Shown here piece after piece: positions 1 to 64,000 of a stretch of DNA of 64,000 nucleotides. The translations under genes and the position numbers were made by a program. The notes beneath the pieces were generated by a model that saw only the letters and a program-made list of their open reading frames with translations, had not been told where the DNA came from and searched no databases. Positions within the stretch are counted from its first letter, which is position 1; each line of letters starts with the position of its first letter. This DNA is from Acidimicrobiales bacterium (GTDB taxonomy: Bacteria; Actinomycetota; Acidimicrobiia; Acidimicrobiales; Aldehydirespiratoraceae): positions 17,909-81,908 of the forward strand of contig JAJCXZ010000059.1 in the NCBI GenBank assembly GCA_029263175.1, written 5' to 3'.

Positions 1-437
1 TTCTGGGCGCCGATCGGCGTGGTGCTGCCGTCTTCGGTGGTGATCACGAGGCCGAGCATCATCTTGCCCGGGGTGGCGCCCTTGACGGCGATCAGAGCGA
101 TGTACACCACGGTGATGGCGAGGCCGACAAGGATCTGCTCAGCGCCACCGGTGGCGCTGAAGCTGCTGTCACTCGTGTCGACATCCCCGAACGCGAGGAG
201 GCCGAGAACACTGATCACGATCACGATCACGATGTCGATCAGGACAGCGCCGAGGCGGATGCCGAGCGTTGCAAACTTGCTGTTGTCGTCGACCATGCCG
301 CCTGCGCCGGGGGGCGCGGGCATGGGATCGCCGAGCCACTGGGTGCCGTCCCACTGACGGACGGTGCCAGGCGGGTCACCTGCCGCGTAGTAGTAGCCGG
401 GAACGGGATTCTGGCCAGGAGTGCCTTGATCGGTCAT
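1..437 (-). CDS. RDD-family membrane protein with DUF2510-like N-terminus (3' part outside window)
   Basis: Absent from the track because it runs off the window. My reverse translation from ATG (comp. 435-437) gives MTDQGTPGQNPVPGYYYAAGDPPGTVRQWDGTQWLGDPMP...LGIRLGAVLIDIVIVIVISVLG...ATPGKMMLGLVITTEDG and stays open to position 1. It has a WDGxxW motif, TM segments and an RDD-type TPGKxxxGLxV motif. Confidence 0.7.
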   Translation of the reverse strand, partial: MTDQGTPGQNPVPGYYYAAGDPPGTVRQWDGTQWLGDPMPAPPGAGGMVDDNSKFATLGIRLGAVLIDIVIVIVISVLGLLAFGDVDTSDSSFSATGGAEQILVGLAITVVYIALIAVKGATPGKMMLGLVITTEDGSTTPIGAQ

Positions 438-582
438 GCCCGAAAGGCTAGGCGGTACGGAGATTCTCCGGCGGGATCAGGGTGTTCAAGCGTCACACCG
501 AGGCGGAAATCGGCACCTCAGCCGCTACGGTCGAATGTCGACCGCCCCAGGTGGTCGACACGCTCGTCGAGGAGATGTGCCT

Positions 583-852
583 ATGGCTACTGGTCGATCC
601 AGCTTTGCAAAACGGCAGCGAGACATGGCCAAGAAGGCCAAAGCCGCAGCCAAGCGTGAGCGGAAGCTCGAAGATGATGTCGATGTCGAAGACGACGATG
701 AGATCGTCGAAGACACCGGTCCGAAGCTCTCCAATGACGAGGTCATGGAGAAGGTCGCCGACCTGCATCGTCGCTACGACGATGGCCAGCTGGACCTTGA
801 TTCCTTTGATGAAGAGCGCGCCAATCTGATGGCGCAGATCTCCATCGACTAG
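583..852 (+). CDS. small hypothetical protein (basic N-terminus, acidic C-terminus)
   Basis: Inner ATG of track ORF 436..852 (MATGRSSFAKRQRDMAKKAKAAAKRERK...). Third positions are GC-rich, and the upstream part of the long ORF is Arg/Gly-rich and non-coding-like. No family recognised. Confidence 0.5.
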   Translation: MATGRSSFAKRQRDMAKKAKAAAKRERKLEDDVDVEDDDEIVEDTGPKLSNDEVMEKVADLHRRYDDGQLDLDSFDEERANLMAQISID

Positions 853-1733
853 CGAATCACCTCGAGTGCTCCACCGTCGAACAACGGAAGCATTCCGAAT
901 TCGGCGCGATCTTGTTCGAGGGCGCTCTCGCTCGGGCAGTCGCCGTCGTGGGCTCCGGCGGTGTCCAACGCGGCCGGCAAGAGCCGGGCGTCGCTCGACG
1001 TGTTCAGAAAGTAGCGCTCGTCGCTGAGAACGAACTCGATCGCTCGCCCGATGGCGGCGGTGTCCTCGAGGGGCTGATACCAGCTGTACGTGGCCTGGTC
1101 CCAGCTGTCCCAGCGTCGACGGGCGATCGACTTGATGGTCTGGCGGGCCACTCCGTAGGTCTCGCAGACCTCGTTCAGCATGGCGACGTCAGCGGCATAG
1201 TCGGGGTTTTGCGCCAGCACGTGGTTCCACGGGAACAGTACCGATGCGAACGGCGCCTCGGCGAGGCTCCGGACGTGCATCTGCGCGATCCGGAGGCCAT
1301 GGCCGGTGATGCCGACGTGACGGCACAAACCTTCGTCGCGAGCCTTGAACAACGCCTCGACCGCGCCGCCGGGAGAGAAGGCCGTCAGCCAATCTGCTTC
1401 TTCCACGAGATTGTGGAGTTGGATCAGATCGACGTGGCGAACGCCGAGTCGATCGAGGCTGAGCTCGAGTTCGGCCCGAGCCGCAGACGCAGTGCGCGAG
1501 CCGGTCTTGGTGGCGAGGAAAACGTCAGCTCGATGGTCGGCGAGGAAGTCCGTGAGACGAAGCTCGGATTCGCCGTATGAGGCCGCAGTGTCGAAGTGAT
1601 TGATGTCGTGGGACCGGACCAACTCGATGGTGGCGTCGGCGCGACCCTGAGACATCCCACTGAGCGCCGCGGCTCCGAAAATCACGCGACTGCTCTGGTG
1701 ACCGGTGGTTCCGAACGGTTGGGTTTCGATCAT
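849..1733 (-). CDS. aldo/keto reductase
   Basis: Track ORF 849..2111 trimmed to ATG comp. 1731-1733 (MIETQPFGTTGHQSSRVIFGAAAL...), 2 nt after the upstream gene stop. It has DTAASYGESE and HVDLIQLHN AKR-like motifs, and the discarded N-terminal extension is Arg-rich. Confidence 0.85.
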   Translation of the reverse strand: MIETQPFGTTGHQSSRVIFGAAALSGMSQGRADATIELVRSHDINHFDTAASYGESELRLTDFLADHRADVFLATKTGSRTASAARAELELSLDRLGVRHVDLIQLHNLVEEADWLTAFSPGGAVEALFKARDEGLCRHVGITGHGLRIAQMHVRSLAEAPFASVLFPWNHVLAQNPDYAADVAMLNEVCETYGVARQTIKSIARRRWDSWDQATYSWYQPLEDTAAIGRAIEFVLSDERYFLNTSSDARLLPAALDTAGAHDGDCPSESALEQDRAEFGMLPLFDGGALEVIR

Positions 1734-1735
1734 GA

Positions 1736-2332
1736 TCAGCCTTCGTTGAGTAGGTGCACAATGCGGGCGCGGAGCTCGGGGATGCCCGTTCCCTTCTCCG
1801 CGCTCACCCAGAGGATCTCGCTTCGCGGAACGCCGAGCAACTCGACGACCTCGTTTCGACGTTTCTTGCTCTTCGCCGACCGGACCTTGTCGAGCTTCGT
1901 GGCGACGAAGGTGATGGGGCGACCGAGCGACCGGAGCCATTCCAAGGTTTGCAGGTCGAGAGGGGTCGGTCCGACGGCGCCGTCTATCAACTGCAGGACG
2001 CCGACGAGACTTTCGCGCTCCTCGATGTAGCGGGTGATCAGGTTGGCCCATTTGGCCTGCTCTGCCTTGCTGACCTTGGCGAATCCATAGCCGGGGAGGT
2101 CCATCAGCCATCGGCCGCTGTCCTCTGGAGCGAGTTCGAACGCGTTCAACAAGCGAGTGGCGCCCGGGGTCTTGGAGGTCTTGGCGAGCTTCTTCTTGTT
2201 GGCCAGCGCGTTGATGAGTGACGACTTGCCGACGTTCGAACGCCCGACCAGGGCGATCTCAGCGCGGGTGAACGGTAAGGCGTCGGCATCGGCAAAGCTG
2301 CGAAGAAAAGAGAGGGGGAGCGGGCCGGCCAT
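1736..2332 (-). CDS. engB: ribosome-biogenesis GTPase YsxC/EngB
   Basis: Track ORF with P-loop GRSNVGKSS, DLPGYG and TKLDK motifs. Size (198 aa) is typical of YihA/EngB. Confidence 0.9.
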   Translation of the reverse strand: MAGPLPLSFLRSFADADALPFTRAEIALVGRSNVGKSSLINALANKKKLAKTSKTPGATRLLNAFELAPEDSGRWLMDLPGYGFAKVSKAEQAKWANLITRYIEERESLVGVLQLIDGAVGPTPLDLQTLEWLRSLGRPITFVATKLDKVRSAKSKKRRNEVVELLGVPRSEILWVSAEKGTGIPELRARIVHLLNEG

Positions 2333-2365
2333 TCGTTGAGGCTATGGGACGGGACCGTCGCATGA

Positions 2366-3670
2366 TCAAAGAGCAGCGAAGCCGATCTCGAGATCAGCGA
2401 GGATGTCATCGATTGTCTCGATGCCAACGCTGAGACGAACCAGGCCGGGATGAACGCCGGTGGCGGCCTGCTCTTCGGGTGAGAGCTGACTGTGGGTTGT
2501 CGACGCCGGATGGATGACCAGGCTGCGGACGTCGCCGATATTGGCCACGTGACTGTGGAGTTCGAGTGCTTCGACGAACTTCTGACCCGCTTCGAGCCCG
2601 CCTTTCACGACGAAGGACGGGATGGCGCCATGGCCCTTGCCGCCCGTGAGTTCGTTGGCGCGGGCGTGATACGGCGAGTCGGATAGGCCGGAGAAGAAGA
2701 CCTCTTCGACCTCATCGCGTCCAGCGAGGAATTCGGCGACTTTCTGGGCGTTCTCGCAGTGGCGTTCCATCCGGAGGCTCAGCGTTTCGAGCCCCTGAAG
2801 GAACATGAACGAGTTGAACGGTGTGGTTGCCGAGCCGAGGTCTCGGAGCAACTGCACTCGCGCCTTGATGATGTACGCACCGTGCCCGAGGGCCGGGAAG
2901 TAGGCCAGGCCGTGGTAGCTGGGGTCGGGCTCGGTGAGGCTCGGGAACTTGCCATTGCCGAAGTCGAAGCTGCCGCCGTCGATGATGACCCCACCGATCG
3001 AGGTGCCGTGGCCACCGATGTATTTGGTGGCGGAATGCACGACGATGTCGGCGCCGAGACCGAGCGGCTTCACCAGGTACGGAGTCGCGGCCGTGTTGTC
3101 GACGATGAGTGGCACACCGTTGGCGTGGGCGACGTCGGAAACCCCGGCGATGTCGAGCCAATTGTTTTTCGGATTCGGCAGGGTCTCGCCGAAGAACGCC
3201 TTGGTGTTGGGCTGCACGGCAGCGGCCCACGCATCGAGATCGTCGGGATCATCGATGAACGTGGCCGTGATTCCCATCTTGGGAAGTGTGTGGTGCAGAA
3301 GGTTGTAGGTGCCGCCGTAGAGAGCGGCCGAAGCCACGATGTGATCGCCGGACTCGGCGAGGTTGAGGATGGCGAGTACCTCGGCGGCCTGGCCCGACGC
3401 GGTGGCGAGCGCGCCGGGAAGGCCGACTGCGGTTTCTGTACCACCCTCGAGCGCTGACATTCGTGCCTCGAACACCCCTTGGGTGGGGTTCATGATTCGG
3501 GTGTAGATGTTGCCGATCTCGGCCAGTGCGAACAGGTTCTGTGCGTGTTCGCTGCTGTTGAACACGAACGACGTGGTCTGGTAGATCGGCACCGCCCGTG
3601 CATTCGTTGCCGAATCGGGCTCTTGCCCGGCGTGGATCTGTGTGGTTTCGAAGCCCCAGTTATCTGTCAT
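2366..3670 (-). CDS. metY: O-acetylhomoserine aminocarboxypropyltransferase (sulfhydrylase)
   Basis: Track ORF 2366..3703 trimmed to ATG comp. 3668-3670 (MTDNWGFETTQIHAGQEPD...). It is a Cys/Met-metabolism PLP enzyme with the SATKYIGGHG lysine motif. Confidence 0.9.
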   Translation of the reverse strand: MTDNWGFETTQIHAGQEPDSATNARAVPIYQTTSFVFNSSEHAQNLFALAEIGNIYTRIMNPTQGVFEARMSALEGGTETAVGLPGALATASGQAAEVLAILNLAESGDHIVASAALYGGTYNLLHHTLPKMGITATFIDDPDDLDAWAAAVQPNTKAFFGETLPNPKNNWLDIAGVSDVAHANGVPLIVDNTAATPYLVKPLGLGADIVVHSATKYIGGHGTSIGGVIIDGGSFDFGNGKFPSLTEPDPSYHGLAYFPALGHGAYIIKARVQLLRDLGSATTPFNSFMFLQGLETLSLRMERHCENAQKVAEFLAGRDEVEEVFFSGLSDSPYHARANELTGGKGHGAIPSFVVKGGLEAGQKFVEALELHSHVANIGDVRSLVIHPASTTHSQLSPEEQAATGVHPGLVRLSVGIETIDDILADLEIGFAAL

Positions 3671-3687
3671 AGGGAAGGACGGTACCG

Positions 3688-4980
3688 TTAGGCCACTGAC
3701 CAACCCCCGTCAAAGTTGACCACTTGTCCAGTCATGAAGGTGGCCGAACCATCGAGGTACGCGCAGGCGAGTGCCGCCATTTCGGCGACCTCGCCCATCG
3801 AGCGCATCGGCACCTGGCGTTCGAGAGCGGCCCGCCGTTCGGAGGTCTCGCCGCCCACGGCGCCCCAGAAGGCGGGGAAGTTCATGTAGTTGGTGCCCGC
3901 GGCGTTGCACTGCACGCCATGGGGTGCGAGTTCGGCGGCCACATTGCGCACAAGGTGATTCGCTCCTGCACGCAGAGACGAATAGAGCGGTGCGTTCGGT
4001 GTCACCCGAGAACCCGACGAACTGGTGAAGACCAGAATCTGTCCGTGGCCCTGAGCGACCATCGGGGCGCTCACCGCTTTCAAGAACTCGAAGGGAGCAT
4101 GGAGAAGGCCTCGGCTGAGGGCGGCCAGGTCATCAGCAGTCGCTCGCTCCAGGAACGACCCCGTGATGATGCGACCGGAGACCATGGTTGCCGAGTCGAG
4201 CCGGCCGAACTCGTCGAGCGCAGCGTCGACGAGGGGTTGGTAGGCCGATGCCTGATCCTCGGGCCCGAGATCGTCGACGACCAGGACCAGTGCGCCCAGA
4301 TCCTCGAGCTCATCGGCCAGCTCCGGCGGCGTGCCCTTCCCGAGCACCAGATCGTGGCCCTGGCGGGCGAGCGTTCGTGCGATGTCGGGGCCGACGTAGT
4401 CACCGAGAGGAGTGATCAGGGCCACCCGTCGCTCGTTGGTCACCCCTCGATTCACCGGCTGCGGTGCGGGTTCGCCCCCCGACCACAGCTCGTCGATGCG
4501 TGGCTCCCGCTCGCCGGACTTGCGTTCGAGGCGGGTCACCAGGGCATCGGGGCGCGCTGCCAGCCGATCGATTGCGGCATTGATCGCCTCGCTGTCACCC
4601 GCCCCGCCATCGGCGTAGCGCTCGGTCCGGGTGGTGATCTCGTTGAGTGTCTGTGGGCCACGCAGGAGCAACACGGCCACGACGGCCAGTTCAGTCCTGT
4701 CGAGATGCAGTGCCTCGTCGACCACATGGCGGTGTTTCGGCACCCGGTGCCCGGCGCCGGAGAGGGTGCGGGCCAAGCCTCGCTGGCGGAGCTCCATCAT
4801 CACCGCGTCGATCTCGCGTTCGTTGAGTTCCATCACCGGATCTCGGTTGGTGGACTGGTTGCACGCGGCGAGCAGGGCGTTCGTGCTGAGGGGGTAGTTG
4901 TCCGGTGTTGTCGCGGCCTTCTCGATGAGTGCCCCGACCACGCGGGCTTCGACAGGATTGAGCTGTTCGGTTGAGTCCAC
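3688..4980 (-). CDS. YceH/DUF480-like winged-helix domain fused to a divergent short-chain dehydrogenase-like domain
   Basis: Track ORF 3688..5286 trimmed to GTG comp. 4978-4980 (VDSTEQLNPVEARVVGALIEKAATTPDNYPLSTNALLAACNQSTNRDPVM... closely resembles E. coli YceH). There is no stop before the SDR-like C-terminal half (...VFTSSSGSRVTPNAPLYSSLRAGANHLVRNVAAELAPHGVQCNA...). Confidence 0.6.
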   Translation of the reverse strand: MDSTEQLNPVEARVVGALIEKAATTPDNYPLSTNALLAACNQSTNRDPVMELNEREIDAVMMELRQRGLARTLSGAGHRVPKHRHVVDEALHLDRTELAVVAVLLLRGPQTLNEITTRTERYADGGAGDSEAINAAIDRLAARPDALVTRLERKSGEREPRIDELWSGGEPAPQPVNRGVTNERRVALITPLGDYVGPDIARTLARQGHDLVLGKGTPPELADELEDLGALVLVVDDLGPEDQASAYQPLVDAALDEFGRLDSATMVSGRIITGSFLERATADDLAALSRGLLHAPFEFLKAVSAPMVAQGHGQILVFTSSSGSRVTPNAPLYSSLRAGANHLVRNVAAELAPHGVQCNAAGTNYMNFPAFWGAVGGETSERRAALERQVPMRSMGEVAEMAALACAYLDGSATFMTGQVVNFDGGWSVA

Positions 4981-5040
4981 GCCACGGATGGTAGGTGGTG
5001 GCGCGGTTGCGATCGATCCGCGAGGCAGAGTTGAGGGCTC

Positions 5041-6321
5041 ATGTCGTCTCGCTCCGCCGTCTTTGCCGTCGTCACCGTTGTGGTCGCGATCAGCGCGGCC
5101 GTGATCGTGTCTCAACGTGGCGGTGACGAGGATGGGGCTGCGCCGACAACGAGCACAACCCCAACGACGAGCACGACGACCACGACCACGACCACGACCA
5201 CGACGACGACCACGACGATCCCACCCGCGGATGTGGCAGTGGCGGCTCTGCTCGACTCGATGACGCTGCAGCAGAAGGCCGAGCAACTGGTGGTGGTCGG
5301 TGCCACCGGCGAACTCGGAGCCTCGATCGACGACACCCTCGGTACGAGGTGTGTCGGGGGTGTGTTCGTCTCGAAGAATGCCGGGAACTGGTCGCCGGAA
5401 GAGGACCTGGCCGCAGCCACCTCAGCAATCGCCGAGATCACGGTCGGGGTCGAGGGGTGTGTGTTGCCTCCTTTGGTGACCACCGATGCCGAAGCCGGCA
5501 CACGGGTCCTGAAAGTGCCGGTTCGCGCCTTGCCCGAACCCGCCGTCCTCGAGGCCAACCACGCAGCCGATCCCGCCACGACCGATGTGGGCCTGGCGCC
5601 GGCGGCGGCCGCGTTTGCGGGCGAGTTGAGCGACGCTGGGGTGCACGTCAACTTGGGAGTGATCGCTGACGTGGATGTCGGGTCTGATTACTACATGGCC
5701 CGTCAACGCCGGTCCTTCGGCGATGATCCCGACACGGTTGCGGCGATCTCGGGTGCACTTGTCGAAGGTCATTGCGCCGCTGGTGTGGCTGCGACGCTCA
5801 AGCACTTCCCCAACCAGGGATCCACGGTTGACGATCCGCACCGGGCCGACTCGGTCTCGACCAACGATCAAGCGGCGTGGCAGGCCTTCGGGAGGATTCC
5901 GTACGTCGACACCCGAGCGCCGCTCGTGATGACCGGCCACATTCGCTATGCCGACATCGATGACGGCACGCCGGCGACCCTCTCCTCGACGATCACCACC
6001 GGCTGGCTCCGCGACGATGTGGGCTACGACGGGGTTGTGATCACCGACGACCTCCACGGCATGCAGGGTGTGGCCGACGACTACTCACCGGAGCAGCGCG
6101 GCACTGATGCGCTCGCCGCGGGCGCCGACCTGGTGCTCTATGTCGACGACGTCTTCGTGGCCGCGGTGATCGATGCGATCGTGGCTCGCGCCGAGGCCGA
6201 CCCGTCGTTTGCGGCTCGAGTCGACGAGAGTGTCGAACGGGTGATCCGGCTCAAGGGCGCGCTCGGTCTGGTCGCTTCGATCGACCCGACGTGGCTCCCG
6301 TTGTGCGGGGTCGTCGGGTAG
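5041..6321 (+). CDS. membrane-anchored glycoside hydrolase family 3 (NagZ-like beta-N-acetylhexosaminidase)
   Basis: Track ORF with an N-terminal hydrophobic anchor, a poly-Thr linker and then a GH3-like domain including KHFPNQGS. Confidence 0.8.
   Translation: MSSRSAVFAVVTVVVAISAAVIVSQRGGDEDGAAPTTSTTPTTSTTTTTTTTTTTTTTTIPPADVAVAALLDSMTLQQKAEQLVVVGATGELGASIDDTLGTRCVGGVFVSKNAGNWSPEEDLAAATSAIAEITVGVEGCVLPPLVTTDAEAGTRVLKVPVRALPEPAVLEANHAADPATTDVGLAPAAAAFAGELSDAGVHVNLGVIADVDVGSDYYMARQRRSFGDDPDTVAAISGALVEGHCAAGVAATLKHFPNQGSTVDDPHRADSVSTNDQAAWQAFGRIPYVDTRAPLVMTGHIRYADIDDGTPATLSSTITTGWLRDDVGYDGVVITDDLHGMQGVADDYSPEQRGTDALAAGADLVLYVDDVFVAAVIDAIVARAEADPSFAARVDESVERVIRLKGALGLVASIDPTWLPLCGVVG
5146..5217 (+). 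repeat. Thr/Ser codon tract (ACN/AGC)n, 24 codons, inside the GH3 gene
   Basis: The DNA acaacgagcacaaccccaacgacgagcacgacgaccacgaccacg... encodes TTSTTPTTSTTTTTTTTTTTTTTT. Confidence 0.9.
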
Positions 6322-6322
6322 C

Positions 6323-7555
6323 TCAGACCAGCTGGCGGAGCCGTTCTCGCAGGAAGCGCCGCTCGGTGTCGTTGTTGACCAGTTCGAGCGCCCGGTCGTA
6401 GCTCTCGGCCGCGGCCCGATGATCGCCGAGCTGGCGCGAGAGTTCGCCGCGGGCCGAGTGGAGATAGTGGTAGAGGTCAAGGGGCTCGGCGATCGAGGGG
6501 TTGTCCATCAGATCGAGCCCGGCTCGAGGGCCTCGATGCATTGCAACCGCGACCGCATGGTTCAGGGCCACCACCGGCGTCGGCCGGTGCACGGCCAGAG
6601 ACTCGTAGAGCAGCACGATCTGAGCCCAGTCAGTTGCGTCGGCGTTGGGCGCCTCCGCATGCAGGGAGTTGATGGCCGCCTCGATCTGGTACGGCCCGGG
6701 GCGGTCGAGTCGCACCGCCCGGTCGATCAGCTCGGTGGCCTCGTCGATCAGGGGACGGCGCCACTGGGATCGATCCTGCTGAGCCATCAACACGACGGCA
6801 CCGCTGTCGTCGACTCGGGCTTCCCGGCGAGATTCGATGAAGAGGAACAGGGCGAGGAGCGCCAGCGTTTCGGGGTCGTCGGGCATCACTGACGCAAGCA
6901 CGCGAGTGAGGCGGATAGCTTCGGCACTGAGATCGAGGCGGAGAAGATCGTCTCCCGTCGAGGCATAGGCGCCCTCGTTGAACACGAGATACAGGACGTG
7001 GTGAACGACCGTGAGCCGGTCGAGCAGCTCACCACCATCGGGGATTCGGAAGGGGATGGTGGCGTTGGCGATCTTTCGCTTGGCTCGCACGAGGCGTTGG
7101 GCCATTGTGGCTTCGGTGACGAGGAAGCCGCGGGCGATCTCGGTGGTGGTGAGGCCACCGACGCTTCGCAGCGTGAGCGCCATCTGGGCTTCGACGCTGA
7201 GGGCCGGATGACAGCAGCCGAAGAAAAGCTGCAGCTGGTCGTCGACGTGCGGGATTCTCGGTTGTTTCTCGTCCTCGATCCGTTCCAGCCGGGCGAGCAG
7301 TTCAGATTTCTGTCGTCCCACTCGTTCGCGACGGATCTTGTCGAGCGCCCGTCGCCGGGCCACGGTGGTGATCCACGCGCCCGGCCGGTCGGGGATTCCG
7401 TCGTCGAGCCAGCGAGTGAGCGCGATCTCGGCGGCCTCTTGGGCCGCGTCTTGTGCCGCGTCGAGGTCACCGAGATCGCGATAGAGCGTGGCCATCAATT
7501 GCGGCCACTCGTCTCGCACCACACGAGCGATCGTCTGATCGACCGGTGTGGTCAT
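6323..7555 (-). CDS. ECF-type RNA polymerase sigma factor with long C-terminal extension
   Basis: Track ORF 6323..7801 trimmed to ATG comp. 7553-7555 (MTTPVDQTIARVVRDEWPQL...). Sigma-70 region 2/4-like segments are followed by a C-terminal extension of about 230 aa. It lies directly downstream of a YciI-like gene, a known recurrent pairing. Confidence 0.85.
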   Translation of the reverse strand: MTTPVDQTIARVVRDEWPQLMATLYRDLGDLDAAQDAAQEAAEIALTRWLDDGIPDRPGAWITTVARRRALDKIRRERVGRQKSELLARLERIEDEKQPRIPHVDDQLQLFFGCCHPALSVEAQMALTLRSVGGLTTTEIARGFLVTEATMAQRLVRAKRKIANATIPFRIPDGGELLDRLTVVHHVLYLVFNEGAYASTGDDLLRLDLSAEAIRLTRVLASVMPDDPETLALLALFLFIESRREARVDDSGAVVLMAQQDRSQWRRPLIDEATELIDRAVRLDRPGPYQIEAAINSLHAEAPNADATDWAQIVLLYESLAVHRPTPVVALNHAVAVAMHRGPRAGLDLMDNPSIAEPLDLYHYLHSARGELSRQLGDHRAAAESYDRALELVNNDTERRFLRERLRQLV

Positions 7556-7565
7556 TGCTTCGCCG

Positions 7566-7919
7566 CTACCCGAAGTCGGGCACGGGCCGAACCTCGACGG
7601 TGCCCATCGAGGCATGCGGAATCTTGGCGGCCAACTGGATGGCATCGTCGAGGGTGTCGCACTCAAGAATGTAGAACCCGCCGAGTTGCTCTTTTGTTTC
7701 CGCGAACGGACCGTCGGTTGTGATGATCTCTCCATCACGCACCTGAACTGAGGTGGCGGTGGACGTGTCCTGGAGCGGCTCGCCGGCAAGGATCTTGTCA
7801 CCCGCCTCCTGGCCGAATCGCATGTAGCCCTCCATGATCGGACCGAATTCAGGGGTGGAGGGATCCGGATTGCTCACGGGGTCCTTTTCGTTGCTGTAGA
7901 TCAGGCAGGCGTACTTCAT
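7566..7919 (-). CDS. YciI-like (DGPF domain) protein
   Basis: Track ORF 7566..8075 trimmed to ATG comp. 7917-7919 (MKYACLIYSNEKD...). It carries the characteristic TDGPFAETKEQLGGFYILE motif. Confidence 0.85.
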   Translation of the reverse strand: MKYACLIYSNEKDPVSNPDPSTPEFGPIMEGYMRFGQEAGDKILAGEPLQDTSTATSVQVRDGEIITTDGPFAETKEQLGGFYILECDTLDDAIQLAAKIPHASMGTVEVRPVPDFG

Positions 7920-7995
7920 GGCGGAGACTTCCTTGGCTTGGTTGTGAGCACGACGAACGGGGTGAGCCGTTCTCGACAGGTTCGCGCAGAATTTC

Positions 7996-10014
7996 TCAGT
8001 CCCAAAGAGCCGACAACGCCAGGTCGACCTCGTCGGCGACGCCGACCCCGGCAAGCTGGAGTTCGGACTCCACATCGACCCCTACTGAGGGAGCCGCTGG
8101 TTCGTCGAAGAGCTCCCGCACCGGCTCGATGAAGCGGCTGATCTGGGCGTAGACGTGACGATCGTCGTTGGCGTAGCGGTTCACGTGGAATCGCAGCGGG
8201 AAGTGCACTGACAGCTCGTCCTTGGCCCGGGTGAGCGCCACGTACATGAGGCGGAGTTCTTCGGCGAGGCCGGCTTCATCACCGAGCGCCATCTCCGAGG
8301 GCATGTTGCCGTCGGCGGCGTGAAGAATGTGAACGCTGCGCCATTCGAGCCCTTTCGCCGAATGGATGGTGGACAGGGTGAGCCAGTCGTCGTCGAGATG
8401 GGGTGGACCGGCTTGATCGCTGGTGCGATTGGGTGGGTCAAGGGTGAGCTCGGTGAGAAACCGGCTGCGGCTGACATAGGCCGAAGCGCCGGCCGCGAGC
8501 TGGTCGATGTCGGCGAGACGGGCGGTGGCGTTGTCGTAGCGGGTGGGGAAGACGAGAGCGCAGAACTGTTTGAGGCGGTCGATCTGCGCGCTTGGGTTGA
8601 GGTCGCCGCTGAGGCACGTAGCGAGCGCGTCTCGAAGGTCGGCTGCTTGAGTGTCGGCCGCGGGCGGCACGGCGCCGGCACCGTCGATGAAGCGGGCGAC
8701 GGAGTCGTCGGCCTGATCGTCGATCCCCAACTCGGCCGAGAGGCGGCGCACCGTGGCGGGTCCGACTCCCTCCATCGAGGCGAGAATGCGGTGCCATGCG
8801 AGCTGGTCGGCGGGGTTGTCAAGCACCCGCAGCAGCGCCAGGAGATCCTTCACATGACCGGATTCGAGATATTTCAGGCCGCCGTACTTCACGAACGGAA
8901 TGTCGCGGCGGGTCAGCTCCAACTCCAGCCCGTCGGCATGGTGGCCGGCGCGGAACAGCACAGCTTGATCACGAAGCGAGATGCCCCGTTCGCGAGCATC
9001 GAGAATCGATTCGCAAACGGCTCGGCTCTGGTCGCTCTCGTCGTGGTGGGTGTGAAGGATGGGGGAGACGCCCGACGTGCGGTCGGACCACAGGTGTTTG
9101 GCGAAATGGTCGTTGCTTTGGCCGAGCACACCGTTGGCGACCGCGAGGATCGGCATGGTCGAGCGGTAGTTCTGGTCGAGGGTGACCCGGGTTGCGCCGG
9201 GGAAGTGGTCGGCGAATTCCCACATGTTGGCGACCGTGGCGGCCCGGAAGCCGTAGATGGCTTGTGCATCGTCGCCAACGACGCACAGATCGGTGTCGGG
9301 GCGGCACATGCCGCGCACGATGTCGGCCTGGATCGGATTCGTGTCCTGGTATTCGTCGATCAGCACATGGTCGAAGAGGTCACGCAGTGCACCGCCGACG
9401 GGGCTGACGGTGAGCCCTCGCCAGAACAGCAACATGTCGTCGTAGTCCAGCACATGGTTGGATCGTTTGCGGGCGGTGTAGGCGGTGAAAATCGTCTTGA
9501 GATCGTCGGCGTGGTCGGCGCACCAGGGGTAGTCGGTCTCGAGGACATCGCTGAGCTTGGCCTGGCTGCTCACCATGCGCGAGTAGATACCGGTGACGGT
9601 CTCCTTGCGAGGGAATCGTTTGCCTCGCTCGGCAAACCCCTCCTCGGTGCGAACCATGCCCATCAGGTCGGTGGCATCACCCTGATCGAGCACGGTGAAC
9701 CCGCTCGAGAGGCCGGCCGCCTGGCCGAAATTGCGAAGGATGCGGTTGGCCGTGGAGTGGAAGGTGCCGCCCCAGACCTGTGATGCGGCGCGGCTCGACC
9801 CGGTGGCCGCCACGCGGGCGAGCATCTCGGCCGCGGCGCGGCGGGTGAACGTGAGCAGGAGGACACGATTCGGATCGGCGCCCGCGTCGAGGATGCGGCT
9901 GACGCGGGCGGCGAGGGTCTTTGTCTTGCCGGTGCCTGCCCCCGCAACGATCAGGAGTGGCGAGGCGGTGTGGTCGACGGCGGCTTGTTGTGGAGCATTC
10001 AGAGTATCGAACAT
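7996..10014 (-). CDS. UvrD/PcrA-family ATP-dependent DNA helicase
   Basis: Track ORF with Walker A AGAGTGKTKTL, DEYQDT and later superfamily-1 helicase motifs. The ATG lies inside a LexA-box palindrome. Confidence 0.9.
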   Translation of the reverse strand: MFDTLNAPQQAAVDHTASPLLIVAGAGTGKTKTLAARVSRILDAGADPNRVLLLTFTRRAAAEMLARVAATGSSRAASQVWGGTFHSTANRILRNFGQAAGLSSGFTVLDQGDATDLMGMVRTEEGFAERGKRFPRKETVTGIYSRMVSSQAKLSDVLETDYPWCADHADDLKTIFTAYTARKRSNHVLDYDDMLLFWRGLTVSPVGGALRDLFDHVLIDEYQDTNPIQADIVRGMCRPDTDLCVVGDDAQAIYGFRAATVANMWEFADHFPGATRVTLDQNYRSTMPILAVANGVLGQSNDHFAKHLWSDRTSGVSPILHTHHDESDQSRAVCESILDARERGISLRDQAVLFRAGHHADGLELELTRRDIPFVKYGGLKYLESGHVKDLLALLRVLDNPADQLAWHRILASMEGVGPATVRRLSAELGIDDQADDSVARFIDGAGAVPPAADTQAADLRDALATCLSGDLNPSAQIDRLKQFCALVFPTRYDNATARLADIDQLAAGASAYVSRSRFLTELTLDPPNRTSDQAGPPHLDDDWLTLSTIHSAKGLEWRSVHILHAADGNMPSEMALGDEAGLAEELRLMYVALTRAKDELSVHFPLRFHVNRYANDDRHVYAQISRFIEPVRELFDEPAAPSVGVDVESELQLAGVGVADEVDLALSALWD

Positions 10015-10021
10015 GCGTTCG
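10008..10021. promoter_or_regulatory. LexA (SOS/Cheo-type) box CGAACATGCGTTCG
   Basis: Perfect CGAAC-N4-GTTCG palindrome overlapping the helicase start codon (comp. 10012-10014). Confidence 0.6.
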
Positions 10022-10026
10022 CTACA

Positions 10027-11841
10027 TTAGCAGCCGTGCACAGTCAGCGTCTGGAAGACTTCGGTTTGGTTCCCTCGGGAGTCGATGGCGATGACGCTCA
10101 CCTCTTCGATCGAGGTGCCGGCGAGGAAGCGCCAGGGGCCGAGGGTGCCGGTGTAGCTCGTGCCGGTCGGATCCGTCAGGTCGGGCAGGAGCTCAACCCA
10201 CTCGATTCCCTCTCGCCAGCGGGCCTCGACGGAAACGATCGGGTTCTCGTCGCCGATCGTGGCCCGCACCTCGATCGTGGTCGGTAACTCGAGACCGGCG
10301 GACTGGCAGATCGGATCGTCGATGAAGACCGGGCTCTGAACGGGGTCGGGGAAGAAGATGAAGCTGACGGCGGGGGCGAGCTCGACAGCCGCGGTGAGCG
10401 TGACCGACGCTCCGGAGGCGGTCGGAGACGTGATGACGAGCGTGTCGGTGTAGTCGCCCTCGGGGAGTTGGATCCCGCGGGGAAAGGTGACGGTCACAGC
10501 GCCGCTTTGGCCGACGGGGATGACACCCTTGTTCACCAGGATCGTGAACGGCGTGCCCGCCGTCGTGGTGGCCGTCCACTGGAGCTCCTGGTCTCCGGTA
10601 TTGCTCAGCAGGATCGTGGCTGTGTCGCCATCGGCCCCGAGATCGACCGCGGTGACTGCCACTGTCAGAATTGGTCCGAGTGGTGGTGGTTGCGTGGTCG
10701 TTGTGGTCGTCGTTGTCGTGGTCGTCGTGGTCGTGGTCGTCGTTGTCGTGGTCGTCGTGGTCGTGGTCGTGGTCGTCGTGGTTGTGGTTGTGGTTGGCGG
10801 GGCAGCCGTTGTGGTAGGGGTCGGGACAGTTGTGGTCGGGACAGTTGTGGTCGGGACAGTTGTGGTCGGGGCAGTTGTGGTTGGGACAGTTGTGGTCGGT
10901 GGCGCCTCCACAACTCCAGCGACGACGGTGTCGGGCTCGGGCGGCCCCTGTTGTCCTGTTACCGGGTAGGTCAGGACGCCGATCGTGGCGATGACGGTGA
11001 GGACACCGGACGCGAAGGTCGCCAGGGCGCTGCTTCCGCCGCCATCCGATGGCCCGCCCGAAGCCGCGCCGATGTCGGCGAGAACAGTGCCGCGGACGGC
11101 GATCGGTGCGGCCACCGACGGCATGGCGGCGGCGATGCCTTCCCACCCGATCGCAGCTTTCCTGGTCCGGGTGCACGTGTCGCACTGCTCGACGTGGCGT
11201 GTGACCTGCGATCGGATGGCGAGGGAGAAGGTGCCTTCCCAGCCATCCAACAAGCCGTGCAGTTGTGGGCATTCGCCCCGGCCGACGCGAGCGACGAGGA
11301 GGGATCCGACAGAGGTGGCGAGCCGTTCCTTCATCCGCTTGACCATCACGTAGACGTGTGAGGGCTCGACGTCCATGGCCATGGCGAGGTCGGCGCCGTC
11401 GAGGCCTTCTCGAAGATGGAGTTCGAGGAGCTCCTGATCGCGGGGTTTCAGGGCCACGGCCGCGGACCAGAGCAGGGCGCCGGTCTCGGCAGCCTGCAAA
11501 CCACGCGAGAGATCGGGGAGATCAGCGGCCACGTCGGCCGCCTCGTCGAGAAGCGGTATGGCTGATCGCCGGGTGCGGTCCCGAGCGACGTCGGTGATCG
11601 TCGTGCGGGCGATGGCGAAGAGCCAGGGCCGGAACCGGGTTGGATCGTTCAGGTCGGCGAGGCGTTGGTGGGCGGTGATGAACGTGGTTTGGAGTGCGTC
11701 GGCGGCGTCCGCGTCGTGGCGAAGCCGCGTGTAGGCGAAGGCGTGGATTCGATCGGCGTAGCGGTCGTAGAGATCGGTGAACGCGCTGTTGTCGCCGCCG
11801 ACACTGGCGGCGACGAGTGTCGCATCTGATCTGGGTCTCAC
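10027..11841 (-). CDS. single-chain ECF sigma factor / ZAS anti-sigma domain / TM helix / poly-Thr linker / extracytoplasmic beta-rich domain
   Basis: Track ORF 10027..12345 trimmed to GTG comp. 11839-11841, which is preceded by GGAGGGAGG 7 nt upstream. It has sigma region 2 (FRPWLFAIARTTITD) and region 4 (LKPRDQELLELHLREGL...), then H-x3-C-x2-C (RHVEQCDTC), a TM helix (ALATFASGVLTVIATIGVLTYPV), 34 consecutive Thr and a C-terminal domain of about 230 aa. There are no internal stops. Confidence 0.7.
   Translation of the reverse strand: MRPRSDATLVAASVGGDNSAFTDLYDRYADRIHAFAYTRLRHDADAADALQTTFITAHQRLADLNDPTRFRPWLFAIARTTITDVARDRTRRSAIPLLDEAADVAADLPDLSRGLQAAETGALLWSAAVALKPRDQELLELHLREGLDGADLAMAMDVEPSHVYVMVKRMKERLATSVGSLLVARVGRGECPQLHGLLDGWEGTFSLAIRSQVTRHVEQCDTCTRTRKAAIGWEGIAAAMPSVAAPIAVRGTVLADIGAASGGPSDGGGSSALATFASGVLTVIATIGVLTYPVTGQQGPPEPDTVVAGVVEAPPTTTVPTTTAPTTTVPTTTVPTTTVPTPTTTAAPPTTTTTTTTTTTTTTTTTTTTTTTTTTTTTTTTTTQPPPLGPILTVAVTAVDLGADGDTATILLSNTGDQELQWTATTTAGTPFTILVNKGVIPVGQSGAVTVTFPRGIQLPEGDYTDTLVITSPTASGASVTLTAAVELAPAVSFIFFPDPVQSPVFIDDPICQSAGLELPTTIEVRATIGDENPIVSVEARWREGIEWVELLPDLTDPTGTSYTGTLGPWRFLAGTSIEEVSVIAIDSRGNQTEVFQTLTVHGC
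10693..10794 (-). repeat. 34-codon homopolymeric Thr tract (ACN)34
   Basis: The plus strand reads cgtggtcgttgtggtcgtcgt..., in frame within the sigma/anti-sigma fusion gene. Confidence 0.9.
10821..10895 (-). repeat. 15-bp tandem repeat x5 (tcgggacagttgtgg) encoding (P)TTVPT units
   Basis: Five consecutive near-identical 15-mers start at 10821, 10836, 10851, 10866 and 10881. Confidence 0.9.
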
Positions 11842-12030
11842 GCCGCTGCCTCCCTCCGACTGAGTCGTGTCTGGTCCGAGAGAGAGATCTAGCCCGAGAG
11901 GGAGACAAATGCCAGTGACGCGATCTGCATCGCCAATGCAGCGGCCATGAGCCACAACAGTCGACTCTGGGAGGTCGAGATCGAGTCGATCATGAGGAGG
12001 AACCTTGAAGGACAGAGTCGGGGGCTGGGG

Positions 12031-12193
12031 GACCGGACGGACAGGTGGAGTGACTGATCGAGGCACCGTCATGGCACCGGTCAGCAAGAGCTTCAGTGCG
12101 GGATACCGACGAAGACATTCCGCCGGCAACCGAAGCATTCGCAACCACAGCAGTTCGGGTCGGCATGTCACTCTCTCGTCTGTCCGTCCGGTT
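12031..12193. repeat. 163-bp inverted-repeat-bounded element (MITE-like, or a structured RNA)
   Basis: 12033-12044 (ccggacggacag) is the exact reverse complement of 12180-12191. A second arm, 12048-12054 (gagtgac), pairs with 12167-12173. GCTGGGG direct repeats flank it at 12024-12030 and 12194-12200, each 2 nt from the inverted repeats. It lies in a 437-bp divergent intergenic region. Confidence 0.4.
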
Positions 12194-12278
12194 GCTGGGG
12201 AGACGGTGGAACGATGCAGGATCTGACACCCCACGAGCGAAGTTTTCGGATTTCCTCGTTTCGGGTCAAACTGGACCC

Positions 12279-12515
12279 ATGCTCGAACTCCGCCCTGGCT
12301 GTGAACGATGCGATCGTGACCTGCCGGCCGACTCACCCGATGCACGAATCTGCACGTTTGAGTGCACCTGGTGCGTCGAGTGTGCCGACGGTCCGCTCGC
12401 GGGGATCTGCCCCAACTGTGGCGGGAATCTCGAGCGTCGCCCGGTGCGCCCCGCCAGCTGGCTGGAAAAGGCGCCGCCTTCCACGACCCGGGTCTTCAAC
12501 CCGCCCGCTGCGTGA
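12279..12515 (+). CDS. DUF1272-like zinc-ribbon protein
   Basis: Track ORF 12096..12515 trimmed to ATG 12279 (MLELRPGCERCDRDLPADSPDARICTFECTWCVECADGPLAGICPNCGGNLERRPVRP). It has paired Cys clusters. The stop lies 2 nt before the next start. Confidence 0.7.
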   Translation: MLELRPGCERCDRDLPADSPDARICTFECTWCVECADGPLAGICPNCGGNLERRPVRPASWLEKAPPSTTRVFNPPAA

Positions 12516-12517
12516 CG

Positions 12518-13531
12518 ATGGAGATCATCGACCCCCACGTGCATATCTGGGATCCACGCAAGACGCCGCGAGAGGTCACTCCGGTGGTGAAGGTCTTCGG
12601 TCGCTGGCCGACCTTCGCCGAGAAGCTCCTCCGGAAAGCAACGCCGCAACCACTGGCCGACTTCGTCGGTGATCCGCAGTACGTCATGTCCGCGCACATG
12701 CCCGAGACGTTCCACGCCGACACGGGCGGTCACACCATCGCGGGCTACGTGCACATCGAGGCGGGATGGAAGCAGCGGGGAACCATGGGTCCGGTGGGCG
12801 AGACTCGTTGGCTGGAGATGCTTGCCGATCCGCCCCTCGCCATCGTGGCGAATGCAGACCTTTGCGACGCAGCCGCGCTCGAGGCTCAGCTCGATGCGCA
12901 CGCGATGAGCAGCGGCCGGCTCCGGGGTATCCGCGACATCGTCGCCAGTCATCCCTCCGAATCGGTGCACACCTGGTGCTCGCCCGACGATCGTTTGGCC
13001 ACCGATGAGTTCCGAACCGGCCTTGCCACGCTCGGTGAGCGGCAGCTCTCGTTCGACTTGTGGTGCTACTCGAATCAGCTCAACGATGTGGCGAGGGTGG
13101 CGGGCGATGTCTCGTTCACCCGAATCGTGCTCGATCACATGGGGACACCTGTGGGTCTGGCCCAGAATCCGGGCCTGGTCGACGATTGGTACGAAGGGCT
13201 GGCGGCGGTGGCCGAGAATCCGAATGTGTCGCTCAAGCTGAGCGGGCTCCTGATGCCGATTCTCGGCTTCGGCTTTCACCAGCGCGACACCGCACCCAGC
13301 CGGCAGGAACTCGTCGACGCAATGGCGCCACACATCGCCAAGGGCATCGAGCTCTTCGGGGTCGATCGCTGCATGTTCGCCAGCAACTTCCCGGTGGACA
13401 AGGTGTCGGCGAGCTACTCGGCGCTCTACGACGCGTACATCTCCATTGCCGACGGGCTCGGACTCGGCGCCGAAGCCAACCAGAAACTGTTTGCCGGCAC
13501 GGCCTCGACCTTCTATCGGCTGGGTGCATGA
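12518..13531 (+). CDS. amidohydrolase-2 family metal-dependent hydrolase
   Basis: Track ORF 12362..13531 trimmed to ATG 12518 (MEIIDPHVHIWDPR...). It has the HxH metal motif, and the C-terminus (FASNFPVDK) is typical of the family. Confidence 0.85.
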   Translation: MEIIDPHVHIWDPRKTPREVTPVVKVFGRWPTFAEKLLRKATPQPLADFVGDPQYVMSAHMPETFHADTGGHTIAGYVHIEAGWKQRGTMGPVGETRWLEMLADPPLAIVANADLCDAAALEAQLDAHAMSSGRLRGIRDIVASHPSESVHTWCSPDDRLATDEFRTGLATLGERQLSFDLWCYSNQLNDVARVAGDVSFTRIVLDHMGTPVGLAQNPGLVDDWYEGLAAVAENPNVSLKLSGLLMPILGFGFHQRDTAPSRQELVDAMAPHIAKGIELFGVDRCMFASNFPVDKVSASYSALYDAYISIADGLGLGAEANQKLFAGTASTFYRLGA

Positions 13532-16167
13532 ACAAGGCGCCGACAGGCATTGTCACGTTCCTGTTCACCGACGTCGAGGGATCGACACGCCTGTGGGCGG
13601 CCGACGCTGTGACCACCGCGAGTTCCATCGAGAAGCACGACGGGATCATCAGGGCAGCCATACAGGATCGGGGCGGCCTCGTCTTCGGCTGGGCTGGTGA
13701 CCACTTCCGGGGGGCATTCGAGGATCCCCGAGCGGCTGTTGCCGCCGCCATGGCAGCCCAGAGAGCACTCGCGGACGCGGACTGGGATCGCGGACCGGAG
13801 CTGAAGGTACGCATGGGGCTCCACCGAGGTCGAGCCACGCCTCGCGACGGCGACTACTTCGGCAGCGCCCCCAACACCGCTGCCCGAATCGAATCCCTTG
13901 CCCACGGCGGTCAGGTGCTGATGAGTTCTGCAGTCCGAGACGAGGTCGACGTCGAAGTGCTCGATCTCGGACACCACCGTCTGCGTGATGTTCCCCAGCC
14001 GGTCGGTATTCACCAACTGGGCATCACGGTCCATCGTCCGATCCGCACAGTCGACCCGAGCCTGTCGTCGTTGCCGAATCCCGGCTCGGTGATTCTCGGC
14101 CGCGATGAACTGATCGCGGAGATCCGAGGGTTGCTCGAGACGCAGCCGATGGTGACCGTCACCGGCATGGGTGGAGCGGGGAAGACTCGCCTGGCCGTGG
14201 AGGTTGCCTACCAGGAGCTCCCCGGCCGCAATGACGGCTGCTACTTCGCCGACCTGTCGTCGATCTCCGACGGCAGCGAGGTACCCGCAGCTGTCGCGGA
14301 GGCATTGCGACTCGAGCCCAACATCGGTGGCGGTACCTCGGCGACCCAACAGCTGGTGGAGTACTTGGCCGGGCGAGATGCGCTCCTGGTGCTCGACAAC
14401 TGTGAGCATGTGGTCGAAGCATGTGCTGACCTGGCAGAACGGGTCCTTGCTCGATCCACCGCCACTGCGATTCTCACGACGACGCGTCAGCGTCTCGGCG
14501 TCGCCGGCGAGCGGGTGATCGCGGTGCCGTCCCTCGATGCCGAGCACGACAAATCACCAGCGGTCGAGCTCTTCATCGAACGGGCACTTGCGGTCAACCC
14601 GTTGCTCAAGGCGAGTCGAGCGGAGCGGTCGACGATCGGTGAGATCTGTCGCCGGCTCGACGGCATGCCACTCGCGATCGAGCTGGCTGCCGCCCGTGCC
14701 GCGGTTCTGACCCCCGCCGAGATCCTCGACCGGATGGCCGACCGATTCCGCCTCCTGTCCGGCGGGCGAGGGCGGCATCGCCGCCGGACCCTGCAGGCAA
14801 CCCTCGACTGGAGCTACGACCTGCTCGACGGGGAGGAGCAGGCCTTCTTCCGGTCACTCGGACTCTTCGTCGGTTCGTTCGATCTCGCGGCTGCCCGTGC
14901 CGTCACCGACACGACCGACTACGAGTCGATGGACCTCTTGGAGTCGCTGGTGGCGAAGAACCTGGTGGCGATCGACGAGTCGAGCCTCGGGACTGCTCGC
15001 TATCGACTCCTGGAGTCCGTGCGCATCTACGCTGGTGATCAGCTCGCTCGTCACGACGAAGCAGGGCTCTCCCAGGACGCCTACGTCGAGTATTACCGCA
15101 CCATCGCGTCGACCTCTGACTTCGTCATCGCGGGCGACATGAACCGGGCCCTTCGCCTGCGACCGGATTGGCCGAATGTCGCTGCGACCCTCGAGTACCT
15201 GATCTCGGACGCCGATTTCGACTCGGCCGCCGCCATGGCCTTTGGCTGTCAAGGGATGTGGGAGTCGCAGCTGCCGGCTACGGAAGGCCGCCGCTGGCTC
15301 GAGCTTCTCGTCGACCAGATGCCGCCCGGGCCCGACCGCGACTGGATGATCTTCGGGCTCGTCATGATGTGCATCCTGCTCGACGACTGGACGGTCGCTC
15401 ACAGCCTTCTCCAGCAGGCGTCGAAGACGGCGGCGCCGGCACCTCGGGCCATGGCGGCGGGCACGTTGTCGTTCTTGTTGTGTCGTGTCGACCCCGACGC
15501 GACCCTGCGGCTCGCCCACCTCGGTCGCAGTCTGGTGGCCGAGAATGACCTGGGGACAGAGTTCCTCTACCCGTCGGTGTGGTCTGAGGGAGTGCATTCG
15601 TTGTATGCCGCACGGTTCGATGAGGCCCGCGAACGATTCGAGGCCGCTCACGAGCTGTCGTGCGCGAGCGAGACCCAGACGAACAACTTCGTCATGACCG
15701 GCCTTGCTGTCGCGGCGGCCCAGGTTCTCACCGGCGACCCGGAGGCGGCGCTTCGGAGCCTCGACGCGGCCGACTGGAGCGCCTCCGTGTGGGATTCGTC
15801 TCCGATCGTGCGAGCCCTCGCCCTCATCGATGTCGGACGCTCGGCCGAAGCGGCCGACCTGGTGGTCGGATTCGGCTACGACGCGCTACGCGGCCGTCTG
15901 GCCCGGATGGCCAACGATGCGGTTCTGGGTCTCGCCGCCCTGGCGATCAACCAGGGTGATGTCGAGCACGGGTGGAAGCTGCTGCAACAGGCAGCATCGC
16001 CGCGCACCCCGTTCACGATCGGTTTGGCCGAGGGTCTCGCTGACCGAATCGGACACGGCGAGGCCATGCGTCACATGCATCGGGTGCGCGATGTGCCGCT
16101 GGCCGAGCTCGACGCGACCGAGGCGCTCCGCGAGGAACTGACCCGGCTCAAGGCCGCCCGGTTTTGA
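13528..16167 (+). CDS. class III adenylate/guanylate cyclase fused to a STAND (NB-ARC-like) NTPase and a TPR-like C-terminus
   Basis: Track ORF 13060..16167 trimmed to ATG 13528, an ATGA overlap with the amidohydrolase stop. The cyclase part reads VTFLFTDVEGSTRLW...RMGLHRG...GSAPNTAARIESLAHGGQVLMS. It has P-loop VTGMGGAGKTRLAVEVA and Walker B LLVLDNCEHV, followed by about 450 aa of helical repeats. No HTH was seen. Confidence 0.85.
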   Translation: MNKAPTGIVTFLFTDVEGSTRLWAADAVTTASSIEKHDGIIRAAIQDRGGLVFGWAGDHFRGAFEDPRAAVAAAMAAQRALADADWDRGPELKVRMGLHRGRATPRDGDYFGSAPNTAARIESLAHGGQVLMSSAVRDEVDVEVLDLGHHRLRDVPQPVGIHQLGITVHRPIRTVDPSLSSLPNPGSVILGRDELIAEIRGLLETQPMVTVTGMGGAGKTRLAVEVAYQELPGRNDGCYFADLSSISDGSEVPAAVAEALRLEPNIGGGTSATQQLVEYLAGRDALLVLDNCEHVVEACADLAERVLARSTATAILTTTRQRLGVAGERVIAVPSLDAEHDKSPAVELFIERALAVNPLLKASRAERSTIGEICRRLDGMPLAIELAAARAAVLTPAEILDRMADRFRLLSGGRGRHRRRTLQATLDWSYDLLDGEEQAFFRSLGLFVGSFDLAAARAVTDTTDYESMDLLESLVAKNLVAIDESSLGTARYRLLESVRIYAGDQLARHDEAGLSQDAYVEYYRTIASTSDFVIAGDMNRALRLRPDWPNVAATLEYLISDADFDSAAAMAFGCQGMWESQLPATEGRRWLELLVDQMPPGPDRDWMIFGLVMMCILLDDWTVAHSLLQQASKTAAPAPRAMAAGTLSFLLCRVDPDATLRLAHLGRSLVAENDLGTEFLYPSVWSEGVHSLYAARFDEARERFEAAHELSCASETQTNNFVMTGLAVAAAQVLTGDPEAALRSLDAADWSASVWDSSPIVRALALIDVGRSAEAADLVVGFGYDALRGRLARMANDAVLGLAALAINQGDVEHGWKLLQQAASPRTPFTIGLAEGLADRIGHGEAMRHMHRVRDVPLAELDATEALREELTRLKAARF

Positions 16168-17188
16168 GCGCCTCCATCACCGGTCGCCAGGTGTTGATGT
16201 CACTGCCGCCCGGCGCGTAGAAGCTGATCCGGTCGACGACATCGCCATAGCGGCGGGTCAACTCGGGGGCGATCGTGGCGGGCTCGCCGACGACGGCGAA
16301 GGTATTGAGAACCTCATCGTCGATGAGACGGCCCATCTCGACCCAGTTGCCCTTCTTCGAGAGGGTGTTGAGTTCGGGATGCAGCCCTTCCCAACCGTGG
16401 AGTTCGAATACCTTGGCGTAAGCGGGGGTCGAGCCGTAGAACGCGATCTGTTGGCGAGTGGCCGCCGCGGCGTTCTCCATCTCTTCCTCGTTCTTGCCGC
16501 TGACCACGAAGAACGGACCGGAGATCATGAAGTCGTCCATCGACTTGCCCGCCCGCTTGCGCCCCTTGGCGACGTTCGGGATGGTGACTTCGCGGAGGTA
16601 CTTCTCGGTGGTGAATCCGTGGCAGATGATGCCGTCGCAGACTTCGCCGGCGGTTTGAGCCATGAGCTCGCCGACTGCAGCCAGCCAGATCTTCGGCGGT
16701 CCGAACTCTTCGAGATCTGACCTGTCGGGCTCGAAGAACGGTGTCATCAGGCGGTGCTGGTAGAACTCGCCGCGATGGTTGAGACGCTCACCGGTCTCCC
16801 ACGTGTGCCAAATGGCCCGGACAGCCTCGACCATTTCGCGCATGCGGGCGGCCGGCTTTGACCACTCCATGGAAAAGCGTTTCTCGATGTGGGGCTTGAT
16901 CTGGGTGCCGAGGCCGAGATGGAACCGTCCCTTGGTCAGTGCCTGGAGGTCCCACCCGAGGTTGGCCAGCAGCATCGGGTTTCGGGCGAAGGCAACAGCG
17001 ATGCCGGTGCCGAACTCGAGACGCTCCGTGTGGCCGGCCGCGACAGCAATCGGAAGGAACGGATCGTGGCTGGTCTCTGCGGTCCACACCCCGTCGTAGC
17101 CGGCCTCTTCCTGGGCGCGGGCCTGGGCGGCGATCTTTTCGATGTCGGGTGATTGCCCGAGTCCTCCGTCAACTTTCATGGCGGGCAA
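16148..17188 (-). CDS. LLM-class (luciferase-like) F420-dependent oxidoreductase
   Basis: Track ORF whose sequence (GYDGVWTAETSHDPFLP...RFHLGLGTQIKPHIEKRFSM) resembles the actinobacterial luciferase-like monooxygenase family. The start could instead be the inner ATG 9 nt downstream. Confidence 0.85.
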   Translation of the reverse strand: MPAMKVDGGLGQSPDIEKIAAQARAQEEAGYDGVWTAETSHDPFLPIAVAAGHTERLEFGTGIAVAFARNPMLLANLGWDLQALTKGRFHLGLGTQIKPHIEKRFSMEWSKPAARMREMVEAVRAIWHTWETGERLNHRGEFYQHRLMTPFFEPDRSDLEEFGPPKIWLAAVGELMAQTAGEVCDGIICHGFTTEKYLREVTIPNVAKGRKRAGKSMDDFMISGPFFVVSGKNEEEMENAAAATRQQIAFYGSTPAYAKVFELHGWEGLHPELNTLSKKGNWVEMGRLIDDEVLNTFAVVGEPATIAPELTRRYGDVVDRISFYAPGGSDINTWRPVMEALKTGRP

Positions 17189-17274
17189 GCTAGTGGAGGA
17201 GTATTCGTTCGGCCGAATCGGTGTCCGATGGGGAGTTCGGCTGGATGACGTCCTGATGACGGGCTGCGCGTTTC

Positions 17275-17967
17275 ATGTCGATCATGAGAAAACTCGCAAT
17301 CCTCGTCGCCACTGTCCTACTCGGTGCTGCGTGCAGTTCCAGCCCGACGGAGCCGTCCACGACGGAAACCGGGTCGGGCGACGCTGCATCCGACGAGGTG
17401 GTCGTCGAAGAGGAGCCGGTTGTCGAGGAGGAGCCGGTTGTCGAGGAGGAGCCGGAGCCCGTCATCGAGCCGATGACCCTCGCCCTTGGTCCCGATCCGA
17501 TCGGATCGACCGATCCGCTCGAGACCGTCAACCATCTCGCCTCGGTCGACGTGTGGCCCGGTGACGATGGTGTTGTCGTGCAGTTCCCGACGATGGAGAA
17601 CGGTGGCGTTCGGGTCGAGGTGCAGGATCAGATACAGCAGATCGACGCCTTCTGTGACCTCTACATGAGCGGTGACGAACTCGTCGCGACATGCACGGGC
17701 TACAACCGGGCCGACGGTTCGTTCCTCGAACAGGAGGAACGAACCATCGTGGATGTTGCGGCGGGCTACGCCTTCTCGGTGCCGCTCTCTGCCGATGCCA
17801 ACTATGTCGTTCTGACGATCGGTGGCGTCGAGTACATGGCCCCGACCGCAGTCTTCTCCGATGCGCCGGGGATGGTGCAGATCAACCCGGACGGTTCGTT
17901 GGCCAACGAGGTAGTCCGCATCATCGGTATCGGCACCGCCGCTGACGTGGCCGCGGCGATCGGCTGA
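17275..17967 (+). CDS. lipoprotein with acidic EEEPVV repeats
   Basis: Track ORF with signal peptide plus lipobox (LLGAAC) followed by VVVEEEPVVEEEPVVEEEPEPV. No family recognised. Confidence 0.7.
   Translation: MSIMRKLAILVATVLLGAACSSSPTEPSTTETGSGDAASDEVVVEEEPVVEEEPVVEEEPEPVIEPMTLALGPDPIGSTDPLETVNHLASVDVWPGDDGVVVQFPTMENGGVRVEVQDQIQQIDAFCDLYMSGDELVATCTGYNRADGSFLEQEERTIVDVAAGYAFSVPLSADANYVVLTIGGVEYMAPTAVFSDAPGMVQINPDGSLANEVVRIIGIGTAADVAAAIG
17404..17457 (+). repeat. 18-bp tandem repeat x3 (gtcgaggaggagccggtt)
   Basis: Three adjacent near-identical 18-mers encode the V-E-E-E-P-V units of the lipoprotein. Confidence 0.85.
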
Positions 17968-17974
17968 TCCCCTC

Positions 17975-18814
17975 TCAGGGGTCGGTCGTTGTGGCCATGA
18001 GATCCTCGAACGCGGCTGCCGCCCCGGTGGACAACCCGCCGACCGTCAGCACGCGATCGTCGATCTGGGTGATTGGCATCACGTCGCGAGTGGACGACGT
18101 GAGGAACGCTTCGGCCGTCGTGGTCAGGTGTTCCATCGGCACTTCGATCTCTTCGCATCCGATCACCTCGATGACGAGCTCGCGAGTGACGCCCGCCAGA
18201 CAACCCGATGAGAGCGGCGGAGTGACAAGGCGTCCCTCGAACTCGACGAAGATGTTGGTGCCCGTGCCCTCGCACAGGTTGCCGATCGTGTTCGGGAAGA
18301 TCGCTTCCGACGCTCCGGCCTCCTTGGCCCGGGCGAGAGCCACGACGTTTTCGGCGTAGCTGGTCGACTTGACGCCGGCGAGCGCGCCTCGTTCGTTGCG
18401 GGGCCACGGCACGGTGATGACGTGTGCGGTCGAATCCCATCCCCGGTTCGGACCGAGAGCGATGAGCACGGTGGGTTCACTCTCGTTGCGGCCGGAGCCG
18501 AGTGGACCGCGGCCCGCGGTGACCGTTATGCGGACGATTCCGGCATCGGGCCGGGTGGCGAGGGAGGCGGCGATCGCCGAGCCGAGCTCGTCGTCGGTCA
18601 TCGGGAGGTCGAGCAGGAGGCCGGCCAACGAGCGACGTAGGCGGCGCAGATGGCGGGTCAATGCGAAGGGTTCGCCGCGCACCACGCCGGTGGTCTCGAA
18701 ACACCCGTCGCCGACGGTGAACCCATGATCGACCGCCGAGAGCGTTGCCGCGTTCGGAGCGACCAGTTCGCCGTTCAGCCACCACCGTTCTGAGCGGTTC
18801 TCGGTCGCCATCAT
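17975..18814 (-). CDS. class IV aminotransferase (branched-chain aminotransferase / aminodeoxychorismate lyase family)
   Basis: Track ORF 17975..19039 trimmed to ATG comp. 18812-18814 (MMATENRSERWWLNGELV...), an ATGA overlap with the upstream gene stop. It has fold-type IV motifs (GFTVGDGCFET, EGTGTNIF). Confidence 0.85.
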   Translation of the reverse strand: MMATENRSERWWLNGELVAPNAATLSAVDHGFTVGDGCFETTGVVRGEPFALTRHLRRLRRSLAGLLLDLPMTDDELGSAIAASLATRPDAGIVRITVTAGRGPLGSGRNESEPTVLIALGPNRGWDSTAHVITVPWPRNERGALAGVKSTSYAENVVALARAKEAGASEAIFPNTIGNLCEGTGTNIFVEFEGRLVTPPLSSGCLAGVTRELVIEVIGCEEIEVPMEHLTTTAEAFLTSSTRDVMPITQIDDRVLTVGGLSTGAAAAFEDLMATTTDP

Positions 18815-19380
18815 GCCGGGTCGCCGCAATCGCTGAACCAGGTGTATTCGTCGCCGACGAGCTGCCAGTGGAGCTCGCGGGCGACGGCGTCGTCGCCGGT
18901 GCCGACCTCGACCTCCACGGTCGTCACAGCGGCGATCGAGGTGGTGAGTCCGTCGGTCGTGTAGTCCCATGGTCCGACGACACCCTCGGCGCGGAACGTG
19001 AGCGCGGGAGCGGTGACATCCTCGAGATAGGTACGGCACACATCCGAGCCGTATCGATCGAGCGTGGCCTGATTCAAACGGGCGAGCAGGAAGTCGATGT
19101 CGTCGTCGGCGAATGCCGCCAGGTAGAGGCCAAAGAACGATTCGACCGTTTCGGTGGCAGGCACTGTAGTGGTCGTAGTGGTCGTAGTGGTCGTAGTGGT
19201 CGTGGTCGTGGTTGTTGTGGTTGTGGTCGTGGTTGTGGTTGATGTGCTGGTCGAGGTCGGCGCCGCATCCTCTGATCCGCCCGTCGTGAGGCCGAGGATC
19301 GCGATGACAATCAGCACCGCACCGAGGGCGATCAGCACGTACCCGGTCCGACGTTGGTCCATCCCGTCATGATGCACCAT
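18811..19380 (-). CDS. membrane-anchored protein with poly-Thr linker, unknown function
   Basis: Track ORF with a TM anchor (YVLIALGAVLIVIAILGL), a TSTSTS(T)25 linker and a C-terminal domain of about 110 aa. Confidence 0.65.
   Translation of the reverse strand: MVHHDGMDQRRTGYVLIALGAVLIVIAILGLTTGGSEDAAPTSTSTSTTTTTTTTTTTTTTTTTTTTTTTTTVPATETVESFFGLYLAAFADDDIDFLLARLNQATLDRYGSDVCRTYLEDVTAPALTFRAEGVVGPWDYTTDGLTTSIAAVTTVEVEVGTGDDAVARELHWQLVGDEYTWFSDCGDPA
19165..19257 (-). repeat. Thr/Ser codon tract (31 codons) including a 9-bp sub-repeat agtggtcgt
   Basis: The plus strand reads tgtagtggtcgtagtggtcgtagtggtcgtagtggtcgtggtcgtggttgt..., in frame in gene 18811..19380. Confidence 0.9.
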
Positions 19381-19415
19381 CCGGGACTGTCATACCCCCT
19401 GTTCATGATGAAGGG

Positions 19416-19688
19416 GTGCAGAGCACTGACTTCATCGAACGCATGGCGATCAACCTCATGGTGACCACCCTTGATCACCCTGTCGCGGCAGCCGTTGCGC
19501 GGTCGGCCCGCATCAGCGAGCTCTGCGGCCCCGAGGACTTCGCCGGCCGGCACGGGCTCACGGTCCCGCTGATCGAGTCGGCCGAGGCGGGTCGCATTCC
19601 GTTCGGTTCGCTTCCGGCCGGGTATGGAGCCGTGCTGGCCGCGCTCGAGGTCGATCTCCTGGCAATGGCCGACCTCGCGTCGACCTAG
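19416..19688 (+). CDS. small hypothetical protein (possible HTH)
   Basis: Track ORF with a GTG start and GC-rich third positions. No family recognised, and the start is uncertain. Confidence 0.4.
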   Translation: MQSTDFIERMAINLMVTTLDHPVAAAVARSARISELCGPEDFAGRHGLTVPLIESAEAGRIPFGSLPAGYGAVLAALEVDLLAMADLAST

Positions 19689-20671
19689 GCCTCCGTCAGC
19701 TCCTGGCAGCGCGCCCACAAGTCTTCGTCGACCTCGACCTCGGTCGCCCGTCGGCCGTCCGCGCCGGGGAGTCGAGCCCCGGGTTGCTCGCTCACGAGTG
19801 CGCCGAGCCGGCGAAGTCGATCGATGAACGCTCCGTCGGCATGGGCGCTCGGGTCGATCACGAGATAGTGCTGCCCGATGTTGTGCGGTGAGCCGTCCGG
19901 CGATTTCAGCGGCGGGATGTCGGCGCTGAGATTCGAACCGGTGAGCGCACCGGCGAGAATCTCGACGAGGAGTCCTATGCCGTAGCCCTTGTGACCTCCG
20001 GCCGAGAGCATCGAGCCGGCGACCGCTTCTGCCGGGTCGGTGGTCGGGTTTCCTTCGGCGTCGACGGCCCAACCCGGTGGAATGGACTCTCCTTTGGCGG
20101 CGGCCATGGTGATCGTGCCCAACGCCACGGCACTGGTGGCGAAGTCGAACTGGAACGCAATACCGCCCTCGCCATCCGGTACGGCCATGGCAATCGGGTT
20201 GGTGCCGAGGACGGCGCGTGAACCACCTGGCGGGGCCACGCGCGGCGATGCGTTGGTGGCACCGATGGCGATCATTCCGGCGAGTGCGAGCTGTTCGGTG
20301 AAGTAGCCGAGCGAGGTGGCAGTGTGGGAGTGAGCAACCGAGAACGAACAGACTCCATTGGTGCGGGCCGCAGCCACCGCTTGCTCGAAGCCGGCCGCGA
20401 AGGCGGGTTGGGCGAACCCGAGCCCGGCGTCCACGATCACGGTGCCGGGTCGCGGGACAGACACAATCGGCTCGACGGATCCGTCGACCCGCCCCGTGCC
20501 GAGCTGCGTGCAGTAGCTCTCCAGGTACGAGAGCCCGCAGATCCGGTTCCCGTTGGATTCGGCCACCGCTGTTGCGTGGGCGACATGGCCGGCAACGTTC
20601 GGCGCCGCCCCTGCGGCAACCAGGGCGGACCGAGCGATGGACTCGATCTCTGGCACTGCTACACGAATCAT
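19685..20671 (-). CDS. Ldh_2 family (malate/L-lactate/ureidoglycolate-type) dehydrogenase
   Basis: Track ORF 19685..20980 trimmed to ATG comp. 20669-20671 (MIRVAVPEIESIARSALVAAG...). It has the GGHKGYGIGLLVEILAGALTG motif. Confidence 0.85.
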   Translation of the reverse strand: MIRVAVPEIESIARSALVAAGAAPNVAGHVAHATAVAESNGNRICGLSYLESYCTQLGTGRVDGSVEPIVSVPRPGTVIVDAGLGFAQPAFAAGFEQAVAAARTNGVCSFSVAHSHTATSLGYFTEQLALAGMIAIGATNASPRVAPPGGSRAVLGTNPIAMAVPDGEGGIAFQFDFATSAVALGTITMAAAKGESIPPGWAVDAEGNPTTDPAEAVAGSMLSAGGHKGYGIGLLVEILAGALTGSNLSADIPPLKSPDGSPHNIGQHYLVIDPSAHADGAFIDRLRRLGALVSEQPGARLPGADGRRATEVEVDEDLWARCQELTEA

Positions 20672-20704
20672 GGGCCGCACTTTACGTCGGATACTGTCGC
20701 CGTC

Positions 20705-21796
20705 ATGAAGGTTCTCGTCATGGGTGGTACCCAATTCAATGGTCTGGCTCTCGTCCACGAACTCGTTGCCCAAGGGCACGATGTCTCGGTCTGTAATCGA
20801 GGGCGAACCGAATCCGACATCCCGGACTCGGTGCACCGACTCGTTGCTGACCGCACCGATCACGATCAGCTTCGTCGGGCGCTGGCGGGTACGAACTGGG
20901 ACTGCGTCCACGACCTGAGCGCGTACCATCCCGAAGACGTCGAGATCATGCTCGAGATCCTGCCGGGCCACGTCGGCCATTACATCTTCGCCAGCTCAAC
21001 GGTCACCTATCGGTCAAAGAATGGACCGATCACCGAGGCAGATCCCGACGAGCGCGGTGAGACACAGATCGAGTATGGCCTGCACAAGTTGCTGTGCGAG
21101 GACCTCCTGTTCGCGGCCCATGCCGAAACCGGGTTCCCGGCATCCACCGTGCCGTTCTCCATGGTGCTCGGTCCGCACAACGCAATGACCGATCGCGAGC
21201 AGCGCATGTTCCGACGGGTTCTCGACGGTCGACCGATCCTTGTCCCCGGCGATGGTTCAACGCTTCTTCAGGTCGGTGATGTCACCGACCAGGCGCGAGC
21301 CATGGAGCAGATGATGGGCAAGGAGGTCACGTTTGGCCGGCGCTACAACGTCACCGGCGCGGCGGGAATCAGTCGCAACGACTATGTGGCCATGATCGGT
21401 CGAGTGGTGGGCCGCGAGCCAGTCGTGGAAGCGGTGCCGGATTCGCTGATGGAAGCGCTGTGGACGGGTCGGGAGTCCGTCACGATCGGCGCACCGAGCG
21501 GTGCTCTCGACACCCGCTCATCGACGCCGCCCGACCCGACCAGCCCCCGGGCAATCCTTCGCACCCGTTTCATGTTGTGCCTCAACATGGTCCAACAGCT
21601 GGCGCCGAACGTCCATTGGTGGAACCAGGACACCGTCTTCAGTACCGATCGGCTCCGAGCCGATGTGGGGTGGGCGCCCGAGCAGACCACGGAATCGATG
21701 CTTGCCCGCACCTACGAATGGTGGCAGGGAAGCGAGAACGCGACCTTGGAGTACGACTGGAGCACCGAGGAGCAGATTCGCTCCTTGATCGGCTGA
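20705..21796 (+). CDS. NAD-dependent epimerase/dehydratase family protein
   Basis: Track ORF 20324..21796 trimmed to ATG 20705 (MKVLVMGGTQFNGLALVHELVAQGHDV, a Rossmann GxxGxxG-type motif). Confidence 0.85.
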   Translation: MKVLVMGGTQFNGLALVHELVAQGHDVSVCNRGRTESDIPDSVHRLVADRTDHDQLRRALAGTNWDCVHDLSAYHPEDVEIMLEILPGHVGHYIFASSTVTYRSKNGPITEADPDERGETQIEYGLHKLLCEDLLFAAHAETGFPASTVPFSMVLGPHNAMTDREQRMFRRVLDGRPILVPGDGSTLLQVGDVTDQARAMEQMMGKEVTFGRRYNVTGAAGISRNDYVAMIGRVVGREPVVEAVPDSLMEALWTGRESVTIGAPSGALDTRSSTPPDPTSPRAILRTRFMLCLNMVQQLAPNVHWWNQDTVFSTDRLRADVGWAPEQTTESMLARTYEWWQGSENATLEYDWSTEEQIRSLIG

Positions 21797-21833
21797 CCCA
21801 GCGCCCGGGGAACGGTGTGCCAACATTCAGGCC

Positions 21834-23108
21834 ATGTTTCGGCGTGTCATCGCCGGCCTGATTCTCGGGCCCGCGCTTCTCATTGGTTCGTTTGCGTGGT
21901 CGGGATATCTTGCGCTGCGTTCCGTTTTCGATGAAGACAGGACCGAGAAGGTCGCCGAGGAGCTGCTGAGCAACGATGAGGTGCGGGCGCAACTGGCCGA
22001 GAACCTCGGCGTTGCCATCGCCGCAGCGCTCCCCGACGATGTCCCGCTCACCTCCGAACAGATCGACGCCGCCGCACTCCGAGTGCTCGATGACGAACGT
22101 GTCACCGACCTGTTCCTCGTGGCCTTCGGCTCAACTCATCGGGCCTTCCTCGGGGAAGGTGACGCCCCGCAGTCGCTTGATCTCGCTCCCGCGGCGGCAG
22201 CGGCTCGAGAGCAGATCGCGGCCATCTCGCCGACGGCCGCGGCGTCGCTCCCGGAGACGCCAGACTTCGTGGTGGAGCTGCCGACGGAGAAGATCCCGAA
22301 CGCCAGTCCGGTGAAGTCATTCCTCGAGACCGCCGTGCCCTTCCTGGCGGGTATCTCAGTGGTGCTCGTGTTGATGGCGTTTCTCACGACGAGCGATCGT
22401 CCGTCGGTTCTGGCCCGTGCGGCGCGATGGGCCATCGCGGCCACGGCCATCTATCTGTTGTTCGGCCTTGGTGTCCCCGCGCTGCTGCGGGCGGTTGCCC
22501 CCGACCAGGTCGAGGTGCTGGCAGCCCTGCTCACAGCAGTTCTTCGAGAAACACTGGTGCCCTCGATCGCGCTCGGCGTCGTCGGCGCCGGCCTCTTGGT
22601 GGCGTCGTGGCTGTGGCCGGAGGGAGGCCGCCGGTCTGCGGCCGCACCGCAACCGCAACCGCGACCGCAACCGCGGCCCCAACCCGTTCCGGCCCCCGTT
22701 CAGGCCCAGCCGGCGCGCCAAACGGCCCCGCGTATCGCCGAGCCGACCACCCCTGCTCGCAACCCCGTCACCCCACCGGCGGCCGCTCGGCCCGCCGCAC
22801 CACCGCTGCCAGCACCCCCGCCCCGCCCAGCGGCGCCTCGGCCCGCGCCGACTCCACCGCCTGCGGAGCCGACGTCGTTTCGCCCGACGCTGCCGACACG
22901 GTCAAGCCCTGGTGAGGTCGAACTACCGTCGTGGACGGGCGACACGGAATCGCCCCCGGCGGAGGAGGCCAACATCACCTGGCTTCCGCCTCGGTGGGTG
23001 GAGGCCCACGGCTGGGTTCTCGATCCCGCCGACACGCGTCCGATCCCGCCCAACGCTCGTTGGGTCGAGGGAGTCGGACACATCGTGCCCGGGCCGCCCC
23101 CTAGTTGA
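21834..23108 (+). CDS. multi-pass membrane protein with Pro-rich C-terminal tail
   Basis: Track ORF with several hydrophobic segments followed by PQPQPRPQPRPQPVPAP... and a C-terminal Trp-containing segment. No family recognised. Confidence 0.7.
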   Translation: MFRRVIAGLILGPALLIGSFAWSGYLALRSVFDEDRTEKVAEELLSNDEVRAQLAENLGVAIAAALPDDVPLTSEQIDAAALRVLDDERVTDLFLVAFGSTHRAFLGEGDAPQSLDLAPAAAAAREQIAAISPTAAASLPETPDFVVELPTEKIPNASPVKSFLETAVPFLAGISVVLVLMAFLTTSDRPSVLARAARWAIAATAIYLLFGLGVPALLRAVAPDQVEVLAALLTAVLRETLVPSIALGVVGAGLLVASWLWPEGGRRSAAAPQPQPRPQPRPQPVPAPVQAQPARQTAPRIAEPTTPARNPVTPPAAARPAAPPLPAPPPRPAAPRPAPTPPPAEPTSFRPTLPTRSSPGEVELPSWTGDTESPPAEEANITWLPPRWVEAHGWVLDPADTRPIPPNARWVEGVGHIVPGPPPS

Positions 23109-24633
23109 TCTGCTTCTCCATGCCCTCCCAGTAGGGCGAGCGAAGCTTGTATTTCTGAAGCTTGCCGGTGGCGGTGCGAGCAAGCTCGTCACGGAACTCC
23201 ACCCTCGTCGGGCACTTGTAGTGGGCAATGAGTTCGCGACAGTGGTCGATCAGATCGCGCTCGGTGGCCTCGATCCCAGGAGCAAGCACCACGAGGGCCA
23301 TCACGGTCTCGCCCCACTTCTCGTGCGGCACGCCGATCACGGCTGTCTCGAGTACGGCCGGATGCGAGAACAGGGCATCCTCCACTTCGATGGACGACAC
23401 GTTTTCGCCGCCGGAGATGATGACGTCCTTCTTGCGGTCGGCGATCGTGACGTAGTTCTCGTCGTCGATGATGCCGCCGTCGCCGGTATGGAACCAGTCG
23501 TCCTCGAGCGCTTCGGCGGAAGCATCGGGATTGTCCCAGTAGCTCTTCAGAATGTGATTGCCGCGGGCGAGGAGCTCGCCATCGGACGCGACGTCCATCG
23601 TGACACCGAACGCGGGAGCACCGGCTCGCGAGAGCTTGGCTGCCCGCTCGTTGGGGGTGAGATCGTCCCATTCCGCCCGTGAGCGGTTGATGGTGAGCAG
23701 AGGAGCGGTCTCGGTCAAGCCGTAGATCTGGATGAACTCCCAGCCGAGTTCGGTTTCGACCCGTTCGATGGTGCGGGTCGGAGGCGGTGCTCCGGCAACG
23801 ATGATGCGCACGCGATCGCGACCGGGAATCTCGCCGTCCCATTCGGCGGCTGCGTCGAGGATGGCGGAAACCACGGCCGGAGCGCCGCACATGACGGTGA
23901 CGCCGTGTTGTTCGACCCGGCGCAGGATCTCGGCGCCGTTCACCTGACGCAACACCACCTGAGGGACACCCATGGCGGTCATGGCATAGGGCATGCCCCA
24001 GCCGTTGCAGTGGAACATGGGCAACGTGTGGAGGTAGACGTCGCGGTCGTTCACGCCGGCGTGCCAGCCGAAGACCGCCGAGTTGGTCCACAGGTTGCGG
24101 TGGGTCATCTCCACGCCCTTGGGGCGGGCGGTGGTGCCACTCGTGTAGTTGATCGTGGCCGTGGCATCCTCATCGGGCTCCCACGGCTCGGGTTCGACAC
24201 CCATCTTGTAGAGCGAGTCGGAGTCCTCGCCGGCGATGAAGAGGTGAGGAACTTCGATGTCGCCGAGCGAATCCTTGAGCTCAGGATCGATGATGAGCAC
24301 CTCGCAGCCGGAATGCTTGACGATGTAGTCGACCTCCGCTCGGCTGAGGCGAAAGTTGATGGGCACGGCCACGCGGCCGTAGGCGCTGGCGCCGAAGAGC
24401 ACCGTCAGGAGGCGTGCCGAGTTCTGCGAGACGATTCCGATGCGTGCACCGAGGTCGAGGCCAAGTGCATCAAGGCCGGCCGCGAGGCCTTTGGCCAGTT
24501 CGGCGAACCGGCTGTAGGTGATTCCGTCGAGGGCTGGTGCAGGCTGATCCGGCTCGTCGATGACGCCGATGCGGTCGCCGTAGACAAGGTCTGCCCGCCG
24601 AATGTGGTCGGCGACGGTCATTGGTGTCTGCAT
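23101..24633 (-). CDS. acyl-CoA synthetase (AMP-forming adenylating enzyme)
   Basis: Track ORF 23101..24663 trimmed to ATG comp. 24631-24633, which is preceded by GGGGAGAAG. It has the AMP-binding motif YTSGTTARPKGV. Confidence 0.9.
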   Translation of the reverse strand: MQTPMTVADHIRRADLVYGDRIGVIDEPDQPAPALDGITYSRFAELAKGLAAGLDALGLDLGARIGIVSQNSARLLTVLFGASAYGRVAVPINFRLSRAEVDYIVKHSGCEVLIIDPELKDSLGDIEVPHLFIAGEDSDSLYKMGVEPEPWEPDEDATATINYTSGTTARPKGVEMTHRNLWTNSAVFGWHAGVNDRDVYLHTLPMFHCNGWGMPYAMTAMGVPQVVLRQVNGAEILRRVEQHGVTVMCGAPAVVSAILDAAAEWDGEIPGRDRVRIIVAGAPPPTRTIERVETELGWEFIQIYGLTETAPLLTINRSRAEWDDLTPNERAAKLSRAGAPAFGVTMDVASDGELLARGNHILKSYWDNPDASAEALEDDWFHTGDGGIIDDENYVTIADRKKDVIISGGENVSSIEVEDALFSHPAVLETAVIGVPHEKWGETVMALVVLAPGIEATERDLIDHCRELIAHYKCPTRVEFRDELARTATGKLQKYKLRSPYWEGMEKQIN

Positions 24634-24710
24634 TGCTTCTCCCCTGATGCGAGCCCTGATCATTTCGCAAAAAACAAAACTCGTACAACACTTGCAGGCA
24701 CAATTGGTGT

Positions 24711-25082
24711 GTGACAGTGCGCGTCGACAAGTGGATGTGGTCGGTTCGGGCGTTCAAGACCCGCACCCAGGCCACCACCGCGTGCACCGAGGGTCGTGTC
24801 TTCGTCAACGATGTCGCGGCCAAGCCGTCGACCAAGATCGGCCCGGGCGACGTGGTTCGAGCCCGGCGCCGTGAGCGGACCTACATCTATCTCGTGATCG
24901 AGACCATCGAGAAACGGGTGTCCGCTCAGCGGGCGGCGGAGTGCTTCGAGGATCGTTCGCCGCCACCCGAACCCAGTGATCACCTGACGACGCCGGTGTT
25001 CGCCCAGCGCGACCGTGGCGCGGGCCGACCGACGAAGCGTGACCGCCGCCAGATCGACAGGTTGCGGGGGCGGAGAAGGTAG
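24711..25082 (+). CDS. S4-domain RNA-binding protein (Hsp15-like)
   Basis: Track ORF with a GTG start. VRVDKWMWSVRAFKTRTQATTACTEGRVFVNDVAAKPS matches the S4/Hsp15 N-terminal pattern. Confidence 0.75.
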   Translation: MTVRVDKWMWSVRAFKTRTQATTACTEGRVFVNDVAAKPSTKIGPGDVVRARRRERTYIYLVIETIEKRVSAQRAAECFEDRSPPPEPSDHLTTPVFAQRDRGAGRPTKRDRRQIDRLRGRRR

Positions 25083-25093
25083 AGCCGCCGGAG

Positions 25094-26449
25094 CTAGCCG
25101 AGCCAGAGCTCGGTTTCGGGATGGAACTGGCTCCACGCGAACCAGAACGCCTGGTGAGTGGGGAGTTCGGCGCCGTCGGCGGCGAACGCGATGAATCCGC
25201 CGCCTGACGCCTGAAGCATCACGCCGGCGTTGTCGACCCCCTCGCCACGGTCGAAGGCCGCCTTCGCGGCGGCGACAGCGAAGGCGACCGGTGTGCCGTC
25301 GTCCGTCACCACGCCGACAATCGGCGCCTGTACATCGAGGCGGGGGTCGACAGCACCGATCGGGAAGATCGGGCCGTTGTCGTCTCGACCCCGGAGCGGA
25401 TCGGCGAGATACGAACGGCCATAGCCGCCGTCAGAGGCCAGTACGAATGATTCGGGATGATCGGCTTTCCAGTCGCCCCAGGTCGTCGTCACAACGCTGA
25501 CCTGCTCCAGCACCACACCGGCGTCCTGAAGCGGACCACTGAGGGCAACGCCGGTGAACGTGTCGAAGACCGAGCGGGTGTGGAACTCGTACATGACCTT
25601 GTTGGAGCGAGAAAGCAGACCACTCGTGCGAAGTTCATACGTTTCGGTGCCAAGGTCGGTGAGGTAGGCCTGAGCAGATCCACACAGCGTGCAGTAGGGG
25701 ATCCCGACGCGACGGCCACCGATGGTCATGTTGATCATCTCGTGGACCTCCATCATGTTCTTCGGGAAGGCGACCGCCTCGCCGTTCACCTCGACTCCGA
25801 AGACGAGCCGGTCATCGGCGAGCCAGTCGTCGTCGGTGTTGGCCTGCACGACGGCGGGGTCGTTGAGGGCGGGTATGCAGCCTTCCGGGCAGCCGAGCTG
25901 CGTCAGGTGAAGCGGGCGGTCGTCGATGCGCACGCCACCCCAGGACAACCAGCGCCAGTCGATGTCGGCGTCCTCGTCAGCAAAGAACGGGGCCCATCCC
26001 GGTTCGACGAGTTCGAAGATCCGTCCTTTCCACTCGCGATATCCGGGCGGCGCCGGCGTGTCCCACACGAGCAGATGGTTCGTCGTCGTGCCCCAGACAT
26101 CCCGGTCGGCCTCGACCACGATGCCGGTGTTGGCAATCCACGCGTCGACGGCTGCCGCGCCCAGCGGGACATCCGGCGGTACGAAGCGCAGGAGATCGGA
26201 GAACAACCAGGCCAGGCGAGGATCGTCGGCGCTGCCCAAGCGAACGAGTGCGTCGAGGTCGGGCGTCCCGGTCGGCAACGAGTCGATCAGACTGTCGATG
26301 TCGGCGACCACGGAAACGGGGAGAGCGCCCCGCGGCGCTTCGGGCGCGGCCGGATTGTCGCCCGCCGGTTCGGTGTCGACCGAGCACGCGGTGAAGACCA
26401 GGGCTGACGACAGCAGCAAGATGGCGCCGCGGCGACGTCGCTCGAACAT
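25094..26449 (-). CDS. DUF3179-like lipoprotein
   Basis: Track ORF 25094..26587 trimmed to ATG comp. 26447-26449 (MFERRRRGAILLLSSALVFTAC, with a lipobox). The core FGVEVNGEAVAFPKNMMEVHEMINMTIGGRRVGIPYCTLCGS resembles DUF3179. Confidence 0.8.
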   Translation of the reverse strand: MFERRRRGAILLLSSALVFTACSVDTEPAGDNPAAPEAPRGALPVSVVADIDSLIDSLPTGTPDLDALVRLGSADDPRLAWLFSDLLRFVPPDVPLGAAAVDAWIANTGIVVEADRDVWGTTTNHLLVWDTPAPPGYREWKGRIFELVEPGWAPFFADEDADIDWRWLSWGGVRIDDRPLHLTQLGCPEGCIPALNDPAVVQANTDDDWLADDRLVFGVEVNGEAVAFPKNMMEVHEMINMTIGGRRVGIPYCTLCGSAQAYLTDLGTETYELRTSGLLSRSNKVMYEFHTRSVFDTFTGVALSGPLQDAGVVLEQVSVVTTTWGDWKADHPESFVLASDGGYGRSYLADPLRGRDDNGPIFPIGAVDPRLDVQAPIVGVVTDDGTPVAFAVAAAKAAFDRGEGVDNAGVMLQASGGGFIAFAADGAELPTHQAFWFAWSQFHPETELWLG

Positions 26450-26510
26450 GGTGAGGAAACTCCGACGGTGGCAAAGAAGTTCCCGTCCGGTTGATCCGCG
26501 ATAATGGCCC

Positions 26511-29500
26511 ATGCCCATGCCCCCGTTCGAGAAGCTGCTCGTGGCCAACCGGGGCGAGATCGCAATCCGGGCGTTTCGTGCCGCCACTCAGCTGGGTGTC
26601 CGCACCGTGGCGATCCACACCTACGAGGACCGCAACAGCCTTCACCGACTCAAGGGCGACGAGGCCTACGAGATCGGGGAGCGAGGCCATCCGGTTCGCG
26701 CCTATCTCGACATCGACACCATCGTCGACGCGGCCAGACGGGCGGGCGCCGACGCGGTGTATCCGGGTTACGGGTTCCTGTCGGAGAGCCCTGACCTCGC
26801 GGCAGCCTGCGCCGAGGCCGGGCTGATCTTCGTCGGCCCGTCGGCGGCGGTGCTCACGCTCACCGGCAACAAGATGCGCGCACGCAGTTCGGCGCTGGCC
26901 GCCGGTCTACCGGTTCTCCACCAGTCAGAAGCGCTCACCGATCCCAACGAGGCGCTGACCAAAGCGGAGGAGATCGGTTATCCGATCTTCGTCAAGGCGG
27001 CCGCCGGTGGTGGCGGTCGCGGTCTGCGCCGGGTGGAACGCCCGGCTGATCTGCCCGATGCACTGGCCTCCGCGAGGCGCGAGGCGGAGAGCGCATTCGG
27101 CGACGCCACGGTCTTCCTCGAGGAGGCCGTCACCGATGTGCGTCACATCGAGGTGCAGGTGCTGGCCGACGCCGCCGGTGACGTCGTGCACCTCTACGAG
27201 CGTGATTGTTCGATGCAGCGCCGATTCCAGAAGGTTGTGGAGATTGCGCCGGCCCCGCATCTCGCTCCCGAGGTTCGCGAGGCGCTCTGCGCCGACGCGG
27301 TCGCCTACGCGCGGTCGATCGACTACCGCAATGCGGGCACCGTTGAGTTTCTGGTCGACGGAACCGGTCGTCACGTCTTCATCGAGATGAACCCTCGAAT
27401 CCAGGTGGAGCACACGGTCACCGAGGAGATCACCGACATTGATCTCGTGGAGTCACAGCTCCGGATAGCGGGGGGAGCCACCTTCGACGATCTCGGCATG
27501 AGCCAAGACACCATTCATGCGCACGGGTTCGCGCTCCAGTGTCGGATCACAGCCGAGGATCCGGCCAACGACTTTCGCCCCGACACCGGCCGCATCGTCG
27601 CTTTTCGCGAGCCGGGCGGTGCGGGCATCCGGCTCGACGGCGGCACCGGCTTCGTAGGCGCCGAAGTGTCGCCGTACTTCGACTCGCTCATCGTGAAGCT
27701 CACGTGTCGAGCGCCCGACTTCGCATCGGTGCTCCGCCGCTCGGAGAGGGCGCTGGCCGAGTTCAGGGTCCGCGGTGTCGGCACCAACATCGCGTTCCTG
27801 CAAGCGGTCCTGGCCGACGAGGACTTTCGCGATGGACTGGTGACCACCAACTTCATCGATCAGCGCCCGTACCTGACCGCAGCGTCGGTGGGTGCTGACA
27901 GGGCCAGCCGCCTGCTGCGCTATCTCGCCGACGTCACGGTCAACCGGCCCAATGGCGCACCCCCCGCCCTGGTCGAGCCGTCGACCAAGTTGCCGCCCCG
28001 TCCCGAGGTCGACCCACCGAACGGATCCAGTCAGCGACTCACGGACCTCGGCCCCACCGGCTTCGCCGAGTGGTTGCGAGCGAGCAACGACGTTGCGGTC
28101 ACCGATACCACCTTGCGCGATGCCCACCAGTCGATCCTCGCGACGCGGGTTCGGACCCTCGATCTCGTCGCCGGCGCCCGTCATCTCGCCCACTCGCTTC
28201 CGAACCTGCTCAGCCTCGAGTGCTGGGGTGGGGCCACATACGACGTCGCCCTGCGCTTCCTCCACGAGGACCCCTGGGACCGCCTCGCCCAGATCCGTGA
28301 GGCCGCGCCGAACCTGTGCCTCCAGATGCTCCTGCGGGGTCGCAATACCGTCGGTTACTCGCCGTACCCCGACATCGTCTGCCGTCGCTTCGTCGCGGAG
28401 GCCCATCGAACCGGGGTCGACCTCTTCCGGATTTTCGATGCGCTCAACGACGTCGAGCAGATGCGCCCTGCAATCGAGGCCACTCTCGAGACCGGGGCCA
28501 TCGCTGAGGGGACGCTGTGCTACTCGGGTGACCTCTCCGATCCCGCCGAAGCGCTCTACAACCTCGACTACTACCTCCGCATCGCCGAGGAGCTCGTCGC
28601 CGCCGGGGTTCACGTCCTGTGTGTGAAGGACATGGCCGGCTTGTTGCGGGCGCCTGCCGCCCGCACCCTCATACGGGCGCTCAAGGAGCGGTTCGATGCG
28701 CCCGTTCACCTGCACACCCACGACACGTCCGGCGGTCAGCTCGCCACCTATCTGGCGGCAATCGAGGTGGGTGTCGACGCCGTTGATGCGGCAGCCCCGC
28801 CGCTGTCGGGCATGACCAGTCAGCCGTCAATGAGCGCCCTGGTCGCCGCCACCGACCACAGCGCACGCGACACCGGGCTCGATCTCGAGGCCATCGGTGA
28901 CCTCGAGCCCTACTGGGAGGCCGTCCGCAACCTCTACTCACCGTTCGAGGCCGGGTTGCGTTCGCCCACCGGCACCGTCTACCGCCACGAGATTCCCGGG
29001 GGCCAGTTGAGCAACCTGCGTCAGCAGGCGCGTGCGCTCGGGCTCGACGACCGCTTCGAGGACGTCGAGCGTCTCTACGCGGCGTGTGACCGCATCCTCG
29101 GGCGTCCGATCAAGGTGACGCCCAGTTCGAAGGTGGTGGGCGACCTCGCGCTGCACCTCGTCGCCTCCGGTGTGACGCCGGAGCAGCTCCAAGCCGATCC
29201 TCGCAGCGTCGATCTCCCCGACAGCGTCGTGGCGTTCCTACGGGGCGAACTCGGTACGCCGGAGGCCGGCTTCCCGGAACCGTTCCGCACCGCAGCACTT
29301 GCCGACCGTCCCGACGCGGCACCGCCCACCTCGCTTTCCGACGACGATCGGGACGCGCTCGACGGCACGTCCGCCCGCAAGACACTGAACCGGCTTCTCT
29401 TCCCGGCCCCCGCCAAGTCCCAGCAGGAGATGGAGGAGCGCTATGGCGACCTCTCGGTTCTGCCGACTTCGCTGTTCTGGTACGGCCTCGACGAATCGGA

Positions 29501-29948
29501 GGATGACGTCTCTGTCGGACTCGACCGTGGCGTTCGCGTGCTGGTCGGACTCGAAGCGATCGGGGAGCCCAACGAGGAGGGCTTCCGGTCGGTCGTCTTT
29601 CGGCTGAATGGGCAGCTGCGCCCCGTCGACGTGCTCGATCGGGCTGTCGCCACCGATGTCGTGGCCGCCGAACAGGCCGACCCCGATCGCCCGGAACACG
29701 TCGCAGCGCCGTTCCGTGGTGTCGTCAACGTCTCGGTCGAGGCGGGCTCCGTCATCAGCGCCGGCGAGTCGTTGGGCGTGATCGAGGCCATGAAGATGGA
29801 GTCACACATCACGTCACCATTTGACGGCACCGTCGTCCGAGTGGCCATCGGTGCGGCCGCTTCGGTCGAACCGGGTGATCTCGTCATGGTGCTCCGCCCG
29901 AGCGGTACCCCGGACTCGCCGGTGATCTACGCCGACGAGAGCTTCTAG
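26511..29948 (+). CDS. pyc: pyruvate carboxylase
   Basis: Track ORF of 1145 aa. It has a biotin carboxylase N-terminus (KLLVANRGEIAIRAFRA), a carboxyltransferase core and the C-terminal biotinyl motif EAMKME. Confidence 0.95.
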   Translation: MPMPPFEKLLVANRGEIAIRAFRAATQLGVRTVAIHTYEDRNSLHRLKGDEAYEIGERGHPVRAYLDIDTIVDAARRAGADAVYPGYGFLSESPDLAAACAEAGLIFVGPSAAVLTLTGNKMRARSSALAAGLPVLHQSEALTDPNEALTKAEEIGYPIFVKAAAGGGGRGLRRVERPADLPDALASARREAESAFGDATVFLEEAVTDVRHIEVQVLADAAGDVVHLYERDCSMQRRFQKVVEIAPAPHLAPEVREALCADAVAYARSIDYRNAGTVEFLVDGTGRHVFIEMNPRIQVEHTVTEEITDIDLVESQLRIAGGATFDDLGMSQDTIHAHGFALQCRITAEDPANDFRPDTGRIVAFREPGGAGIRLDGGTGFVGAEVSPYFDSLIVKLTCRAPDFASVLRRSERALAEFRVRGVGTNIAFLQAVLADEDFRDGLVTTNFIDQRPYLTAASVGADRASRLLRYLADVTVNRPNGAPPALVEPSTKLPPRPEVDPPNGSSQRLTDLGPTGFAEWLRASNDVAVTDTTLRDAHQSILATRVRTLDLVAGARHLAHSLPNLLSLECWGGATYDVALRFLHEDPWDRLAQIREAAPNLCLQMLLRGRNTVGYSPYPDIVCRRFVAEAHRTGVDLFRIFDALNDVEQMRPAIEATLETGAIAEGTLCYSGDLSDPAEALYNLDYYLRIAEELVAAGVHVLCVKDMAGLLRAPAARTLIRALKERFDAPVHLHTHDTSGGQLATYLAAIEVGVDAVDAAAPPLSGMTSQPSMSALVAATDHSARDTGLDLEAIGDLEPYWEAVRNLYSPFEAGLRSPTGTVYRHEIPGGQLSNLRQQARALGLDDRFEDVERLYAACDRILGRPIKVTPSSKVVGDLALHLVASGVTPEQLQADPRSVDLPDSVVAFLRGELGTPEAGFPEPFRTAALADRPDAAPPTSLSDDDRDALDGTSARKTLNRLLFPAPAKSQQEMEERYGDLSVLPTSLFWYGLDESEDDVSVGLDRGVRVLVGLEAIGEPNEEGFRSVVFRLNGQLRPVDVLDRAVATDVVAAEQADPDRPEHVAAPFRGVVNVSVEAGSVISAGESLGVIEAMKMESHITSPFDGTVVRVAIGAAASVEPGDLVMVLRPSGTPDSPVIYADESF

Positions 29949-30682
29949 TTCGCCGACTCCTGCTCGCCGGGCAGGTGCCCGGCCCGGTGACCGTCGGTCC
30001 AGTCCTCGGTCTGTGGGGCATCGGTGAGCCCGCCCAGGATCCGTAGCTGTGGAACCTCTCGCATGCTGCGCTTCATCTCCGCGAATCCGGGGAAGCCGGC
30101 GAGTTCCACTACAGCGTCCCAGAGCCGGAGGGCATCGGCGTCGTCGGGGACCCGCGAGATGACCGGGCCGAAGAACGACAGCCCGTCGGGCGGGTGGAAC
30201 GTGATGATCGGCGTGCCCACGTCTCGGCCGGTGCGGGAGAGCGCGAGATCCGACTCCTCATCGATCAGCTGATCCCACGACTCATCGTCGAGCGCTTCGG
30301 CGAAGCGGGTGGGAACGCCGGCCGCCTCGAGCACCTCGACCGCGTGCTCGGTGGTGCTCAGTTTGGTTCGCATCCCCGAGCCTGTGGGCAGGTCCCAGTA
30401 CGACTCGCCGTAGGCGGTCACCAGCGCGGCGATTCGTCCACGGCCGAGATCGGCGCGCACGGCGGCCGCGACCCGTAGGAAGCGCAGGCCGGCGGTGTGA
30501 CCGAATTCGTAGCCTCCGGGGAACTCGGTGGCGTAGTCCTTGTGTTTGTTGATGAGGCGCAGCGAGATGAACCTGTAGTCGACGTCGTAGTCGCGTTGGG
30601 CGGCAACCTTCTCGACCCACCGAGACGTGATCCAGGCAAACGGACAAACGGGGTCCCAGAAGAACTCGATGTCAGGCGTCAT
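29945..30682 (-). CDS. DsbA-family thioredoxin-fold protein (Rv2466c-like, monothiol CPFA variant)
   Basis: Track ORF 29945..30718 trimmed to ATG comp. 30680-30682 (MTPDIEFFWDPVCPFAWITSRWV...). The active site reads C-P-F-A rather than CxxC. Confidence 0.8.
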   Translation of the reverse strand: MTPDIEFFWDPVCPFAWITSRWVEKVAAQRDYDVDYRFISLRLINKHKDYATEFPGGYEFGHTAGLRFLRVAAAVRADLGRGRIAALVTAYGESYWDLPTGSGMRTKLSTTEHAVEVLEAAGVPTRFAEALDDESWDQLIDEESDLALSRTGRDVGTPIITFHPPDGLSFFGPVISRVPDDADALRLWDAVVELAGFPGFAEMKRSMREVPQLRILGGLTDAPQTEDWTDGHRAGHLPGEQESAN

Positions 30683-32081
30683 GGGGGAGTGATCCTTTCG
30701 CCGCCCGAAGGTAGCCATACGGCGTTGCCGCGGCGAAGTTGCTCACGCGACTCGTGTAGACATCGGCGTACTTCTCGACCTGGCGGGCGAAGAGGCTCTT
30801 GTCGACGCCGGCGCGCATCAACGGCCCCCACACGTCGTTGCCCTGCGCGGCGGCGGCCTGGGCCAGTGGTGCGATCTTCGCAGCGATCGCGGCGACCTCG
30901 GCGGCCGCGGTCTCGATCGAGGCGTCGAGCTTGTCGCGAGGCTTCTCCGCCACCACCCGGCGACGTCGCCGGAGCCGGAGTTGTGCGTGAGCCTGCTCGA
31001 GGCGGCCCTTCTCGAGCATCAGCTCGCTCAGTTGACGCTCGGTATCGGCAAAGGCTTCGGCGGCCTCGACCTCGTCTTCGAGCTCACGGGCGATCAGACA
31101 GGTGCGCCAGCGCAGGACATCCTTGGTGACGTGGACGTCGCCGAAGAGGTGGTCACCCACGTAGAGGAACTGTGATGGATCGTGCCCGAGCGATGACTCG
31201 ACCATGCGGGCGTTGCCGCCGTGATAGACCTCGCCACTCTCAAGGGCGCCGTTGTGGGGTTCGAGGTGCCCGAGCTCATCGTCGACCAGGCGGAAGATCG
31301 GGCCGCGCTCGGAGAAGAAGCGGGGCTTGGCCGCAGCCACGATCACGACATCGAAGAGGTCTCGCCATGTCTGGCCGTCGGGCATCGACTTGTTGAAGCA
31401 CCAGTTCATCATGCGCTCGGAGTACCACCACTCGGAGTTAGTGATCAGGAGCAGCTGCTTGCCGGCCAGGCGTTGGTCGGTCAGCGTCTCGATGATCCCG
31501 GGATCGAAGTCGACAAAGCGATCGGGATCGTCGACGATCTGCTGCTTGAGTGCGCCCTCCAGGTGAGCGGCACCAAGGGCCCGGTCGATCTCGCGGTAGA
31601 GCTGGAGATACGAGCTGATCCCGGCAAGGGGCTTCACGTCGTGGATCTCGATCAGCTGTGTCCACAGGGATGCACGGCTCAGCTCGAAGAGGGTGTTCAT
31701 GAACTCGAATCGGTCTTCGCCGAGATCGATCACGATCTCGGCGTAGACGTTGCGTTGCTCATCGAAGCTCAACGCCTCGTTTCCGTGCTGAACCTTCATC
31801 ACGTAGCCGAATCGGGTGGCCTTCACCAGGTTGCCGAGTTCGACGTCGAAGACCAGACCGAGTGTGAACGCACGAGGGTCGAACGTGAGCGACTCCACCG
31901 GCCAACCGCGCTCCGCCAGGCGTTGGCGGGCATGTTCGAAGGCGGCGCGTTCCCATTCGTCCACGTGGTAGTGGATGAGCGTGTAGTCCATGTCGTAGCC
32001 GATGGCCCGTACGCCGCGGAGGTTGAGCGTGCGATTGCAGTAGAGGTCGCGGCCGGGACTGGAGGTGAGGGGGTCTTCCAT
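30672..32081 (-). CDS. HAD-IG family 5'-nucleotidase
   Basis: Track ORF whose N-terminus LYCNRTLNLRGVRAIGYDMDYTLIHY matches the cytosolic 5'-nucleotidase (HAD-IG) signature. It has a coiled-coil-like C-terminus. Confidence 0.85.
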   Translation of the reverse strand: MEDPLTSSPGRDLYCNRTLNLRGVRAIGYDMDYTLIHYHVDEWERAAFEHARQRLAERGWPVESLTFDPRAFTLGLVFDVELGNLVKATRFGYVMKVQHGNEALSFDEQRNVYAEIVIDLGEDRFEFMNTLFELSRASLWTQLIEIHDVKPLAGISSYLQLYREIDRALGAAHLEGALKQQIVDDPDRFVDFDPGIIETLTDQRLAGKQLLLITNSEWWYSERMMNWCFNKSMPDGQTWRDLFDVVIVAAAKPRFFSERGPIFRLVDDELGHLEPHNGALESGEVYHGGNARMVESSLGHDPSQFLYVGDHLFGDVHVTKDVLRWRTCLIARELEDEVEAAEAFADTERQLSELMLEKGRLEQAHAQLRLRRRRRVVAEKPRDKLDASIETAAAEVAAIAAKIAPLAQAAAAQGNDVWGPLMRAGVDKSLFARQVEKYADVYTSRVSNFAAATPYGYLRAAKGSLPHDA

Positions 32082-32086
32082 TGCGC

Positions 32087-32536
32087 TCAGTCTCGCACTC
32101 GCAACGGCTCAATCGCGTCGACATAGTCGGCGAGGCGGGCCGCGACCTCGATCGAGGCTTCAGGATCTTCGGGGTCGGGTGGTTCCCAGACTTCAGAGAT
32201 TCGACGCCAGGAGTCCATACCGAGGAAGGGGCCGGCCTCGGCCTCGTCACCGAGGCCTTTCCGCCACTTCTTCTCCCTGGTCAGGAGGTGAACGAGGCAC
32301 GCCTCGTTTTCGGCAGGATCGCGATGCTCCGCGTGGAAGCCGATCTCCAACGCCATCTCGCCGTCCCGGCGGACGAGCTGTGCCTCGTAGTGTTCGCGAG
32401 CCGCCTGGCCGTCGTCGGCGCCGAACCACACCTTCAGACCACGCCGGTGCGCACTGGCATGAACGATGCCGTGATCGTCGTCGACGAAGCCCTCGAGGGC
32501 GTCGAGAACATGTTCGAAGAATCCGGGTTCGGCCAC
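32087..32536 (-). CDS. hypothetical acidic protein
   Basis: Track ORF with coding-like composition. The overlapping plus-strand ORFs are Arg-rich shadows. It is tightly packed between neighbouring minus-strand genes. Confidence 0.6.
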   Translation of the reverse strand: MAEPGFFEHVLDALEGFVDDDHGIVHASAHRRGLKVWFGADDGQAAREHYEAQLVRRDGEMALEIGFHAEHRDPAENEACLVHLLTREKKWRKGLGDEAEAGPFLGMDSWRRISEVWEPPDPEDPEASIEVAARLADYVDAIEPLRVRD

Positions 32537-32537
32537 G

Positions 32538-32957
32538 TCAGTTGATCTGGCCCGTCACGCTCACCGGTGTCACCCGAGCGACGAGTCGACCCTCGTTGAC
32601 CATGGCACGTCGGAATTCCGCCCAATCGGAGTGATCGCCTCCCGTCACTGCTTTGTAGACGGCAACGAGTTCGTCGGCTGTCGCATCGTCGGGCGCGGTG
32701 CAGACCGGCGAAAGGTCGACCGTGGCGTCGATGGATACATAGCTCCAGGCGCTCGGCTCGCTGATGTGCAGCACGACCCGGTTGTCGCGCCGCATGTTGA
32801 CGGTCTTTGCCCGACTGTCGGTGAGGGAGATGTTGATCGTGCCCTCCATGACCGCGTAGGCGATGTCAGATGATTGTGCGCGCCCGTCTCGCCGGAGTGT
32901 GATCAGCGTTGCGGTGCGGCGCCCGGTCGCCCAGGCCAGGGCTTCGGAAAGGTTCAT
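32538..32957 (-). CDS. PPOX-class (pyridoxamine 5'-phosphate oxidase-like) probable F420-dependent enzyme
   Basis: Track ORF. ATLITLRRDGRAQSSDIAYAV...RAKTVNMRRDNRVVLHI resembles the Rv1155-type PPOX family. Confidence 0.8.
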   Translation of the reverse strand: MNLSEALAWATGRRTATLITLRRDGRAQSSDIAYAVMEGTINISLTDSRAKTVNMRRDNRVVLHISEPSAWSYVSIDATVDLSPVCTAPDDATADELVAVYKAVTGGDHSDWAEFRRAMVNEGRLVARVTPVSVTGQIN

Positions 32958-33043
32958 CTCGACAGTCTCGCACTTCTGAGTCCTTCGACCTATTGGTCGA
33001 CGTGCTCCTCAGCTCGTGGGGCAGTTGCGCCGACGGTAGAGAC

Positions 33044-33394
33044 ATGAGCTGGAGACAACTCTCGGGATTGATCGCCGTTGCCGCGCTCGCTGGGTCGTGC
33101 GGTAGCTCTGCGCCTGATCCGCTGCCCGTGGCCGAACGTACCGTTGCGTCCACGACGACACTGGCTCCCGAGGACGACAGCGTCGCGACGTCGGCACTCT
33201 CGTCGGCGGCGGACGGCGAAGAGATCGTCGATCACGGCGACCTCGACCCGGAGGCCGTCGTCGTTGCGGCCGTGCTCATCGCCTCGGGCGGCGATCTCGA
33301 AGCGGCGATCGCCGACGGATGGATCACCGAGGCCGAGGCGGAAGCCGCTTTGGCCGGAATCGAAGACGGGTCGCTCGCGGCTCTACTCGACTGA
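33044..33394 (+). CDS. small lipoprotein
   Basis: Track ORF 32909..33394 trimmed to ATG 33044 (MSWRQLSGLIAVAALAGSCG, with a lipobox). No family recognised. Confidence 0.6.
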   Translation: MSWRQLSGLIAVAALAGSCGSSAPDPLPVAERTVASTTTLAPEDDSVATSALSSAADGEEIVDHGDLDPEAVVVAAVLIASGGDLEAAIADGWITEAEAEAALAGIEDGSLAALLD

Positions 33395-34636
33395 GCCCAA
33401 CGGCTCAACGGCGTCCAGCGCCGTTGGTCGTTGGAGCACAGGGACACCGGCGTCGGATTTGATCAGTGACGCGCGGGCAACGGCGCGGCCTCCCCACCGG
33501 CGCCGAATGTCATCCACGAGTCCGTCGAGCGCTTCGGTCGGCCTTCCCTCCTCGGGGAACCGGATCGCCAGCTGTACCGCATCGGGCCGGGCGAGCCCGC
33601 TGAACGTGACTCCAATGAGAGAACACCCGACACGGCCCAGACGGGTGCCGGGGCCGTGGGGCCCGTCGACGAGGGAACTCAGCAGATCGTCAGCGGTGGC
33701 AGTGAGGATCGCGGTGGACGCAGTGGGTTCGAGCAGGGTCCGCGATCGGCTTTCGTGACGCAGATCGGCGGTACGGAACCGAACCGTGACGGTGCGCGTG
33801 AGGCGCTCGGCCTTGCGCAGCCGGGCCGCGACCTTCTCGACGAGTCCGAGGAGGTCGGTTCGCAGTTCGCCGCGGGTGCGAACTCGGATGCCGAGTGCCC
33901 GCTGCGCGCCCATGGATCGGTCGCGCCGGGCCGTGTCGACCTTTCGGGGATCGAGGTTGTGGGCGAGGTCTCGAAGATGGCGTCCAGAGTGGCTGCCGAG
34001 CAGGGACTGCATCTCCGCTCGGCCACTCGATGCGAGATCGCCGACCGTCTCGACCCCGTGGTTTCGCAGCTTCTCGGAGGTGGCCGGCCCGACTCCCCAC
34101 AGGACTTCGACCGGAAGCGGGTGGAGGAATTCCCGCTCCCGGTCGGGATCAACAACGAGCAATCCATCGGGCTTGGACTGGGCGCTCGCCACCTTGGCCA
34201 GGAACTTGGTACGAGCCACGCCCACCGAGATCGGGAGGCCGACGTCGACCAGGACCCGGGTGCGTAGCTGAGCCGCGATGTCTGCGGGAGACCCGAAGAT
34301 TCGAAGCGCACCGGAAACGTCGAGGAAGGCCTCATCGACAGAGATTGGTTCGACCTCAGGGGTGAAGTCGTGGAACCGTTCGAACACGGCGGAGGAAGCC
34401 TCGCCATAGGCCTCCATCCGGGGCTCCACCACGATTGCGTGGGGGCACAACATCCGCGCTTGGCGGCCGTTCATGGCTGAACGAACGCCGTAGGCCTTGG
34501 CTTCGTAGCTGGCCGCGAGCACGACGCCGCCGCCGACAATGACGGGTCGGTCCCGAAGGCGAGGATTGTCGCGCTGCTCGACCGACGCGTAGAAGGAGTC
34601 GAGATCCGCATGAAGGATGTTCGCGACGCCGGGCAC
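33383..34636 (-). CDS. dinB: DNA polymerase IV (Y-family)
   Basis: Track ORF 33383..34672 has a TTG start. I prefer GTG comp. 34634-34636 (MPGVANILHADLDSFYASVEQRDNP...) because a LexA box occupies 34653-34666. The start remains uncertain, since no clear RBS is present. Confidence 0.85.
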   Translation of the reverse strand: MPGVANILHADLDSFYASVEQRDNPRLRDRPVIVGGGVVLAASYEAKAYGVRSAMNGRQARMLCPHAIVVEPRMEAYGEASSAVFERFHDFTPEVEPISVDEAFLDVSGALRIFGSPADIAAQLRTRVLVDVGLPISVGVARTKFLAKVASAQSKPDGLLVVDPDREREFLHPLPVEVLWGVGPATSEKLRNHGVETVGDLASSGRAEMQSLLGSHSGRHLRDLAHNLDPRKVDTARRDRSMGAQRALGIRVRTRGELRTDLLGLVEKVAARLRKAERLTRTVTVRFRTADLRHESRSRTLLEPTASTAILTATADDLLSSLVDGPHGPGTRLGRVGCSLIGVTFSGLARPDAVQLAIRFPEEGRPTEALDGLVDDIRRRWGGRAVARASLIKSDAGVPVLQRPTALDAVEPLGSVE

Positions 34637-34652
34637 ATTCGGAGTGTAGAAG

Positions 34653-34666
34653 CGAACAAACGTTCG
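34653..34666. promoter_or_regulatory. LexA (SOS/Cheo-type) box CGAACAAACGTTCG
   Basis: Perfect CGAAC-N4-GTTCG palindrome between dinB (start 34636, minus) and the divergent gene starting at 34708. Confidence 0.7.
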
Positions 34667-34707
34667 GTGCAAGCGGATGTTCGTTGTGCAGCGGGCATCA
34701 TGGCCAG

Positions 34708-35259
34708 ATGGCGACGCGGCGCTACGGAACGATAGTCAAACACCTCACCGACGACCCCGAGACGGCGGTGGAACTCGCGCAGAAGCTCTCCGACGACGTC
34801 CTCACCCATCTTGCGGCGGCGTTGCGCGACGAAGTGCGCCGGCGAGCAATCAGTGGCGGCAACCTCGAGGCGCTGATCGAGCAGGCGTTCGAGTCCGGCT
34901 TCGGGCGAGATGGTCTCGGCACCATGCCCTGGGTGGACGGATCGGTGATCGTGTGCCCAGGGTCGATCGTGGCGAAGAGTCGCACCAACCATCGATGTCG
35001 CTTCGTCAGTGTGGACGACGTCTGGATCTGGGAATCATCGGAGCTGATCCAAGAAGAGAAACTGTCTCATCCAGGCCGCGATGAGGGGTTCAAGGCCGTC
35101 GCCCTGCTGCCGGTCACCGAGGGGATGTCGCTCGACGTCGTCACCGGCAAAGCCCGCGCCGGTCAGCACTCGGTCGACCGAGTGGTCTCCTTCGAGGTTC
35201 GCAAGGGCGAACTCATCGAGGTCAGCCAGCGTCAGGTGAGCGGCCGAGGGATGCAGTAG
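34708..35259 (+). CDS. hypothetical protein divergent from dinB
   Basis: Track ORF 34684..35259 has a TTG start and was trimmed to the in-frame ATG 34708 (MATRRYGTIVKHLTDDPETAVELAQKL...). Composition is coding-like and no family was recognised. Confidence 0.6.
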   Translation: MATRRYGTIVKHLTDDPETAVELAQKLSDDVLTHLAAALRDEVRRRAISGGNLEALIEQAFESGFGRDGLGTMPWVDGSVIVCPGSIVAKSRTNHRCRFVSVDDVWIWESSELIQEEKLSHPGRDEGFKAVALLPVTEGMSLDVVTGKARAGQHSVDRVVSFEVRKGELIEVSQRQVSGRGMQ

Positions 35260-35266
35260 CGACCGC

Positions 35267-35851
35267 TCAGGCTGCGGGCGGTAGTTCGAAACTCTCGACC
35301 CGCTGAAGCACGTTGCGGTCGGTGTGCGGGAAGGGTTCGTCGTACTCCTTCATCACGAGGGTCGACGTTTCGTCATAGGTGAGGGTGTCGCCGTCCACGG
35401 AGAGGTTGAGTTCGTAGGCTGTGCAGCGGGCGTTGTTGAGCAGGTAGGTGTTCTGGGTGATGCCGTACTCGTCGCTGTCAGCATCGGCACGCAGGGTGAA
35501 CGAGGTGGCGTCGGGCTCGACTTCACCGCCGGCGAGGATCGCCGAGCCGCGAGGGATGACGAAACCACGCATCACGTGCTTGAGGGTGCTGCACCACAGC
35601 CAGTACCCGACTTCGGTGTGGAATGGGTCGTCTTCGCCGACACGCCAGGCGGCCATCTTGTAGTCGAGGCCATAAAGTCGCTGGCTGCCGTTGTCGACCG
35701 GACCGAACGGCTTGAACGTGATCTCCTCACGGTACGAAGTGTCGCCCGACTCGTCGTCGGCGTGGTGATGCGAGAAGTCGATGCCGCCGTTGCCATGCCA
35801 GACGCCTGCCAGCGCAGCGAGGGGGCCGAAGTGGTCTGTCTGTGTGCTCAT
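35267..35851 (-). CDS. nitrobindin-like heme-binding beta-barrel (DUF1794/FABP-like) protein
   Basis: Track ORF. The N-terminus FGPLAALAGVWHGNGGIDFS and the overall beta-rich pattern resemble the nitrobindin/THAP4-like family. Confidence 0.7.
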   Translation of the reverse strand: MSTQTDHFGPLAALAGVWHGNGGIDFSHHHADDESGDTSYREEITFKPFGPVDNGSQRLYGLDYKMAAWRVGEDDPFHTEVGYWLWCSTLKHVMRGFVIPRGSAILAGGEVEPDATSFTLRADADSDEYGITQNTYLLNNARCTAYELNLSVDGDTLTYDETSTLVMKEYDEPFPHTDRNVLQRVESFELPPAA

Positions 35852-35931
35852 ATGTCCGGACCATATCTGAGTTCTGGACTAAGTCCAAGTTCGGATTCAC
35901 TCTATTCCCGGTCGCTGGTACAGTCCTTTCG

Positions 35932-36345
35932 GTGCACACCTCGCTTCTCGATCGACTTCGCCTGCACGGCTATCGACTCACGGCGCAGCGTCGCGCCGTC
36001 GCTGAAGCCCTCGACGGCATCAATGTGCATCTGACCGCCGACGAGGTGCACGCTCGGGCTGCCGACATTCTTCCCGAGATCAGTCGGGCCACCGTCTACA
36101 GCACCCTTCACGAGCTCACCGAGATGGGCGAGATCCTCGAGTTGGGTATCGAGGGTCGTTCGAAGCGGTATGACCCCACAACCTCACCGCACAATCATCT
36201 GGTGTGTGATTCCTGTGGTGTGATCCACGATGTGCAGCACGGTGTGGCCGCACCGGAGTTGCCCCTCAACGAGGCCCACGGCATGGCCGTGCGCCGCGCC
36301 GAAGTCGTCTACCACGCCACCTGCGGAACGTGTTTGGCGAGCTGA
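35932..36345 (+). CDS. Fur-family transcriptional regulator
   Basis: Track ORF 35842..36345 trimmed to GTG 35932 (VHTSLLDRLRLHGYRLTAQRRAVAEAL...). It has a winged-helix N-terminus, HNHLVCDSCG and CGTC metal-site motifs. The stop overlaps the next gene by 16 nt. Confidence 0.85.
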   Translation: MHTSLLDRLRLHGYRLTAQRRAVAEALDGINVHLTADEVHARAADILPEISRATVYSTLHELTEMGEILELGIEGRSKRYDPTTSPHNHLVCDSCGVIHDVQHGVAAPELPLNEAHGMAVRRAEVVYHATCGTCLAS

Positions 36346-37364
36346 CCCTCCCCGTCGGCGTCGCGGAAGCGGCCGCCACGGCATGGAGCGACCTCGGCCG
36401 CCCCGGCCGTCAGCTCACCGGTGTGGAGCGGATTGCCGTCGCCACGGCCGCTCGAGAAGCCACACCGCGTCCCGTGTGGGATCGCAACGGCGGACTCGAT
36501 GCTCTGCATGCTGGCATGGGGGATCGCCGCGCCGTCCTCGTGGCCTTGGCCGCCATCTTCGCCACCGAGGCCTCACTCATCGACCGGGAGCTCGTCACCC
36601 GGCTGCAGGCCGAGATCGGCGACACCAGCTACGCCGAGACCGCGGCGATCGTTGCTCAGGTGATCACCGTCGACCAGTTCTGCATCTCGCTCGGCATCGA
36701 TACCGCCACGCTCCCCCCAGCAGAGGCCGGGGAGCCGTCTCGCGAGCGTCCCGAAGGAATGGGTGACGCCGGCGGGCACATCGAGATGACCGTGCCGTTC
36801 CGTGGCCCCAACGTGGCCCGGTCGCTCAGCCTCGCGGCCGAAGATCATCTGCGCTGGCGAGGCCTCGTGCTGTCGATGTACAGCCGTGATGCGTTCGAGG
36901 AGATGGTCTGGACGGATCGGGCGCTCACCCGCCCGCAGGTCGAACTGTTGGCGGCACGCACCAGCTCACTCAACGAGTGTTTCTATTGAACGTCTGCTCA
37001 CGTCACGCTGCTCGGTGCGAGCAGCGCCGCCACCGACGACGAGGTTCAACTCGCCGCCGCCGTTGGCGGCGGCGATGCTGGGGTCGGTCACGGCGACGAG
37101 CTCGCGGCGTTCGCCGAGGCCGCCTGGCGACGAGATGACACCCTCGCCGATGCTCGAGAGGCCCTGCGCCGTGGCGTCGGCGACGATGGCGTGATCGAGG
37201 CCTCGCTGACCGTCGCCATATTCCGATCGCTCAATCTGGCCGCTGATGCCTCGGGTATCCCGCTCGATGAATCGTTCGCCGGTCCGACGCGTGGATTCGC
37301 CGATGCGCTCGGCATCGATCAATACGCAACGGCGAAGAACTCGCCGGACTTCAGCCGCTCCTAG
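36330..37364 (+). CDS. AhpD-like / carboxymuconolactone-decarboxylase-family protein, candidate selenoprotein (TGA 36987-36989 read as Sec)
   Basis: Track ORF 36330..36989 ends ...RPQVELLAARTSSLNECFY at a TGA. The same frame continues for 124 sense codons (TSAHVTLLGASS...GVIEASLTVAIFRSLNLAADASGIPLDE...) to TAG 37362-37364. Joined, it reads E-x11-C-x2-[TGA]-x3-H, the AhpD motif. A SECIS-like hairpin lies 16 nt downstream, and the distal part has no independent start or RBS. Confidence 0.6.
37006..37026 (+). promoter_or_regulatory. SECIS-like hairpin (recoding signal candidate)
   Basis: Perfect 8-bp stem cgctgctc (37006-37013) / gagcagcg (37019-37026) with apical loop GGUGC. It starts 16 nt after the in-frame UGA. 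A possible 4-bp lower stem pairs 37001-37004 with 37035-37038. Confidence 0.5.
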
Positions 37365-37612
37365 CCGCGTGCTGCGATCCGCCGGAGCGGCGGTTCGCTC
37401 TTCGGGGGAACCTTCCTCGGCGGCAGGGAGGCGATGAGGTCGCTGGTCGCTTCGGTGATGATGGCGACCGCGGCCTCGAACGCCGCTTCGGTGGTGGCGG
37501 AGGTTTTTTGCACCCCACTCACCTTCCGACAGTACTGGCGAGCAGCGGCTTCGACTTCTTCGGCGGTGGCGACGGGCTCGAGCCCACGCAGGGTTGTGAT
37601 GTTGCGGCACAT
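37361..37612 (-). CDS. DUF2277-like protein
   Basis: Track ORF. MCRNITTLRGLEPVATAEEVEAAARQYCRKVSG matches the conserved DUF2277 N-terminus. Confidence 0.8.
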   Translation of the reverse strand: MCRNITTLRGLEPVATAEEVEAAARQYCRKVSGVQKTSATTEAAFEAAVAIITEATSDLIASLPPRKVPPKSEPPLRRIAARG

Positions 37613-37641
37613 GTCGCGACCGTAGCCTCGGTGACGCCCTG

Positions 37642-40185
37642 ATGACGCACCTGCAAGACTGTATGACCATGACCAACAGTGGCTTCATGACCCTCACCGC
37701 ACGCAAGCTTCTCATTGCTCTGCTGGCCACCCTTGCGCTGGCCCCACAGCCGGCGTCTGCACAAGACGATGTGGATCCGGCCGCGCTCGAGGCCGTGCTT
37801 GCCGGCGCCGGCCTCACCGTCGACGACGTCGAGGCGCAGGACGCGAACTCCTCGTGGGATGGACTCGGGATGTTCTCCGAGGACACGACCCGGCTCCTCG
37901 GCGCCCTGTCGACCGAATCTGCTGTCGAGACGTATGCGTTTGGCGACAGCAAGGACAATCCGCCGATCATCAACCCGTCCGGTGGTCAACCGACCGGGTC
38001 CGGCACCGCACTACTCACGGTTCCCGGCGACTGGACGGCGCCGGCATCCGGCGTCAACGGCTCCGTGGCGTTCACGCAAACGCCCGGAGCCCAAGTGGCG
38101 CCGGGAGACGAAGTCTTCTTCATGTGGACCGAATTCGACAGTGACTACGACTTCAGCGACCGCACCCTGACGATCAACGAAGGGTTCCCGCTGACCGTGC
38201 CCGGGCTCCCGGTATGGAACTCCACCTTTGCCGGCGACACCTGGGAAGGCGCCAACCTCATCCCCAACGCGACCTTCGACGGAACGACGCTGAACCTCGA
38301 CGTGAAGAGCTACGCGCCGCCACAGTCGTTCCCGCTCGTCGATCTTCCCGGGTTCTACTACCGGTCCGGCAACGTCGTGGGTGTGGCGCTCGGCGCCGAT
38401 GCCCTCCGTGCCTACATCGACGCGGCGGCGAGCGCCGGGGCTGCGGCGACCGATGATGGGCAACCACAGACGCTCCTCTACACCGGCGACGCCAAGGACA
38501 CCAACGCCCAGGACGTCGATGCACTGACCCTCCTCCTGGTGAGGTACTACCTCCACCTTGCCGAGGGCGGGTTCTTCCTGCCCGGGTTCATCGTGTTGAC
38601 GGTTGTTCTCATAGTGGCGATGAATCTTTCGCCGTTCGATCTCGCTTCCCTCATCCTGCAGGACATCTTCTTCTCGGCAACGTCAACCACGTCAACCACG
38701 ACCACCACGACAACCACGACCACGACGACCACGGTGCAACCGGCCGAATCCGAATCAACCGACACCGGCACGGCGACGACACCCACTCCGGTGTCGGTCT
38801 CCACCGGTGGCGGGCTCGGGGTCTGGTGGATCTTTGTTCTTCTGCTCGGGATCATCCTGGTCTTGCTCGGCCTGCTGCTGGTACTGCGCCGCCGTCGCCC
38901 GCCCGAAGAGGTCTACATTTTGCCGCCCGACGGCCCGCCGGGATACCCCGAGCCGGAGGACGAAGACGACGACCCCCGTGATGTTTCGCCGCCGACGATC
39001 TTCGGTGAGGAGATCCTCCCCCGCACGATTTGTGGCTGGGAGGTCAAGTTCAACGACGGCGGCAACTGGGTCGACGTGAAATCACTCAACCCGGGCGAAG
39101 CTCCGTGCTGCGTCTACAACATCGAGGTCGAAACCAGGACCCTCTTCCACGACGCAGTGGCCTCGTTCCGCCAGGACGTCCAGCCGGAGCGCCTCTACAT
39201 CCCCGCCCTCGAGAGTCGAACCAACGGTCTGAACTGGTTCTCGGCATCGGGCACCCGAAGCGGCCCGTTCGGACGCCAGGACTGGCAGCATGGCAACGGC
39301 AATCCGATCGACCAGAGCCAGGTCGAGGCTCCCTCCGCCTACTGGCAACAGGGACAGGGCGAGGAGCGCCCTGAGGTCACCGCCCAGATGGCCCATATCG
39401 AGGTGAGCCGGGTCACCGCGTGGCTCGACTCTGGATGCCCGGGCCACGCCAACACGTTCAACACCAGCAGCCATGCCGAAGTGAACGTCATGGCCACCCA
39501 CGAGTGCTCGAATGACAATCCTGGTCCGGCCTGTCCCGTCGAGCTCAACGCCTATGGCGGGTTCGTCGGCCTGGCGTTCGGCGATCAACAGCTGAGCTTC
39601 GGTGATGCCATCGGCACCGACTTCGACGAACTCGAGCGGTGGGCCCGGGACTACGCCGAGCTCACCCCCGAGCAGCGCGAGCAGGCTCCCCCACCGCCGC
39701 TTTCGGCGATCGGCACCTGGGACGGTCACGACCACGATGTTCGCGATCGCATGACCTACGAGAGCGCTAACGGCGACGCCGAGCATCCGCTGAAGGACGG
39801 CGACTTCTGGGAGGCATTCATCATCACGATGTCGGTCCACTTGGCCGGCCAGCTGGTGCCGGTCGCGGTGTGGCCGACGACCGAGCGTGTCTCCACCTGG
39901 ATCGAGGCCGGATTCGATTGGGGAATCAAGCTGTCGGCCACGATGGAGAAGGAGCCATGTGACGCGGCCGGTGAATGCACCGGACATCCGGGCCGCCAGT
40001 GCCATGATCAGCCCGGCTTCACGCTCAACTTGTCGGCGAGCGACAACTCGATCCAGGCCGGCGGCAAAACGAAGAACATCGAGAGGCCCAGTCCGCCGAG
40101 CCCGGACGGGCTGACAATCCCCCGTATCAACCACCTGTGGGAGGTCGACGGGCGCCCGCCGATCGGGCTGCCGGGAATGCCCTAG
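37642..40185 (+). CDS. large secreted/membrane protein of unknown function (signal peptide, ecto-domain, poly-Thr linker, TM, Cys/His-rich C-terminal domain)
   Basis: Track ORF. The signal-like segment LLIALLATLALAPQPASAQDD suggests the start may be an inner ATG at about 37687. It has a TM helix LGVWWIFVLLLGIILVLLGLLLVLRRRR followed by about 440 aa with no motif I recognise. Confidence 0.7.
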   Translation: MTHLQDCMTMTNSGFMTLTARKLLIALLATLALAPQPASAQDDVDPAALEAVLAGAGLTVDDVEAQDANSSWDGLGMFSEDTTRLLGALSTESAVETYAFGDSKDNPPIINPSGGQPTGSGTALLTVPGDWTAPASGVNGSVAFTQTPGAQVAPGDEVFFMWTEFDSDYDFSDRTLTINEGFPLTVPGLPVWNSTFAGDTWEGANLIPNATFDGTTLNLDVKSYAPPQSFPLVDLPGFYYRSGNVVGVALGADALRAYIDAAASAGAAATDDGQPQTLLYTGDAKDTNAQDVDALTLLLVRYYLHLAEGGFFLPGFIVLTVVLIVAMNLSPFDLASLILQDIFFSATSTTSTTTTTTTTTTTTTVQPAESESTDTGTATTPTPVSVSTGGGLGVWWIFVLLLGIILVLLGLLLVLRRRRPPEEVYILPPDGPPGYPEPEDEDDDPRDVSPPTIFGEEILPRTICGWEVKFNDGGNWVDVKSLNPGEAPCCVYNIEVETRTLFHDAVASFRQDVQPERLYIPALESRTNGLNWFSASGTRSGPFGRQDWQHGNGNPIDQSQVEAPSAYWQQGQGEERPEVTAQMAHIEVSRVTAWLDSGCPGHANTFNTSSHAEVNVMATHECSNDNPGPACPVELNAYGGFVGLAFGDQQLSFGDAIGTDFDELERWARDYAELTPEQREQAPPPPLSAIGTWDGHDHDVRDRMTYESANGDAEHPLKDGDFWEAFIITMSVHLAGQLVPVAVWPTTERVSTWIEAGFDWGIKLSATMEKEPCDAAGECTGHPGRQCHDQPGFTLNLSASDNSIQAGGKTKNIERPSPPSPDGLTIPRINHLWEVDGRPPIGLPGMP
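38680..38733 (+). repeat. Thr/Ser codon tract (18 codons)
   Basis: The DNA acgtcaaccacgtcaaccacgaccaccacgacaaccacgaccacgacgaccacg encodes TSTTSTTTTTTTTTTTTT. Confidence 0.9.
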
Positions 40186-40187
40186 GT

Positions 40188-42971
40188 TCAGGCGCCGGTG
40201 AGGATCTTGAGAATGGCGACACCGTGCTTCTCGATCTTCACCGGTCCGATGCCTTTCACTCGCAGAAGTTCGGCGTCGTCGGTCGGTCGTCGAGCGATGA
40301 GATCGTCGAGCGTGGCATCGTTGAAGATGACGTAGGCCGGTACTCCGCCGGCCGATGCCTCCGCAGACCGGTAGGTGCGCAGGGCTTCTCGAAGTGCGGT
40401 GTCGTCGGCGCTCAGCGGGGCTACGGCGGGCTTGGCTCGATCGCGCCGCGGGGGTGATGGCGGCGTCGGCGGCGCGGCGGCCGGATCAACGGGTCGGGTG
40501 AGCTCGGCGATGAACGGCGATGGGGGAGTGCCGCTCACGATCGTGAGCGACTCGCTACAGCGGGTCACCGCCACGTGGAAGACCCGGCGCTCCTCTTCAC
40601 GGTCGACGGCCAACCGGTGCGGGAACAGGTCGGCGCCTGCCTCGTGGATGATCACATGGGGCCATTCCCGCCCCTTGACCCGATGCACGGTGGACAAGCG
40701 CACGCCGCCCGGGTCGGCTTTGCGGTGCTGAAGCCGCTGCAGGAGCCAGGCCGGGAACGCCTCGGGGTCGGGCTGATGGCGGGCCACCGCGAGGAGCGCG
40801 GCCAGGTCATCGCTGTGCGCGGATCGGTCGACGCTGCGGCGGCTGGCATCGAGGCGTTGCTCAAGAGCGGCACCGAGGCCCAATTCGTCTCGAACGAACA
40901 GCAGGACCTGCTCGGTGGTGCCGTCATCGTCGACCAGTTGGCGCAGACGCATCAGATCAGCGACGAAGTCGGTGACCTTGATCTGGTCGCGCTCCTCTCG
41001 CAGATATTCGGCCAACCGCATCAGATCTTTCGGGCTCGACCGCTCGCTCATCCACTCGATCACCCGCGCGCTCAGCCCTCGAGGTGGTCGACGAGCCGCG
41101 CTGAGCATCTCGTGGCCGGGAAGAGCTCGTTCCGGGGCCGTGGCGAGTCGGAGCCACGCCAGCGCGCCGGCCACCCCGGTGCGCTGAGTGAAGGCGTCGT
41201 CGATGATCGCGGTTGTGCCGACCCCCGACTCTTCGAGTGTGAGCATCGGGCCGAGCAGGGTGGAGTTGACCCGGGTGAGGACGGCGATGTCTCGCGGCGA
41301 AACGCCGTCGCCAAGCAAGGCGGCGACCCGGTCGTAGGTCGCGGCGACGGCGTCGGGCTCCTGGCGAATGAGCACCGCGTCGTCTACCCCGCCATCAGCG
41401 GTTTCGGCCGGCCGGATCTTCTTCAGGATCCTGGTGCGGTTGTGGCTCAGCAGGCTTGTGGCGGCATCGACCACCGGTGCCGGACAGCGATAGTTGACCT
41501 CGAGATCGTGGGCCGTGGCTGACCAGAACAGCTCATCGAAGTCGATCAGCCATGCCGGCGACGCTCCGGAGTAGCCGTAGATCGTCTGGTCATCGTCGCC
41601 GACGGCGAAGACGTGGGCTGCCGGCCCCGCGAGGAGGCGGATGAGCAGTACGTGAGCGGGAGTGAGATCCTGGAACTCGTCGACGAGGAGAACTTGACAG
41701 GCTCGTCGGGCCGCGTTGCGAGCGGGAACATCGGTGAGCAGAACCTCGATGGCTCCGAGGATCTGCTCGTCGAAGTCAACCGAACCCTGGCGAGCCAGCA
41801 CGTCGCGGTATTGCGGAAGCACGTTGGCGAAGTCGCGAACGTCGCCGCCGAACTCTTGCTCGACCGCGGTGGGTGATCGCAGGCCCAGGCGGCAGGCGCC
41901 GAGCGCTTCGATCCATACCGCCATCGGGTCAGACATGGCCTGGCGTCGCCGGCTGACGAGCTGGTCGAGCACTGAGCGCACCCCCCGCTCGTCGATCACC
42001 CGTGGCCGGCCTCGACCGGAGGGAGCAGCAAACGGGGCCGTGCCGGAGATGATCGCCAGGGCAAGACTGTTGAGCGTGCGGATCTGAAGGCCCGCGAGAT
42101 CTCGGGTTCGTTCCTGCATCTCCTCTCGGGCGCGCACGTTGAACGCGAGCAGGCACACACCCTCCGCGGCGATGCCGCGATCGCGAATGAGATGGCGAGC
42201 TCGCTCGGTGAGCACTCTGGTCTTGCCCGATCCGGCCGGGGCGATGATGCGAGCGGCCCCGCCGGAGTGTGAAACCGCAGCCTCCTGGTCCGGCGCGAGG
42301 TCAGCCATCGACGGCGCCGCACCGAGCGCGGCGAGGCTGCCAACGGCAAGGTTGGCCGCGGGGATGACCGGCGCCTCCAGCACGTCGAGGTCGAGCCAGT
42401 GGAGCTGCCCGCCGTCACACCACATCGGCCCGGCCGGGGTGTCGACATCGCCGGGGCCCTCGGTGGCGACGGTTGCGCCCGCGGCGACGGCAAGATCGAT
42501 GGCGCGGATGGTGGGAGCGTCCGGATTTCTGGCATCAACCGAGTGACCGAGGACGAGGTGACGCAGGAGTTCGCCCCGGAGATCGGTGTCAGGCCCGAGC
42601 ATCCAAAAGTCGGTCTGGAGCACGGGATCGGCCGGTGGGAGTTCGCCCGAGAGCTCGATGACCATTGCCTCGCGCCGTTGCCAGGCTTCGATCAGGCGGT
42701 CGGGAATCAGCGTGTCGGACCCGGTGACTTCGATGCGTTCGGCATCCGCCCACGGTGCGGGCACGGCCTGACCCGGCAGCACGATGAGGGAACGACCGAG
42801 TGAGGGGTGGCCGGCCAGGCGACCCCAGTCGGCAGGGAGGGCGACGACCCTTTCGCGGGCCAGGCGCGATTCGTCGGCAAAGAGCGATTCGTCGGCTGGG
42901 CGGTCGCCGGTGCACGCCCGAACCTCGGCCACGGTGGCGTGGCGATCACCGCAGTGCCCGCAGGCGATCAT
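40188..42971 (-). CDS. UvrD-like superfamily-1 helicase with N-terminal extension and C-terminal HRDC domain
   Basis: Track ORF 40188..43214 trimmed to ATG comp. 42969-42971 (MIACGHCGDRHATVAEVRAC...). Walker A APAGSGKTRVL lies at about residue 335. The C-terminus YVIFNDATLDDLIARRPTDDAELLRVKGIGPVKIEKHG is HRDC-like. The start is uncertain. Confidence 0.85.
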   Translation of the reverse strand: MIACGHCGDRHATVAEVRACTGDRPADESLFADESRLARERVVALPADWGRLAGHPSLGRSLIVLPGQAVPAPWADAERIEVTGSDTLIPDRLIEAWQRREAMVIELSGELPPADPVLQTDFWMLGPDTDLRGELLRHLVLGHSVDARNPDAPTIRAIDLAVAAGATVATEGPGDVDTPAGPMWCDGGQLHWLDLDVLEAPVIPAANLAVGSLAALGAAPSMADLAPDQEAAVSHSGGAARIIAPAGSGKTRVLTERARHLIRDRGIAAEGVCLLAFNVRAREEMQERTRDLAGLQIRTLNSLALAIISGTAPFAAPSGRGRPRVIDERGVRSVLDQLVSRRRQAMSDPMAVWIEALGACRLGLRSPTAVEQEFGGDVRDFANVLPQYRDVLARQGSVDFDEQILGAIEVLLTDVPARNAARRACQVLLVDEFQDLTPAHVLLIRLLAGPAAHVFAVGDDDQTIYGYSGASPAWLIDFDELFWSATAHDLEVNYRCPAPVVDAATSLLSHNRTRILKKIRPAETADGGVDDAVLIRQEPDAVAATYDRVAALLGDGVSPRDIAVLTRVNSTLLGPMLTLEESGVGTTAIIDDAFTQRTGVAGALAWLRLATAPERALPGHEMLSAARRPPRGLSARVIEWMSERSSPKDLMRLAEYLREERDQIKVTDFVADLMRLRQLVDDDGTTEQVLLFVRDELGLGAALEQRLDASRRSVDRSAHSDDLAALLAVARHQPDPEAFPAWLLQRLQHRKADPGGVRLSTVHRVKGREWPHVIIHEAGADLFPHRLAVDREEERRVFHVAVTRCSESLTIVSGTPPSPFIAELTRPVDPAAAPPTPPSPPRRDRAKPAVAPLSADDTALREALRTYRSAEASAGGVPAYVIFNDATLDDLIARRPTDDAELLRVKGIGPVKIEKHGVAILKILTGA

Positions 42972-43040
42972 GGGTTGGTGTCCAGACAAGGCGTCACGGT
43001 CGGCAACATAGGCGACGGGTGTGACAGGTAGGGTCCAGCC

Positions 43041-43286
43041 ATGGCACTCCTTGGATGGCTCGTCATCGGATTTGTGGTCGGAATACTGGCTCGGATCATC
43101 GTTCCCACCGGTCGAACGTACGGCTGCCTTGGCACGATCCTTCTCGGGATCGTTGGGTCCATCGTCGGCGGCACACTTGCTTCGGTCCTGGCCGGGGATG
43201 GTTTCGACGTCCAACCGGCGGGATTCATCGGCTCGGTGATCGGTGCCGTGGCGGTACTCGTCGTGCTGCGGAGCCGCGGCAAGTGA
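43041..43286 (+). CDS. GlsB/YeaQ/YmgE-family small membrane protein
   Basis: Track ORF of 81 aa with Gly-rich TM segments (GWLVIGFVVGILARIIVPTGRTYGCLGTILLGIVGSIVGG). Confidence 0.85.
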   Translation: MALLGWLVIGFVVGILARIIVPTGRTYGCLGTILLGIVGSIVGGTLASVLAGDGFDVQPAGFIGSVIGAVAVLVVLRSRGK

Positions 43287-43975
43287 CGTTCGATGAGGTG
43301 ATGGCGACGCTGGAGTCGCAAGGCACGGAGCAAGCCCGCACGATCTATCGCCGTCATGGGGCCACGGGTCCCGTCTTCGGGGTGAGCTTTGCGGTGATCA
43401 ACAAGCTCGCCAGGAGAATCAAGATCGATCATCCGCTTGCGCTCGAGCTCTGGGCCACCGGAAACCACGATGCGCGGCAGCTGGCGGCGAAGATCGTCGA
43501 TCCCGCAACCCTCACGCTCCGCGCCGCACGCTCATGGCTGAACGGTGCGGATGACTACATGACCGTCGGCGCCGTCGCCGGGGTGGTGGCCGCATCTCCT
43601 CACGCCCGGCGCCTCAGCGACGAATGGCGCGACAAACGCGACGAGTGGACCGCCAGCACCGGATGGCTCATCGTCGCCTTCTCGGCCGAGAATCCTCGCG
43701 TGTTCACGGCCGCCGACCTGACCACACTGCTCGCACAGATCGCTTCGGAGATCCATGATCGCCCCAACCGGGTGCGTCATGAGATGAATCAGGCCGTGAT
43801 CACCATCGCGCTTCGGTCAAAGCCGTTGCAGAAGCGGGCGCTGGCGGCGGCGCGTCGAATCGGTCCGGTGGAGGTTGATCACGGCGAGACTGGCTGCAAG
43901 ACGCCGGAGGCGATCGGCTACATCGAGAAGACGGTGGCGCATCGGGAGCGCAAACTCGCCGCTAGAGAGCGGTGA
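43283..43975 (+). CDS. DNA alkylation repair protein (AlkD-like HEAT-repeat family)
   Basis: Track ORF 43055..43975 trimmed to GTG 43283, a GTGA overlap with the GlsB stop (an alternative is ATG 43301). At 230 aa, TEQARTIYRRHG...VFGVSFAVINKLARRI resembles the DNA_alkylation family. Confidence 0.7.
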   Translation: MTFDEVMATLESQGTEQARTIYRRHGATGPVFGVSFAVINKLARRIKIDHPLALELWATGNHDARQLAAKIVDPATLTLRAARSWLNGADDYMTVGAVAGVVAASPHARRLSDEWRDKRDEWTASTGWLIVAFSAENPRVFTAADLTTLLAQIASEIHDRPNRVRHEMNQAVITIALRSKPLQKRALAAARRIGPVEVDHGETGCKTPEAIGYIEKTVAHRERKLAARER

Positions 43976-44888
43976 TGTCGTAGCGGAACGGCGCCGGTCG
44001 ATGGTTGGCCGGACCGACATCGCTCATCTTGATCATGCGCACCACCCGTTGCCGGTGGCCGGCGAATGGCTTCAGCGCTTCGACCATCGTGGCGTCGTCC
44101 CCGTTCTCCAGGCCGGTGAGCGCGTACGTCACCATCCGGGGGATGTGGAGATCCCCGACCGGCACGGCGTCAGCATCGCCGCCCGCGATCGATGTGGTGA
44201 GCGCAGCAGTCCAGGGACCGACTCCTGGCAGGCGCTGCAACCACTCGTTCGCGTCGCCGCCCCGGGCGAATGACTCGGCCGATCCAAGACGTTCGAGCCG
44301 GTCGGCATGTTTGGCGGCCACCCGCAGGACTCGGGCCCGGCTTCGCTCGATGCCGACGCCGTGAAAGTCGTGGTCGGTGATCCGAAGGAGTTGATCCGGC
44401 GTCGGGAAGGCGGCGAGGGGCCCCGCGAGCGAGCGATCTCCGAATCGGGCGGCGAGAGCCCGACGAGAGGCCTTCGCATCGGTGGTCACCACCCGCTGGC
44501 CGATGGCGCCCATGGCCAGCGCTTCGTACCAACGGTTTGTTGCGCCCAATCGGAGCGAACCGAAGCGTTCGCTAAGCGCCTGGACGAACGGGTCGTCGGT
44601 GTGGAAGTCGGTGGCAGTGTCGTCGCCGGTGCCGAGCAGCGCGGGAAGCTGGCTCAGAGCCCAGTCGGTGCCCGGGCCCCAGGCGTCGGCTCGGATGTCG
44701 GCACGCCGATGGGTGAAGGCCACCAGGGCAGTCCCCTCGGGCGTGGCCGTCGACCACCAGTACACCCCGGCGCGGCTGACGACGGACTTGGTGCCCATCA
44801 GGGTGAAGCGCAGATCCAACGCATGCGGCGGCGAATAGGTGAGCGAACCGACCGGCGGCGCCGCCGGAGCGGGGTGAGGTGGGATCAC
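43962..44888 (-). CDS. HhH-GPD DNA glycosylase (AlkA-like 3-methyladenine glycosylase II)
   Basis: Track ORF 43962..45113 trimmed to GTG comp. 44886-44888, a GTGA overlap with the upstream PAP2 stop. It has an HhH motif region (LQRLPGVGPWTAALT) followed by a catalytic-Asp context (AVPVGDLHI). Confidence 0.75.
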   Translation of the reverse strand: MIPPHPAPAAPPVGSLTYSPPHALDLRFTLMGTKSVVSRAGVYWWSTATPEGTALVAFTHRRADIRADAWGPGTDWALSQLPALLGTGDDTATDFHTDDPFVQALSERFGSLRLGATNRWYEALAMGAIGQRVVTTDAKASRRALAARFGDRSLAGPLAAFPTPDQLLRITDHDFHGVGIERSRARVLRVAAKHADRLERLGSAESFARGGDANEWLQRLPGVGPWTAALTTSIAGGDADAVPVGDLHIPRMVTYALTGLENGDDATMVEALKPFAGHRQRVVRMIKMSDVGPANHRPAPFRYDITAL

Positions 44889-45682
44889 CCGGAGACGACA
44901 GTCGGCTGCGGGCCGGCGCGACGAAACTTTCGAAGCTCGAGTCGGTGCTGGATCGGAAGGTCGACGCCGATGACGAGGATGACGAGTGCCGCCGCCGCAA
45001 ATGCGTCCAGCCACCAGTGGTTCGCCGTGAGCACCACGGCCGCAGTCATCATGAGCGGATGGGCGATGGCGGTCCATCGCCAACGACTCGAACTGGCCTT
45101 GACGACCGCCCACGCACCGATCAGCGCCCAGGCCACGTGCAGTGACGGCATGGCGGCAATCTGGTTCGCCGTGTTGGCAACGGTGTCACTGTCGTAGATC
45201 TTGGGTCCGTAGGTCTGGAGCGTGTCGACGAAGCCCATGTCGGGGAACCAGCGTGGCGGGGCCAGAGGAAAGAGCACGTGGACGGTGAGCGCGAGGAAGG
45301 TGACACCGAACATCACCCGGCGGACGCGGCCGTAGTGATCGAAGTGGCGTACGTAGAGCCAGGCGAGGAACGCCGCGCTGCCGATGAAATGGGCAAAGAA
45401 GTAGTAGCGGTTGAGGCTCCACACCATCTGGTCGCTGCCGAGCACCGTGGACTGGAGATCAACCTCGTTGAAGATACCCAGCGCCCGCTCCCAGTCGACC
45501 ACCGTGTGGCTGTTGACGAAGGCGCGATCGATCTCGTCCTTCACGACCAGTCGCACGAACCGGTACAGCATGAAGCCAGTGAGGAGAATGGTGATCTCGC
45601 GTCCCAGCAGCCAGCCGTATCGAGAACGATGGGTGTCGGGGGAGGTTCGGTTTTGGGTGATTTCAGTCGCTGCCTGCGTCAT
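44885..45682 (-). CDS. PAP2-superfamily integral membrane protein (PAP2_C/AUR1-like)
   Basis: Track ORF with multiple TM segments and a C-terminal SLHVAW...NHWWLD motif typical of the PAP2 type. Confidence 0.8.
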   Translation of the reverse strand: MTQAATEITQNRTSPDTHRSRYGWLLGREITILLTGFMLYRFVRLVVKDEIDRAFVNSHTVVDWERALGIFNEVDLQSTVLGSDQMVWSLNRYYFFAHFIGSAAFLAWLYVRHFDHYGRVRRVMFGVTFLALTVHVLFPLAPPRWFPDMGFVDTLQTYGPKIYDSDTVANTANQIAAMPSLHVAWALIGAWAVVKASSSRWRWTAIAHPLMMTAAVVLTANHWWLDAFAAAALVILVIGVDLPIQHRLELRKFRRAGPQPTVVSG

Positions 45683-45742
45683 CGCGCCCTCCGCAGTAGT
45701 GCAACCGTAGCACCGGCGGAGTTGTTCCTACCAGGCAGTAGA

Positions 45743-46171
45743 TCAGCCCGACTCGGTCGAGCCGAGTTCTTCCTCGGTGGCAGCCGCGGCGGCGTCCAGC
45801 GCATCGATGAGGGACTGGGTGTAGTTGAGTAGGTCGCGGTCGCTCGAGCCGATGTTGAGTTGATATTCAACGATCGCGGCATCGATCGCCTCACGAGTGC
45901 CCGGACCCATCAGGCCATCGACGGGGCCGGGGTCGAAGCCGAGGCGGGTCAGGTGGTCCTGTATGACGCCGACTTCGTCGCCGTTGAGTGGAGGGTCGAT
46001 CTCCGCCTCGATCGCGGCGAGGTCAATCACATCTTCGGGAGCGCTCTCCGCCTGGAGTGCGCCGTCCTCGCCGAGGGCCTCTGACACGACGGGCGCGGCA
46101 TAGCGAGCCATACCCAGAAGGGCAATGCCAACGATGAGGAGCAGGAAGATGCCCTGTATGTGGCTGCGCAT
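45743..46171 (-). CDS. membrane-anchored peptidoglycan-binding-domain protein
   Basis: Track ORF 45743..46240 trimmed to ATG comp. 46169-46171, preceded by GAGGA. It has a TM helix followed by the PG_binding_1-like segment VGVIQDHLTRLGFDPGPVDGLMGPGTREAI. Confidence 0.7.
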   Translation of the reverse strand: MRSHIQGIFLLLIVGIALLGMARYAAPVVSEALGEDGALQAESAPEDVIDLAAIEAEIDPPLNGDEVGVIQDHLTRLGFDPGPVDGLMGPGTREAIDAAIVEYQLNIGSSDRDLLNYTQSLIDALDAAAAATEEELGSTESG

Positions 46172-46236
46172 GGGGGATTCCTCTGGCTGGATGTTCCCCC
46201 ATACGACGTTCGAATTCATGGCGGGGTTCCCGATCG

Positions 46237-46674
46237 TCACGAAGTTGAAATGCGCGCTTCGGCTTCATCGAGGGCGGCTACGACAAATCCAGCGATTCCC
46301 TCGGGCAGCTTGTCGCGGCGGAAGGCACGGCCGCCGAGCCATTCGCCGCCGAGCAGGGTGACCACATCGCCGACCTTGTCGACAACCTTGCCTGCGTGCA
46401 CGGCATAGGTCACGAAGCCGGCGGTGGGCTTGCCCCAGATACCGGGCATCTCGAGCAGTCGGCCGGCATCACCGGGCCGATGGCCGGCGACGATGATGCC
46501 GTCGGTCCAGGTGCCGAGGAAGACAACGTCGGCATCCGTCAGGAACTCGACGTTGGCCTTGCCGGTCGGCCAGACGCCGACCTCATGGCCGAGTTCTTGG
46601 GCGGCGGCGCCGATCAACTCCGCGGCAGTGGCGGTGTTCCCGGTTCGGCTCTCGTAGACAACGGCGACCTTCAC
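46237..46674 (-). CDS. flavodoxin-like protein
   Basis: Track ORF with a GTG start. MKVAVVYESRTGNTATAAELI is the flavodoxin FMN-binding N-terminal pattern. Confidence 0.75.
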   Translation of the reverse strand: MKVAVVYESRTGNTATAAELIGAAAQELGHEVGVWPTGKANVEFLTDADVVFLGTWTDGIIVAGHRPGDAGRLLEMPGIWGKPTAGFVTYAVHAGKVVDKVGDVVTLLGGEWLGGRAFRRDKLPEGIAGFVVAALDEAEARISTS

Positions 46675-46715
46675 GCTGGATCCTTCGGGTCATGCGGACT
46701 GACCCCGCAGCCTAT

Positions 46716-48476
46716 TCAGTCAACGACCACGGTGTTGCGTCCGACGGACTTCGCTCGATAGAGCGCCGCGTCGGCCCGTTCCTTGATATCGCCGGCCCGT
46801 CCGCTCTCGAGCGTTGCCACGCCGATCGATACCGTGAGTTTCCCGGATGGCTGAAGGTGTTCGCCGGCGACCTGCAGCGCCTCGACGGCCGCTCGCACCC
46901 GTTCGGCAGCCGTAACTGCTTCTTCGGGCGAGGCCCCCGGGAGAAGCATCGAGAACTCCTCGCCGCCGTAGCGGTAGACGACATCGCTGTCGCGAACACA
47001 GGCGGCGATTGTTGCCGCAACGTTCTGCAACGCCACATCGCCGGCGGTGTGGCCATGCGTGTCGTTGTAGATCTTGAAGTGGTCGACATCGATCATTGCG
47101 AAGCCGACAGGAAGATCCGATGCGACCGCGTCGGCGAGCGTGCTCTCGAGGTCGCCGTCAAGTCGGCGACGGTTGCCGAGGGACGTGAGCCCGTCGATCA
47201 TCGCCATCTTCTCCATCGTGCCCAATTCGTCCACCTGCATGAGCGCGCTGCCGATGGCGGGGCTGATCAACTCGAGCTTGTTGCGGGTCGATCTTGGTAG
47301 CGACTTGGTGCCGACGTTCCATGCGATGATCACGGCAATGATCGACCCCTTTGCCACCACGGGAACGCCGACAACCTCAGCATCGACGCCAGGGAGGAAC
47401 GGATCGTTCGACAGAGTTCGGGCGAGCGGCTGGCCGAGCTCGACGACTCGCGACAGGCCGGATGCGATCAGGACGTCGGACTGGCCGGCCGGGCGGAGTC
47501 CGTCCGCGGTTCGACGAAGGACCGACACACCGTGGGCGCCGGTGAGGGTGGCGCCGATGCTTGCGACCACGTCGGCAACGTCGGCCTCGGTCCGAGTCGC
47601 CGAGAGAAGCTGATGCGCCTCCATTGCATCGGTGGCGACGTGGTCACTCATCCGGCGGCGGGACACTCGGGCAGCCGCGATGACTCCGATCAACACGAGG
47701 ACAGACAAACCGCCCACACCGGCGATGAGCCATCTGGTCCATGGGGCCGGCGACCCGGTCCGGGGTCCTGGTCGAGAAGTCGTTGCGAGCGCCGCGACCT
47801 CGCGCTGAAGGTCGGCGATCTCGGCTGTGAGGAGGCCATTCATTTCCTCGGCATCGGTGAGACTCTCGATCGCAGCGGTCAGCGGTCCGAGCAGCGAGTC
47901 CATGGCCTCGAACGGATTGCCGGAACGAGCCGCGTCGGGGTCGATGTCTGAGGCGATGAGAGTTCGGATGGCCCCGGCGTACTCGAAGCCCTGGATGAAC
48001 TGGGTTTCACCGACCGACAGCTGTGCCCGCCAGTCGGCGGGCATTCGGGCGACTGCGAAGTCGAGGAGCGGGTTGGTGACGTCGGGCAGAATCCGGAAGG
48101 CGGCCGCGCGCGTGGCGAGTTCGGTGTCCACGGCGTCGAGCACCGCGAGCAGCTTGTCGCGTTCGGTTTCCGGCCAGTTTCCATAGCGGCTGTGAATGAT
48201 CTCGAAATCGGCCGTCGGGTCGAGGATCACGTCGTCGGCGTTCGTCGGGGTGAAGGCGTCGAGCTCTTCGAGGAGGGCCACTTCCAAGAACACATAGCGG
48301 AGCGTGTCGTCAGCCAGGCCGCCGGGGATCGACCGCGCCGAGCGCATCTCGTCCGGACTCACCTCCTGTGCGACGACGGGCGCGCCGACGCCAAGAGTTG
48401 TCACCAGGACGAGAACCAGTCCGGTTGCGAGTCTTCGAACCACGGTGAACCATCGGCAGACGGGCCGCAATCTCAA
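46716..48476 (-). CDS. diguanylate cyclase (signal/TM, periplasmic domain, TM, GAF-like domain, GGDEF)
   Basis: Track ORF with a TTG start, so the start is uncertain. It has an active site RYGGEEF with an RxxD I-site (RDSD) 5 residues upstream. Confidence 0.85.
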   Translation of the reverse strand: MRLRPVCRWFTVVRRLATGLVLVLVTTLGVGAPVVAQEVSPDEMRSARSIPGGLADDTLRYVFLEVALLEELDAFTPTNADDVILDPTADFEIIHSRYGNWPETERDKLLAVLDAVDTELATRAAAFRILPDVTNPLLDFAVARMPADWRAQLSVGETQFIQGFEYAGAIRTLIASDIDPDAARSGNPFEAMDSLLGPLTAAIESLTDAEEMNGLLTAEIADLQREVAALATTSRPGPRTGSPAPWTRWLIAGVGGLSVLVLIGVIAAARVSRRRMSDHVATDAMEAHQLLSATRTEADVADVVASIGATLTGAHGVSVLRRTADGLRPAGQSDVLIASGLSRVVELGQPLARTLSNDPFLPGVDAEVVGVPVVAKGSIIAVIIAWNVGTKSLPRSTRNKLELISPAIGSALMQVDELGTMEKMAMIDGLTSLGNRRRLDGDLESTLADAVASDLPVGFAMIDVDHFKIYNDTHGHTAGDVALQNVAATIAACVRDSDVVYRYGGEEFSMLLPGASPEEAVTAAERVRAAVEALQVAGEHLQPSGKLTVSIGVATLESGRAGDIKERADAALYRAKSVGRNTVVVD

Positions 48477-48493
48477 CCCTCACCGGCGGCGGT

Positions 48494-48754
48494 TCAGTTG
48501 TTGTTGCGGTTCAGCAGGCGATCGCGGATCTTCGTGCACTCTTGGCAGACCGGGAACTTCGATGGATCCCGGTTCGGAACCCAGACCTTGCCGCACAGTG
48601 CTCTCACCGGTACACCCTCGACCGCAGCTCGCGTGGCGTCGGTCTTTCGCACATAGTGGGCGAACCGGTCGTGGTCGCCCTCGTCGGTGACCGGATTGGT
48701 GACGGTCTCCTCGACGGGAGCGTTGGTGGTGAGCGGTGCCGGAGCGTCGGGCAT
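48494..48754 (-). CDS. DUF3039-like protein
   Basis: Track ORF 48494..48949 trimmed to ATG comp. 48752-48754. FAHYVRKTDATRAAVEGVPVRALCGKVWVPNRDPSKFPVCQEC matches the DUF3039 core. Confidence 0.8.
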   Translation of the reverse strand: MPDAPAPLTTNAPVEETVTNPVTDEGDHDRFAHYVRKTDATRAAVEGVPVRALCGKVWVPNRDPSKFPVCQECTKIRDRLLNRNNN

Positions 48755-48767
48755 GGTCCCAGTATGG

Positions 48768-50201
48768 CTAACGACCGAGCGCTTGCAGTGTCTCGATCGT
48801 GTCGGCCTCGTTCGCGGCCTTGTCGGGGCGGTATCGGACCACACGAGCGAAGCGCAGGGCGATCTTGCCGGCGTAGCGCGTTGACGGCTGCACGCTGTCG
48901 ATCGCGATCTCGACAACTTGTTCGGGACGAACCGTGACCTGCCGGCCATTGTCGTCGATCTCGAGCTCGCGGAATCGCTCCGTTTGCCAGCGCAGCATCT
49001 CGTCGGTCATGCCCTTGAATGTCTTGCCCACCATCACGAAGCCGCCGTCAGCGGCCCGAGCACCGAGATGGATGTTCGAGAGCCAGCCCGAGCGGCGACC
49101 GCTGCCATGCTCGACGGCCAGTACGACCAGATCGAAGGTGTGGACCGGCTTGATCTTGCGCCAGGTCTTGCCGCGGCGACCGGCCTGGTACGGCGATTCG
49201 GCCGCCTTCACCATCACGCCTTCGTGGCCCTTGGCCAACGCCTCCTCGAGTACTGCCTGCCCGGCGGCTGGATCGCTGGTGAAGATCCCCGGGATCTTGC
49301 CGTCGCCGGCAATGCGACCCAGCCGATCCAGTCGTTGTCGCAATGGTTCGTCGAGGAGATCCTCGCCGTCGTGGTGGAGAAGATCGAAGAAGAAGGGGTC
49401 GCGGCCGAGCACCTCGCCGTCGAGCACCAGGCTGGTGGCCGGGAGGGCACGAACGAGCGCAACCACCTCGGGAACGCCGGCGGTGATCTCGTTGAGGTTT
49501 CGGGTCCAGACGCGCACATGGCCGCCGTCCTTGTGGACCTGGATTCGGATTCCGTCGAGCTTCCACTCGACCGAGACCTCGCCCAACTCCTCGACTGCAT
49601 CGGCGACGCTCTTCGCCGTCGACGCCAACATCGGCTGGATGGGGCGCTGGAGTTCGAGGCCCACGGCTTCCAGCCCCGCCCGCCCTTCTCGTCGGGCGAC
49701 TTCTGCAGTGGCTCGGAGGTCGCCGGACAGCATCACCGCTCGACGCAGCACGGGTGCCGGGACGTCGCACGCCTTCGCGATGGCGTCGGTGACGATGCCG
49801 GCGTTGGCGCCCTGACGGAGTTCACCGATCAGGAGTCGGCGCACGAAGTCGGATTCGGCTGCCGTGCACCGTTCGAGAAACGACGCCAGCAACCTGCCCC
49901 GCTCACCTTGTGATCCGTCGCCGTGGGTCATGGCGATCGTGGTCAGGAGTCTGTCGAGATCGGCGATCGTGTGCGTCGGCTCTGCGGCCTCTGCCGCCGC
50001 GAGGCCACCGACCATCGCCCACCCGACACCGATGCGACCCTGGTGAGGATCGCCGGCGATCAGGCCCACGACAACTGCGATCTCGTCCGCCGCGGCACTG
50101 CCCAGCAGCTCGGCCAGCCGCCCGATCTTGGCTTTGCGCGCCGAGGTGGCTGCGACATCGTCGGTCGCAGCCACCAGAGCAGTCAACCGCATGCGGGACA
50201 T
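48768..50201 (-). CDS. ATP-dependent DNA ligase
   Basis: Track ORF with adenylation motif I EWKLDGIR (KxDG) and downstream nucleotidyltransferase/OB-fold motifs. Confidence 0.9.
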   Translation of the reverse strand: MSRMRLTALVAATDDVAATSARKAKIGRLAELLGSAAADEIAVVVGLIAGDPHQGRIGVGWAMVGGLAAAEAAEPTHTIADLDRLLTTIAMTHGDGSQGERGRLLASFLERCTAAESDFVRRLLIGELRQGANAGIVTDAIAKACDVPAPVLRRAVMLSGDLRATAEVARREGRAGLEAVGLELQRPIQPMLASTAKSVADAVEELGEVSVEWKLDGIRIQVHKDGGHVRVWTRNLNEITAGVPEVVALVRALPATSLVLDGEVLGRDPFFFDLLHHDGEDLLDEPLRQRLDRLGRIAGDGKIPGIFTSDPAAGQAVLEEALAKGHEGVMVKAAESPYQAGRRGKTWRKIKPVHTFDLVVLAVEHGSGRRSGWLSNIHLGARAADGGFVMVGKTFKGMTDEMLRWQTERFRELEIDDNGRQVTVRPEQVVEIAIDSVQPSTRYAGKIALRFARVVRYRPDKAANEADTIETLQALGR

Positions 50202-50236
50202 GGGCGGTTTCTAGCAGAACGGTCGAGAACCTGGGG

Positions 50237-51109
50237 CTAGGCCCGGCGGCAGTTGGCGACGATCTCGTCGCGAATCTCGTCCCAGCGGCCGAGCGGTAGG
50301 TCATGCCCCATCTCGGGGAACATCAACAATCGTGCGTTCGGCACGGCCTTCGCAGTTGCCGTGCCTCCACTCGGCTTGACGAGCGGGTCGAGCAGTCCGT
50401 GGATCACCAGCGTCGGGCAGGTCAGGCCGGCGAGTGCTTCGGTGCGGTCCGGGCTCGCCGCGACTGCGGTCGCCTGCCGCATGACCCCGGCAGGCGTGAA
50501 CATCCGCTCGATGCTGGCCTTCGCCCGCACCCGGTAGGCCTCGGCGTCGAACGTCGGTCCGGCGATCGCTTCCATGACCTGGACGGTGTAGTCGACGGCG
50601 TTCTTGCGCGACGGCGGCCGTCGCGTCGCGAACCGAGCAGCGAGTCGCCACGAGAACAGGCCGTGTCTGCGATCACCGGTATTCGACATGATCGAACAGA
50701 GCGACCGCACCCGTTCGGGGTGTCGCGTGGCGAGGGTCTGGCTGATCATCCCGCCCATCGAGGCGCCGACCACATGGGCTGAGTCGTGGCCCAGCACATC
50801 GAGCAGGCCGGCGGCATCGTCGGCCATGTCGTCGAGCGTGTAGCCCGCGCCCGCAACCGGCTTGCGCCGGATGGCGGCCCACAGTTGACGCATCGGACTG
50901 GGTGGCTTCCAGTCTTCATGGGTCGACAGCCCACTGTCGCGGTTGTCGAAGCGGATGACCTGGTAGCCCTCCGCCACGAACAGTCCGACGAACTCTTCGG
51001 GCCAGTCGATCAACTGGCCCGCCAGACCCATCACGAAGAGGATCGGCTCGCCCTCGCCGAAGACGTCGTACTCGATTTCGATTCCGTCCTGAACCCGGGT
51101 TCGTGGCAT
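50237..51109 (-). CDS. alpha/beta-fold hydrolase
   Basis: Track ORF with the nucleophile elbow GASMGG and a C-terminal His context (FPEMGHDLP). Confidence 0.85.
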   Translation of the reverse strand: MPRTRVQDGIEIEYDVFGEGEPILFVMGLAGQLIDWPEEFVGLFVAEGYQVIRFDNRDSGLSTHEDWKPPSPMRQLWAAIRRKPVAGAGYTLDDMADDAAGLLDVLGHDSAHVVGASMGGMISQTLATRHPERVRSLCSIMSNTGDRRHGLFSWRLAARFATRRPPSRKNAVDYTVQVMEAIAGPTFDAEAYRVRAKASIERMFTPAGVMRQATAVAASPDRTEALAGLTCPTLVIHGLLDPLVKPSGGTATAKAVPNARLLMFPEMGHDLPLGRWDEIRDEIVANCRRA

Positions 51110-51112
51110 GTG

Positions 51113-53011
51113 CTACTCCTCGATCTTCTCGGCGGCTGCGGTCCACTCGTCCATCAGTCGGGCCGCCCGGCCTTTGGCAGCATCGTGCTCGGTGGCGAGT
51201 CGATGGACCTCTTCGGGGCGGTCGTAGATGTCAGGATCAGCGAGCTGGGTGTGCAGGTCGAGGACCGCGGCCTCGGCCTTCTCCAGGTCACGTTCCAGCT
51301 TCTGCACCTTCTTGCGCAGGTCTTGGGAACCCTGCCGAACCTTGGCGCTGTCCTGACGCTTCTCGGTGCGTGGGTCCGGTGCTTTGCTGAGCCTCGTTGA
51401 TGCTTTCGCCACCTTGGACGGGTCGGGCGGGGTGAGGATTTCCTCGGGAACGCCGTCGTACCAGGTTGCTCGGCCGTCACGGACGTCGATCACGGCGTCT
51501 GACACGTTGCGGATCAGGTGGCGGTCATGGGTGACGAGCAGCACGGTGCCGGGGTACGCCGCAAGAGCATCTTCGAGCACATCGCACGATGGCAGGTCGA
51601 GATGGTTGGTGGGCTCATCGAGCACGAGCAGGTTGACCGGTTCGATCATCGTGCGCGCGAGTGCCAGGCGGGTGCGTTCGCCGCCGGACAGGTCGCCCAC
51701 CATGCGATCGGCGGCGTCGCCGGGGAAGCCGAACGAGCCGAGAATTGTGCGCAGGTTGCGCTTTCCGGCGTCGATGCCGCCGGAGAACGCGGCGATGGCC
51801 GTCTTGTCGAGATCGAGTTCGTCGGCCTGGTGCTGGTGGAACATCGCCACTTTCACGTTGTTGCCGAGCCGGGCGGTGCCTGCCGACGCTTCGAGTTCGC
51901 CGAGGATCAGACGCAGCAGCGTGGTCTTGCCGGCACCGTTGGGGCCGACGAGGGCCACGGTCTGGCCTCGCTCGACGGCAAGGGTGACGTCGGAGACCAC
52001 GGGAATGTCGTCGTAACCGATGGTGGCGTGGTCGAACTCCGCCACGACGCGTGATGATCGGGGTGGTTCGGGGAACTGGAACTTGGCGACGAGTTCTTTG
52101 CGATCCGGAACCTTGATCTTCTCGAGCTTCTCGAGGGTCTTGATCCGGCTTTGCACCTGGCGGGCCTTTGTGGCCTTGTACCGGAAGCGGTCGACGAACT
52201 GCTCGACCCTGGCGACCTCCTTGGCCTGCCGGGCTGCCGCTGACTCGATGCGCTGAAGCCGCTCTTCCCGGGCAACCACGAATTCGGCGAACCCACCGAC
52301 GTACTCGAGCGCGGTGCCTTCGGCCAATTCGACGACACGGTCGGCGACAACGTCGATGAAATCGCGATCGTGGCTGACGAACAGCAGCGCCCCGGGCCAC
52401 GCCACGAGTTGCTGCTCCAGCCACGCCACAGAGTCGACATCGAGGTGGTTGGTCGGTTCGTCGAGAATCAAGACGTCGGGTTTGGCCAGCAGCAAGCGGC
52501 CCAAAGCCACGCGCATTCGCCAACCACCGGAGAGTTCCCGGACCGGCCGTTCGGCATCTGAATCCTTGAAGCCGAGACCGGCCAGGACCTTGCGGGCCTC
52601 GGCCTCGAGCGCGTAGCCGCCCATTGACTCGAACCGGCTCTGCACGTCGCCGTAGTCGTGCAGGACCTTCTCCTGATCCAGGGTGGGATCGGAAAGTGCA
52701 GCCTCGAGTTCGTGCAGGCGGTGGGCGAGGTCGGAGAGCGGCCCCGCGCCGGCGATGACTTCCTCGATCACCGAACCGGTGGCGGTGTCCACGAGGTCCT
52801 GTGGCAGGTAGCCGAGCGTCATGTCCTTCGGCTTGGTGATCGATCCCTCGTCCGGGTCGGCGTCGCCGACCAGGATCTCGATCAGCGAGGTCTTGCCGGT
52901 GCCGTTACCACCGACGAGCGCGATGCGTCGACCAGCCGACAGCTGAAGGGTGACGTCGGAGAACAGTGTCCGCGGTCCATAGGACCGGCCGAGGCCGGAA
53001 GCAGTGAGCAT
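51113..53011 (-). CDS. ABC-F family ATPase (no TM domain)
   Basis: Track ORF with two ABC cassettes (GGNGTGKTS and GPNGAGKTT, plus LSGGW/LSGGE signatures), an inter-domain linker and a C-terminal coiled-coil tail. Confidence 0.9.
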   Translation of the reverse strand: MLTASGLGRSYGPRTLFSDVTLQLSAGRRIALVGGNGTGKTSLIEILVGDADPDEGSITKPKDMTLGYLPQDLVDTATGSVIEEVIAGAGPLSDLAHRLHELEAALSDPTLDQEKVLHDYGDVQSRFESMGGYALEAEARKVLAGLGFKDSDAERPVRELSGGWRMRVALGRLLLAKPDVLILDEPTNHLDVDSVAWLEQQLVAWPGALLFVSHDRDFIDVVADRVVELAEGTALEYVGGFAEFVVAREERLQRIESAAARQAKEVARVEQFVDRFRYKATKARQVQSRIKTLEKLEKIKVPDRKELVAKFQFPEPPRSSRVVAEFDHATIGYDDIPVVSDVTLAVERGQTVALVGPNGAGKTTLLRLILGELEASAGTARLGNNVKVAMFHQHQADELDLDKTAIAAFSGGIDAGKRNLRTILGSFGFPGDAADRMVGDLSGGERTRLALARTMIEPVNLLVLDEPTNHLDLPSCDVLEDALAAYPGTVLLVTHDRHLIRNVSDAVIDVRDGRATWYDGVPEEILTPPDPSKVAKASTRLSKAPDPRTEKRQDSAKVRQGSQDLRKKVQKLERDLEKAEAAVLDLHTQLADPDIYDRPEEVHRLATEHDAAKGRAARLMDEWTAAAEKIEE

Positions 53012-53017
53012 GGTTTC

Positions 53018-53842
53018 CTACGCGAAGAAGCGGTCGAGCGCGGACTCAGCGGCCGGCGCGCAGGTCTGAATGGGATTGTCGCCTTCGAGGCGCCCGAGCC
53101 ACGTGACGGAGGCATAGCCCGCCATCACCGCGCCACCGTCGGCGTCCTCGGGGATGTGGATGGCATCACCCCAGCTCATCTCGACGTGGAACGTGTCGGT
53201 GTGTCCGGGGGCCGGCTGCATCTGTGCGCGCGCTATGGCGCGGGGCGGCTCCGAGCCGACGCGGGTACGTCGCCAACCGTTCATCTCGGCCGCCGGTTTG
53301 TTGGGCACGTTGATGTTGAGCACGATCGGATCGGCAGGCATGTCGACCACCAGTTCACCGACCATGATCGCGGCGACATCTGCCGCGCCCTGCCACTGCT
53401 GGTTGTCGAGCACCGACTCCCAGCCCTGGCCTTCGACACCGAAGGAGTCGACCGACTGGCTGACGGCCACGCCGCTGATCCCGCCGTTGCGAGCCGTGAG
53501 GCAGGCGCCGATGGTGCCGGAGTGATAAACGCTGCGGCCGACGTTGGCGCCCGGGTTGATCCCCGAGACGACCAAGTCGATGTCTCCGAACACGCCGAGA
53601 CGGCCGAACATCGCGCACAGCGCCGGCGGAGCGCTCACCGACCAGGCTTCCTCGATGCCGTCGATGGCCTCGCGTTTCACATCGGGCTTCATCTGATGAA
53701 GCGGTCCGAGAGCGGCGCCGAAACCGGAGTATTCGCTATCAGGCGCGGCGATGACGACGTCGCCGAACGGCCTCATCGAGCGGGCGAGGACGTGCAGCCC
53801 GATCGAGTCGATGCCGTCGTCGTTGGTCACGAGAATTCGCAC
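53018..53842 (-). CDS. surE: 5'/3'-nucleotidase SurE
   Basis: Track ORF with the MRILVTNDDGIDS N-terminal signature. Confidence 0.9.
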   Translation of the reverse strand: MRILVTNDDGIDSIGLHVLARSMRPFGDVVIAAPDSEYSGFGAALGPLHQMKPDVKREAIDGIEEAWSVSAPPALCAMFGRLGVFGDIDLVVSGINPGANVGRSVYHSGTIGACLTARNGGISGVAVSQSVDSFGVEGQGWESVLDNQQWQGAADVAAIMVGELVVDMPADPIVLNINVPNKPAAEMNGWRRTRVGSEPPRAIARAQMQPAPGHTDTFHVEMSWGDAIHIPEDADGGAVMAGYASVTWLGRLEGDNPIQTCAPAAESALDRFFA

Positions 53843-53886
53843 CCGTCGACCCTATCTGCGAGCGTCCGCCTCAAACTGTGTTTGAT

Positions 53887-54609
53887 TCAGAAGGAGACAC
53901 CGGCGAGGGCCACGAGCCCTGCGCCGTGGAGAAGAACGCCGATCATGACGAGGGTGTGCCACGTCTCGTGGTAACCGAACACACCAGGCCACAGGTTGCC
54001 GGCCTTGTGGTGCAGCAGCACGCCGCCGACGGAATAGGCGGCACCGCCGAGGAGAACGAGCGCCAGAACGATGAGGCCACCGCCGAGCAGGAACGGTATC
54101 AGCAGCACCCCGGACCAGCCGAGCGCTCCGTAGAGCCAGCTACCGGCCGAGTTGAGTTCGCTGAGATTTCGCAGCTTGTGCCGGAAGCCCAGGATCGTGA
54201 TCAACCACACCACCGTGACAGCCGGCGCCGCCACCGATGCGGGCGCCGACAGCAGCCAGAACGCTGTCTGGGTGCCGGCAATGGCCACGAAGATCGTGCC
54301 GTGGTCGATCCGGCGGGCGAGATGCTTGGCCTCACTGGATGTGGTGTGGCAGTGGTAGACGGCGCTCGCCGTGAGCATCGCGACGATCGAGAACGTGAAG
54401 ACCGCCAGGGCAACGCTGCCGCGCCCATCTCGGGCGAGCAGGGTCAGCGCCACGCCCACCGCGAGCACGGGGGCGATGGAGATCTGATGAATGCGACCGC
54501 GTAGGCGCGGAACAGGAAGGCCGTCGATACCAAACCGTAGTGCTCGCAAGGACATACCAGCAGTCGGGTTGGCGGTACTTCTCCCGTAGTCCGACGTCCA
54601 TGCGACCAT
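53887..54609 (-). CDS. hemolysin III / PAQR-family membrane protein
   Basis: Track ORF 53887..54879 trimmed to ATG comp. 54607-54609, though the start is uncertain. It has 7 TM-like segments and conserved His contexts (RLRGRIHQ, RRIDHGTIF, HETWH). Confidence 0.75.
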   Translation of the reverse strand: MVAWTSDYGRSTANPTAGMSLRALRFGIDGLPVPRLRGRIHQISIAPVLAVGVALTLLARDGRGSVALAVFTFSIVAMLTASAVYHCHTTSSEAKHLARRIDHGTIFVAIAGTQTAFWLLSAPASVAAPAVTVVWLITILGFRHKLRNLSELNSAGSWLYGALGWSGVLLIPFLLGGGLIVLALVLLGGAAYSVGGVLLHHKAGNLWPGVFGYHETWHTLVMIGVLLHGAGLVALAGVSF

Positions 54610-54701
54610 GACGTATCCCTTCTGAATTGCTCTTCGGACGAAGCCAATGCCGCCTTGGTTCCAATGAGACATTCGGCCCAGAGACTTTCGACCCCCGTCA
54701 C

Positions 54702-54719
54702 CTCTCACTGATCTCTCAC
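54702..54719 (+). promoter_or_regulatory. two CTCTCAC direct repeats with 11-bp phasing (candidate OmpR-family binding site)
   Basis: CTCTCAC occurs at 54702-54708 and 54713-54719, 38-55 nt upstream of the response-regulator GTG. The inverted copy GTGAGAGG at 54743-54750 doubles as the RBS region. Confidence 0.35.
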
Positions 54720-54756
54720 CTTTCCGTGCCACGCTGTTGGCTGTGAGAGGTAGCCC

Positions 54757-55431
54757 GTGCCCCGGATCTTGATCGCCGAGGATGACCGTCGAACGCGCGA
54801 ATCGCTCGAGCGCGCCCTCACCATCGAGGGCTACGAGGTGATGGCCGTGAATGACGGGGCCGCGGCCCTCGACGTCCACGAATCGACACCGGTCGATCTT
54901 TTATTGCTCGATGTGTCGATGCCCAACGTCGACGGTCTGAGTGTCTGTCGCCGTCTGCGGGATCGAGGCGATGACACTCCGGTCTTGATGCTGACCGCCC
55001 GCCATGAAATCGACGACCGGGTTGCTGGACTCGATGCCGGCGCCGATGACTATCTCGTCAAGCCGTTCGCCCTGCCCGAGCTGTTGGCCCGCGTTCGTGC
55101 TCGACTGCGTTCGACCGGCGATGCCGACGAATCACTGACGCTCGCCGGCCTCCGGATCGATGTCGACGGCCGTCGCGCCGATGTACAGGGTCGCCCGATC
55201 GACCTCTCTCGCACCGAGTTCGACCTGCTGGAGATCCTCGTCCGAAACCGCGGCGTCGTGCTGAGCCGCGTCGCCCTCTACGACGCGGTGTGGGACGGCG
55301 AACTCGAACCCGAGTCCAAGACGCTCGACGTCTATGTCGGCTACCTCCGTAGGAAGCTCGAGTTCGATGGCAACCCCCGGCTGATCCACACCGTCCGCGG
55401 CGTGGGCTACGTCGCCCGGGAGAGCGAGTGA
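54757..55431 (+). CDS. OmpR-family response regulator
   Basis: Track ORF with a GTG start 6 nt after GAGAGG. It has a receiver domain (ILIAEDD...LLLLDVSMP) and a winged-helix C-terminus (VYVGYLRRKL...IHTVRGVGY). Confidence 0.9.
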   Translation: MPRILIAEDDRRTRESLERALTIEGYEVMAVNDGAAALDVHESTPVDLLLLDVSMPNVDGLSVCRRLRDRGDDTPVLMLTARHEIDDRVAGLDAGADDYLVKPFALPELLARVRARLRSTGDADESLTLAGLRIDVDGRRADVQGRPIDLSRTEFDLLEILVRNRGVVLSRVALYDAVWDGELEPESKTLDVYVGYLRRKLEFDGNPRLIHTVRGVGYVARESE

Positions 55432-55456
55432 TGGGCAGCGGGGCGAGAGACGACTC

Positions 55457-56791
55457 ATGACCCTTCGCGTTCGAATCGCCCTGCTGGTGGCTGCCGTGGT
55501 CACGGTGGTTGTGGCGGCCGTCGGAATCAGTGTTCACCGGTCGGCCGAGAGCGAGCTGGTCGAAGAGGTCGACCTCGAGCTGCTCGAGCGCGGCCGTGCT
55601 GTGCCGGGAGTCGGTCGCGGCATCCGGGGGGTTCCGCCCGTCGACGACCAGAGCGACTTCCAACGTGAGGTGGCTCCGCGTACCTACGCTCGGCTGTTGA
55701 GCAGCGACGGCGTCTTCCTGTTCAACCTCGGCAACGATTTCGACGCTCCAGTGTCCGACGAGATCCTGGCCGCCGCCGATGAAGGGCCCACGATCGGGAC
55801 CGGATCGATCGGCGACGATCGTGCTCGAGTGGTGACGATCGAGCTCGAGGGTCGCGGCTACGTCCAGATCGCCCGCTCGCTGGCGGAGATCGACCAGTCG
55901 CTGGCTGACCTTCGAAATCGCATTTTCATGATCGGCGTGCTGGCGGTGGCCGGCGCGGCGTTCGTGGCATTGCTGTTGGCAACCCGAACCGCTCGCCCGA
56001 TCATGCGACTCACTGCGGCTGCCGAGGCGGTTGCCACCACCGGGGACCTCGATCACCCCGTCGACGGCGCCGGCGGTGATGAGGTCGGTCGCCTCGCCTC
56101 CAGCTTCAATGCGATGTTGAGTGCCCTCTCGCTGTCGAAGCGACAACAACACCAATTGGTGATGGACGCCAGCCATGAACTCCGCACCCCATTGACGAGC
56201 CTGCGCACCAATGTCGACCTGCTGCGCGGTGGCGCCGAGATCCCCGCCGACGTCCGGGCCGCGATCCTGGGCGACATCGATGCTGAGCTCGGCGAGCTCA
56301 GCGATCTCGTGGCCGAGCTGGTCGACCTCGCCGCCGATGTGCGCACCGATGAAGAACTGAGCCTGGTGACGCTCGCCGAACTCACAGAGCCGGTGATCGA
56401 ACGTGCCCGCCGGCGTACCGGTCGCGAGATCACCCTGGTGACCGCGAACAATGCAGCCCTCGAGGCCCGCCCCGATGCCCTCAGTCGAGCCATCAGGAAC
56501 CTTGTCGACAATGCCGCGAAGTTCTCCCCGGAGGGATCGACGATCGGGGTCGAGATCGACGGCGGCTCGCTCACCGTCAATGATGCTGGACCCGGGATCG
56601 CGGCCGGTGAACGTGATCTCGTGTGGGAGCGCTTTCACCGGGTGGAGTCGACCCGCAGCCTCCCTGGTTCGGGCCTCGGCCTCGCCATCGTGCGTCAGGT
56701 CATCGATGCCCACCGGGGCGCGGTGACAATCGCCGATTCGCCGACCGGTGGCGCGGCGGTTGGCTTCTCGATTCCCACGATTGACGACTGA
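55457..56791 (+). CDS. sensor histidine kinase (TM-HAMP-HisKA-HATPase_c)
   Basis: Track ORF with H-box ASHELRTPLTSL and N/G boxes (DNAAKFSP, DAGPGI, GSGLGLAIV). Confidence 0.9.
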   Translation: MTLRVRIALLVAAVVTVVVAAVGISVHRSAESELVEEVDLELLERGRAVPGVGRGIRGVPPVDDQSDFQREVAPRTYARLLSSDGVFLFNLGNDFDAPVSDEILAAADEGPTIGTGSIGDDRARVVTIELEGRGYVQIARSLAEIDQSLADLRNRIFMIGVLAVAGAAFVALLLATRTARPIMRLTAAAEAVATTGDLDHPVDGAGGDEVGRLASSFNAMLSALSLSKRQQHQLVMDASHELRTPLTSLRTNVDLLRGGAEIPADVRAAILGDIDAELGELSDLVAELVDLAADVRTDEELSLVTLAELTEPVIERARRRTGREITLVTANNAALEARPDALSRAIRNLVDNAAKFSPEGSTIGVEIDGGSLTVNDAGPGIAAGERDLVWERFHRVESTRSLPGSGLGLAIVRQVIDAHRGAVTIADSPTGGAAVGFSIPTIDD

Positions 56792-56796
56792 CCTCA

Positions 56797-57899
56797 TCAT
56801 TTGATCCGTGCCCCATCGGGTCTGGTGACGTGCCAGGTCCCACCAGGGTCCCGCCACAGGCGATAGCCGGATTCCTTGATCTGGTTGTGCCGCCCACAGA
56901 GGGGTGCCCCGTTCCCGGGGTTGGTTCTCCCGCCCCTGCTGTGAGCCACGTTGTGGTCGATGTCGCACTGGCTCGTGGGTCGGTCACATCCTGGCCACAC
57001 GCAGTGGGTCGCTCCCAGCTGGACTGCCAGGCGGGCTGAGCCGGTGAACGCCCGAGCTTGGCCCTGGTCGATCACGACGCCGGCGGCGTCCACAACGACA
57101 CGCCGAAGCTTGTCGATGAAGACTCTCGCCGCCGCATCTCGTGGATTGACCGTGTGCCCATCGATGGTGCGACACAGGTAGTCGTCGATGTCGAGAGGCT
57201 CGACGTCGGCACCGAACATGAGCTTTGTCAGGTGTTCCAGGGTTTCGGCGGTCCACACGATGTTGTGCACGAACCCGACGGGAACGCAGGACTGGTCGTT
57301 GGCCGCGGCGTCTTGGAAGATCTGCCACAAGGCATCGGCGGCCTGTTGCTGGCGGGTGCGGGGAAGGTCGGCGCCCGAGGCATCGTCGCCGTGTTCCGCC
57401 CGAGCCTTCTCCCAGTCGCTCTCGAGTTCGGCAGAGACGTATCTGTCGAAGATCTCTCGCAGTGATAGCCCGGTGAGCGACCCGAACTCTGCGGTGAGGC
57501 GCCAGTCGCCTCTCACACCGACCTGGACCATCGAGGCGGATCGTCCTGCCTCGTTCGATGGCTCGGGTCCGTCCTCGTCGGCGAGCTGCTCGAAGCGCTG
57601 CATGGCCTTGTCGAAGTCTGCGTAGGACAGGCGATCCGCGTGCTTGAGGAACCATGCCTGGAACCCCGGCATCGCATCTCGCACTCTCGGGTTGGCGTGG
57701 GCTCGCCCGATCCGCCGCATCTGATCGACGCCGAGTTTGCCTGCCCGGAATCGATCGGCGACATCAGATCGATCTGTGCCGCCTCGACGAGCCGTTCGAC
57801 CTCGGCCAGCGCCTTGATGGCGTCGATCGCAGAGTCAGCGTCGACCGGCTCCGCTTCAGCTGAGATCAGGTCGAGCGCGGACGCATGCAGGGCCTCCAC
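56797..57899 (-). pseudogene. DUF222/HNH endonuclease (REP13E12-like), split by a frameshift near 57760-57768
   Basis: Track ORF 57513..57899 gives a sensible N-terminus (MEALHASALDLISAEAEPVD...LVEAAQIDL) and then degenerates. The -1 frame (ORF 56797..57720, open upstream to about 57830) carries the rest, including the HNH motif CDIDHNVAHSRGGRTNPGNGAPLCGRHN. Confidence 0.7.
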
Positions 57900-57919
57900 T
57901 CGACGATCTGTCTATGGTG

Positions 57920-57933
57920 CGAACATATGTTCG
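57920..57933. promoter_or_regulatory. LexA (SOS/Cheo-type) box CGAACATATGTTCG
   Basis: Perfect 14-bp palindrome 21 nt upstream of the DUF222-HNH start (57899), in a locally AT-richer stretch. Confidence 0.7.
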
Positions 57934-58141
57934 TATCATATCAACGGAGTGTGACAGGCTCGTCGGTGGCCCATGTCGGGCGACCCGCTCATATATGCCT
58001 GATTGATGATCGGGTTGGCGTTGCGGGTGCTCGTTGGCAGCCGAACGCTGACTTGGGGTTAGCGTGGTGGAGGAGGTGATGCGGTGTGGCCCGATCGGTG
58101 GCCTGCTCACCGGTCAGATGAAGATCATCAGGGAGCAGAGA

Positions 58142-58654
58142 ATGAGACGATTTCGGATCCTCTGTCCCTTGCTGGCGTTTGTGCTGCTGGGCGCAGCGTG
58201 CGGGGGCGATGAGGCGCTCTCCAAGGATGAGTACATCGCACAGGCCAACGCAATTTGCGAGGACTCCAACGCCCAGGTGGAAGCCATTGCCGCGGAATTC
58301 TTCGCCGACGTTCCCGAAGAACCCACGCCCGATGAGTTCGCCGAGCTGCCCGTAGGCGACTATGTCGACCAGTACACCGACGTCTTCGAGAGCCAGCTTG
58401 CCGACCTGCGGGACCTCGCGGCCCCTGAAGGAGACGAGGACCTCTTGGCGGCCCTCTATGACGACGTCGAGGCGAGGCTGCGTGCAGTCAACGCCTTGGT
58501 GGCCGAAGCCGAGGCAGGTGACCCGGTCGCCATCGAGCGCCTGACTTCACCCGAAGAGCTCACTCACGGCAGGTTGCGTGCGGCGTCGACGGCCTTTGAC
58601 GAGGTGGACGAGCGAGCAACCGAGTATGGCCTCACCGGGTGCAGCGGAGGGTAG
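58142..58654 (+). CDS. lipoprotein, unknown function
   Basis: Track ORF 58064..58654 trimmed to ATG 58142 (MRRFRILCPLLAFVLLGAACGG, with a lipobox). The mature part is acidic and helical. Confidence 0.7.
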   Translation: MRRFRILCPLLAFVLLGAACGGDEALSKDEYIAQANAICEDSNAQVEAIAAEFFADVPEEPTPDEFAELPVGDYVDQYTDVFESQLADLRDLAAPEGDEDLLAALYDDVEARLRAVNALVAEAEAGDPVAIERLTSPEELTHGRLRAASTAFDEVDERATEYGLTGCSGG

Positions 58655-58804
58655 TGAACCGCCCGGTGTTGCCTGTGCCTCGGCTCAGCGAAGGTCGAGT
58701 CGCATGAGGACGCGTGGGAAGCCGTTGAGTACCGACTCGGTGTCGGTGGCCTTCACAAACCCTGCGTTCTACGACCGCCATGGACCTTCGGTACAGTCGA
58801 CAGC

Positions 58805-59356
58805 ATGGGGCTCGACCGCGACAGCCACCGCCGTGTTCACGAGGCGTTCGCGGTTGGTGATCTCGAGGCCCTCCGGCGTGAGATCAGCGACCTCGGCGAC
58901 TTCCCCAACGTCGCCCCCGACGCCGCGATCGGCATGCCCCTCGTCTATGCGATCTACCACAGTCCGCTGGAGCTGGTGCGAGAACTCCTCGATGCAGGAG
59001 CGGATCCCAACCTCAGCGACGGCGATGGATTCCCGCCGCTGATCGCCGCCCTGACCGGTCTCGTTCCTGCCGCGGGCGCAAGCCCGCGCCACGATGTGCC
59101 AGAACTGCTGGAGATGTTGCTGAGCCGCGACGCCGACGTCGGGCAACGCGGAATGAACGACTTCACACCGCTACATCTCGCCGCCAGCATGGGCGATCTG
59201 GCACTGGTCGATTTGCTGCTGCGCCATGATGCCGACCCGAATCAGATCACGCGCATCGATGACATGGAGACCCCACTCGAACTGGCCGTGCGAGCAGGCA
59301 ACCGAGACGTCGCGGATCGGCTCGGACCGCTGACGACCCGACTCGACTGGGAATAA
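58805..59356 (+). CDS. ankyrin-repeat protein (ends at an in-frame TAA; ankyrin-like sequence continues to 59473)
   Basis: Track ORF with repeats such as PLVYAIYHSPLELVRELLDAGADPN and TPLHLAASMGDLALVDLLLRHDADPN. After TAA 59354-59356 the same frame reads AAHAGQREAVQRLITQEADL... for 38 codons. Confidence 0.75.
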   Translation: MGLDRDSHRRVHEAFAVGDLEALRREISDLGDFPNVAPDAAIGMPLVYAIYHSPLELVRELLDAGADPNLSDGDGFPPLIAALTGLVPAAGASPRHDVPELLEMLLSRDADVGQRGMNDFTPLHLAASMGDLALVDLLLRHDADPNQITRIDDMETPLELAVRAGNRDVADRLGPLTTRLDWE

Positions 59357-59517
59357 GCAGCCCACGCCGGCCAGCGAGAGGCGGTCCAGCGGTTGATCAC
59401 GCAAGAGGCGGACCTCGCTGAGGAGGCCGGTGCCTCGCGGCTGGCGGCCTACATCCGCCACGAGCCGCGCTAGTTCGTCACAGCTGCTTCACAGCCTCCT
59501 GTCCGGCAACGCGCGAC

Positions 59518-59545
59518 GATGCCGGAGCCCGAAGGCCCCGGCATC
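59518..59545. terminator. GC-rich hairpin between convergent genes (terminator-like)
   Basis: The sequence gatgccggagcc-cgaa-ggccccggcatc forms 11 of 12 paired positions with a CGAA tetraloop. It lacks a clear U-tract. Confidence 0.45.
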
Positions 59546-59580
59546 GCTGGGGGGTATGTGTTGGTGGGGGATTCGGGGGA

Positions 59581-60192
59581 CTATGCGTCAGCGTCGTCAG
59601 CAGCCGGGGCGCCGCCGGGGCCGTGACCGGGCTCGAACTCGCCGTTGACGATGTCTTCGGCACGCTGCTCAGCGTTGGCGAGGATCTCGTCGGCCTGGTC
59701 CTGATCGATGCGACCGGACTCGAGTGCACCGGCGACACGCTCTTCGGCCTGGGCGACGAGTGCGTCGACAACGTCGTCGATCGACACGCCTTGCTCGGCG
59801 GCCAGGTCGGCGATCGTGCTGCCGTCCTGGATCGCATCGCGGATCTCGCTGCCTTCGAGGCCGAGCACGTCGGCGACTACGCCGGCGCCTCGGGGACCTT
59901 GACCATGCCGGCCTGGACCGTGGCCACGGCCGCCGTCTTCGGGGCGAGCCTCTTCGAGGGCGCCGACCACGGAATCGACCTGGGAGTCGGTCAACGTGCC
60001 GTCGTCGACGAGGGGCTGAAGTGCCTCGGTGATGCGCTCGCCGAACTCAGGACGAACCGTCTCGGTCTCTTCGACCGGCGAGGTGTCGTCCTGTGCTCCG
60101 GCGATGCCGGGGGCGAGGAGGGTTGCGCCGGCAGCGGCTCCACCGAGGGTGGAAGCTGCGATCAGGCTGGCGGTGAGCTTGGTGGTCTTCAT
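59581..60192 (-). CDS. secreted protein, unknown function
   Basis: Track ORF with a signal peptide (MKTTKLTASLIAASTLGGAAAGATLLAPGIAGAQD). The mature part is acidic and helical with internal repeats (DSQVDSVVGALEEA / IDDVVDALVAQAEE). Confidence 0.7.
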   Translation of the reverse strand: MKTTKLTASLIAASTLGGAAAGATLLAPGIAGAQDDTSPVEETETVRPEFGERITEALQPLVDDGTLTDSQVDSVVGALEEARPEDGGRGHGPGRHGQGPRGAGVVADVLGLEGSEIRDAIQDGSTIADLAAEQGVSIDDVVDALVAQAEERVAGALESGRIDQDQADEILANAEQRAEDIVNGEFEPGHGPGGAPAADDADA

Positions 60193-60286
60193 GGGAGTGT
60201 CTCCTTGGGAGGGTGGGGGGTTGCCTCTCTGGAATGAACTCTCGCAACCTGAAGTAAGAGCTTCGGAAGTCGACCCCGCTGATTCG

Positions 60287-60314
60287 GTGAGGGAGATGTG
60301 AGGGAAGTGTGAGG
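60287..60314 (-). promoter_or_regulatory. three GTGAGG(G) direct repeats with exact 11-bp phasing (minus-strand reading CCCTCAC)
   Basis: GTGAGG starts at 60287, 60298 and 60309. They sit in the divergent intergenic region between the secreted-protein gene (start 60192) and the aminotransferase gene (start 60351). The core CTCAC(C) and spacing match the repeats at 54702-54719. Confidence 0.4.
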
Positions 60315-60350
60315 CCTCCGGCCGTCGTGGGGCCGTTCTAGGATCGGCGG

Positions 60351-61523
60351 GTGACGCAGCAGCCCTTCCTCACCGACCGTCTCCAGGGATTCGGCACCAC
60401 GATCTTCGCGCAGATGTCGGCGCTGGCGGTGAAGACAGGCGCAGTGAACCTCGGCCAGGGCTTCCCGGATACGGATGGTCCGACTGAAGTCAGCGAGGCG
60501 GCGATCCAGGCGATCCGCGACGGCCACAACCAGTACCCGCCGGTGCCGGGTATACCGTCACTCCGGCAGGCCGTCAGCGAGCATCGAGCCCGGTTCCGGG
60601 GCCAACAGTTCGATCCTGATGGCGAAGTTCTCATCACCGCCGGCGCCACCGAGGCCCTGGCCGCGTCGATGCTGGCGCTCACCGGGCCCGGCGACGAGGT
60701 TGTCACCTTCGAGCCGTACTACGACGCCTACGCCGCCGCTATTGCCATGAGTGGTGCGCAACGTCGCGTCGTCACGCTGCGAGCGCCGGACTTCTCGTTC
60801 GATCCGGACGAGTTGGCTGCGGCGTTCACCAGCAACACCAGACTTCTTCTCCTCAACACACCACACAACCCGACCGGCAAGGTCTTCACTCGGGAGGAGC
60901 TCAGCCTGATCGCCGGGCTCTGCATCGACCACGACGTCGTTGCGGTGGTCGACGAGGTCTACGAGCATCTCGTCTTCGACGGCGAGCACATCCCTCTCGC
61001 GACGCTCCCGGGGATGGCTGAGCGCACGCTGACGATCTCGTCGGCCGGCAAGATCTTCTCGTTCACCGGCTGGAAGATCGGTTGGGCGTGCGGCCCGGAA
61101 CCGTTGGTCACGGCAGTGCGAACGGCGAAGCAGTTCCTCACCTTCGTGAACGGAGCACCCTTCCAGCACGCGGTGGCCGTGGGACTGCGGCTCGGCGACG
61201 GCTTCTTCGACGGGTACACCGCAGAGATGGCGGCCAAGCGCACACGGCTTTGCGATGGACTCGAAGTCGCTGGCTTCGACGTGCTTCGACCGCAGGGCAC
61301 CTACTTCGCCACGTGTGACATCACGTCGCTGGGCGGTACCGACGGCGTCGACTTCTGCCTCGCGCTCCCTGAGCGAGCCGGGGTGGTGGCCGTGCCGAGT
61401 CAGGTCTTCTACGACAACACCGACGCCGGCCGCCGACTGGTCCGGTTTGCGTTCTGCAAGAAGGATGAAGTGCTCGACGAAGCCATAGACCGACTCGCTG
61501 TCCTCGCCGAAGGGATGACATGA
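60351..61523 (+). CDS. class I/II PLP-dependent aminotransferase (YbdL/DapC-like)
   Basis: Track ORF with a GTG start. It has NLGQGFPD, NTPHNPTG and the PLP-lysine context SSAGKIFSFTGWKIGW. Confidence 0.9.
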   Translation: MTQQPFLTDRLQGFGTTIFAQMSALAVKTGAVNLGQGFPDTDGPTEVSEAAIQAIRDGHNQYPPVPGIPSLRQAVSEHRARFRGQQFDPDGEVLITAGATEALAASMLALTGPGDEVVTFEPYYDAYAAAIAMSGAQRRVVTLRAPDFSFDPDELAAAFTSNTRLLLLNTPHNPTGKVFTREELSLIAGLCIDHDVVAVVDEVYEHLVFDGEHIPLATLPGMAERTLTISSAGKIFSFTGWKIGWACGPEPLVTAVRTAKQFLTFVNGAPFQHAVAVGLRLGDGFFDGYTAEMAAKRTRLCDGLEVAGFDVLRPQGTYFATCDITSLGGTDGVDFCLALPERAGVVAVPSQVFYDNTDAGRRLVRFAFCKKDEVLDEAIDRLAVLAEGMT

Positions 61524-62275
61524 AGCTCGCCGCCATTCAGCACGACATCGTCTGGGAAAACCCTGTCGCCAACATGACGCGCCTCCGCCCCCTGATCGAG
61601 CAGGCCACCGACGACGGCGCTCGCCTTGTCGTCATCTCGGAGATGTGGTCGACGGGCTTCACGATGAACGCGGCCGGGATGGCCGAGCCCCCGGATGGGG
61701 CGACGCCGACGTTCATGCACGAGATGGCGGAGTCGACGGGTGCCTGGATCGCCGGCTCGTTCCCCGAACACACTGAAGGCTATGAGCGGCCGACCAATCG
61801 GCTTCTGATCGCCGGTCCCGGCGGCGAGGATCACCGCTATTCGAAGGTCCACCCCTTCTCCTACTCGGGCGAGGACCAGCACTATTCCGCCGGCCGCGAC
61901 GTACTCACTGTCGACATCGAGGGTGTTCGCGTCACCCCCACGATCTGTTTCGATCTCCGGTTCGCCGACCAGTACTGGGATGTCGCCGCCGACACCGACT
62001 GCTATCTGGTACCCGCCAATTGGCCCGCCACCCGCAGTGCCCACTGGACGTCGCTGTTGCGGGCGCGTGCCATCGAGAACCAGGCCTACGTCGTGGGCGT
62101 GAACCGCGTCGGGTCCGGCAACGGTCTCGACTACTCCGGCGACACTTGCGTCATCGACCCGATGGGCGAGATCACCGACGCAACACCGGGCGTCGAGATG
62201 ACGATCACCGCCGACATCGACCCGGCGGTTGTCGCCGACACCCGAGCTCGATTCCCGTTCATGCTCGACCGGTAG
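61520..62275 (+). CDS. carbon-nitrogen hydrolase (omega-amidase/YafV-like)
   Basis: Track ORF with an ATGA overlap onto the aminotransferase stop. The Glu-Lys-Cys triad contexts are VISEMW, YSKVHPF and ICFDLRF. Confidence 0.9.
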   Translation: MKLAAIQHDIVWENPVANMTRLRPLIEQATDDGARLVVISEMWSTGFTMNAAGMAEPPDGATPTFMHEMAESTGAWIAGSFPEHTEGYERPTNRLLIAGPGGEDHRYSKVHPFSYSGEDQHYSAGRDVLTVDIEGVRVTPTICFDLRFADQYWDVAADTDCYLVPANWPATRSAHWTSLLRARAIENQAYVVGVNRVGSGNGLDYSGDTCVIDPMGEITDATPGVEMTITADIDPAVVADTRARFPFMLDR

Positions 62276-62277
62276 CG

Positions 62278-62308
62278 GTTGAAACGGGGGTCTGACCCCC
62301 GTTTCAAC
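62278..62308. terminator. perfect 13-bp-stem hairpin between convergent genes (bidirectional terminator candidate)
   Basis: The sequence is gttgaaacggggg-tctga-cccccgtttcaac. It starts 3 nt after the plus-gene stop and ends 1 nt before the minus-gene stop. It lacks a U-tract. Confidence 0.55.
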
Positions 62309-64000
62309 TCATGCGGTGAGGGATTCGCGGAGTTCGCGTTTCAGGAACTTGCCGTTGGCGTTTTGGGGGAGGGGTTCGTCGACGAAGAAGACGACCTCGG
62401 GGTGCTTGAACTTGGCGATGCGGTCGGTGAGATGGGCCGACAGGGCTGCCTCGTCGAGGGTTGCGCCGGGCGTGCGGAAGATGGCGACGGCCACCTTCTC
62501 GCCGAGGCGCTCGTCCTCTACGCCGAAGGCGGCAGCCTCTGCCACCTCGGGGTGTTCGTAGATCGCGGCCTCGACCTCGGAGCAGTAGATGTTCTCGCCG
62601 CCACGGATCACCATGTCCTTGGCCCGGTCGACAATGAAGACGAAGCCGTTCTCGTCGACGGTGACGATGTCGCCGGTGCGGAACCAGCCCTCGGGCATCG
62701 ATTCAGCAGTGGCTTCGGGGCGGTTGAGATAGCCCTTCACCACTGCCGGACCCCTCACGACCAGCTCGCCGAATTCGCCGGCGGCGACCTCGTTGCCCTC
62801 TTCGTCGATGACCTTGTGTTCGAACGTCGGCATGATCGGGCCGGCCGAGGCCGGCTCCGCGGTGAAGAACGCGGCTGAGATCGCCGTGATGATGCCGTGG
62901 GTTTCGGTCAGGCCGTAGCCAGTCTGGGGCTTGACGTCGCCAGCGGCCTTGTCGATCTTGTCAACCAGGTCAGGCTGTAGTGCAGCGCCACCGCCACCCA
63001 TCGATTCGAGGCTCGAGGTGTCGCGCGTCTCCCAGTCTGCGTGGAGCAGCATCTCGCGACTCATCGTGGGAACGCCGGTGAAAATGGTGACGTTCTCGCG
63101 TTCGATCAGTTCGAGTGCTCGGGCGGGATCCCACCTGCGCATCAACACGATCTTGGCGCCGAGTGCCGTGCCGGGGTGAAGCACACAGTTGTTGGCGGTG
63201 ACGTGGAAGAGCGGGGTCGGCACCAGGATTGCCGGGTTGCCGGGCTCCGGCAGCGGCGGCGCATCAGCGGGGGCGAGCTTCGCGGTGGTCATGGCTGTGG
63301 CGGCGGTATTGAACGCCATGTGCAACAGGTTGTGGAGACAACCGCGATGGGTGAGCTGGGCGCCTTTCGGGAAACCAGTCGTGCCCGACGTGTAGAAGAT
63401 GCACATGTCGTCGTCAGGCTGAATGTCGGCGTCGGGAAGAGAGTCGGGCGCACTGGCGGGAGCGACGACGTCTTCCCAACGGGTTGCGTCGTCGGGCAGT
63501 TCGAGATCGGTGCGAACCGACATGACATGCATCGGTCGGACGGCGCGCAGCGCGGGGAGCAGCGGGATGACTCGCTCGAGGCGCTCTTCGTCGCAGATGA
63601 GAACCTTGGGTTCGGAATCCGTGAGCCCGAAACTCATCTCCTGACCCGTCCACCATGCGTTCATGCCGACGGCAGCAGCACCGAGCGAGCAGATCGCCCA
63701 GTAGGAGAAGACCCACTCAGGGAAGTTACGCATGGCGATGGCGACGCGGTCGCCGGCTCGCACGCCGTGCTGGGTATAGAGCACATCGGCCAGGGAACGC
63801 ACGATCGCGTGCGCCTCAGCGTAGGTGTAGCTCTCGTCCTCGTAGACGAGGTACGTGGCATCACCGTGAACGGCCGAGCTCTCCCAGAGCAGGCGCATGT
63901 TGGGCGGTGCCGCGTCGAACGTGCGCATGGTCATGCCGCGCACCTCGGTTTCGCTCCACGCGAAGGGCGCACCCTCCGCAGTCAGCTCGGCCCACGTTTC
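62309..64000 (-). CDS. acyl-CoA synthetase / class I adenylate-forming enzyme (5' end outside window)
   Basis: Track ORF 62309..63943 has a GTG start, but the frame stays open to position 64000 (...ETWAELTAEGAPFAWSETEVRGMTMRTF...), so the true start is probably beyond the window. It has the AMP motif YTSGTTGFPKGAQLTH. Confidence 0.85.
   Translation of the reverse strand, partial: ETWAELTAEGAPFAWSETEVRGMTMRTFDAAPPNMRLLWESSAVHGDATYLVYEDESYTYAEAHAIVRSLADVLYTQHGVRAGDRVAIAMRNFPEWVFSYWAICSLGAAAVGMNAWWTGQEMSFGLTDSEPKVLICDEERLERVIPLLPALRAVRPMHVMSVRTDLELPDDATRWEDVVAPASAPDSLPDADIQPDDDMCIFYTSGTTGFPKGAQLTHRGCLHNLLHMAFNTAATAMTTAKLAPADAPPLPEPGNPAILVPTPLFHVTANNCVLHPGTALGAKIVLMRRWDPARALELIERENVTIFTGVPTMSREMLLHADWETRDTSSLESMGGGGAALQPDLVDKIDKAAGDVKPQTGYGLTETHGIITAISAAFFTAEPASAGPIMPTFEHKVIDEEGNEVAAGEFGELVVRGPAVVKGYLNRPEATAESMPEGWFRTGDIVTVDENGFVFIVDRAKDMVIRGGENIYCSEVEAAIYEHPEVAEAAAFGVEDERLGEKVAVAIFRTPGATLDEAALSAHLTDRIAKFKHPEVVFFVDEPLPQNANGKFLKRELRESLTA

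What the first reader, a model, noticed from the sequence alone, without database searches (positions are those of the whole stretch)
36330..37364. In-frame TGA at the catalytic Cys position of an AhpD/CMD-family gene plus a SECIS-like hairpin: candidate selenoprotein
The ORF track stops at TGA 36987-36989 after ...RPQVELLAARTSSLNECFY. Reading on in the same frame gives 124 sense codons with GC-rich third positions, ending at TAG 37362-37364 (TSAHVTLLGASSAATDDEV...GDDGVIEASLTVAIFRSLNLAADASGIPLDESF...). This distal part has no plausible start codon or RBS of its own. The only competing ORF over it is an Arg-rich antisense shadow (36966..37973). Joined across the TGA, the protein reads E-x11-C-F-Y-[TGA]-T-S-A-H. 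That is the E-x11-C-x2-C-x3-H signature of AhpD-like alkylhydroperoxidase / carboxymuconolactone decarboxylase proteins, with TGA exactly where the second redox Cys should be. The distal part also looks like the usual C-terminal helices of that domain. Sixteen nt after the TGA there is a perfect 8-bp stem (37006-37013 / 37019-37026) with a GGUGC apical loop. As I recall the bacterial SECIS models, they require a stem-loop a couple of dozen nt after UGA with G in the first loop positions, which this geometry fits. From memory, AhpD-like proteins are among the families with known Sec-containing members. No selA/selB/selC/selD is present in this window.
Basis: partly seen in the sequence, partly recalled or inferred. 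Interest (0 to 1): 0.85.

Follow-up and report, generated by a model that had tools for sequence, protein, structure and literature searches.

The report
Known AhpD-related selenoprotein gene, mis-annotated

Summary
Every detail of the observation checks out. These include the TGA at 36987-36989, 124 further sense codons to TAG 37362-37364, the E205-x11-C217-x2-[TGA]220-x3-H224 motif, and an 8-bp hairpin 16 nt after the TGA.

- The joined protein scores 241 bits (cut-off 175) against NCBIfam NF041238, [quoted passage not shown].
- All 80 related genome loci carry TGA at this codon, never TAA, TAG, TGC or TGT. The real terminators vary.
- The distal frame is under purifying selection (dN/dS 0.08-0.14).
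- The hairpin is 97% paired across 75 distinct sequences, with compensatory changes and an invariant loop G.
- Full-length homologues of 347-383 aa have Cys (CFYC) where the window has TGA.

The family was first reported in 2005 as "hypothetical protein 1" of the Sargasso Sea selenoproteome.

One test could not be run.

Verdict: a real selenoprotein gene that is already known. Its value is limited to correcting a truncated 219-aa annotation. A 16-nt overlap with a Fur/PerR-like gene is a minor lineage-specific detail.

The parts
36330..36986 (+). Proximal coding part (codons 1-219) of the AhpD-related selenoprotein. It holds an N-terminal helical domain, a linker, and the start of the AhpD/CMD domain with E205 and C217.
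   Evidence: ORF list and translation. NF041238 matches residues 11-333. Homologues start at the same place.
36987..36989 (+). In-frame TGA, the predicted selenocysteine codon (U220), at the second position of the CxxU redox motif.
   Evidence: TGA in 82/82 sequences: the window, its duplicate contig L001 and 80 related loci. It aligns with Cys in PDB AhpD-like proteins and in full-length Cys forms P0070, P0075 and P0101.
36990..37364 (+). Distal coding part (codons 221-344, including H224) plus the true terminator TAG 37362-37364.
   Evidence: The frame is open for 119-155 codons in all complete loci but one (L056, 39 codons). dN/dS is 0.08-0.14 against L002, L003, L084 and L085, compared with about 2-4 in the four frames whose third positions do not coincide with the sense frame. 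Pfam CMD and NF041238 hits run through it.
37006..37026 (+). Bacterial SECIS-type hairpin within the coding sequence. The arms are 37006-37013 and 37019-37026 and the apical loop is 37014-37018 (GGUGC). The loop G at 37015 is invariant in the family.
   Evidence: Folding. 97% of cells are paired in 75 distinct sequences, and 3 of 8 pairs show changes on both sides; 0/500 shuffles reach the observed pairing. Column 29 G is invariant. All 148 Ser codons in the 3' arm are AGY, against 30% AGY among Ser codons in window genes. The hairpin is absent in register from three TGC (Cys) forms.
35932..36345 (+). Fur-family (PerR/Irr-like) regulator gene. Its stop overlaps the selenoprotein start by 16 nt, so the two are probably co-transcribed and translationally coupled.
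   Evidence: PF01475 appears on the called gene of the identical contig L001. NCBIfam best hits are PerR/Irr/Fur models, all below their cut-offs. The gene is present upstream only in the closest relatives L002, L003, L084 and L085.

Best explanation
Positions 36330-37364 encode one 344-residue selenoprotein of the curated family NF041238 (AhpD_rel_CFYUT, 'alkylhydroperoxidase-related (seleno)protein'). This family is 'hypothetical protein 1' of the Sargasso Sea selenoproteome.

Shown here:
- UGA 36987-36989 is a conserved sense position.
- It is followed by a conserved, covarying hairpin with a G-containing apical loop 24 nt after the UGA.
- The downstream 124 codons are under purifying selection.
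- The codon aligns with the second Cys of the CxxC motif of AhpD-fold proteins.

Inferred from the established bacterial Sec pathway:
- SelB carrying Sec-tRNA(Sec) binds the hairpin while the ribosome is at the UGA and inserts selenocysteine.

Inferred from the M. tuberculosis AhpD and P. aeruginosa PA0269 literature:
- The C-terminal AhpD/CMD domain uses the relay E205-C217-Y219-U220-H224 for selenol/thiol-based reduction of a peroxide, a sulfenic acid or a disulfide on a partner.
- A C217-U220 selenenylsulfide is formed and then re-reduced.

In this sublineage the gene sits directly behind, and overlaps, a Fur/PerR-like regulator gene. This suggests expression linked to peroxide or metal stress. 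The actual substrate is unknown.
For: - Family: NF041238 gives E 2.2e-71 and 241 bits against a cut-off of 175, covering residues 11-333. Pfam CMD gives 27.4 bits against 23, spanning residues 189-254 across the TGA.
- Literature: NF041238 is listed as a CxxU selenoprotein, 'hypothetical protein 1, Sargasso Sea' (PMC13188914). The original description is PMC1088965.
- Codon: TGA in 82/82 sequences across Acidimicrobiia, Acidobacteriota, Myxococcota and others, while the real terminators vary among TAG, TGA and TAA.
- Independent assembly: a Logan assembly of run SRR15505516 has the identical TGA.
- Distal frame: dN/dS is 0.084, 0.139, 0.129 and 0.112 against L002, L003, L084 and L085. This is as low as the proximal part, which gives 0.14.
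- Residues between the TGA and any possible restart: T-[ST]-[AS]-H is conserved, with H invariant. The window has no start codon there.
- SECIS: 97% paired, compensatory changes at 3 pairs, invariant loop G, and AGY-only Ser codons.
- Cys homologues: full-length P0070, P0075 and P0101 carry CFYC aligned end to end. Twelve further Acidimicrobiales Cys forms of 298-351 aa were found, some named '(seleno)protein' by NCBI. They use TGC and lack the in-register hairpin.
- Structure: PDB 6k40 and 2oyo align across the TGA with U at the second Cys. A model of Cys form P0101 (pLDDT 80) hits AhpD/CMD-fold structures.
- Relay residues: defined for AhpD (E118, C130, H132, C133, H137) and PA0269 (E36, C48, Y50, C51, H55) in PMC3141380.
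- Class-level plausibility: Sec machinery is reported in another order of the same class, Acidimicrobiia (bioRxiv 10.64898/2026.04.03.716425).
Against: - selA, selB, selD and tRNA-Sec were not found in the 64-kb window or in about 1.3 Mb of flanks of related loci. The rest of this genome could not be examined, so Sec decoding in this organism is inferred, not shown.
- The single-sequence fold of the SECIS region is not better than shuffled sequence (z = -0.48).
- Stem conservation is partly confounded by the conserved Leu-Leu...Ser-Ser residues.
- No AhpC-type partner gene is nearby, and no biochemical data exist for this family, so the catalytic role is by analogy only.
- Foldseek E-values are only about 1e-2, although the probability is 1.0.
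Confidence: 0.93

Rival explanations
1. The TGA is a genuine terminator. The product is a 219-aa protein ending ...NECFY, and the downstream 124 codons are untranslated or form a separate small gene.
For: All 26 database homologues are annotated as ending at ...CFY. Many database entries of 95-150 aa start at a Met six codons after the TGA. TGA is an ordinary terminator for about half of the long ORFs in the window.
Against: - The window and about a third of homologues have no start codon at that Met position (ACG, ATC or GGG instead).
- The four residues between the TGA and that position, including the catalytic His, are conserved.
- The stop is always TGA, never TAA or TAG, in 82/82 sequences.
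- Family HMMs and PDB homologues span the junction.
- A truncated protein would lack the second redox residue and His, and half of the AhpD fold.
- Full-length Cys forms exist.
Confidence: 0.02
2. The gene is a relic. The lineage of the window has lost Sec decoding, so the gene is truncated in vivo even though the family is a selenoprotein family.
For: No Sec machinery genes are in the window, and Sec use is patchy among bacteria (PMC1794560, listed).
Against: - The distal frame and the SECIS hairpin are intact.
- Against the nearest relative (L084, dS 0.26) the distal part shows 18 synonymous and 7 non-synonymous differences, giving dN/dS 0.13.
- The hairpin is identical apart from flanking changes.
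- A non-translated tail would accumulate stops and frameshifts.
Confidence: 0.03
3. Sequencing or assembly error, or a recent nonsense mutation (TGC/TGT to TGA) in an ordinary Cys protein. In other words, a pseudogene.
For: A single-base change from TGC or TGT gives TGA. Cys forms of the family exist.
Against: TGA is found in all 80 related species-level genomes, in two closer metagenome contigs, and in a separate assembly of the same sequence. The co-occurring hairpin is specific to the TGA forms.
Confidence: 0.01
4. UGA is read through by another route, such as near-cognate Trp or Cys insertion or a reassigned code, rather than by SelB-dependent Sec insertion.
For: Translation through the codon is well supported, but the identity of the inserted residue was not measured.
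Against: - TGA terminates 19 of 34 long GC3-rich ORFs in the window, so the code is standard.
- The aligned residue in homologues is Cys, the usual Sec counterpart.
- A conserved stem-loop with a loop G at bSECIS distance has no role in simple read-through.
- The family is curated as a selenoprotein.
Confidence: 0.01

Closest known systems
NCBIfam NF041238, AhpD_rel_CFYUT, alkylhydroperoxidase-related (seleno)protein. This is 'hypothetical protein 1' of the Sargasso Sea selenoproteome (Zhang, Fomenko and Gladyshev 2005, PMC1088965; equated in PMC13188914).
   Same: Equivalog-level HMM match over the whole length (241 bits against 175). It has the exact C-F-Y-U-T motif, a CxxU redox pair, and a SECIS hairpin immediately downstream. 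Both Sec and Cys forms exist.
   Different: Nothing of substance. In this sublineage the gene is fused in an overlapping arrangement behind a Fur/PerR-like gene, which most family members lack.
AhpD-like 1 (COG2128/TIGR01926) and AhpD-like 2/CMD (PF02627) selenoproteins of marine metagenomes (PMC2398784).
   Same: AhpD/CMD fold, a CxxU motif with Sec at the second position, and abundance in aquatic bacteria.
   Different: Those are single-domain proteins of about 180-200 aa. This family has an extra N-terminal helical domain of about 135 residues. It scores far below the TIGR01926 cut-off (32.9 bits against 81.8).
Mycobacterium tuberculosis AhpD and P. aeruginosa PA0269 (PDB 2ijc), and D. radiodurans AhpD-like protein (PDB 6k40).
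   Same: The proton-relay constellation Glu-x11-Cys-x-(His/Tyr)-Cys-x3-His is shared. The window has E205, C217, Y219, U220 and H224, with Tyr as in PA0269.
   Different: Sec replaces the second Cys. Sequence identity is only about 20-25%. No adjacent ahpC was found. Activity is untested.
E. coli fdhF-type bacterial SECIS.
   Same: A stem-loop inside the coding region just 3' of UGA. Its small apical loop holds an invariant G followed by G or U. The loop starts 24 nt after the UGA.
   Different: The stem is perfect, and no bulged U is evident. SelB binding is untested.

Membership tests
NF041238 AhpD_rel_CFYUT (seleno)protein | Whole-protein HMM score above the curated cut-off, with full-length coverage | tested here: met
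   241 bits against a cut-off of 175, E 2.2e-71, residues 11-333 on profile positions 5-356 of 357. Cys was substituted for U in the query.
NF041238 AhpD_rel_CFYUT (seleno)protein | C-F-Y-U-T signature | tested here: met
   C217-F218-Y219-TGA220-T221, read from the sequence. C, F and Y are invariant in the homologues.
Bacterial selenoprotein gene | In-frame UGA aligned with Cys in homologues | tested here: met
   Cys occupies that column in P0070, P0075 and P0101 and in PDB 6k40, 2oyo and 3c1l.
Bacterial selenoprotein gene | UGA conserved among orthologues, with the downstream frame conserved as protein | tested here: met
   82/82 sequences have TGA. Distal dN/dS is 0.08-0.14.
Bacterial selenoprotein gene | SECIS stem-loop immediately 3' of UGA with G in a small apical loop | tested here: met
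   The 8-bp stem begins 16 nt after the UGA and the loop is GGUGC. Across 75 sequences it is 97% paired, 3 pairs covary and the loop G is invariant. No dedicated bSECIS predictor was available. Rfam returned no match anywhere in the window at gathering thresholds.
Bacterial selenoprotein gene | selA, selB, selC (tRNA-Sec) and selD present in the same genome | not testable with these tools
   All are absent from the 64-kb window and from the flanks of related loci. The rest of the source genome could not be fetched, because the only contig returned is a 7-kb duplicate.
Bacterial selenoprotein gene | Selenium actually incorporated at the UGA | not testable with these tools
   This needs 75Se labelling or mass spectrometry.
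AhpD/CMD fold family (PF02627) | Pfam hit above the gathering score | tested here: met
   27.4 bits against 23, residues 189-254.
AhpD/CMD fold family (PF02627) | Glu...Cys-x-x-Cys...His proton-relay residues | tested here: met
   E205, C217, U220 and H224 are present, plus Y219 as in PA0269. All are invariant in the alignments.
AhpD/CMD fold family (PF02627) | All-helical AhpD fold | tested here: met
   The AF2 model of Cys-form homologue P0101 has pLDDT 80 and pTM 0.86. Its top Foldseek PDB hits are all AhpD/CMD proteins with probability 1.0 and TM on the target of 0.52-0.75, though E is only about 1e-2. The model is of a 35%-identical homologue, not of the window protein.
AhpC/AhpD alkylhydroperoxidase system | Adjacent or co-conserved AhpC peroxiredoxin partner, and AhpC-reducing activity | tested here: not met
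   There is no AhpC homologue in the window. Only 2 of the roughly 85 related loci have one, 5-8 kb away. Activity is not testable. The protein should therefore not be called AhpD proper, only AhpD-related.

The most novel reading that the evidence does not exclude
In this Acidimicrobiales sublineage a Fur/PerR-type regulator gene has been inserted directly upstream of the selenoprotein gene and overlaps it by 16 nt. This may form a peroxide- or metal-sensing regulator-selenoprotein operon. If the regulator controls the pair, it would give the first functional handle on a selenoprotein family whose substrate has been unknown since 2005. The two-lobed model, which resembles Sestrin2, would then hint at a sestrin-like sulfinic/peroxide reductase role.
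Probability: 0.25. Interest if true: 0.3.

Novelty: already known. Interest (0 to 1): 0.15.

Why it matters
The practical value is correct annotation. The deposited protein for this gene is a 219-aa fragment (P0001, source ncbi). Public protein collections also hold many split halves of this family. Such fragments hide a catalytic selenocysteine and inflate the count of 'hypothetical' proteins.

The gene also marks its host, an uncultured Acidimicrobiales-type actinobacterium, as a likely selenium user. It adds nothing new in kind, because the family, its CxxU motif and its SECIS have been published since 2005 and are curated in NCBIfam.

Tried and rejected
- Second candidate: I scanned the window for other in-frame TGAs flanked by coding-like sequence. 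The only other hit (42801, +) is the antisense shadow of the 1008-aa UvrD/HRDC helicase gene 40188..43214 and was rejected.
- Sec machinery: tblastn with E. coli SelA, SelB and SelD, plus ARAGORN, over the window and all fetched loci found nothing. The one exception was a weak GTPase hit in L076.
- Rfam: the gathering-threshold scan of the window gave no match.
- Source genome: I tried to reach the 116-kb source contig through the look-up of encoding contigs, but only an identical 7-kb Logan contig was returned.
- Conserved operon idea: Fur + selenoprotein as a family-wide operon was rejected. Fur is upstream only in the closest relatives.
- Antisense gene idea: the 335-aa antisense ORF 36966..37973 as a real gene was rejected. 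The antisense frames are open in only 37, 37 and 4 of 81 loci. Its low dN/dS in one antisense frame is the usual mirror of the sense frame.
- AhpC partner: a search found none nearby.
Full report
**1. The observation**

- ORF 36330..36989 (+, GTG start, 219 aa) ends ...RTSSLNECFY at TGA 36987-36989.
- Translation of 36330-37364 in one frame gives a single internal stop, then 124 sense codons (TSAHVTLLGASS...), then TAG 37362-37364.
- The motif read from the sequence is E205 (36942-44), C217 (36978-80), TGA220 and H224 (36999-37001). This is E-x11-C-x2-U-x3-H.
- The distal part has no usable start. The first in-frame start codon is GTG 37191, which gives only 57 aa.
The arms are 37006-13 and 37019-26, the loop is GGUGC, and it lies 16 nt after the TGA. 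It folds at -14.9 kcal/mol.
- As a single sequence the 81-nt region does not fold better than shuffles (z = -0.48). On the other hand, only 0.9% of positions in this 65.6% GC window have a perfect 8-bp hairpin starting 8-30 nt downstream.

**2. What the gene is**

With Cys substituted for the TGA, the joined protein matches two family models.
- Pfam CMD (PF02627): residues 189-254, across the TGA, 27.4 bits against a gathering score of 23.
- NCBIfam NF041238, 'AhpD_rel_CFYUT, alkylhydroperoxidase-related (seleno)protein', an equivalog model: E 2.2e-71, 241 bits against a cut-off of 175, residues 11-333 on profile positions 5-356 of 357.

The model's name carries the window's motif, C-F-Y-U-T. 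[quoted passage not shown] The original paper described 'hypothetical protein 1' as a new selenoprotein family with a conserved CXXU motif, Cys homologues and a SECIS-like stem-loop (PMC1088965). The family is therefore already known and curated.

**3. Comparative evidence that the TGA is decoded**

*Database homologues.* A search returned 26 homologues at 42-100% identity. All were about 194-264 aa, and all ended exactly at ...LN[EQ]CFY. Taken alone, this could mean genuine termination.

*Related loci.* I fetched the DNA of 80 related loci from species-level genomes. These come from Acidimicrobiia and other Actinomycetota, from Acidobacteriota (Thermoanaerobaculia, Ca. Multivorans, Holophagales), and from one bin each labelled Myxococcota, Opitutales and Gammaproteobacteria.
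- The codon after CFY is TGA in 82/82 sequences (the window, its duplicate L001 and the 80 loci). It is never TAA, TAG, TGC or TGT.
- It is followed by conserved T-[ST]-[AS]-H and an open frame of 119-155 codons. L056 is the exception at 39 codons, which looks like a frameshift, and L047 runs off its contig.
- The real terminators vary among TAG, TGA and TAA.

*Selection on the distal part.*

| Compared with | Distal dN/dS | Note |
|---|---|---|
| L002 | 0.084 | proximal part 0.143 |
| L003 | 0.139 | proximal part 0.141 |
| L084 | 0.129 | nearest relative, dS 0.26 |
| L085 | 0.112 | |

The two other sense frames and two of the three antisense frames give ratios of about 2-4. The remaining antisense frame gives 0.13-0.23 because its third codon positions coincide with those of the sense frame.

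*Cys forms.* A full scan of 1.84 billion representative proteins with the distal 124 aa found 401 hits.
- Most are ORFs of 95-150 aa that start at a Met six codons after the TGA. Gene callers have evidently split the gene in two.
- The window and about a third of homologues have Thr, Ile or Gly at that position, so a restart cannot explain the conservation.
- Three hits are full-length (347-383 aa) and read CFYC. They align end to end with the joined window protein, with Cys in the TGA column. E205, C217, F218, Y219 and H224 are invariant.
- A further search found 11 more full-length or nearly full-length Cys forms (298-351 aa). Those that carry a name are from Acidimicrobiales or Actinobacteria MAGs, and NCBI names two of them 'alkylhydroperoxidase-related (seleno)protein'.

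**4. The SECIS element**

In an ungapped alignment of 75 distinct sequences starting at the TGA, columns 20-27 pair with columns 33-40.
- 97% of cells form a standard pair. Sliding the partner columns gives 15-68%, and 0/500 shuffles reach the observed value.
- Three pairs carry changes on both sides: C-G to U-A in six sequences, and G-C to A-U twice at each of two pairs.
- The G at column 29 in the loop is invariant and is followed by G or U.
- The stem is built from Leu-Leu and Ser-Ser codons, so protein conservation contributes. Codon choice, however, shows selection at the RNA level: all 148 Ser codons of the 3' arm are AGY, whereas AGY makes up 30% of Ser codons in the window's long genes.
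- Three Cys forms use TGC, have Met-Ala in place of Ser-Ser, and lack the in-register hairpin. Their energies are -4.5, -11.1 (a different pairing) and -1.2 kcal/mol, against -14.9 for the window.
- The geometry fits the published description of bacterial SECIS elements: a small apical loop with a conserved G, immediately downstream of the UGA. The loop starts 24 nt after the UGA.
- No dedicated bSECIS predictor was available. The Rfam scan at gathering thresholds returned no match anywhere in the window.

**5. Fold and likely chemistry**

- Solved AhpD-like proteins align across the junction with U220 on the second Cys. The best is D. radiodurans 6k40, which reads LNrCvYCavsH (E 3.9e-7). 2oyo and 3c1l also align.
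- An AlphaFold model of Cys form P0101 has pLDDT 80.3 and pTM 0.86 and is all-helical. For one domain, its top PDB matches are AhpD/CMD-fold proteins: Bmp8 debrominase, 6k40, 2oyo, 2prr, PA0269 and S. pneumoniae AhpD. These have probability 1.0 but E of only about 1e-2.
- Over its full length the model matches Sestrin2 at TM 0.40-0.45.
- The AhpD relay is Glu118, Cys130, His132, Cys133 and His137. PA0269 has Glu36, Cys48, Tyr50, Cys51 and His55 (PMC3141380). The window has E205, C217, Y219, U220 and H224.
- By analogy, which is inference only, U220 is the reactive nucleophile and C217 the resolving residue.
- No AhpC partner is nearby, so 'AhpD-related' is the correct label rather than AhpD.

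**6. Genomic context**

- A Fur-family gene lies directly upstream. Its longest ORF is 35842..36345, and it is called as 35932..36345 on the identical contig. It carries PF01475, and its best NCBIfam hits are PerR/Irr/Fur models below their cut-offs. It overlaps the selenoprotein start by 16 nt.
- This arrangement occurs only in the closest relatives: L002, L003, L084 and L085. In L004-L006 the THAP4-like heme-binding gene is the upstream neighbour instead.
- Other neighbours are an Rv2466c-like mycothiol-dependent reductase, a 5'-nucleotidase, a PNPOx-like protein, a DinB-type polymerase, DUF2277, an 847-aa protein with no Pfam match, and a UvrD/HRDC helicase.

**7. What could not be shown**

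- selA, selB, selD and tRNA-Sec are absent from the window and from about 1.3 Mb of related flanks.
- Sec machinery is reported as universal in Actinomarinales, another order of the class Acidimicrobiia (bioRxiv 10.64898/2026.04.03.716425). This makes the trait plausible for the class, but it does not demonstrate it for this genome.
- TGA is otherwise an ordinary terminator here, ending 19 of 34 long GC3-rich ORFs.

**8. Verdict**

The gene is a member of an already published and curated selenoprotein family, so it is not novel. The useful outcome is to re-annotate 36330-37364 as one CDS with a Sec transl_except at 36987-36989. Interest is low (0.15). The only slightly unusual feature is the lineage-specific overlap with a Fur/PerR-like regulator gene.

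Noticed in passing
window 35932-36345 (+); also L002, L003, L084, L085: A Fur-family (PerR/Irr-like) regulator gene overlaps the selenoprotein start codon by 16 nt. The arrangement exists only in the closest relatives. More distant family members have a THAP4-like heme-binding gene directly upstream instead.
   Followed up: partly
public protein collections: This selenoprotein family is stored almost entirely as split fragments. N-terminal pieces end at ...CFY. C-terminal pieces of 95-150 aa start at a Met six codons after the TGA ('MLLRASS...'). 401 representative clusters match the distal part.
   Followed up: partly
model of P0101 (Cys-form homologue): The full-length model resembles human Sestrin2, which has two AhpD-like lobes, at TM 0.40-0.45 and probability 0.94-0.97. 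This suggests the N-terminal domain of about 135 residues may be a second, degenerate AhpD-like lobe. The top single-domain hit is the CMD-family debrominase Bmp8.
   Followed up: no
window 37642-40185 (+): This 847-aa ORF has strong coding signal, no Pfam match, a run of 14 Thr and a hydrophobic segment. It is probably a secreted or membrane-anchored protein of unknown function.
   Followed up: no
L004 (CAXMSE010000039.1, labelled Gammaproteobacteria): It carries a 63%-identical copy of the selenoprotein gene with the same THAP4-like and DUF2277 neighbours as the Acidimicrobiia loci. It is likely a mis-binned or mislabelled contig rather than a gammaproteobacterial gene.
   Followed up: no
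window 29945-35851: A cluster of stress-related genes lies upstream: an Rv2466c-like mycothiol-dependent reductase (DsbA-like), a PNPOx-like protein, a DinB/IMS translesion polymerase, and a THAP4-like heme-binding (nitrobindin-type) protein. This fits a redox or damage-response neighbourhood.
   Followed up: partly
window 42801 (+): This second in-frame TGA is flanked by coding-like GC3 signal. It is the antisense shadow of the 1008-aa UvrD/HRDC helicase gene 40188..43214 (-), not a second selenoprotein candidate.
   Followed up: yes
L056:8279: In this Acidimicrobiales homologue the frame after the TGA closes after 39 codons with a Pro/Thr/Ser-rich tail. This looks like a frameshift, caused either by an assembly error or by decay of the gene.
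   Followed up: no
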